24,000 bases of DNA from Streptococcus zhangguiae (GTDB lineage Bacteria; Bacillota; Bacilli; Lactobacillales; Streptococcaceae), in the NCBI RefSeq assembly GCF_017639855.1, contig NZ_CP072115.1, positions 1,150,459 through 1,174,458 of the forward strand. The letters are read 5' to 3'. The stretch's first letter is position 1, and the number at the start of each line of letters is the position of its first letter. The translations under genes were made by a program, and so were the position numbers. The notes under the pieces are model-generated. The model was not told the DNA's origin. It saw only the letters and a list, made by a program, of their open reading frames with translations, and did not search any database. Below are positions 1 through 24,000 of this stretch, one piece after another.

Positions 1-998
1 TTCCATCCATCACGTGCCAACATATTGATTTCCAGTAAGCTGAGGATATGATGAATCCCTAAAATTCCCAGTAATTGTCCAAAACTTCCATAGATTAAAC
101 CACCAATACCAAAAGGTAGGGTTAGAAGAAATTCAACTGTATTTAGCACATAAATTTCTACGCTATGAAAAATAGGTCCAATAATAACTATCCCAAGAAT
201 TAATCCGGTCAAAAGAGTGAGGAATGGCCGCAAAATTAAATCCAATGAGTCTGGAATAATCTTTTTAAATCCTTTTTCAATCTTTGTTGCAGCAATAGCT
301 GTCACAAAGGCTGGTAAAACTGAGCCTTGGTATCCAACTACTTTCAAGAAGTCAAAGAAAACCATTGGTTCTGCATCACCTGAAGCAACTGAATAAGCAT
401 TTGGTAAAACTGGATTGACTAACATCAAACCAAGTACAATTCCTAAAATAGGAGTTCCACCAAAGATGATGAAGGTTGACCAAGCAACTAAGGCAGGCAA
501 AAAGGCAAAAGCAGTATCTGTCAAAATCTGGGTAAATTGAATCAATTCGACGGGTACATCTTTATTTGTCATACCAAAGAAGGACAAAATAGTATCCTGA
601 GTCAAAAGACCTCGTAACCCCATGAATAAACCTGTTGCAACAAGAACTGGAATAATCGGAACAAATACATCTCCAAAAATTCGAATAGCCCGTTTAAACG
701 TCCATTTTTCTGTCTCTAGCAATTCATCCTCGACTTTTCCCGCTTGCCTTTGACCAATTAACGGCATAAACTCTTCATAAACCTTATCTACCAAACCTGT
801 TCCTAATATAATTTGATACTGTCCTGAATTATAAAAACTTCCCTTAACCTTATCCAAGTCCTCAATAGCCTTTACATCGACTAAGTCTTGATTTTTTGTG
901 ATGATTCGTAGTCTCGTAGCACAATGTTGAGCAGATTTCACATTGTCTACTCCACCGACATAGTGTAAAATTTCTTTTGCTAATGTCTTATTATCCAT
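1..998 (-). CDS. PTS sucrose/beta-glucoside-family EIIBC component, N-terminal ~332 codons (3' end lies beyond window start)
   Basis: My own translation of the minus strand from ATG 998 gives MDNKTLAKEILHYVGGVDNVKSAQHCATRLRIITKNQDLVDVKAIEDLDKVKGSFYNSGQYQIILGTGLVDKV... HCATRLR is the EIIB(Glc/Scr) phospho-cysteine motif. The ORF is absent from the supplied track because it has no stop in the window. Its ATG overlaps the TAA of the upstream GH32 gene (ATGGATAA). Confidence 0.85.
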   Translation of the reverse strand, partial: MDNKTLAKEILHYVGGVDNVKSAQHCATRLRIITKNQDLVDVKAIEDLDKVKGSFYNSGQYQIILGTGLVDKVYEEFMPLIGQRQAGKVEDELLETEKWTFKRAIRIFGDVFVPIIPVLVATGLFMGLRGLLTQDTILSFFGMTNKDVPVELIQFTQILTDTAFAFLPALVAWSTFIIFGGTPILGIVLGLMLVNPVLPNAYSVASGDAEPMVFFDFLKVVGYQGSVLPAFVTAIAATKIEKGFKKIIPDSLDLILRPFLTLLTGLILGIVIIGPIFHSVEIYVLNTVEFLLTLPFGIGGLIYGSFGQLLGILGIHHILSLLEINMLARDGW

Positions 999-2331
999 GT
1001 TTTTCCTTCTCCATTTTATAGCAATGTATTGTTATATCATTCGAAGATTTGAGGTGATAAATTTTTTTAGGATCACGATTAAAATAGCGCAAACTCATCA
1101 CTTTCTCTCCTTGATTGATAAATATTTCTAGTGCTGATTGATCAATAAATAGCTGCATCGTCCGTAAATTTTCTAAGAAAATTGTTTTTTCTTGTACTGA
1201 ACCATTTACCCAACTCTTACGACTAAGGGTCAGTTGCTGATTGTCATAGGATAGCCAAACAGTCTGATGACCAATCTCTACCTCTAATCCATCCATCGAT
1301 TTTTCTGAAGTTAACTCAAGAATGTCCATACCCGAGGTAGCTACTATTTCATACTCTGAACTCGTAATCGTTTCTACTAACCTTCGATGATGGATGTATT
1401 CTTCTAAAGGCAGTTGATATAGCTGCTGGTCGACCAATTTTAACTCTCTTGGCATCGTCAAGCAATGCAGATAGCCATCTTTCTGAGTTGGGCAAGTTAA
1501 TTCCTCTTCTTGCGTCATCCTACTCATCCAAGCCCACATCAACTGTCGTCCCCTAGGATCTCGGAATACCTGTGGCGAATAGAAATCAAATCCCTCATCC
1601 ATTTTTTGAATATCCGTATGAGGAAAAAATTCTCCATTTTTTACGCTTCCGATGTAATAGCCTGCATAACTAGAAAGATCTGTATCTTGTTCCAAATCTC
1701 GTTTCTGTGGACAAACTAATAAAATTTGACTTGATCCCATATCAGCTATATTGGGGCATTCTGCCATTTGATCTAAGTCATCTGATTGAAAGAAAATACC
1801 TTGATATTGCCAGCTTTCACTATCTTTTGATTGATAATAAGCAATGCAACCTCTTCCTTTCTTATCTTGTGCTCCGACAATCATATGGAACTTCCCTTCT
1901 GCTTGCCAAACATAGGGATCACGATGGTGTTCTGTAAAATGAGAAGGAGTTAGAGTCGCAATATGGCCTTTGACAAATGTCTTCCCGTTATCTGAAATGG
2001 CTTGTAGCTGCACCGATTTTCTCTGTCCCTTTTCTTTGCTATTTCCTGTATAAAATACTCTTAATTCTTGGTTTACAATAATGGCAGAGCCTGAATAGAC
2101 ACCTGAACTATCTTCCCTTCTGTCAGGTAAAATCGCACTTCCTTCGTGTGTCCATTCTAATAAGTCTCTTGAAGTAAATAAGCCCCATTCTTTGTAAGAA
2201 TGATTTGTCTCAAAGCGGTTCCATTGGTGGAAAACATAGTATTTTCCTTGATAAAAGGCAAGCCCATTAGGGTCATTTAATAAGCCTTTACCAGGCTCCA
2301 AATGAAATACATTCCGATATTGATTTTCCAA
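991..2331 (-). CDS. GH32 sucrose-6-phosphate hydrolase / beta-fructofuranosidase (ScrB/SacA-like)
   Basis: 446-aa ORF. The GH32 catalytic motifs are present: NDPNG (nucleophile Asp), RDP (HRDPYVW) and EC (MAECPN). The start is TTG at 2331, with a GGGAGGA SD about 5 nt upstream. The gene is translationally coupled to the downstream PTS EIIBC. Confidence 0.88.
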   Translation of the reverse strand: MENQYRNVFHLEPGKGLLNDPNGLAFYQGKYYVFHQWNRFETNHSYKEWGLFTSRDLLEWTHEGSAILPDRREDSSGVYSGSAIIVNQELRVFYTGNSKEKGQRKSVQLQAISDNGKTFVKGHIATLTPSHFTEHHRDPYVWQAEGKFHMIVGAQDKKGRGCIAYYQSKDSESWQYQGIFFQSDDLDQMAECPNIADMGSSQILLVCPQKRDLEQDTDLSSYAGYYIGSVKNGEFFPHTDIQKMDEGFDFYSPQVFRDPRGRQLMWAWMSRMTQEEELTCPTQKDGYLHCLTMPRELKLVDQQLYQLPLEEYIHHRRLVETITSSEYEIVATSGMDILELTSEKSMDGLEVEIGHQTVWLSYDNQQLTLSRKSWVNGSVQEKTIFLENLRTMQLFIDQSALEIFINQGEKVMSLRYFNRDPKKIYHLKSSNDITIHCYKMEKEKHG

Positions 2332-2349
2332 AGATTCCTCCCTTTTATT

Positions 2350-2363
2350 TCAAAGCGTTTTCA
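2350..2363. promoter_or_regulatory. Candidate CcpA catabolite-responsive element (cre)
   Basis: TCAAAGCGTTTTCA matches the cre consensus TGWAANCGNTNWCA at 13/14 positions on either strand. It lies just upstream of the GH32 SD, in the divergent control region. Confidence 0.45.
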
Positions 2364-2408
2364 ACTAGTTGTTGCTTATTATTTTAACGGATAACAGATT
2401 GGAATTCC

Positions 2409-2440
2409 ATGGAAATTTTATACAAGAATATGGAAAAATC
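2409..2440 (+). promoter_or_regulatory. Phased direct repeat ATGGAAA(T/A)(T/A)T x2, 21 bp apart; candidate AraC-family half-sites
   Basis: ATGGAAATTTT at 2409 and ATGGAAAAATC at 2430 are offset by exactly 21 bp (two helical turns). They lie between the divergent GH32-PTS and AraC-aga units, next to the 10-bp palindrome TGGAATTCCA (2400-2409). Confidence 0.3.
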
Positions 2441-2450
2441 TCATATAAAC

Positions 2451-2478
2451 TAGACTATTTTTGATTTTTCGTTATACT
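2451..2478 (+). promoter_or_regulatory. Candidate sigma-A promoter of AraC-aga unit (TAGACT-16 nt-TATACT)
   Basis: The -10 TATACT (2473-2478) ends 7 nt before ATG 2486, and no purine-rich SD lies between them. The predicted TSS therefore falls at or next to the start codon. Confidence 0.35.
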
Positions 2479-2485
2479 AAAATGT

Positions 2486-3334
2486 ATGGAACATTATTTA
2501 AGACAATATACAGATAGATTTACCGATTTCAATAATAAACATATTTCAGACCTCATTTTGTATAGTAGCGGCATTGAATACTGTCGCCCTAATCATTCCT
2601 ACAGTTTACGAAGCCGTGACTATCACGTCATACTCTTTGTTAAAGAGGGCAAGGGAACTTTTGAAATTGAAGAGAAGCACTACATTATCCAGCAAAACCA
2701 ACTCTTTATCATTCCTGCCGGCTACTGGTTTCGCTATACTGCTGATACAGACAATCCATGGAAATATTCCTGGATAGGATTTTTAGGAATCAAGTCTAAT
2801 TTTATCTACCAAGCCTCGAAACAACATCAGTTTGTCTTTGATTGCAAAAATGCGGAAGATTATGAAGCCCTCATCAATCAAATGCTTGATGTCTCTGAGA
2901 ATACTTTCAGCTCCTTCTTAAAAATCAATGGCTTCATGTATACTTTACTAGGAAAATTAGTCGAAGAAATTGGAATTCTGGATCAAGTTTCTGAACAGCA
3001 AGTCTCAACCCTTGCACGACACTACATGGATTTACATTACCATGAAATTGTTCAAATTGCAGATGTAGCTGACTTTATAGGGATCCATCCCAATTATCTG
3101 GCTCATCTCTTTAAAAAAGAAACAGGAATTTCTCCCAAGCAATATCTTTCTACACTCAGAATAAAAAAAGCCAAAGAATTGCTCATCGAGACATCGTATC
3201 CCATCAATACGATTGCACATTCCGTTGGTTTTTCGGATGCGCTCTCCTTCTCAAAATTCTTTAAAAAAGAAACCGCAATCGCACCAACCACCTATCGAAA
3301 GGAATACAAACATGACGTTATCCATCACATTTGA
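2486..3334 (+). CDS. AraC/XylS-family transcriptional regulator (MsmR/RafR-like)
   Basis: 282 aa. The N-terminal half is cupin-like; the C-terminal half carries the double HTH (IADVADFIGIHPNYLAHLFKKETGISPKQYLSTLRIKKAKELL...TIAHSVGFSDALSFSKFFKKETAIAPTTYR). The 3' end overlaps the aga start by 23 nt. Confidence 0.87.
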   Translation: MEHYLRQYTDRFTDFNNKHISDLILYSSGIEYCRPNHSYSLRSRDYHVILFVKEGKGTFEIEEKHYIIQQNQLFIIPAGYWFRYTADTDNPWKYSWIGFLGIKSNFIYQASKQHQFVFDCKNAEDYEALINQMLDVSENTFSSFLKINGFMYTLLGKLVEEIGILDQVSEQQVSTLARHYMDLHYHEIVQIADVADFIGIHPNYLAHLFKKETGISPKQYLSTLRIKKAKELLIETSYPINTIAHSVGFSDALSFSKFFKKETAIAPTTYRKEYKHDVIHHI

Positions 3335-5504
3335 TTCTACTACGAACTACTTCCATCTGACCAATCAATCAATCAGCTACATCATTGAACTACTGGACAA
3401 TCGTTACCTCATTCATCGCTATTGGGGAAAATCCGTTAGGAACTATTCCGGAGCCAACCGACTTCCCAGCTACAAAAAAACCTTTGCTAGTTTCCAATCC
3501 TTGGAGCAAGATAATCAATCTTTTGAATTTCTTCCCCAAGAATGTCCTCTATCTTTTATGGGAGATTATAAAGAAGCGGGATTAAAACTCCGTTTAGCTG
3601 ACCAATCCGAAATGCTTCGACCTATCTTTCATTCCTATAACATTTTTAACGGAGTTCCAAATCTACCAGATTTACCTCATGCAAGAGCAACCATTGATGA
3701 AGCAAAAACACTTGTCTTAACATTAATCGACTCAACTTCACGGGTACAACTAGACCTTTTCTACTCTATTTTTAAAGATAATAATACCATCATCCGTTCT
3801 AGCAAACTGACAAATCTATCTAGCGATGAGTTTGAAATTCAACACTTTGCTAGTGCCACAATCGATACTCTCTATCAAGGTCAACAACTCACTAGCTTCT
3901 ATGGTTCTCATCAGAAAGAGTTCCAATTGCAACATACTTCAATTACTCATGGACAATTTCGAATTGGAAGCAGTCGAGGAGCTAGTGGCCCACAATATCC
4001 ACCATTTATCGCAATCTCTGATTTAGCACATGAATGTTATGGAGAAGTGCGGGCACTGACTTTAATTTATAGCGGTAATCACACTGAATTGATTGAAAGA
4101 GACCAGTACGATCAATTACGACTTCAAATTGGATTAAATCCAGAGATGTTTTCTTGGAAACTTGGTCCAAAAGAATGTTTTTCAACACCTCAAGCCGTTC
4201 TTGTATACAGTGATGCTGGATTTAACGGTATGTCACATCAATTCCATCATTTTACTCGCCATCATTTACTCCCGTCTCAGTTCAAAAACGAAATAGCTCC
4301 TATTTTGATCAATAGTTGGGAGATGACCTACTTTGATGTCAATGAAGAACAAATGTTACAGGTCATTGAACAAGCACATCAACTTGGCTTTGAAGCTGTT
4401 GTGCTAGATGACGGCTGGTTTAGTGGACGTAACTCTAGCAAAACTTCACTCGGAGATTGGCATGTTGATCCAATAAAATTCCCAAACGATCTCACGCCTC
4501 TGGTAAATTCCTGCCAACAGAAAGGTATGAAATTTGGTATTTGGTTTGAACCTGAAATGATTTCTGCACAGAGCCAATTATGTAAAGAAAAACCCGAATG
4601 GATTGTTAAATCACCTTATTTTCCAGCCTACTATGGCCGAAATCAATATGTCCTTGATTTAACACAAAAAGAGGTACAAGACTGGCTCATTCAAACATTG
4701 AGCACGTTTATCGAGACCTATCATGTTGATTATATTAAATGGGACATGAACCGACATTTGGTTGAAAATGAAAGTCAACTTGCTCACTTCCTACCAAAAG
4801 AGTTTTCTCATCGTTATATGCTTGGTTTATACCGTGTATTAAATTACCTTACACAACAATTTCCTAACTTGCTCTTTGAAAATTGTTCCAGTGGTGGCGG
4901 ACGGCTAGACTTTGGGATGTTGTATTATTTCCCACAAACTTGGCTTAGCGATAACACCGACGGACTCGATCGTCAAGCTATTCAATATGGAGCTAGTTAT
5001 CTCTTTCATCCCTATCAGTTAACTGGCCACGTCTCAGCAGTCCCAAATCATCAAACCAACCGCACTACACCATTACAAACACGCATGGATTTAGCAGATT
5101 CGACCAATATGGGTTATGAACTCAATATCTTGAAAACCTCACTAGAGGATAATCACGTCATTGCACACCATATTAACCGATACAAATCATTACGTCAGCT
5201 GATCCAAACCAGTCGATTTTACCGTTTACTGTCTCCTTTTGATCATAATGCGACTGCTTGGCTATTTGAAAGCGAAGATAAAGAAAACTACTACCTCGTC
5301 GCATTTCGAAATACTTACTCTGTATCTCAAACAGGATATTTATTACGAATTCCATACCTAGACGACAATGCATATTACATCACCTCCAACGGAGAATCTT
5401 ACACCGGTAGTGACTTAAAAAATGCGGGACTCTTTATATCATTTGAAAAAGGTGATTATCAGTCCTATACTCTTTATCTAAAAAAGAAACGAGAAAACCA
5501 CTAA
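3312..5504 (+). CDS. aga: GH36 alpha-galactosidase
   Basis: I trimmed track ORF 3213-5504 to ATG 3312, which has an AAGGA SD 8 nt upstream; the upstream extension lies inside the AraC gene. 730 aa. GH36 motifs are present: YIKWDMNR (nucleophile Asp) and CSSGGGR...WLSDNTDGLDR. Confidence 0.92.
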   Translation: MTLSITFDSTTNYFHLTNQSISYIIELLDNRYLIHRYWGKSVRNYSGANRLPSYKKTFASFQSLEQDNQSFEFLPQECPLSFMGDYKEAGLKLRLADQSEMLRPIFHSYNIFNGVPNLPDLPHARATIDEAKTLVLTLIDSTSRVQLDLFYSIFKDNNTIIRSSKLTNLSSDEFEIQHFASATIDTLYQGQQLTSFYGSHQKEFQLQHTSITHGQFRIGSSRGASGPQYPPFIAISDLAHECYGEVRALTLIYSGNHTELIERDQYDQLRLQIGLNPEMFSWKLGPKECFSTPQAVLVYSDAGFNGMSHQFHHFTRHHLLPSQFKNEIAPILINSWEMTYFDVNEEQMLQVIEQAHQLGFEAVVLDDGWFSGRNSSKTSLGDWHVDPIKFPNDLTPLVNSCQQKGMKFGIWFEPEMISAQSQLCKEKPEWIVKSPYFPAYYGRNQYVLDLTQKEVQDWLIQTLSTFIETYHVDYIKWDMNRHLVENESQLAHFLPKEFSHRYMLGLYRVLNYLTQQFPNLLFENCSSGGGRLDFGMLYYFPQTWLSDNTDGLDRQAIQYGASYLFHPYQLTGHVSAVPNHQTNRTTPLQTRMDLADSTNMGYELNILKTSLEDNHVIAHHINRYKSLRQLIQTSRFYRLLSPFDHNATAWLFESEDKENYYLVAFRNTYSVSQTGYLLRIPYLDDNAYYITSNGESYTGSDLKNAGLFISFEKGDYQSYTLYLKKKRENH

Positions 5505-5548
5505 GCAAGACCACTATCTAGGACTGAGCATTCTCAAACAAAACATAA

Positions 5549-5900
5549 AAACGTAGTGTCTAGAAAAGATTTTCTCAGCCGAAAAAGTAAAACTTAGAAC
5601 ATTGTCAGGAAATTTTTAGAAAAAATCGGCAGACTTAGACCATTGGCAAGGATGTTTCAATGAAAAATGCCAGACTTGAAAGCTAGGGAACCTTTTTTCA
5701 CAGAAAAATGCGGGACTTAAAACCGAGAAAGGAGATTTTTCGATGCAGAAAGCGAAACGTAGAATATCGTCAGGAAATTTTCAACAAAAAATGGCAGACT
5801 TAGACCATTGGCAAGGATGTTTCAATGAAAAATGGCAGACTTGAAACATAGTGAAGAAACAATGTACTATGTTTGACATCTCCTATTGGAAAAATGGGAC
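5549..5900. repeat. Tandem intergenic repeat array, ~41-bp units (array 2)
   Basis: Units begin with GAAAAA at about 5581, 5619, 5662, 5703, 5748, 5786, 5827 and 5889. The core is GAAAAATGSCAGACTTRRA. The 78-nt segment 5604-5681 recurs at 5769-5846 with 72/78 identity, an offset of 165 bp, which is about 4 units. Confidence 0.75.
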
Positions 5901-5906
5901 AACATA

Positions 5907-5961
5907 CAAAAAGTGAGACCAACTGTCGCTTTAAACGTACCGTTGCGCCTCACTCTTTTTT
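5907..5961. terminator. Bidirectional intrinsic terminator shared by aga (plus) and polyprenyl synthase gene (minus)
   Basis: The sequence is AAAAAGTGAGACCAAC...GTTGCGCCTCACTCTTTTTT. AGTGAG (5912-5917) pairs with CTCACT (5949-5954), and an inner AAC/GTT also pairs. An A-run lies on the left and a T-run on the right. It starts 3 nt after the minus-strand stop at 5965. Confidence 0.6.
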
Positions 5962-5964
5962 AGC

Positions 5965-6945
5965 TTAGCTACTTCTTTTTAATAACTGTTTTGTTAGATT
6001 ATATAATAAGTCTTTGGCTGGGTGATTTGGCAACTGTTCAATCGCAGATACTGCTTTTTGTGTAAAGCGCTCTGCTAGCTTCCTTGCCTGCTCCAATCCC
6101 CCTTCTTGTTTCATTAAAGCAACAACAGCCTGCACATCTTCTTCTGTCATATCCTCTCGCTTATCCAAATAAGGACGAAAGGCGGTAGGATTTTTTTGTA
6201 GAGCACACAAGAGGGGCAAGTTGTAAATACCTTGACCAATATCTTCCAAGACAGGCTTATTTAATGCAGATTGTTCTTCTGTATAGTCTAGCAAATCGTC
6301 AATCATCTGAAAGGCCATACCAATATAAAAGCCGATATGCCCCGCCAAGCGGATGATTTCCTGATCAGCACCACCAAAGTAGGCACCTTCTCGACTCGCC
6401 AGTTTAAACAAGGCAGCGGTTTTCCCAGCAGCAGCTCGTAAATAGTCATGGACGGTTTGTGCTTGATTATAATAGGCAGACATCTGATCAAGCTCACCAA
6501 CTAGTATTTTCTTCATCGCCTTGGCATTGACATTCATATAAGGAGAGCCAGGCATAGACTCTAGGAGTAAGCCAAAAAAGACGGTAAAGAGCAAGTCTCC
6601 TGTATAGACGGCAACATCCTTACCAAAGCGACTTTGAATCGTCACCTGTCCTCGGCGTAGCGGAGAGTCATCAATAATGTCATCATGAACTAATGTCGCC
6701 AAATGCAGGACCTCAAGAGAAGCTGCAGCGGTTATCAACTTGTCCTCATCGAGTCTTGGTGTGTCGCCAAATTCCTCAAATAAAAAGAAAAAAGCGGGGC
6801 GAAGGTACTTTCCACCTGCGCTATTTAGCTCTACTAGTGCCTGCTTAATACCCGTATGTCGTATGTGGACCTTCTTTTCAATCAGGGTCCTTACGCTGTC
6901 AAGTTTTTCCTCCAAACCCTCATAGCGACTCCAATACGCTGCCAT
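5965..6945 (-). CDS. trans-polyprenyl diphosphate synthase (heptaprenyl/octaprenyl type, HepT/IspB-like)
   Basis: 326 aa. Both aspartate-rich motifs are present: LVHDDIIDDSPLRRG (FARM, DDxxxxD type) and FQMIDDLLD (SARM). The start is ATG with an AAGGAG SD 8 nt upstream. Confidence 0.88.
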   Translation of the reverse strand: MAAYWSRYEGLEEKLDSVRTLIEKKVHIRHTGIKQALVELNSAGGKYLRPAFFFLFEEFGDTPRLDEDKLITAAASLEVLHLATLVHDDIIDDSPLRRGQVTIQSRFGKDVAVYTGDLLFTVFFGLLLESMPGSPYMNVNAKAMKKILVGELDQMSAYYNQAQTVHDYLRAAAGKTAALFKLASREGAYFGGADQEIIRLAGHIGFYIGMAFQMIDDLLDYTEEQSALNKPVLEDIGQGIYNLPLLCALQKNPTAFRPYLDKREDMTEEDVQAVVALMKQEGGLEQARKLAERFTQKAVSAIEQLPNHPAKDLLYNLTKQLLKRSS

Positions 6946-7036
6946 TTCCTAATCTCCTTGATTCCTAACTGCTCTCTATTTTACATTATTTAGGCTGTAA
7001 TAGCTAGTATGTTGGATTTTTCATTGCTATTTTATT

Positions 7037-7092
7037 CAAAAAATACCTAAAAGGTTTTTCTACTGATTCCAGCATGCCAACCTCTTAGGTAT
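7037..7092 (-). terminator. Intrinsic terminator ending the PTS-peptidase operon
   Basis: The minus strand reads ATACCTAAGAGGTT...AACCTTTTAGGTAT followed by TTTTTT. The outer 8-bp arms are perfect (7043-7050 with 7085-7092), with inner AGGTT/AACCT pairing. It begins 11 nt after the PatB-like stop. Confidence 0.6.
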
Positions 7093-7102
7093 CAATAAAT
7101 GC

Positions 7103-8299
7103 TTATTTTTCCAAAGACCGTTTTTTATAGTTTAGATAGGTCTTTTTAATCCGTTCGAGTACGGTGAGCCAGGTATCTCTTGGTAAGCCGACACAGATTC
7201 GAACAAAGCCTTCTCCATCTTGTACAAAGTAACTTCCAGGTACCATCGTCAAATTTGCCTCCTTGAAAAATGCTGTCATTTCCTCCTCATTATGAAAGAG
7301 TTGATGAACATCAATCCAAGCTAGAAAGGATGATTCTGCCGGCATAATAATAGCCTCCGGAATATCCTCAAAACAGTGATGAAGTAAGTTCATATTTTCT
7401 TTGATGTAAGCTGTCCATTCATCGAGCCAAGCCTCACAGTGAGTATAGGCTGCAATAATTGCTGGTACAGCAAAAACATGGGGAGAAGTAATGGAATTTG
7501 CCTCTAACTGTTGATAAAATATCTGACGCAAAATAGGATTCTTAATGACAACGTAAGAAGTTTTTAAACCGCCCAAGTTAAATGCTTTGTTAGGCGATAA
7601 ACAAAGAATACACTGATCCATAATTTTAGGATGCGCATTCGCAATGGTTGTAAAGCTCTCAACTTCAAATAAAATATCCCGATGAATCTCATCGCAAACT
7701 AGAAGAACTTGATAAGTCAAACAAAGCTCTGCTAGGCGATTCAATTCATCCTTTGTCCACACGCGCCCTGAAGGATTTTGAGGACTGCATAAAATATATA
7801 TCTTTACATCGTTTGTCCGAAATTGGTATTCAATATCCTCAAAATCAATATAATAGCGATTCTCACGATTAATCAAGGAACTGGTTAGCAGTGTCCGGCC
7901 ATTATGAAGGACCGCCTCTGCAAAGGGAGCATAGGCAGGAGTATTGATAAGTATCGCTTCTTTTTCTTTACTAAAAGCTTGAACAATATAGTGCAATGTC
8001 GAAACTGTGCCAAATGTTAACTTAATCCACTCTTTTTCAATAACCTGTTGGAAACGACGCTTATTCCAATCGATTACAGCATCATAAAATTCATCTGGAA
8101 CAAAGGTATAGCTATAATCGGGAACCATTGCTCGCTTTACTAAAGCCTCTCTAATTGGTTCTGCAACAGCAACATCGACATCGGCTAAATCCAAGGGAAT
8201 AGCTCCTTCTCCCAAACCAAACTTAGTAGCAATTAGTTGAGGATTCCATTTCCTTGAATGTCCTAAGCGACGATCTATTTTGATATTAAAATCATACAC
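7103..8299 (-). CDS. PLP-dependent C-S lyase / aminotransferase class I-II (PatB/MalY-like cystathionine beta-lyase)
   Basis: 398 aa. The N-terminus MYDFNIKIDRRLGHSRKW is typical of MalY/PatB. The PLP-lysine motif is SPNKAFNLGGLK. The start is GTG at 8299, 4 nt after the stop of the upstream gene. Confidence 0.85.
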   Translation of the reverse strand: MYDFNIKIDRRLGHSRKWNPQLIATKFGLGEGAIPLDLADVDVAVAEPIREALVKRAMVPDYSYTFVPDEFYDAVIDWNKRRFQQVIEKEWIKLTFGTVSTLHYIVQAFSKEKEAILINTPAYAPFAEAVLHNGRTLLTSSLINRENRYYIDFEDIEYQFRTNDVKIYILCSPQNPSGRVWTKDELNRLAELCLTYQVLLVCDEIHRDILFEVESFTTIANAHPKIMDQCILCLSPNKAFNLGGLKTSYVVIKNPILRQIFYQQLEANSITSPHVFAVPAIIAAYTHCEAWLDEWTAYIKENMNLLHHCFEDIPEAIIMPAESSFLAWIDVHQLFHNEEEMTAFFKEANLTMVPGSYFVQDGEGFVRICVGLPRDTWLTVLERIKKTYLNYKKRSLEK

Positions 8300-8303
8300 T
8301 TTT

Positions 8304-9362
8304 TTACCCTACTTCTATTAATTCTTTATTGGAAAGGGTCAAACGCTTCCCAACTCCTTCTTGAACTGCGACAACATCTTCGATACGAACACCACCAAAC
8401 TCAGGGATATAGATTCCAGGCTCACAGGTCATGACCATCCCTTCTTCGAGTATCATAGAGCTAGTTGGACTGAGTATGGGTAAATCGCCACCCAAGCCAA
8501 TACCATGACCCAATCCATGAACAAAGTAATCCCCATATCCTGCTTCTTCAATCACTTCTCGAGCTACTTTATCAATAGCCCTTCCCTGTAATCCTGCAAC
8601 CACTACCGAAACAGCTTGAGTTTGTGCCTGTAAAACAGTTTGGTAGATTTCCTTTTGCTGCCGACTAAGAAGACCAACTGCAACTGTCCGCGTCATATCG
8701 GATTGATAATGGTCTAAAATAACCCCAAAATCAATCGTTAGTAATTCCCCTCTTTCAATGCGTTTATTAGTTGGACGACCATGAGGATAGGCTCCACGAA
8801 CACCTGAAGCGATAATCGGTTCAAAAGCCATAGCACTTGCACCACTTTTCAATGCTTGATAATGAATCAATCCACTCAACTCTAATTCTGTCATTCCAAC
8901 TCTAATTTGAGGTAGGATATGAGAATAGATATCATCTGTTAATTGGCAAGCTGCTTGGATTTTCAAAAATTCTTCTGGAGTTTTTACAGAACGAATTCGT
9001 TCAAGCTCATCATGCAACAGATAGACAGTAAATGTTCGAACTAAACAGTTATATTCCTGAATTGATAAGCCATTCGATTCAATCCCAACTCTCTGAACAT
9101 TTTCTTTCATCAAAAAAGCGATGATTTCATCTATATACTTCCCTTTTACGACCTCTTTTTGCTGATAGTCCTTATCTGTCTGCTCGATAATTTCTTGTTG
9201 ATAACGTCCGTCAAAAAATTGAAAAACAGCTGATTTTGTTAGAACAAGATAAACACCACTTCCTTTTAATGAATGTAGATAGAGTTTATTTGGAACAGAT
9301 TTGATAATAAGGGCATCTAAATCCTTTTCTTCCAGTAATCGGAAGACTTTTTCAACTACCAC
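8304..9362 (-). CDS. M24B-family metallopeptidase (Xaa-Pro amino/dipeptidase-like, PepP/PepQ/YpdF-like)
   Basis: 352 aa. The pita-bread metal ligands are recognisable: DFG...SDMTRT, HGLGHGIG, CEPGIY and VRIED. The start is GTG, with an AAGGAG SD 6 nt upstream. Confidence 0.85.
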   Translation of the reverse strand: MVVEKVFRLLEEKDLDALIIKSVPNKLYLHSLKGSGVYLVLTKSAVFQFFDGRYQQEIIEQTDKDYQQKEVVKGKYIDEIIAFLMKENVQRVGIESNGLSIQEYNCLVRTFTVYLLHDELERIRSVKTPEEFLKIQAACQLTDDIYSHILPQIRVGMTELELSGLIHYQALKSGASAMAFEPIIASGVRGAYPHGRPTNKRIERGELLTIDFGVILDHYQSDMTRTVAVGLLSRQQKEIYQTVLQAQTQAVSVVVAGLQGRAIDKVAREVIEEAGYGDYFVHGLGHGIGLGGDLPILSPTSSMILEEGMVMTCEPGIYIPEFGGVRIEDVVAVQEGVGKRLTLSNKELIEVG

Positions 9363-9373
9363 TTCTCTCTCCT

Positions 9374-10699
9374 TTAAAAGTCTAAGCCTAATTCATCTAA
9401 AATATCGGTATCAGCTGCAGTAAAGATATCTTTTTGGCTCTCTGCCTTCTTTTCTGCCTCTAATTCCTGTTTTTCCATGATTTTAAAGAAAGGCCAATAT
9501 AAAGCAACTGTCAAAACCAATTGGATTGCATTGGCCACAATTGACCGCCAATCTCCATTAGTTAAAAATCCTTCTAGGAAAACACCAACATAAGGTGGAT
9601 CAAAGATTGGCTTATCTACCAAGCCCCAATGCATCATAAACATCGGTAATGTTCCGATAATAGCTCCACCAAATACATGTGGAATAAACATGACTGGATT
9701 CAAAATAATTGGTGCTCCAAATAAGATCGGTTCATTAATTCCAAATAAAGCTGGGAATAGTGATACTTTTCCGATTTGACGATAGCGTTGACTTTTAGAT
9801 AGCATACAAGCGATGACACAACCAATTGAAATACCGCAACCTGTAAAACCAAAGAAAGCACTAGAAGCTCCAGCAGTATAGAAGTGAGGCAAGGGTTGAC
9901 CTGCTTGATAAGCAGCAATATTTTCTGCAATAAAAACCACCATGATTGGTCGCGTAATCGGACTAAAAACAGAGGAATGGATCCCAAAGAAGAAGATGGT
10001 ACAAATACAGAAGTTAAGAGCCAAAACAGACCAAGGATTATCCATCGATCCCACTAATGGTTGAAGGAAGCGAGTCAAAATGGTAGGAGGAAGCTCTCCT
10101 ATTGTTGACAATAAAACAAAACGTGTCAAGATAAATGTTCCACCGACAATCAAAGTAACTGGAATTAACTCAAAAGAACGGGATACAAAGTCAGGAACAC
10201 CATCTGGCATTCGAATGGTCAAGTTTCTCTTCTTACAGAACTGATAGAGTTCCACCGTTACTAAAGAAGCGATCATAGAAGTAAATAACCCCTTGGCGCC
10301 TAAATTAGACAGACTGACGCCTCCATCTTCTGTAAATTGGACTGTCAGAAATAAGAAGGCAAAAACAGCTTGTGTCACAGCTCCTGGAATATATAATTTG
10401 TAATAATTTGCTAAATTAAATGAAATCGCCATACAAGAATATAAGCCAATGAGCCCAATGGATAAGGTAACTGGAAGATCAAATAATTCTGCATTCTGCA
10501 AAATAAATTTACTAACAATATTATTTTCCCCTAACATATTAGGCAAGGCTGGTAAAATAGCAAAGAAACTTCCTAAAATGGTAAAAGGAGTCATGGCAAC
10601 CATTCCCGCCTTAATGGCACTTAAATGCCGTTGATTATCTACCTTTCGTGCTAAGGGTAGAAAAAAACGATTCATAAATGCTTCAAATTTTTCGAACAT
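9374..10699 (-). CDS. PTS lactose/cellobiose-family EIIC permease
   Basis: 441 aa, polytopic. It has the typical EIIC type-3 N-terminus (FMNRFFLPLARKVDNQRHLSAIKAGMVAMTPFTILGSFF) and a charged C-terminal tail. ATG start with a GGAAAGGA SD. Confidence 0.9.
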   Translation of the reverse strand: MFEKFEAFMNRFFLPLARKVDNQRHLSAIKAGMVAMTPFTILGSFFAILPALPNMLGENNIVSKFILQNAELFDLPVTLSIGLIGLYSCMAISFNLANYYKLYIPGAVTQAVFAFLFLTVQFTEDGGVSLSNLGAKGLFTSMIASLVTVELYQFCKKRNLTIRMPDGVPDFVSRSFELIPVTLIVGGTFILTRFVLLSTIGELPPTILTRFLQPLVGSMDNPWSVLALNFCICTIFFFGIHSSVFSPITRPIMVVFIAENIAAYQAGQPLPHFYTAGASSAFFGFTGCGISIGCVIACMLSKSQRYRQIGKVSLFPALFGINEPILFGAPIILNPVMFIPHVFGGAIIGTLPMFMMHWGLVDKPIFDPPYVGVFLEGFLTNGDWRSIVANAIQLVLTVALYWPFFKIMEKQELEAEKKAESQKDIFTAADTDILDELGLDF

Positions 10700-10720
10700 A
10701 GTTCTTGTCCTTTCCTTCTT

Positions 10721-11053
10721 TTATGACTTTAATACATGTTTTCGATGTGTCACTAAAGCCAATTTGAGAACAGTTGCTCCGTCCATTTGTCCATAGACAT
10801 CCTTATCAATCACAGCATAGGGAATTCCCTTCGGTTCAAGGACTGATTGGATATAATCTACCTTATGAGCAATTTGAGGACCAACTAATACAATATCCCA
10901 CCCATCAATTTCTTGTTCTAAAGCATCTGCTGGAATTGCAGTAAAATCAAATTCTTCGTCTTTTAAAACTTCACTTTTTTGTACAACTTTCCGCATATTT
11001 TGCATTAACATGTTGGTAGAAAAACCACCAGCACAACAGAGTAAAATTTTCAT
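10721..11053 (-). CDS. PTS lactose/cellobiose-family EIIB
   Basis: 110 aa. MKILLCCAGGFSTNMLMQNM carries the active-site Cys loop of EIIB type 3. Confidence 0.9.
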   Translation of the reverse strand: MKILLCCAGGFSTNMLMQNMRKVVQKSEVLKDEEFDFTAIPADALEQEIDGWDIVLVGPQIAHKVDYIQSVLEPKGIPYAVIDKDVYGQMDGATVLKLALVTHRKHVLKS

Positions 11054-11071
11054 CTTTCTTCTCCCTTTTAT

Positions 11072-11368
11072 TTATTCATAAAGAGCAATCATCGCTTCAA
11101 TCAAATCCCTAGCCAGTTGACTTGTCATATAATGGTCTTGCGCATGGACCATCAATAACGTGACCTTTGTATCCTCCTCTCCCATCAACGCTTTACTGAT
11201 TAGATTGGTTTGAAGATTATGTGCTTCTAAATCTAGTTGTCTAGATTCTTTAATCAATTCCTTTGCTCTTGCAATATCCCTTTGTTTCAAACATTTCAGG
11301 GCTTCGAAAGCTTTTGCTTTGCTATCGCCTGAAATTGCAATCATTTTAACAATATCCATTTCTTCCAT
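11072..11368 (-). CDS. PTS lactose/cellobiose-family EIIA
   Basis: 98 aa, helical. It has the conserved His motif LLMVHAQDHYMTS of EIIA type 3. AGGAG SD 8 nt upstream. Confidence 0.87.
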   Translation of the reverse strand: MEEMDIVKMIAISGDSKAKAFEALKCLKQRDIARAKELIKESRQLDLEAHNLQTNLISKALMGEEDTKVTLLMVHAQDHYMTSQLARDLIEAMIALYE

Positions 11369-11379
11369 CTGAATTTCTC

Positions 11380-12423
11380 CTATTTAAATGCCCTAAATTG
11401 CTCACAATACTCTGCTGAACACTCCAGAATGAGAGCCTGATGCAAGTCTATCATTTGAGTGATATCTCCCTCATTTACTAAAGAATAAGGGCAATGACCA
11501 TGCCGAACAGGTACAATGGTGACAACTGTCGGTTTTCCTTCGTGAACGAGATGAGCCTGTCCACCATCAGTTCCTCCAGATGAAAACATATCTAACTGAA
11601 GAGGAAGGCCGTACTGTTTGGCTATATTTTTTACATATTGTACCATCGGCAAATTCGGCGCTAACGTACGGTCAAAATGTGTTAGAATAGGGCCCTTCCC
11701 AACCTGTCTCTGATTGAGGTGATTTCTCGTTGTAGAATCGCTATAAGTAGCTACATCAATGACAAAGACACTGTCTGGATTAATTAGTTGTGTAGCAGTT
11801 TTTGCTCCTCTAATCCCAACTTCTTCACTGCTAGTAAAGGCAAAATGAACTGTAAGAGGAAGATCTTGATTGGCTAAATTCTTCATTAACTGTCCCATGA
11901 TATAGCAGGCTAATCGATTATCTAGTGCTTTTCCCATATACATAGACTGGGGTGCTAAGCGTTCAAACTGACTATCAAAGCAGACCATATTACCGACTTC
12001 AATACCTAAGTCTGTCACTTCTTGATAAGATGAAGCACCAATGTCACAAATTAGCTCTTCCGTCATTCCGTTTTGATAGCGACCCGAAATGAAACCTAAA
12101 ATTTTTTCTCCATTGAAAGTTGTAATCCGTACTCTCTGAAAATGTTGCGCTAAGGGTTTGACCCCACCAACGACCATCAGGTAAATGAGACCATTCTCAC
12201 TGACACTACGTACCATAAAACCAACTTCATCTAAATGTCCACAAATCATGATACTCTTACTTGTATCACGGCCTTGCTTCGTAAAAATCAGGCTTCCTAA
12301 GCCATCGTATTGTTTCGAAAAAGGAAGTGCCCCCAATTCATCTAGTAAGACCTGTCTAACTTCTTGTTCATTACTTGCAATACCGTCTGCATTTGATAAG
12401 GCTGCCAAAAATTCTATACTCAT
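11380..12423 (-). CDS. M42-family metallo-aminopeptidase (FrvX/YpdE/CelM-like)
   Basis: 347 aa. M42 ligand motifs are present: GHLDEVGFMV, ALDNRLACY, SSEEVGIRGA, VIDVA and PVRHGHCP. The ATG lies 1 nt after the regulator's stop (TAG-T-ATG). Confidence 0.87.
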   Translation of the reverse strand: MSIEFLAALSNADGIASNEQEVRQVLLDELGALPFSKQYDGLGSLIFTKQGRDTSKSIMICGHLDEVGFMVRSVSENGLIYLMVVGGVKPLAQHFQRVRITTFNGEKILGFISGRYQNGMTEELICDIGASSYQEVTDLGIEVGNMVCFDSQFERLAPQSMYMGKALDNRLACYIMGQLMKNLANQDLPLTVHFAFTSSEEVGIRGAKTATQLINPDSVFVIDVATYSDSTTRNHLNQRQVGKGPILTHFDRTLAPNLPMVQYVKNIAKQYGLPLQLDMFSSGGTDGGQAHLVHEGKPTVVTIVPVRHGHCPYSLVNEGDITQMIDLHQALILECSAEYCEQFRAFK

Positions 12424-12424
12424 A

Positions 12425-14254
12425 CTATTTTCCTTCTAATATATTCTTTAATTGGTAACGAAATTCATGATATGTTTCTGTCTTGCTCAAAGATTCAATC
12501 CCTAGTGGATTTTCCATTACCTTGCTGAGCACCTTCGAAATAATTTGATGTTTTTCAACCTCTCCTTCTTTCAGCGATACCATAAAAATGATTTTTGGAT
12601 AGATTCCTTCTGTCTTTACACCCTTTGGCAATAGGCAGACCGAGATGATATTCTTCTGTCCCTTCATCTCCATTGGGTGAGGGATTGCAATGCCATTGGC
12701 ATAAATTGTCGATAAGTAATCCTCTCTTTCCAATACCGAATGTTGGTAACCCAATTGCTGATTATAAACTTCTAATTCAGCTGCTAAATCCGATAAAATG
12801 GTGCGATAGTCTTCTTTCCCTTTAATGCTAAAGAAATCACTAGACAACCATTCAAGAAATAAGTCTTCCATAGAACTAGACCGCGAACCCCGAAAAGATT
12901 CAAGGTAACCCGCCATTGACATAGCATCTATATTTTCTTGAATTTCATCCAAATGAAGAATTGGACAAGATAGGGCTAAATTCAAATCAGTCATTGAAAA
13001 AACCAAATCCGGTTGAAACTCTTGGATTGCTTGATTTTCCAATAGTGAAAATGTCTGAATCAACGCATTTTGGAAGATACGCCTTAGTTTCAAGTGAATT
13101 AACTGAGCTATTCCTCCTCCAGAAGAACAAACAACTGCAATGCGGTAGCGTTGCTCTAAACGTTTTTGCTTACTTTTCTGATAGGGAACTAACATATGGG
13201 TAGCTAAATAAGCTATCTCATCAGAGGAAATTTGAATGTGGTACTCCTCCTCCAACCACCGAGAAAATTTCAAGGCTTCGTTGTAAATAACAGGATAATG
13301 TTTACTAATATGACTGGCATAGGGATTGATACTAACAATCCGCTTTCTTGCTCGTTCAATCAAAGCAGCAATATGTAAGCAAACGAGATTTAAAAACTCA
13401 TAATCACTCGAAAATTCTGTACGATTGATTCGATCAATTGCTTGAAAATATTCGCTGATTTTCTTTTTTAGAGATAGTGGACGTGTATCAACTTTCTGCT
13501 TGGTCCGAATCGATAAACTATTCTCGAGAAACTCCGATTTTTCTTTAGAAAAGAGTGCTTTCAATATATTCAAATCCTTCTGTAAAGCACCATTTAATGC
13601 TTCTATCGTAACAGTCTGATTCATTAATTCCATACAGATAAGAAATAGCAACTCTTGCTTTACTGTTTGAATTTCAGCTACATCAGGAATATAAGAGCAA
13701 GTCTGAAACCAGTCAAATAAAATGGTCTGTAACATAACTTGTTGTTCTTGCGCCACATATTCTACGATAAACCTATTACACGATTCATGATGTAGGAGCC
13801 AAGCTATTTTTTCTGCTAATGAAGCACAGATACGAATACCATAATGTGCCTTTCTTTCTAACACCAATCCTTGATTTAACAGTTCTACTTCTATCTGCTG
13901 AAGATCTTTTTTAATTTGGCTACTGCTACTTAATACCATATCTGCCAATGATTGAATAGTCATATAGTCCGAGGAAATCAATAATAAAAAGCATAATTTA
14001 TTTTTCCTCATCGCCTGACTATCCATTACATCAAAAGATAACGTTGCAAAATAGTCCTCAAATCTTTTTTTATCAGCAATGACAAGACGGTAACCTAGTG
14101 GATATTTTTCAATCACAAATCCAGATTTCATCTCATTTAGTAACTTAATATCATTTTGAATCGTACGCCGAGAAACTTTATACAAATTGGCCAAAGTTTG
14201 TTCTGGAGTATACTCGTTATTCAATATAGTAGATAAAACTAAGTCACTTCTCAT
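12425..14254 (-). CDS. PRD-containing PTS-controlled transcriptional activator (MtlR/LicR type: HTH - PRDs - EIIB-like - EIIA-like)
   Basis: 609 aa. The N-terminal HTH is YKVSRRTIQNDIKLLNE, followed by central PRD-like helices. The EIIB(Gat)-like loop is RIAVVCSSGGGIAQL, and the C-terminal EIIA(Mtl/Fru)-like domain contains ANGIAIPHP. Strong AGGAGG SD. Confidence 0.85.
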   Translation of the reverse strand: MRSDLVLSTILNNEYTPEQTLANLYKVSRRTIQNDIKLLNEMKSGFVIEKYPLGYRLVIADKKRFEDYFATLSFDVMDSQAMRKNKLCFLLLISSDYMTIQSLADMVLSSSSQIKKDLQQIEVELLNQGLVLERKAHYGIRICASLAEKIAWLLHHESCNRFIVEYVAQEQQVMLQTILFDWFQTCSYIPDVAEIQTVKQELLFLICMELMNQTVTIEALNGALQKDLNILKALFSKEKSEFLENSLSIRTKQKVDTRPLSLKKKISEYFQAIDRINRTEFSSDYEFLNLVCLHIAALIERARKRIVSINPYASHISKHYPVIYNEALKFSRWLEEEYHIQISSDEIAYLATHMLVPYQKSKQKRLEQRYRIAVVCSSGGGIAQLIHLKLRRIFQNALIQTFSLLENQAIQEFQPDLVFSMTDLNLALSCPILHLDEIQENIDAMSMAGYLESFRGSRSSSMEDLFLEWLSSDFFSIKGKEDYRTILSDLAAELEVYNQQLGYQHSVLEREDYLSTIYANGIAIPHPMEMKGQKNIISVCLLPKGVKTEGIYPKIIFMVSLKEGEVEKHQIISKVLSKVMENPLGIESLSKTETYHEFRYQLKNILEGK

Positions 14255-14263
14255 ACACCCCTC

Positions 14264-14277
14264 CTAAAACGTTTTCA
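14264..14277. promoter_or_regulatory. Weak cre-like palindrome overlapping the regulator SD
   Basis: CTAAAACGTTTTCA matches the cre consensus at 12/14 positions, with a perfect AAAACGTTTT core. It lies between a minus-strand TATAAT (14290-14295) and the AGGAGG SD. Confidence 0.3.
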
Positions 14278-14437
14278 TTTTGTACTACTATTATATACTG
14301 ATTAGCTAGAATACAAAAGATGAATATTTTCCTTTTTAATTTGAAAAAAGTAACTGATTCTTCCCCCTAAGCTCCTAAACAAGACCGTCTATTGTCTACA
14401 AACTTGACAAATTCACCCATCCTTTTTATTTCAATGG

Positions 14438-15018
14438 TTCGGGAAAAAACAATCCTACTAAAGCCTTACTCGCTCTTTTCTTGACAAGCTCGTGAAAGAA
14501 CAGCCCACTGGACCCTACCTCGCTCTATAATTTCTAGGCGCGGGAAAAAACGGTCCACTTCAACTAACCTCGCTCTGCTATTTCTGGGCGAGGGAAAAAC
14601 AGTCCGCTGGACCTTAACTCGCTTTCTCGTTTCTCGGCTCGTGAAAAAACAATCCACCTTTCTAACCACGCTTTTCTATTTGACAAGCGCGGGAAAAACA
14701 GCCCGCTGGACCTTAACTCGCTTTCTCATTTCTCGGCTCGTGAAAAAACAATCCCCTTGCTAACCACGCTTTTCCATTTGACAAGCGCGGGAGAAACAGC
14801 CCACTGGACCTTAACTCGCTTTCTCGTTTCTCGGCTCGTGAAAAAACAATCCACCTTTCTAACCACGCTTTTCTATTTGACAAGCGCGGGAAAAACAGCC
14901 CGCTGGACCTTAACTCGCTTTCTCGTTTCTCGGCTCGTGAAAAAACAATCCCCTTGCTAACCACGCTTTTCCGTTTGACAAGCGCGGGAAAAACAGCCCA
15001 CTGGGCTGTTTTTTATGC
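14438..15018. repeat. Nested tandem repeat array, 12 units of ~49 bp (array 1)
   Basis: Unit starts are about 14438, 14489, 14539, 14589, 14638, 14688, 14737, 14786, 14835, 14885, 14934 and 14983. Two subtypes alternate, giving a 98-99-bp period: A (CGCGGGAAAAACAGCCCRCTGGACCTTAACTCGCTTTCTCRTTTCTCGG) and B (CTCGTGAAAAAACAATCC..CTAACCACGCTTTTC..TTTGACAAG). The 4-unit block 14638-14834 is repeated from 14835 with only 3 substitutions. Confidence 0.9.
14989..15014. terminator. Terminator-like perfect hairpin closing the array
   Basis: The sequence is AAAAACAGCCC-ACT-GGGCTGTTTTTT: a 6-bp GC-rich stem flanked by an A-run and a T-run, so it is symmetric and potentially bidirectional. Confidence 0.6.
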
Positions 15019-15024
15019 TATACT
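15016..15024 (+). promoter_or_regulatory. Extended -10 (TGCTATACT) for the HAD-pepT unit
   Basis: A TGnTATACT motif lies 28 nt upstream of ATG 15053. The GAGGAGG SD is at 15041-15047. Confidence 0.4.
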
Positions 15025-15052
15025 AGTCTATAGAATACTTGAGGAGGTGTGT

Positions 15053-15868
15053 ATGATTAAATTACTAGCTCTTGATATGGATGGGACCTTGTTGAATAGT
15101 CAGAAACAACTGACCCAACCACAGATTGAGGCGATTCATAAAGCGATTGAAATGGGGGTTAAGCTCGTACTGTGTACTGGCAGAATGCTCCCAGGGGTCA
15201 AGCCTTATTTTGACCAACTAGGACTGGATGCGGAAAATGAATATGTCATTGTCAATAATGGCTGCTCCACTCATCAAACGAGTGACTGGAAACTGATTGA
15301 CTGGGCGGAACTATCTCCTGATGAAATTCGGTATCTAGCAACCTTTATTCCAGAAAGTGAGATGCAGCTGACCTTATTTGACGAGGAGCATTATTATGTC
15401 TTAGAAGATGAACCAAATGAACATTCACGGACAGATGCTCATCTTGTTTTTGTAGAGCCAACGATTTTAAGCATGGAGAACGCAACAAACCAGAGCCGTC
15501 ATCTTTTCCAAGCCATGTATGTCGGAACAAAAGAGGCCACTGATGCCTTTGAAAGCAACTATGCTGACCTACTCCGTAAAGACTTCGATGCCGTACGCTC
15601 ACAAGATGTCCTGCTTGAAATTTTGCCAACAGGTACCAATAAGGCTTCTGCTCTCAAAAAATTGGCAGAACACTTGGGAATCTTACCCGAAGAAATTATG
15701 GCGATGGGTGATGCCAATAATGACATTGAAATGCTGGAATTTGCTGGTCTAAGTATTGCAATGGGGAATGCTAGCGAGCTTGTCCAATCGTTGGCAGATG
15801 ATGTCACCGATAGCAATGATTGCGACGGCGTTGCTAAAGCCATTTACAAACATATTTTACAGCAGTAG
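15053..15868 (+). CDS. Cof-type HAD-IIB sugar phosphatase
   Basis: I trimmed track ORF 14954-15868 to ATG 15053, which has a GAGGAGG SD; the upstream part is read-through of the repeat array. HAD motifs are present: [10 protein letters not shown] (DxDGT), CTGR and [10 protein letters not shown]. 271 aa. Confidence 0.87.
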
Positions 15869-15890
15869 AAAATACCAAAAGGAGAAAATC

Positions 15891-17111
15891 ATGAAATACC
15901 CTACACTTTTAGAACGATTCCTTGTCTATGTAAAAGAAAATACACGCTCTGACGAGACGTCCACTACCACACCAAGTACCCAAAACCAAGTTGAGTTTGC
16001 CCAAAACATTCTGCTTCCTGAAATGGAACGCATCGGACTTCAAAATGTCCACTATCTGCCGAATGGATTTGCCGTAGGAACACTTCCTGCCAATGCCCCT
16101 ACTTTGACACGTAAGATTGGCTTTATCGCCCATATGGATACGGCAGACTTTAATGCCGAAGGTGTCAATCCGCAGATTATTGAAAACTATGACGGAAATC
16201 CGATTGCCCTTGGGACATCTGGTTTTGAATTGCATCCAAAAGATTTTCCGCAATTAAACAACTATCACGGGCAAACCTTGATTACAACAGACGGAACTAC
16301 CTTGCTTGGTTCTGACGATAAATCAGGAATTGCTGAGATTATGACAGCCATTGAATACTTGGTCGCTCATCCTGAAATCAAACACTGCGAAATCCGTGTT
16401 GGATTCGGTCCAGATGAAGAAATCGGTGTGGGAGCAGATAAATTTGATGTGGAAGATTTTGATGTTGATTTTGCCTATACAATGGACGGCGGTCCACTTG
16501 GCGAACTCCAATACGAAACTTTTAGCGCTGCTGGTGCTAAGATTGATTTCCTTGGACGAAATGTTCACCCTGGGTCTGCTAAAGATCAAATGATCAATGC
16601 CTTCCAACTAGCAATTGACTTCCATAATGCTCTCCCAGAAGCAGATCGCCCAGAAAAAACAGATGGGTATCAAGGGTTCTTCCATTTGATGGACATGTCA
16701 GGAAGCGTTGATCAAGCACAAACAACATACATCATTCGTGATTTTGAAGAAGCTGATTTTGAAGCCCGCAAACAGTTGATGCTGGATATTGCTGAGAAGA
16801 TGAATCAAGCATTCGATACTCCTCGTGTTATCGTTCATTTGCATGACCAATACTATAACATGAAGAAAATCATCGAAAAGGATATGACCCCCATTACCAT
16901 TGCTAAAGAAGTCATGGAAAATCTTGGCATCACACCAATCATTGAGCCAGTTCGTGGTGGAACTGACGGATCAAAAATTTCCTTCATGGGTATTCCAACA
17001 CCAAATATCTTTGCAGGTGGTGAGAATATGCATGGCCGCTTTGAATTTGTCAGCCTTGAAACCATGGAAAAAGCTGTCGATGTCATTCTAGGAATTGTGG
17101 GACACCAATAA
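15891..17111 (+). CDS. pepT: Peptidase T (tripeptide aminopeptidase, M20B)
   Basis: I trimmed track ORF 15756-17111 to ATG 15891, which has an AAGGAG SD 6 nt upstream. 406 aa. It has the [23 protein letters not shown]-terminus and the HMDTADF and [12 protein letters not shown] motifs. Confidence 0.92.
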
Positions 17112-17127
17112 AAGCCTTATCAGATAA

Positions 17128-17192
17128 GCGCCCTTACTCGTTATTGAAGATGAACACCAATTGATCTTTCAATGCTTCTAGGGCGTTTTTTT
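17128..17192 (+). terminator. Intrinsic terminator after pepT
   Basis: GCGCCCT (17128-17134) pairs with AGGGCG (17180-17185), with inner TTGAAGAT/ATCTTTCAA pairing, followed by TTTTTTT. Confidence 0.55.
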
Positions 17193-17282
17193 CCCACCGC
17201 AACCAACAGTAGCAAGATGTAAACTGAGCTTTCTTGGCAAAAATCCTTGTATTTGCTACAGTAAGGATAGGAGGTGACCTAT

Positions 17283-17921
17283 ATGTTACTACATGAAAAA
17301 ATTCGTTTCATTCGCACCATTCATCAATTATCACAGGAACAATTCGCTGAAGAATTTCTGGTCAGTCGCCAATCAGTTTCCAAGTGGGAAAATGGCACTG
17401 CTATTCCTGATCTGCACATTCTCATCAAGATAGCTGATTTTGCCGATATGAGTTTGGACCAACTTGTCCGTGATGACATTGATCTACCAATCCAGCAAGA
17501 CCAACATCATCCTGAACCAGAGATTGAACCACAGCGGAATGCAAGTTTTGCTATTCAAGACTATCTGGGAAAGGTTTGCGATGTTTCCCTTAATACGATG
17601 TGGTACCAAGTTCTGCGAAATGTCAAAATCGTTGGGATCTATCAAAATATGGTCTGCTTTGAAAAACGGCAACGCTACGGCTACTTTCATCTCGATCGCT
17701 GTATCGATATTCTGGTCAAAAAAGAAGAGGAGTATATTCCCTACAATCAGATTGCTTTGGGAAAATGTAAAGCCTACACGAATACCAACCAATTCTGGGG
17801 TGGAAATCACTATCTCTTCAGCCAAGTAACTGCCGTCAATGAAAGAGGAATTGAACTCCAAACGGGACAATTTACATCCTTTATTGATTTCCAGCATTTA
17901 GTAGTTCTCCTAATGAAATAG
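17283..17921 (+). CDS. XRE-family HTH regulator with uncharacterised ~140-aa C-terminal domain
   Basis: The N-terminus is LHEKIRFIRTIHQLSQEQFAEEFLVSRQSVSKWENGTAIPDLHILIKIADFADMSLDQLV, an HTH_3/Cro-C1 domain. I prefer ATG 17283 (AGGAGG SD 8 nt upstream) over the track's GTG 17274. I did not recognise the C-terminal part. Confidence 0.75.
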   Translation: MLLHEKIRFIRTIHQLSQEQFAEEFLVSRQSVSKWENGTAIPDLHILIKIADFADMSLDQLVRDDIDLPIQQDQHHPEPEIEPQRNASFAIQDYLGKVCDVSLNTMWYQVLRNVKIVGIYQNMVCFEKRQRYGYFHLDRCIDILVKKEEEYIPYNQIALGKCKAYTNTNQFWGGNHYLFSQVTAVNERGIELQTGQFTSFIDFQHLVVLLMK

Positions 17922-17925
17922 ACGA

Positions 17926-17951
17926 AACAAGCACTTTTTCAGGTACTTGTT
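17926..17951 (+). repeat. Degenerate copy of the terminator hairpin found at 18238
   Basis: AACAAGCACTTTTTCAGGTACTTGTT matches 18238-18263 at 25/26 positions. The stem has one C/A mismatch, and no T-tract follows. Confidence 0.8.
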
Positions 17952-18237
17952 CAGAACGTAGACAAAACCGAGATTTATTTAAACAAATTCAAAAGCTCTA
18001 CTAACTGAACATTTGATTTTCCGATTTTCGCGAGCAAAGCGAGCCACATCAGATACTTTTCGCTGTGGTAAAAGTAGGGAATGGGACTCAATTGTGATTT
18101 TGTTTAAATCGATTATCCTCGCTCCTTTGTTTCTGGGCTCGGGCTAAAATAATCCACTGGATTATTTTACTCCGCAGGAAGTCGCTACCGTCCACACCAC
18201 CTAAAAAAAGTATCTCAAAAAAACTTTTTCTTCAATC
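17952..18237. repeat. 286-bp intergenic insert carrying modules of the same dispersed repeat family (MITE/BOX-like)
   Basis: Three parts resemble other repeats in the window. 17955-18015 resembles 5549-5603 (AACGTAG...AAAA..GATTT...AAAAG...AACT.GAACATT). 18118-18175 aligns with array-1 units (CCTCGCTC..TTTCTGGGC..G..AAAA.A.TCCRCTGGA) and forms the hairpin AAAATAATCCACTGGATTATTTT. 18009-18037 looks like an inverted unit (its reverse complement reads GGCTCGCTTTGCTCGCGAAAATCGGAAAA). Confidence 0.6.
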
Positions 18238-18267
18238 AACAAGCACTTTTTCAGGTGCTTGTTTTTA
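18238..18267 (+). terminator. Intrinsic terminator (intact copy)
   Basis: ACAAGCAC-TTTTTCAG-GTGCTTGT is a perfect 8-bp stem followed by TTTTT. Confidence 0.7.
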
Positions 18268-18268
18268 T

Positions 18269-18346
18269 TATATAAAAAATTTATATATTACTCTTGACTT
18301 CCTTTGGCAATATGTATATAATTTATATATAAAATTTTTATATATA
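18269..18346. promoter_or_regulatory. Pair of 19-bp palindromes TATATAAA-N3-TTTATATA bracketing the padR promoter; candidate PadR operators
   Basis: Site 1 is 18269-18287, TATATAAA-AAA-TTTATATA. Site 2 is 18324-18346, a perfect palindrome with 11-bp arms (TATATATAAAA-T-TTTTATATATA) containing the same 19-bp core at 18326-18344. A third, 15-bp palindrome lies at 18315-18329. Confidence 0.35.
18294..18322 (+). promoter_or_regulatory. Sigma-A promoter of the PadR triad
   Basis: TTGACT (18294-18299), an exact 17-nt spacer, then TATAAT (18317-18322). It lies 38 nt upstream of ATG 18361. Confidence 0.6.
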
Positions 18347-18360
18347 AGAGAGGTGAACGT

Positions 18361-18678
18361 ATGTACTATCCTGTTTCCTCTGTCTTGATTGAATTTCTGA
18401 TTCTATCGATTGTCGAAAAACATGACTCCTACGGATATGAAATCAGTCAGACCATTAAGATTGTAGCGGATATTAAGGAATCAACCTTATATCCCATTCT
18501 GAAAAAACTGGAAAAAGCAGCTTTTGTGACGACCTATTCTCAAGAATTTCAGGGGCGCAAGCGCAAATATTACAAAATTACCGACCAAGGTCGCAAGCAG
18601 ATTACCTTTTTGCAAACCGAATGGACGGAATACAAGGACAATATAGACGGTATTATAGAAGGGAGCTTACGTAAATGA
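18361..18678 (+). CDS. PadR-family winged-HTH regulator (short, subfamily-2 type)
   Basis: 105 aa. The core SVLIEFLILSIVEKHDSYGYEISQTIKIVADIKESTLYPILKKLEKAAFVTTYSQEFQGRKRKYYKITDQG is typical of PadR. GAGAGGTG SD. Confidence 0.87.
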   Translation: MYYPVSSVLIEFLILSIVEKHDSYGYEISQTIKIVADIKESTLYPILKKLEKAAFVTTYSQEFQGRKRKYYKITDQGRKQITFLQTEWTEYKDNIDGIIEGSLRK

Positions 18679-19259
18679 CACGCAACGACTATATCACTCA
18701 ATTACAGAAATATCTTAAACGCTTGCCAGCAGAGGATTATCAAGATGCCATGGAACATTTTAATGAATACTTTGACGAAGCTGGATTAGAAAACGAGGCA
18801 CAGGTCATTGCTGAGCTAGGTAGTCCTAAGCAGGCTGCACGCGAAATCCTTAACCAACTCTATGATAAAAAGACTGAGATGGGTACTGCTACGGCTAAAA
18901 ATACCATTCTCATTGTAATACTCAGTATCCTAGCAGCTCCTTTAGCCTTTCCTTTAGCTCTGACCCTCTTGGCCTTATTTTTGACCGCTATTATCCTGGT
19001 TTTCAGTTTCTTGTTGGTCCTTGCTTCTATATGGATTAGTGCTATTGCTTTAGGCATCGGATTTATCTTTACAGCTTTTCAGGTTCTTTCAATCGCCTGG
19101 AGTAGCTCACTCCTCTTTATTGGACTTGGACTAGCCGCTATTACTCTAGGGCTTCTTGGTACACAGATGACAATTATTCTTGGAAAAAAGACTGTCCTTG
19201 CTCTTATTCACTTGATGCAAGAAAAAGTTATTAGGAGAAACCGCTATGAAATCATTTAA
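18675..19259 (+). CDS. DUF1700 (HAAS)-type membrane protein
   Basis: 194 aa. The N-terminus MTRNDYITQLQKYLKRLPAEDYQDAMEHFNEYFDEAG...ELGSPKQAAREI matches the DUF1700 pattern, followed by about 4 TM helices. The start overlaps the PadR stop (ATGA). Confidence 0.78.
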   Translation: MTRNDYITQLQKYLKRLPAEDYQDAMEHFNEYFDEAGLENEAQVIAELGSPKQAAREILNQLYDKKTEMGTATAKNTILIVILSILAAPLAFPLALTLLALFLTAIILVFSFLLVLASIWISAIALGIGFIFTAFQVLSIAWSSSLLFIGLGLAAITLGLLGTQMTIILGKKTVLALIHLMQEKVIRRNRYEII

Positions 19260-20109
19260 CCGTTTTACCAAAACCTGTCTAACTCTTCTCTTTGTCGGAC
19301 TCAGCCTTGCAGGTGCTGGCTTTCTACTAGGCGGTTGGAAGAATCTGAAACAAGAAGTCGCTCTCAATCGAAAGTTAGAAACCATTGACTTTGACAAGGT
19401 AGAGTCGCTTGATATTCAAACGAGTATCATTATCGCTCCGTCAAAAGATAAGCAGTTTCATCTGAGTTACTATCACTACCTGAAAGATCAGTTTCCGCCT
19501 GTAAACTACCGATTAAAAGATAAACAACTGACAATCAACGATAATCAGCCGAACTCGTTCATCAATACGGACGGTCTACTTGATATCGTTCTACATCTTA
19601 GTCAGCAAAATTGGGTTGAAGAACGCATCCCTCGCCTTGAAGTGCCTAAGGGAACAAGCCTAAAAGAGCTGAAAGGTCTTGTTGATATAGGAGATATTGC
19701 TCTTAAAAACATTACCATTGATACTGCCGAACTAACTGTCAATGTTGGCCCTGTCAAACTAAGTAACGTCAACATCGGTACACTCCATTTAGATGTCGAT
19801 GCAGGAGAAATTCAACTGGCAGATGTCAGTCTAGCTCCCCCAATTGTCAAAGAAGGCTCTAGCCTGTTGAACAAAAGCTCGATTAGCTTAAATACCGGAG
19901 ATATTACCGCAACTAACCTCAGCCTAACTGGACAAAATAGCATCTTTACAGACATCGGCAACATTGACCTGCAACTCAATCCTAAAACAGCTGTCAACAT
20001 TGAAGCAAACACAGACCTCGGTAGCGTATCCAATCACTTCCAAAACCAACCCAACTCCCAGAATCGCCTCATTCTTGAGACAGATACAGGAGATATTCGG
20101 GTGAAGTAG
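19246..20109 (+). CDS. Membrane-anchored DUF4097 (toastrack / LiaG-like beta-helix) protein
   Basis: 287 aa. It has an N-terminal TM anchor (CLTLLFVGLSLAGAGFLLGGW), then repeated G(D/E)I..xN(I/L) rungs ending ETDTGDIRVK. AGGAG SD; the gene overlaps the upstream one by 14 nt. Confidence 0.78.
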   Translation: MKSFNRFTKTCLTLLFVGLSLAGAGFLLGGWKNLKQEVALNRKLETIDFDKVESLDIQTSIIIAPSKDKQFHLSYYHYLKDQFPPVNYRLKDKQLTINDNQPNSFINTDGLLDIVLHLSQQNWVEERIPRLEVPKGTSLKELKGLVDIGDIALKNITIDTAELTVNVGPVKLSNVNIGTLHLDVDAGEIQLADVSLAPPIVKEGSSLLNKSSISLNTGDITATNLSLTGQNSIFTDIGNIDLQLNPKTAVNIEANTDLGSVSNHFQNQPNSQNRLILETDTGDIRVK

Positions 20110-20124
20110 GCAAGACTATCATTC

Positions 20125-20145
20125 AAAAGAGCTAGCTCTTTTTCC
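20125..20145 (+). terminator. Weak terminator after the triad
   Basis: AAAAGAGCTAGCTCTTTTT is a short palindromic stem with a T-run. Confidence 0.35.
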
Positions 20146-20150
20146 TTCCC

Positions 20151-20179
20151 TTGAAAATTCCTGCTCATTCTGCTACAAT
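20151..20179 (+). promoter_or_regulatory. Sigma-A promoter of CDF gene
   Basis: TTGAAA (20151-20156), a 17-nt spacer, then TACAAT (20174-20179), with the TGC making an extended -10. The leader is only about 20 nt. Confidence 0.55.
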
Positions 20180-20202
20180 GAAGCAAGTAGAAAGGATGGA
20201 CT

Positions 20203-21399
20203 ATGCAGCAACAAGTACAGAATTTAAAACTGGCAGAACGTGGGGCCATTGTCTCTATCACCGCCTATGTCCTCCTATCTGGGGCAAAATTAGCAGCTGG
20301 CTCTCTCTTTCACTCGGACGCCCTCACGGCGGATGCCTTTAACAATATTTCCGATATTATCGGCAATATCGCTGTTCTAGTTGGGCTTAAAATGGCGCAG
20401 AAACCTGCAGACACAGATCATAAATTCGGCCATTGGAAAATGGAAGATTTGGCCAGTCTGATGACCTCTTTCATCATGTTTGTCGTTGGATTTCAGGTTC
20501 TGCATAGTACCCTTCAAAAACTGATTAATAAAGAAGTGGCTGAAATTGATATCATGGCAGCTATCATTGGAGTTGTATCTGCTATCGTTATGCTCGCTGT
20601 CTATCTTTACAATAAAAATTTAGCAAAAAGAGTTCGTTCCAAGGCTCTTGAAGCTACTGCTAAGGACAACTTATCTGATGCGCTGACGTCTATCGGGACA
20701 TCGATTGCTGTTGTAGCAGCCGCCTTTCAATTTCCAATTGTCGATAAACTTGCAGCCATTATCATTACGTTTTTCATTTTAAAAACAGCCTATAGTATTT
20801 TCATGGAGAGTTTCTTTACTTTGTCAGACGGTTTTGATGAGGAGTTGCTTAACAAGTACGAAACAGATATTCTCAAACTCCCCAAGATTAGTGCCGTCAA
20901 ATCCCAACGGGGTCGGACATACGGTGCCAACATCTATCTGGATGTTGTTTTAGAAATGAATCCTGACCTGTCTGTCTATGAAAGCCATGAAGTAACGGAG
21001 AAGGTAGAACAGCTCCTAATTTTAAAACACGGTGTCTTTGATGTGGATATCCATGTAGAGCCGTCTGAAATTCCTCACGATGAAATGTATGAGCATGTCT
21101 TTGATAAACTCTATCGCTTCGAATCCGAAATCCAGGCCCATGAAAAAGGCTATGAACAGCTGATTGAGGATACGTATCTCCTGATTGATGAACAAGGTCA
21201 ATACCTCAATAAGGACCAAATGCTTCAAACACACCACGTTCAATCTACCTATCTGACCAATTTCCAAATGGTTTCAGTCAGCCAAAAATCAAAGCTAGTA
21301 ACATTTGAAATCGGAAATAAAGTCCATACTTCTCTCTGGCGGCGCCATGAAGTCTGGCAAGTCGTCTTTCACCAAATAACAGAAAAAAAGCTGAACTAG
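20203..21399 (+). CDS. Cation diffusion facilitator exporter, Mn-type (MntE-like), with C-terminal extension
   Basis: 398 aa. TM2 is ADAFNNISD (N47xxxD51) and TM5 is DNLSD (D155xxxD159), so there is no His in site A. The canonical CDF end is DVDIHVEP at about residue 287, followed by about 110 further residues. Confidence 0.85.
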   Translation: MQQQVQNLKLAERGAIVSITAYVLLSGAKLAAGSLFHSDALTADAFNNISDIIGNIAVLVGLKMAQKPADTDHKFGHWKMEDLASLMTSFIMFVVGFQVLHSTLQKLINKEVAEIDIMAAIIGVVSAIVMLAVYLYNKNLAKRVRSKALEATAKDNLSDALTSIGTSIAVVAAAFQFPIVDKLAAIIITFFILKTAYSIFMESFFTLSDGFDEELLNKYETDILKLPKISAVKSQRGRTYGANIYLDVVLEMNPDLSVYESHEVTEKVEQLLILKHGVFDVDIHVEPSEIPHDEMYEHVFDKLYRFESEIQAHEKGYEQLIEDTYLLIDEQGQYLNKDQMLQTHHVQSTYLTNFQMVSVSQKSKLVTFEIGNKVHTSLWRRHEVWQVVFHQITEKKLN

Positions 21400-21424
21400 T
21401 GTCACACCTAGTATCAGCTTTTTC
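21383..21424. terminator. Bidirectional terminator between CDF gene and convergent small ORF
   Basis: AGCTGAACTAG (21389-21399) pairs with CTAGT-A-TCAGCT (21408-21419): 11 bp with one bulge and an 8-nt loop. An A-run lies upstream and a T-run downstream. It overlaps the CDF stop codon. Confidence 0.6.
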
Positions 21425-21438
21425 TATCTCATCAGTTA

Positions 21439-21621
21439 TTATTTCCAAATAACCTGTATCAAGGTCACAATCGCATATAGTAAAGAAATACTAAAGACAA
21501 AAAAGGCAAGGAAAACCAGTTTCCGAGGTCTCGTCTTTCTCAACTGGTAAATTCGGTAAAGAATCCAGCATAGGGCAAAAATTCTGACAAAGATCAAAAA
21601 ATGAAACAATTCCGCAGACAT
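21439..21621 (-). CDS. Small hypothetical membrane protein (60 aa, 2 predicted TM helices)
   Basis: The sequence is MSAELFHFLIFVRIFALCWILYRIYQLRKTRPRKLVFLAFFVFSISLLYAIVTLIQVIWK. I prefer ATG 21621 to the track's TTG 21627, because a GGAAGGAG SD lies 9 nt upstream. An extended -10 TGGTATAGT is on the minus strand upstream. Confidence 0.5.
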   Translation of the reverse strand: MSAELFHFLIFVRIFALCWILYRIYQLRKTRPRKLVFLAFFVFSISLLYAIVTLIQVIWK

Positions 21622-21674
21622 GGCCAACCACTCCTTCCTCTCACCATTACTATACCATTTTTTATAATGAAAAG

Positions 21675-21697
21675 CTAGAAGATCCTAGACCTTCTAG
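21675..21697 (-). terminator. Weak terminator after mtlD
   Basis: CTAGAAG-9 nt-CTTCTAG is a perfect 7-bp stem. On the minus strand it is followed by CTTTTC. Confidence 0.35.
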
Positions 21698-21708
21698 TTT
21701 GGTTTCTG

Positions 21709-22854
21709 CTACTTTCCTTCTACTGCTGCAACGATTTCCGCAACAAGGGCTTGATCCGTCACACCTGTGACTTTTTCAACGACACCTGCAAGTGACTCCT
21801 TAGCAAGCAAGTCCTGTAATTCAAGGGATTGGGCATCTGTTTGATCCTTGTATTCAAAAATATAGCGAACGGTTTGAAGTAGGGCATCATAAGACAAGCC
21901 ACGCTCGCGCAATTCACGGATTGGGCGGATGAAGCGCTCATCATAACCTAATTTGCGAATCGGTGTACGAGCTACACGCGCTACATCATCAATAATAAAC
22001 GGATTTTCAAACCGGCTGATAATAATCTTGTGATAGTCTTTTAGTGTTGATTCTTCAAAGCCCCACTTGGCAACGAGGAGGCTGCGTATTTCTGCTAAGA
22101 CAGCTTCAACTTTTTCTTTAACAGTTGGATTTTGCAGAGCTTCCAAAATGGTTTGTGCACCGAAATGTGCTCCAGTATAAGCTGAAGTAGCATGTCCTGA
22201 GTTAACAGAGAACAATTTCCGCTCAATAAATGGCTCAAGATTTGCTTCATAGTGAACCTTGTCCAGTTTTAAGTCAGGATTTTTCATGGCATGGGTTTCT
22301 ACAACCCACTCGTTGAAAGGCTCTACTACTACAAAAAGAGGATCTTCATGACTTTGAGCTGGGACAATACGGTCTACCGCAGCATTCGGGAATCCGATAT
22401 GCTCTTCTGCAAAGGCTAAACCTGATTCGGACAAGTGTTTCTTGACTTCTTCATAGAGGAAACTTGATCCACCAATCATGTTTTCGCAAGCTAGGACATC
22501 GAGAGGTTGCGTATTTCCTGCGTTCTTACGTGCTTCAATTCCTTGTGCTACCAAGCCAGCAATAAATGGAAGGATATTGGGACCAATCGCTGTAGTCACT
22601 AAATCTGCTTCTGCAATAGCTGCTACTACTTCCTCAGGGTGAGTAGCGTTGTTTATTCCACGTACGCTTGAGACAGCAATATGGCGTTGCCCTTCTTCTG
22701 CAATCTCAATTTCATAGCTACCACGTTCATTTAACGCATCAATAATTCGTTCATTGACGTCGACAAAGGCTATTTCAAAGCCATTTTCAAAGAGAATTTC
22801 CCCAATAAAGCCACGACCAATATTTCCCGCACCAAAATGTACTGCTTTTTCCAT
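21709..22854 (-). CDS. mtlD: Mannitol-1-phosphate 5-dehydrogenase
   Basis: 381 aa. The N-terminus is [34 protein letters not shown] (Rossmann GAGNIGRG). The full-length pattern is typical of MtlD, and the gene sits in an mtl operon context. Confidence 0.93.
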
Positions 22855-22869
22855 GTCTTTCCTTCTTTC

Positions 22870-23307
22870 TTATCCAACACTATTTAGCAAGGCAACAACT
22901 TCTTCTTTAGACTGGGCATCTGCTAATTTGACCACATTATCTACATCTGCACAGAAGATAGAGATTTTTTGAATAATTTCCAAATGCTCATCACCTAAAC
23001 CTGCAATTCCAAAGAGAACCGTTGCAATCTTCGGATCTGCTTCTGTCCCAAAATTCACACCAGCAGGTACTTGGACAATTGTAATGCCTGATGAATGAAC
23101 TTCTTTTTTAGCTGCATCTGTTCCGTGTGGAATAGCAATAAAATTGCCCATATAAACGGATAATTCTTCATTGCGCTCAATCATTGCCTCGATATAGGCT
23201 TCATTGACATGACCTGCATCAGCTAACTTTTGGCCACAAAAGCGAATCGCTTCTTCTTTGGTTGCAAAGGTTTGGTTTAATTGAATCAATTCTTGTTGAA
23301 GTTCCAT
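22870..23307 (-). CDS. mtlF: PTS mannitol-specific EIIA
   Basis: I trimmed the track ORF to ATG 23307, which has a GGGAGA SD 6 nt upstream and lies 1 nt after the mtlR stop. 145 aa. The phospho-His motif is NFIAIPHGT. Confidence 0.9.
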
Positions 23308-23308
23308 A

Positions 23309-24000
23309 TTAATTCTCCCATTGTTTGATTTTTTCATTAAAGATAGAATTCAGGAGTTGATAGATGATTTCCTGATTTCCGGTACGATAAATTTCGGTAT
23401 AAAGGTTATTTTCGATAATAGACTGGCTGATAGCGGTCATCAGCTCTCGCATTTCTTCTTGCTCGCCGAGCTTGGTCAACATCACTAAAATCCGTTGAAC
23501 CTGTTCTGGTTGATTGTTCATAGATAGAGCGGTTACTGGCTGAGCCAGGCTTACAATTTGAAACTGGCTGTGAGTTACTTGACTAGACTGGGTATGAATT
23601 AAGGCCAGATTAGTATTTGGAATCGCCAGAGGACTCATCTCAAAGCGAGAAATGAGCTTTCTAGCCAAATAATCTGTATCATTGACAGAAGAAAGTTTGG
23701 CAACAATCTGGCCTACAGTTTCCTCAAAGTTTCCATGATTGTCTAGCTCATCAAGGGCAAACTGTTGGAGCAAGTAACTACTTGCCTGTAAATAGGCCTG
23801 CAAGTCATACTGTTTACTCATCACAATTTCTTCTCTGGCCAGTACCGTACGATTTTCTTGAATGGTTTGTAGTGTTTCCTGTAATTCCAAAATTTCCTTG
23901 GTATTTGGAAAGGTTGAAATCACATCTAGTTCCAGATAAGGAATCGGCTTGGTAGCAAGGCAATAATCATATTGCTCTAAATTCAGTTGCGGTAGATTAG
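23309..24000 (-). CDS. mtlR: Mannitol operon PRD-type activator MtlR, C-terminal part (5' end beyond window)
   Basis: The frame stays open to position 24000; upstream of the track's GTG 23923 it reads ...[25 protein letters not shown]. The C-terminal EIIA(Mtl)-like domain contains LALIHTQ. The gene is followed directly by mtlF-mtlD. Confidence 0.85.

Follow-up and report, generated by a model that had tools for sequence, protein, structure and literature searches.

What does a lactose/cellobiose-family PTS import when the genes transcribed with it encode two peptidases and a PLP-dependent lyase? The question is raised by a PTS operon of Streptococcus zhangguiae, which comprises seven minus-strand ORFs (14254–7103, ORF list) within a window of 24 000 nucleotides, the whole stretch of DNA analysed here. 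The genes encode, in this order, a PRD activator, an M42 peptidase, EIIA, EIIB, EIIC, an M24B peptidase and a PatB-type PLP lyase; no glycoside hydrolase gene lies inside the operon. Elsewhere in the window, GH32 and GH36 genes are part of a separate sucrose/raffinose cluster.

Organisation and control of the operon

The intergenic gaps listed in the first-pass annotation (1, 11, 18, 21, 11 and 4 nt) match the ORF list exactly, and a purine-rich Shine–Dalgarno sequence (SD) precedes all seven start codons, as had been claimed. The compact arrangement of the genes, a single promoter region and a single strong terminator bear out the proposal of one operon (Table 1). The terminator hairpin has a dG of −27.8 kcal/mol (z = −4.92), and none of 200 shuffles folded equally well.

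Table 1. Genes and control elements of the operon, in window coordinates.
Feature	Position	Strand	Product	Remark
Promoter/operator region	14288–14360	−		read from sequence
cre-like site TGAAAACGTTTTAG	14264–14277	−		consensus match only; between −10 box and SD
PRD-containing activator gene	12425–14254	−	609 aa	
M42 peptidase gene	11380–12423	−	347 aa	
EIIA gene	11072–11368	−	98 aa	
EIIB gene	10721–11053	−	110 aa	
EIIC gene	9374–10699	−	441 aa	
M24B peptidase gene	8304–9362	−	352 aa	
PatB-type lyase gene	7103–8299	−	398 aa	
Rho-independent terminator	about 7036–7095	−		hairpin, then UUUUUU

The control region had been placed at 14255–14300, which is too small: a conserved element upstream extends to about 14356. 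The promoter has a −10 box TATAAT (14290–14295) and a weak −35 box TTGTAT (14311–14316), and upstream of it lies a T-rich/A-rich element, CAGTTACTTTTTTCAA...AAAAGGAAAAT...CATCTTTTGTAT. The pattern TTTTTxC...GAAAA...CTTTT also precedes the regulator gene in other loci of Streptococcus and in those of Granulicatella, Abiotrophia, Romboutsia, Erysipelothrix and Lacticaseibacillus, and the element is a candidate binding site of the activator. The cre-like site, with two mismatches against TGWAANCGNTNWCA, is a probable CcpA catabolite-repression operator; similar sites were found at a like distance, 23–30 nt before the start, in loci L007, L043, L009, L031 and L053.

Protein families and catalytic residues

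Profile searches (Pfam, NCBIfam) upheld the families proposed earlier for all seven genes. EIIA (PF02255, E = 3e-26) and EIIB (PF02302) belong to the lactose/cellobiose family, and Cys7 of EIIB is invariant in 83 cassettes. EIIC belongs to the same family (TIGR00410, score 276 versus cut-off 236); among NCBIfam models its highest score, 277 bits, is with that for cellobiose IIC (TIGR00359), which has a cut-off of 434. Alignment to ChbC (3QNQ) placed His241 in the GIH motif and Glu323 in the NE motif, residues that we take to correspond to the catalytic His250 and Glu334 of ChbC, and both are invariant in 84 sequences. With 70–95 % identity across genera, EIIC represents a distinct, highly conserved subfamily. 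The Lac-family EIICs characterised so far have di- and trisaccharides as substrates, and we know of no precedent in this family for a peptide-bearing sugar, a point against the route proposed below.

The M42 protein exceeded the cut-off of the NCBI YpdE equivalog model (NF007421, score 449 versus 412), its best PDB match is the Shigella YpdE orthologue (1YLO, 288 bits; runner-up 182), and it is 44 % identical to E. coli YpdE versus 32 % to FrvX and 27 % to SgcX; by these measures it is specifically YpdE-like. Its metal ligands (H63, D65, D168, E200, E201, D223 and H310) do not vary in 83 cassettes apart from one D223E and one alignment gap at 63/65. The M24B protein has Peptidase_M24 and Creatinase_N domains, matches the prolidase 1PV9 (236 bits) and YpdF (5CNX, 202 bits), is 38 % identical to E. 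coli YpdF and is predicted to be a prolidase, Xaa-Pro aminopeptidase or YpdF-like enzyme; its five metal ligands are invariant across 81 cassettes. Both peptidases are thus judged to be intact from their sequences. The E. coli fry PTS operon (fryB-fryC-ypdF-ypdE-fryA) holds the same pair, which, together with the YpdE model match and the likeness to YpdF, indicates that the pairing is specific. This and the other E. coli parallels drawn previously (frvABXR, sgcX and malXY) are all as described, and generic M42 genes (∼30 % identity) of Listeria, E. gallinarum and L. plantarum show no PTS linkage.

The lyase scored 338.9 with the PatB C-S lyase model TIGR04350, just under the cut-off of 340, and in the PDB it comes closest to PatB and to cysteine-S-conjugate beta-lyases (3T32, 9K71 and 6QP3). 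In 83 cassettes, K238, Y123, N175, D203, H206 and R367 show no variation. The cassettes fall into two clades, the lyases of which are only 30–32 % identical, each being 33–37 % identical to unrelated PatB representatives, and are not mutual closest relatives. Both clades retain a PatB-family gene adjoining the M24 gene despite this deep divergence, which argues that a PatB-type lyase is required and not incidental. The same cassette was drawn earlier, without explanation, around malY of L. sakei, where it forms a strain-specific insertion of 8 kb (PMC5845896). The MalY protein of L. sakei binds PLP and has beta-lyase activity in vitro on L-Cys, cystine and cystathionine, at a Km for L-Cys of 11.5 mM and rates in nmol/min/mg, and it does not eliminate free L-Ser (PMC5845896). 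The high Km and low rates suggest that the true substrate was absent from the tested set.

The regulator was described previously as a protein with PRD, EIIB and EIIA domains. Pfam called HTH_11, HTH_Mga, PRD and PTS_EIIA_2, so that PRD and EIIA were borne out and an EIIB-like domain was not called in the window protein; orthologues gave a weak PTS_IIB match (E 0.03–0.05), and a CSSGGG motif occupies residues 376–381. The protein is best described as a LicR/MtlR-type PRD activator with HTH, PRD, a probable EIIB-like domain and an EIIA domain of the Mtl/Fru type.

Distribution of the cassette and its neighbours

Loci were retrieved by using EIIC alone as the anchor, and this search, which yielded 80 species loci, answers in the affirmative the question raised earlier of whether M42, M24B, PatB and EIIABC co-occur above chance. 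The loci come from Lactobacillales, Clostridia, Erysipelotrichia and Coriobacteriia, in two phyla. The order reg-M42-IIA-IIB-IIC-M24-PatB is kept in nearly all of them, with median intergenic gaps of 0–22 nt: the regulator gene is the first cassette gene in 80 of 83 loci, M42 and PatB keep their place in essentially every locus, and M24 is missing from two (L008 and L061), so it is not strictly essential. The flanks vary by lineage (679 flank ORFs in 402 clusters). Across about 83 cassettes the catalytic residues of the three enzymes, EIIC and EIIB show little or no variation, and all parts look functional. At least 80 bacterial species keep the cassette intact, and the orphan pathway that it encodes is real and conserved; a literature search gave no paper that defines a substrate, consistent with what the first-pass annotation had stated.

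The lack of a phospho-glycosidase noted for the window is conserved throughout the orthologous group. Neither GH1 (AscB query) nor GH4 (ChbF query) was found inside the cassette of any of 83 loci, and the reading that a glycosidase has been lost here is thereby refuted. Such genes lie within 10 kb in only four of the 83 loci, each in a separate transcription unit; in clade 2, a GH1 gene lies 0.7–4 kb upstream in 3 of 33 loci. Firmicutes carry, as a rough estimate, one GH1 or GH4 gene per 300–500 kb, by which the four occurrences are no more than chance would give. Next to the cassette of locus L069 lies a canonical pair of Lac-IIC and GH1 genes, so the usual arrangement exists separately from it.

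In about a dozen loci of Peptostreptococcaceae, genes for a PfkB kinase, an AgaS-family isomerase/deaminase and a tagatose-bisphosphate aldolase form a module immediately before the cassette, with NagA present in some and absent in several. The module of R. faecis (L028) is without a transporter of its own and is bounded upstream by unrelated genes; the other modules have none within the flank examined. This adjacent hexosamine-6-phosphate/tagatose module hints at HexNAc (GalNAc-Ser/Thr from mucin or O-GlcNAc-Ser/Thr), the only sugar with any contextual support; the neighbourhood is limited to one bacterial family and could reflect common descent.

A proposed route and its alternatives

Our best explanation, held tentatively and at a little less than an even chance, is that the seven genes form a self-regulated, catabolite-repressible catabolic operon for a carbohydrate that bears an amino acid or short peptide. 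EIIABC would import the conjugate and phosphorylate a sugar hydroxyl (6-phosphorylation), as its family membership and conserved catalytic residues suggest. The M42 and M24B Xaa-Pro peptidases might then trim the peptide from its N-terminus; jointly they could remove any N-terminal residue, those before proline included, to leave a phosphoglycosyl amino acid whose alpha-amino and alpha-carboxyl groups are free. Beta-elimination at the C-beta–heteroatom bond by the lyase would convert an O-glycosyl-Ser/Thr into sugar-6-phosphate, pyruvate or 2-oxobutyrate, and ammonia, and an S-glycosyl-Cys into a 1-thio-sugar phosphate; it is this step that would make a glycosidase unnecessary. By analogy with the LicR/MtlR family, the activator would turn the operon on during substrate transport through its EIIA/EIIB-like domains. 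A precedent is the glycoamino-acid operon alf-2 of L. casei, in which a PLP enzyme and a peptidase are likewise encoded together with a transporter (PMC6960285).

Of the candidates, O- or S-linked glycosyl-Ser/Thr/Cys is the one best matched to the enzymes present. A PatB-type enzyme would probably not resolve N-linked GlcNAc-Asn, and Amadori compounds are the least favoured of the substrates suggested in the first-pass annotation, because deglycase, kinase and oxidase are absent from every cassette. S-Glycosyl-Cys is rare in nature, and its thio-sugar product, which has no obvious feed into glycolysis, is a point against the S-glycosidic case. The result with free L-Ser leaves C–O elimination by this lyase subfamily as no more than a proposal, although the leaving group of free serine is much poorer than that of a glycoside.

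The substrate might instead be an N-aminoacyl-hexosamine, an amino sugar with an aminoacyl or peptidyl group on its C2 amine, which is unlikely: the "aminopeptidases" would act as deacylases and release hexosamine-6-phosphate directly, so that neither a glycosidase nor a deglycosylating lyase would be needed, and PatB would only dispose of the released amino acid, acting for instance as a cysteine desulfhydrase. The AgaS-type hexosamine-6-P deaminase module, for which the examined flank shows no separate transporter, and the lack of NagA in several of those loci agree with this, and the M24/M42 NCBIfam lists contain non-peptide amidohydrolases (ectoine hydrolase, NAGGN M42 hydrolase). However, removal of the aglycone from bacillithiol and mycothiol, the known thiols of this kind, would still call for a glycosidase, and a broad peptidase paired with an Xaa-Pro-specific one suggests peptides of variable sequence, not one defined acyl group. 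L. sakei MalY does act on free L-Cys, but its Km is poor for dedicated cysteine removal (PMC5845896).

Salvage or detoxification of a non-enzymatic sugar–amino acid adduct (Amadori or Heyns product, sugar–cysteine thiazolidine) is improbable. Sugar–cysteine thiazolidines are proline mimics, and E. coli PepP, an Xaa-Pro aminopeptidase of the same family as M24B, cleaves both proline and thioproline peptides (bioRxiv 10.1101/2020.03.19.981027), which would connect an Xaa-Pro peptidase with a C–S lyase; AgaS-family SIS proteins are akin to GlmS-type deglycases/deaminases, and an Amadori compound had been among the original proposals. Against this, FrlB-type deglycase, FrlD-type kinase and amadoriase were found in none of the 83 cassettes, alpha-amino glycation would block aminopeptidases, and a pyranoside-binding EIIC would be a poor match for open-chain adducts.

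We assign an equally small chance to an ordinary beta-glycoside or disaccharide PTS with a glycosidase encoded elsewhere and with peptidases and lyase sharing its transcript for reasons that are regulatory or unrelated. The cellobiose IIC match below its cut-off, GH1 genes at ≤4 kb in L067, L068 and L069, and the annotation of E. coli MalY as a modulator of MalT are in its favour, but content, order and catalytic residues are kept across 80 species from two phyla in which the flanks vary, both diverged clades retain the PatB-family gene, nearby GH1/GH4 genes are at chance level by the rough estimate above, and the Lac-IIC + GH1 pair of L069 is separate from the cassette.

Least probable is the scavenging of sulfur or cysteine conjugates, in which a thio-linked sugar–cysteine or cysteinyl-peptide would be taken up for thiol/sulfide release or detoxification and not for carbon; we know of no abundant natural source of S-glycosyl-cysteine. 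The cysteine-S-conjugate beta-lyases nearest in structure speak for it, as does a known analogue (6QP3), the Staphylococcus pathway in which a dipeptidase and PatB process Cys-Gly S-conjugates. The cassette lyase of L. sakei also acts on C–S substrates and not on Ser (PMC5845896). Sulfur-assimilation genes, however, do not recur among the flank ORFs, and the cre-like site and PRD activator are features typical of operons for carbon catabolism.

Operon organisation and conservation of the cassette

The seven minus-strand genes of the cassette (see table) form a single compact operon, with intergenic gaps of 1, 11, 18, 21, 11 and 4 nt and a purine-rich Shine-Dalgarno sequence before every gene. 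A hairpin at ~7036-7095 (dG -27.8 kcal/mol, z = -4.9), followed by a U-run, is a convincing terminator. On the upstream side a -10 box (TATAAT, 14290-14295) with a weak -35 box and a cre-like site (14264-14277) were located, together with a T-rich/A-rich element above the promoter, which extends to ~14356 and recurs 5' of the regulator gene in several genera. Genes and gaps had been described exactly in the first-pass annotation; its control region (14255-14300) was too short, because promoter and upstream element reach to ~14356. Neither an Rfam family nor a tRNA was detected in the window; the leader is therefore not of the RAT/antiterminator type, which fits control by an HTH activator.

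A tandem repeat (14481-15004; 99-bp unit, 5.3 copies, 87% matches; alternatively 197 bp x 2.6) without a match in Rfam fills the interval that separates the cassette promoter from the divergently oriented HAD hydrolase gene. A mechanically called ORF (14954-15868) begins within this repeat; the database gene call begins past it, at 15053.

Genes of the cassette and of the separate sucrose/raffinose cluster in the window
Gene	Position	Strand	Product (aa)
Regulator	12425-14254	-	609
M42 peptidase	11380-12423	-	347
EIIA	11072-11368	-	98
EIIB	10721-11053	-	110
EIIC	9374-10699	-	441
M24 peptidase	8304-9362	-	352
PatB-type lyase	7103-8299	-	398
GH32 sucrose-6-P hydrolase-like	991-2331	-	
AraC regulator	2486-3334	+	
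GH36 alpha-galactosidase	to 5504	+	

EIIC homologues with 70-91% identity were found across Streptococcus, Enterococcus, Romboutsia, Clostridium and Erysipelothrix, and the earliest contexts examined (Romboutsia ilealis-like, C. baratii-like and Erysipelothrix larvae) contained all seven genes between unrelated flanks. Orthologous loci (L-numbers) were then collected from one genome per species with the EIIC alignment as sole anchor, which yielded 80 loci. When these were searched by tblastn with the seven window proteins, the order reg-M42-IIA-IIB-IIC-M24-PatB was recovered in essentially all of them, apart from contig ends and two loci without M24 (L008, L061); median intergenic gaps across the retrieved loci were 0-22 nt. 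The cassette is present in at least 80 species of Firmicutes and Coriobacteriia from gut, oral, food and environmental sources. In the two M24B-deficient loci, from Streptococcus cuniculi WM131 (L008) and Granulicatella balaenopterae (L061), the lyase gene follows EIIC almost directly; this peptidase is evidently lost at times, because it is present in the other S. cuniculi strain (L007).

A GH1 or GH4 6-phospho-glycosidase, the typical though not strictly defining partner of a Lac-family PTS, was missing throughout. The 679 flanking ORFs, grouped into 402 clusters, contained no recurrent glycoside hydrolase, and tblastn with E. coli AscB (GH1) and ChbF (GH4) against 83 loci (1.56 Mb) gave no match in the window operon or within any of the 83 cassettes. 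Matches occurred in four of the 83 loci, always outside the cassette and in other units or orientations; this is about the level of chance if GH1/GH4 genes are as frequent in Firmicutes as we roughly estimate. The nearby GH1 genes of L067, L068 and L069 were considered as cassette members and rejected, as they lie in separate units or orientations; at L069 a canonical Lac-IIC and GH1 pair stands beside the cassette, so that the usual arrangement exists separately. Conservation of the linkage without any glycosidase is shown by these searches. Local loss, which the first-pass annotation had named as an argument against its own reading, is ruled out for the window (0/83 orthologous cassettes encode a glycosidase), and the wide conservation makes the case for a glycosidase-free PTS operon stronger than could be known from one sequence. 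The cassette is a real, widely conserved and mobile unit. A plasmid- or phage-borne form was rejected after tblastn of a plasmid collection with the M42 protein returned no cassette copy; all matches were below 60% identity and represented E. coli ypdE/frvX or unrelated M42 genes.

Two groups of cassettes were distinguished. Clade 1, to which the window belongs, comprises 49 loci with EIIC 61-95% identical to that of the window and no extra gene. It includes S. cuniculi, the Enterococcus avium/raffinosus group, Granulicatella, Abiotrophia, Romboutsia, Peptacetobacter, some C. difficile, C. tertium, C. baratii, one C. perfringens strain and Lacticaseibacillus zeae. Clade 2 comprises 33 loci with EIIC 47-59% identical to that of the window, from Faecalibacillus, Coprobacillus, Dubosiella, other Erysipelotrichaceae, some Lactobacillaceae and the Coriobacteriia Olsenella, Lancefieldella and Collinsella. 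An eighth gene in clade 2 (L055-L086) encodes an RDD-family membrane protein of ~200-230 aa (for example 13637-14317 in L077 and 11379-12041 in L069), which may act in uptake as a second membrane component. It follows the lyase gene, except in three Lactobacillaceae (L069, L076, L084), where it lies between IIC and M24; the extra gene within some Lactobacillaceae cassettes was considered as a glycosidase and proved to be this RDD gene. The cassette on one contig labelled 'Bacteroidaceae bacterium' (L075) is almost the same as in Faecalibacillus, with 99% identity in the RDD protein; the contig probably belongs to a Firmicute and was mis-binned.

Between the clades the M42, M24 and PTS proteins are 40-55% identical; the clade-2 lyases are 23-31% identical to the window lyase. 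Comparison with 150 library representatives of the window lyase showed that the lyase of each clade is 33-37% identical to unrelated PatB representatives, versus 30-32% to that of the other clade. These values suggest that the lyase was either recruited twice or diverged very early; under either history, a PatB-type enzyme is a required part of the system.

Predicted functions of the encoded proteins

PTS proteins and regulator matched established families. The window EIIC scored 276 with TIGR00410 (cut-off 236), matches to PF02378, PF02302 and PF02255 corresponded to Lac/Cel IIC, IIB and IIA, and all three components agreed with the models of the Lac family (TC 4.A.3). The nearest solved structure to EIIC is ChbC (3QNQ), with whose GIH and NE motifs His241 and Glu323 align; their counterparts are, we assume, His250 and Glu334 of the sugar 6-OH site of ChbC. 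Both residues are invariant in 84 sequences and the phospho-Cys of EIIB (Cys7) in 83, by which the Lac-type phosphotransfer chain is predicted to be intact. The regulator contains HTH_11/HTH_Mga, PRD and PTS_EIIA_2 domains in the layout of LicR/MtlR-type activators; of the two PRDs and the EIIB(Gat)-like domain expected of this type, one PRD was detected, a CSSGGG motif lies at residues 376-381, and an EIIB-like domain is weakly detectable in orthologues (PTS_IIB, E 0.03-0.05). FrvR was ruled out as a homologue, since significant similarity was absent.

The window M42 protein exceeded the cut-off of the YpdE equivalog NF007421 (449.4 bits vs 412; 483.7 for a clade-2 protein), and its best structural match was the Shigella YpdE orthologue 1YLO (288 bits; next M42, 182). 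Its identity to YpdE is 44%, compared with 32% for FrvX and 27% for SgcX. The binuclear metal ligands H63, D65, D168, E200, E201, D223 and H310 are kept in 82-83 of 83 sequences, the exceptions being one Asp-to-Glu change and one alignment gap. Linkage to a PTS is a property of the YpdE-like subfamily, because the generic M42 genes of Listeria, E. gallinarum and L. plantarum (~30% identity) lie in non-PTS contexts. The M24 protein matched PF00557 (Peptidase_M24, 216 bits) and PF01321 (Creatinase_N, 37 bits). With 234 bits it stayed under the cut-off (393) of the YpdF equivalog NF007310, and it is equally near to archaeal prolidase PepQ (258 bits), likewise below that equivalog's cut-off. It is 38% identical to YpdF; its nearest structures are P. 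furiosus prolidase (1PV9) and E. coli YpdF (5CNX), and its five metal ligands (D211, D222, H286, E314, E328) do not vary among 81 sequences. M42 enzymes of the YpdE type have broad specificity, and M24B enzymes of the YpdF type act on Xaa-Pro bonds; YpdE and YpdF were reportedly characterised in a 2005 paper in J. Bacteriol. The cassette is thus predicted to encode two intact exopeptidases of complementary types.

The window lyase scored 338.9 with TIGR04350, 1 bit under the cut-off of 340, and a clade-2 cassette lyase 346.8; the nearest structures are cysteine-S-conjugate beta-lyases and PatB (3T32, 9K71, 6QP3). The PLP-binding K238, the stacking Y123 and R367, which binds the alpha-carboxylate, are invariant in 83 lyases, and Tyr123, Asn175, Asp203, His206 and Arg367 across both clades. 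On these residues the PatB-type lyase is predicted to be intact, and the cassette enzymes look functional, with a free alpha-amino acid moiety as the likely target. Only Tyr249, Ser272 and a basic residue (Lys/Arg) at position 26 combine presence in both clades with rarity among 137 generic PatB representatives, which makes them a weak lead to cassette-specific residues. The RefSeq protein that represents the cluster of the window lyase (WP_154608080.1) has 370 aa, versus 398 aa for the ORF from a GTG start; a conserved N-terminal motif (R10, W18) and an alignment with PDB homologues from residue 4 show the longer form to be correct, and the annotated form is probably truncated. Three Faecalibacillus loci (L074, L075, L077) contain a second, canonical PatB gene (~17165-18334; TIGR04350, 451 bits) ~3.5 kb downstream of the cassette lyase, which is therefore not the sole PatB of these organisms.

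Comparison with known systems

Few bacterial nutrient systems are as well understood as PTS operons. To our knowledge, the pairing of PTS permeases with peptidases of the M42 and M24B families (fry, frv, sgc), like that with lyases of the MalY type (malXY), has remained unexplained since the annotation of the E. coli genome. These parallels, named at first pass, agree with the annotation of strain MG1655, which contains fryB-fryC-ypdF-ypdE-fryA, frvA-frvB-frvX-frvR, the sgc cluster with sgcX, and malX-malY. The cryptic fry operon resembles the cassette in that the M42 (YpdE) and M24B (YpdF) genes are adjacent in a glycosidase-free PTS operon. It differs in that FryA carries a Fru/Mtl-type IIA (PTS_EIIA_2) fused to HPr and EI domains, whereas IIA, IIB and IIC of the window are separate and of the Lac family; the IIC of fry gave a weak generic PTS_EIIC match (52 bits), and the operon, with another gene order, has neither a PatB lyase nor a PRD activator. 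By homology, the cassette would be a YpdE/YpdF pair placed on a Lac-family PTS with a PatB lyase added.

Canonical Lac/Cel PTS operons such as E. coli chbBCARFG and B. subtilis licBCAH share with the window separate IIA, IIB and IIC proteins of the same families as well as, for the chbBCARFG type, the conserved EIIC His/Glu and EIIB Cys, and the window activator is like LicR in domain layout. These operons encode a GH4 or GH1 phospho-glycosidase (ChbF), however, in place of which the cassette has two metallopeptidases and a PLP lyase. E. coli malX-malY has a PatB/MalY-family lyase gene directly after the PTS permease gene, and MalY is 30% identical to the window lyase; unlike the cassette, it pairs with a Glc-family IIBC (MalX), peptidases are absent, and the known role of MalY there is regulatory.

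The best functional analogue, by analogy only, is the alf-2 operon of L. casei for catabolism of fucosyl-GlcNAc-Asn (PMC6960285). It is dedicated to a sugar-amino acid conjugate and joins a transporter, the PLP enzyme AsdA and a cytoplasmic peptidase, PepV, for which trimming of glycopeptides has been proposed (PMC6960285). It differs in having an MFS permease and a sugar kinase instead of a PTS, in cutting the sugar-amino acid bond with a fucosidase and a glycosylasparaginase, and in that the peptidase belongs to M20 and the PLP enzyme is a decarboxylase (PMC6960285). None of the seven cassette proteins matched the glycosylasparaginase or fucosidase families.

No paper assigning a function to the cassette was found in full-text literature searches. 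The cassette has been drawn once before, around malY of L. sakei LT-13, which was cloned by Kato and Oikawa in 2018; their Figure 1 places malY within an 8-kb strain-specific insertion (cluster LACBS_00568-00576) in the order PRD protein(s), aminopeptidase, Lac IIA, IIB, IIC, RDD protein, aminopeptidase, MalY (PMC5845896). This cluster is the same cassette as in the window, here as an accessory element, and has the clade-2 form with the RDD gene between IIC and M24, as in the three Lactobacillaceae loci; the clade-2 lyases of the collected loci are ~23-31% identical to the window lyase. L. sakei MalY binds PLP and acts in vitro as a beta-lyase on cystine, cystathionine and L-Cys, for the last with a rate of 95 nmol/min/mg, a Km of 11.5 mM and a reported kcat/Km of 81 s^-1 mM^-1; free L-Ser was not a substrate, racemase activity was weak and broad (Km ~150 mM for Ala), and K233 and Y123 (K238 and Y123 of the window) were essential (PMC5845896). 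The enzyme was treated as a racemase, and its physiological role was left open by the authors (PMC5845896). Among the cassette enzymes it is the only one with partial biochemistry, and beta C-S lyase activity in vitro has been demonstrated for this homologue only. Constants so poor argue that the real substrate was absent from the assays.

Candidate pathway and substrate

The PTS would import and phosphorylate a sugar bearing an amino acid or a short peptide, the M42 and M24B enzymes would take off residues, and the lyase would either split the link between amino acid and sugar by beta-elimination or dispose of the released amino acid. An O-linked glycosyl-Ser/Thr would give a sugar 6-phosphate directly; an S-linked glycosyl-Cys would be the better match to known C-S chemistry, with a thio-sugar as product. 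Glycosyl-Ser/Thr is abundant in host and dietary glycoproteins, and glycosyl-Cys is rare. LmbF-type PLP lyases of lincosamide biosynthesis, which cleave the C-beta-S bond of S-glycosyl-L-cysteine after amidase trimming, would be a chemical precedent for the elimination step, but they are biosynthetic and have no PTS linkage. This general pathway, with sugar release by the lyase, is given slightly less than even weight.

A more specific form is tentative and rather doubtful: use of glycopeptides without a glycosidase, in which a short O- or S-linked glycopeptide enters through the Lac-family PTS and is phosphorylated at its 6-position, the exopeptidases strip the peptide and the PatB-type lyase beta-eliminates the sugar phosphate. 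Mucin GalNAc-Ser/Thr stubs and O-GlcNAc-Ser/Thr would be examples, and a purpose would be suggested for the orphan fry, frv and sgc operons of E. coli. All three partners are joined in a single tight operon, and its upkeep in at least 80 species makes their association directly testable. A glycopeptide or glyco-amino acid as the substrate would define a new class of PTS substrate and a new, lyase-based way of separating a sugar from the remains of a protein. It would also expose a so far overlooked route to host or dietary glycoproteins for commensals and opportunists, with Enterococcus avium and E. raffinosus, Granulicatella, Abiotrophia, some C. difficile and C. perfringens, Romboutsia and Erysipelotrichaceae among the carriers, and would offer a well-founded point of departure for work on the cryptic E. 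coli systems. There is a credible chance that the cassette will reveal such a substrate class and deglycosylation chemistry and explain the orphan PTS-peptidase operons.

Recurrent flanking genes were sought as substrate clues, and lineage-specific neighbours only were found. The sole informative neighbourhood was that of about a dozen Peptostreptococcaceae loci (Romboutsia, Peptacetobacter, Clostridioides) and a metagenomic Clostridium sp., in which a module directly upstream of the cassette (519-5944 in L024, 2027-5977 in L028, 513-5932 in L040) encodes a PfkB hexose/tagatose-6-P kinase, an AgaS-family isomerase/deaminase, a tagatose-bisphosphate aldolase, a GntR regulator and, in some loci, a NagA deacetylase. 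Its internal gene order differs between genera. In R. faecis (L028) unrelated genes delimit it on the upstream side and it includes no transporter gene, and none was seen within the flank examined at the other loci. With the module, (N-acetyl)galactosamine-6-P could be converted all the way to triose phosphates, which hints that the imported sugar is a hexosamine; the hint is weak because it comes from one lineage.

A hexosamine would also be delivered by N-aminoacyl-hexosamines, from which the peptidases themselves would free the sugar; this substrate is considered unlikely, and the lyase would have no part in the release. Glycation-type adducts are distinctly less probable: a SIS-type deglycase or fructosamine kinase, as in the frl, fra and gfr loci, was found neither in the window operon nor in any cassette, and the AgaS-family SIS protein is adjacent to the cassette in Peptostreptococcaceae alone. 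A plain disaccharide PTS with unrelated passenger genes is equally improbable; upkeep in at least 80 species indicates that the association of PTS, peptidases and lyase is under selection. Sulfur scavenging, with which the activity on L-Cys and cystine would agree, is the least probable.

Other neighbours are more restricted. A PepE-like S51 dipeptidase and TruA flank the cassette in the Enterococcus avium group only. A Cof-type HAD phosphatase gene and an M20 peptidase gene are divergent from the cassette in the window (15053-17111); the pair is not conserved elsewhere, and the M20 gene is shared with L. zeae (L031) only, where a 49%-identical M20 lies just upstream of the cassette. The sucrose/raffinose utilisation cluster (991-5504) is separate and continues past the left end of the window, just beyond which locus L001 shows a PTS EIIBC. 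Further to the right, at 18361-20109, overlapping or abutting genes encode a PadR regulator, a HAAS-domain protein and a DUF4097 'toastrack' protein.

Follow-up and report, generated by a model that had tools for sequence, protein, structure and literature searches.

Intergenic arrays of short repeats that lie near gene ends and vary in copy number between strains are known as STAR in Staphylococcus aureus and as REP/BIME in enterobacteria. BIME-2 clusters alternate two unit types, and REP units, which alternate in orientation, have dedicated RAYT transposases. At the level of the streptococci, SPRITE is a dispersed repeat in which an 18-bp stem is followed by a U-rich tract, with AAAA/TTTT flanks and a GC content of ~28%, and RUP is an element of ~107 bp and 27.5% GC that is related to IS630-Spn1. 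The BOX-type layouts are boxA-boxB(n)-boxC in S. pneumoniae and boxE-boxB(n)-boxF in S. suis, and BOX-type elements with shared inner modules have been described in the latter species (Croucher et al. 2011, PMC3049150).

Here, a tandem array is analysed that lies in a window of 24,000 nucleotides (the whole stretch of DNA under study, positions 1,150,459 to 1,174,458 of contig NZ_CP072115.1) of the Streptococcus zhangguiae genome, which consists of a single 2.09-Mb contig. The array sits in an intergenic gap of 798 nt between the start of a PTS regulator gene (14254, minus strand) and that of a gene for a HAD hydrolase (15053, plus strand). It is one locus of a dispersed, genus-wide Streptococcus repeat family with BOX-like architecture, a relationship that was missed in the preliminary description of this DNA, made from the letters alone.

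Organisation of the array

The array occupies 575 nt and fills most of the gap, as had been described, and the following parts can be distinguished (positions are those of the window):

14440-15014: repeat array of 11 units of 49-51 nt and a truncated 12th, delimited by parsing the units at their G-rich/A-run heads
14440..14589, plus strand: three older, diverged units (starts 14440, 14491 and 14541), 64-80% identical to the remaining units
14590..14984, plus strand: eight alternating A/B units (A starts 14590, 14690, 14788 and 14887; B starts 14640, 14739, 14837 and 14936)
14985..15014, no strand assigned: truncated twelfth unit with a perfect hairpin (14989-15014) between an A-run and a T-run, found by folding

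The twelve head-to-tail units of the preliminary description are therefore eleven units and a truncated one, and the periods of 49, 98 and 197 nt proposed there correspond to the 50, 99 and 197 nt returned by Tandem Repeats Finder for 14481-15004 (scores 189, 764 and 811). The strict alternation of A and B subtypes holds from 14590 onwards, with an identity of 90-100% within and 60-67% between the subtypes. It had also been noticed that a block of four units is duplicated with only three substitutions. This is exact for the 170 nt of 14638-14807, which recur at 14835-15004 with substitutions at 14728, 14776 and 14793 and nowhere else; the second copy of the block diverges from 15005, where the terminal hairpin closes. 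The greater divergence ascribed to the left-hand units is reflected in their identity values, given above. The GC content of the array is 48.2% compared with 40.7% for the genome, and neither of its flanks (14255-14445, 15005-15060) recurs elsewhere in the genome.

A claim that did not stand is that the array is free of stop codons in several frames. Each of the six frames contains 5-9 stops, so the array is regarded as non-coding; the longest open stretch is 130 codons. Elsewhere in the window, at 5549-5851, there is a tandem array with a period of 41 nt (Tandem Repeats Finder score 136, 5.6 copies), the units of which have, by eye, no homology to the 49-nt units.

The module and its hairpin

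The module of the family measures 49-50 nt and is arranged head to tail. It begins with a conserved linker of ~27 nt (CTCGCT, ~6 nt, TTTC, 2-3 nt, GGCTCG, 1 nt, G). After the linker come an A-tract and a hairpin with a GC core, at the tip of which CC-ACT-GG is the usual sequence. At the HAD array, each unit comprises the linker, the A-tract and then the left arm, the loop and part of the right arm of the hairpin; the B-type units are a diverged variant in which the right arm has been wholly lost, and the full hairpin with its T-run is present in the last unit only. Upon folding, the internal units performed no better than shuffled sequences (z from -2.3 to +1.3). The terminal hairpin (14989-15014) reached -20.2 kcal/mol on the plus strand (z -4.4), where it is followed by T6, and -16.7 kcal/mol on the minus strand (z -3.4), where it is followed by T5. 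The terminal unit is also the only one predicted from its sequence to be an intrinsic (Rho-independent) terminator, that is, a stable GC-rich hairpin followed by a U-run.

Across the family, one strand carries a T-run only after the last unit, and the other presents a hairpin and T5-6 for each intact unit. Transcription across an intact array would therefore meet intrinsic terminators one after another when it runs in one direction, and just one when it runs in the other. The hairpin covaries between loci of the family. Changes on both sides were found in 9 of the 11 pairs, compensatory cells numbered 91 versus 29 +/- 5.6 in shuffles (none of 500 shuffles reaching the observed value), and the covariation score was 0.314 compared with at most 0.124 for slid partners. 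Behind one and the same linker, numerous different perfect stems are found, and stems extend up to ~12 bp, A-U pairs included.

Two further readings of these sequences were considered and rejected. That the array hairpin is a copy of the native terminator of the adjacent gene is contradicted by the rpmB terminators of 28 array-less species, which are unrelated hairpins; the hairpin thus belongs to the repeat and not to the gene. The TTGACA hexamers of the B-type units are not promoters, as they have no -10 partner; the hexamer is a variant of the linker 3' end that is common to the arrays of S. cuniculi and of a close relative, L175. No promoter-like site was found inside the array.

Distribution of the family

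A search of the genome and of related species with the unit consensus had been recommended in the preliminary description. A profile of the 99-nt double unit identified ~13 other short arrays of 1-4 units each in the 2.09-Mb genome, and nhmmer matches between the array units and other loci reached E-values down to 1e-12. The HAD array shares with these loci the linker, the A-tract and the covarying hairpin, in head-to-tail units of 48-51 nt, that define the linker-plus-hairpin repeat family. In 11 of the 13 other arrays, no more than ~40 nt separate the terminal hairpin from the 3' end of a gene that is read towards the hairpin, and in other species arrays are located directly 3' of rpsR, rpmB and an rpsT-like gene, among others. 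The HAD array is the largest of the genome, and it is only this array and that of pncB, described below, that abut the start of a gene instead of its end.

An exact-pattern scan of public genomes, with one genome per species, returned 114 loci, of which ~100 are in at least 15 named Streptococcus species and a handful are chance matches in unrelated MAGs. The streptococcal loci include those of S. mitis, S. oralis, S. pseudopneumoniae, S. infantis, S. australis, S. parasanguinis, S. suis and S. cuniculi; S. azizii, S. pluranimalium, S. equinus, S. infantarius, S. didelphis, S. vicugnae and S. hohhotensis also carry the pattern. A stricter tandem pattern was present in 48 of 244 Streptococcus species and in none of 56 genomes from ten other genera of the Streptococcaceae, and its reversed form, used as control, gave no match.

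Rfam contained nothing near threshold for the window array or for the intact arrays of S. azizii and S. mitis. Searches of the open literature with unit sequences returned chance matches only, and those on EFAR and RepSU1 nothing beyond the work of Croucher and colleagues. We found no description of the family, either in Rfam or in those parts of the open literature that could be searched.

The HAD/pepT locus in related species

The array is bounded by the following features:

12425..14254, minus strand: PRD/EIIA-type PTS regulator, the divergent left neighbour (Pfam PRD, PTS_EIIA_2, HTH_11)
15014..15024, plus strand: extended -10 element (TATGCTATACT) of the HAD/pepT unit, read from the sequence
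15053..15868, plus strand: Cof-type HAD-IIB hydrolase, downstream of the array (Pfam Hydrolase_3, E 3e-68)
15891..17111, plus strand: M20 peptidase (pepT-like), co-directional with the HAD gene (Pfam M20_dimer, Peptidase_M20; gene call from the identical locus L174)

The closest named cluster of the HAD protein is that of S. marmotae, with 98% identity. Upstream of HAD orthologs, arrays of the family were found in seven relatives:

L175 (93.8% nucleotide identity to this genome): 3 units
S. respiraculi: 3 units
S. acidominimus: 3 units
S. cuniculi CCUG 65085: ~5 units
S. cuniculi WM131: ~5-6 units
S. azizii: ~8 units
Streptococcus sp. LysM4 (L211:701-1460): at least 16 units, of two alternating subtypes

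The variability in copy number that had been suspected is therefore real: the locus holds 3 units in some relatives and at least 16 in another. The unit variants are species-specific and homogenised within each species. In the LysM4 array, a different conserved linker replaces the usual one, and the A-tract and the head of the hairpin are retained. The three left units of the window array resemble the 3-unit HAD array of S. respiraculi and the units of the pncB array of S. cuniculi. In agreement with the preliminary proposal that the array grows at its right end, the units on the right are the younger ones and those on the left match the short arrays of S. respiraculi.

At its right side, the junction with the promoter is conserved. 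The TATGCTATACT element begins at the last T of the T-run of the terminal hairpin, and in all seven relatives the hairpin position and its T-run abut TATGCTATACT and the conserved 5' leader; the hairpin itself is intact in six of them and degenerate in S. acidominimus. The same TATGCTATACT and 5' leader are found ~30 nt upstream of the HAD orthologs of 14 more distant streptococci, all of which are devoid of an array.

On the left side, the flank could be read in four relatives (L175, S. respiraculi, S. cuniculi WM131 and S. acidominimus), and in none of them is the neighbour that of this genome, so that the array coincides with a break in synteny, or a junction of accessory genes. To the left of ~14440 there is a PTS operon in this genome, there are AraC/GH1/GH3 genes in L175, and different genes again occupy this place in the remaining three relatives; the 2.8 kb of left flank available for L175 have no homolog here. 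Neither the PTS regulator nor its upstream region of ~130 nt is linked to the array in relatives; in S. cuniculi WM131, the ortholog of the regulator is found on a different contig, where no array accompanies it. The WM131 contig that carries the HAD array ends 176 nt beyond the array.

These comparisons bear on the idea, put forward in the preliminary description, that the array is a spacer or insulator between two divergent promoters. In such a role, the number of units would set the distance or topology between the promoters of the PTS regulator and of HAD/pepT, and changes in copy number would tune expression. The array does lie between divergent genes in this genome, and copy number does differ strongly among relatives. 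However, the divergent pairing with the PTS gene occurs in this genome only: where the left flank of a relative could be read, which was so in four cases, an unrelated neighbour was found, co-directional in two of the four. The conserved upstream region of the regulator ends ~130 nt from its start, short of the array, the array has no promoter-like site inside, and the family is normally found at the 3' ends of genes. The spacer arrangement is not conserved, and a role of this kind is considered improbable. The feature that the locus has conserved is the terminal hairpin abutting the HAD promoter.

Origin and probable role of the array

Family membership, covariation of the hairpin, turnover of copy number and conservation of the promoter junction are directly observed, and the reading that we regard as likely for the locus is built around them. 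The array would be satellite-like, with a seed that is ancestral to the clade and with growth by unequal recombination or slippage; its internal units would have decayed and be probably inert, and its terminal hairpin would most likely be a bidirectional terminator that insulates the HAD/pepT promoter. The starting point may have been an array of ~3 units with a terminal hairpin directly upstream of the -10 element of HAD/pepT, in the ancestor of the clade formed by S. marmotae, S. respiraculi, S. cuniculi, S. acidominimus and S. azizii. As for its enlargement in this genome, we infer from the pattern of the units that unequal recombination or replication slippage led from AB to ABAB and from there to ABAB twice, a sequence of steps that would explain the periods of 49, 99 and 197 nt as well as the position of the youngest copies beside the terminal hairpin. 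The hairpins of the internal units have been lost, and these units now probably represent neutral DNA. What has been kept is the terminal hairpin, which most likely shields the HAD/pepT promoter from read-through and does the same for the PTS regulator on the opposite side; this terminator activity is deduced from its fold and its T-runs.

Some observations do not fit easily with this reading. The conservation of the linker throughout the genus is at odds with a purely neutral model, which leaves it unexplained. In addition, the HAD array is atypical for the family, being the largest and abutting the start of a gene, and this counts against the satellite-like explanation of the locus. An array has also persisted here in species that have diverged to no more than 82-89% identity in the HAD protein, and this persistence could reflect selection beyond the last hairpin.

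The 291-nt element and the pncB array

The module is not confined to arrays. A BLAST search with a consensus revealed, in this genome, 30 full copies of a non-coding element of 291 nt, with identities of 82-98.6%, and the central module of this element, homologous to the array units, gave ~35 profile matches. Variants of the element contain 0, 1 or 2 copies of the central module, which results in a BOX-like architecture, and the element gives the module two different terminal bounds. When the flanks of the 30 full copies were inspected, duplicated local hairpins of 18-26 nt were evident at many of them. The element therefore appears to insert into terminator hairpins and to duplicate them, as the copy present in the window illustrates:

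17952..18239, plus strand: copy of the 291-nt family, found by nhmmer and BLAST, in the terminator of an XRE gene, the hairpin of which is duplicated (17926-17951 and 18238-18263)

The corresponding empty site in L175 has a single hairpin. No partner transposase of the element was found. Partial copies that were taken as candidates for an autonomous partner turned out to be merely interrupted by an unrelated 2.2-kb IS. This IS, with an ORF of 452 aa, is present in at least six copies of ~97% identity (genome contig 1008388-1011262 and five other places), one of which interrupts a copy of the 291-nt element.

The second array that abuts a gene start is located at 578783-579744 of the genome contig. 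It has 4-5 units, and its terminal hairpin abuts TTTTTATGCTATACT, upstream of pncB; a copy of the 291-nt element has since been inserted there, with duplication of the hairpin. The corresponding position at pncB is occupied in S. cuniculi CCUG 65085 by an array of 11 units (L057:7008-7556). The units of this S. cuniculi array resemble the HAD array of the window more than they resemble the pncB array of this genome, and this suggests, as far as sequence similarity can tell, an exchange between arrays. The TATGCTATACT element also follows the pncB array, both here and in S. cuniculi. That TATGCTATACT at HAD is part of the repeat was nonetheless ruled out, as the array-less distant species keep the promoter and the 5' leader.

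The behaviour of the 291-nt element raises the question of whether the arrays derive from an active process of the same type, in which the linker would be a minimal mobile element that repeatedly inserts at a terminator hairpin with preference for its structure and duplicates it. The duplicated hairpins of 18-26 nt at many copies of the element and the confirmed empty site speak for such a process, as does the fact that the hairpins of one array are alike and those of different arrays are not, with a linker that is conserved across species. It is countered by the higher-order duplication of 197 nt, which cannot arise from insertions of single units, and by the rpmB terminators of the 28 array-less streptococci, which are unrelated to the array hairpin, so that the latter is not simply a duplicated native terminator. 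Moreover, a single array can contain unlike hairpins, examples being the rpsR arrays of S. mitis, and a partner transposase was not detected. As an account of the HAD array, active insertion of this kind is quite unlikely. A broader possibility, which we hold to be unlikely too though somewhat easier to entertain, is that the linker is the recognition site of a structure-specific DNA transaction that targets terminator hairpins and duplicates them, moves the 291-nt element, seeds or extends the arrays and leaves hotspots of accessory-gene exchange behind.

A source of structured RNA was another of the roles suggested for the array in the preliminary description. Either the array or its intact relatives would be transcribed as functional small RNAs, or as a structured 3' or 5' UTR, with one RNA module per unit. 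The hairpin covaries across the family, and the terminator of the terminal unit could define the 3' end of such an RNA. Yet the covarying hairpin and its T-run are equally well explained by terminator function or by a requirement at the DNA level, the poor folding of the internal units makes structured RNA unlikely for these, the array has no promoter-like site, and Rfam gave no near-threshold match even for the intact arrays of other species. A function as RNA is hence judged very unlikely. Lastly, an assembly artefact, through expansion or collapse of the repeat by the assembler, is extremely improbable: short-read assemblies often break at such arrays (as in S. cuniculi WM131), but this genome is a single contig, the separate draft assembly GCA_009707175.1 (217-kb contig; possibly from the same reads) is 100% identical over 6.8 kb including the entire array, the substitutions that distinguish the units form a consistent hierarchy, and similar or larger arrays are present in complete genomes of relatives. 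The draft is the sole other assembly with an identical HAD protein, so that the within-strain comparison consists of this one pair, which matches throughout, the 798-nt intergenic region included.

Implications

The family is found in about one fifth of the sampled Streptococcus species, including members of the mitis, parasanguinis, bovis/equinus and suis groups. Once annotated, it would account for many intergenic arrays that are now orphans and for many points at which streptococcal assemblies break into contigs. With 3 to at least 16 units at one locus between close relatives, the arrays could serve as markers of the VNTR type. They are also places where synteny breaks. Most of the array described here is probably inert.

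Comparison with known repeat systems

In architecture, the family resembles BOX and the BOX-type elements of S. suis, with which it shares the condition of small, modular, non-coding intergenic repeats and an inner module of ~45-50 nt in variable tandem copies. In S. suis, there are free arrays of the family (L017) as well as a homolog of the module, in reverse orientation, within a boxA...boxC composite (L169). The preliminary description had set the array apart from BOX, RUP and SPRITE, and this is upheld, by sequence for the pneumococcal BOX and by composition (~28% versus 48% GC) for the other two. The pneumococcal boxA, boxB and boxC modules, represented by 12 copies from the S. mitis group, are unrelated to the array units, and there was no match in this genome to the BOXA1R site with up to three mismatches. 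Unlike BOX, the HAD array is without two terminal modules, its flanks being unique, and its units carry a hairpin of the terminator type.

SPRITE resembles the units described here in having a stem and a U-rich tract between AAAA and TTTT. By its description, it is a single element for which arrays are not described, whereas the present units are tandem, of 49-50 nt and 48% GC, with a conserved linker and with stems of up to ~12 bp in place of 18 bp. RUP, for which tandem arrays are not described either, is likewise set apart by description, the unit here being of 49-50 nt, tandem and of 48% GC. The array had also been said not to be a CRISPR, and its pattern alone confirms this, since the whole unit is repeated and there are no unique spacers.

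Outside the streptococci, STAR, REP and BIME differ from the present family in that their sequences are unrelated to it and in that all units here are direct repeats. We know of no dedicated enzyme for these units. The array reveals no new principle, and belongs with BOX, SPRITE, STAR and BIME in one broad class.
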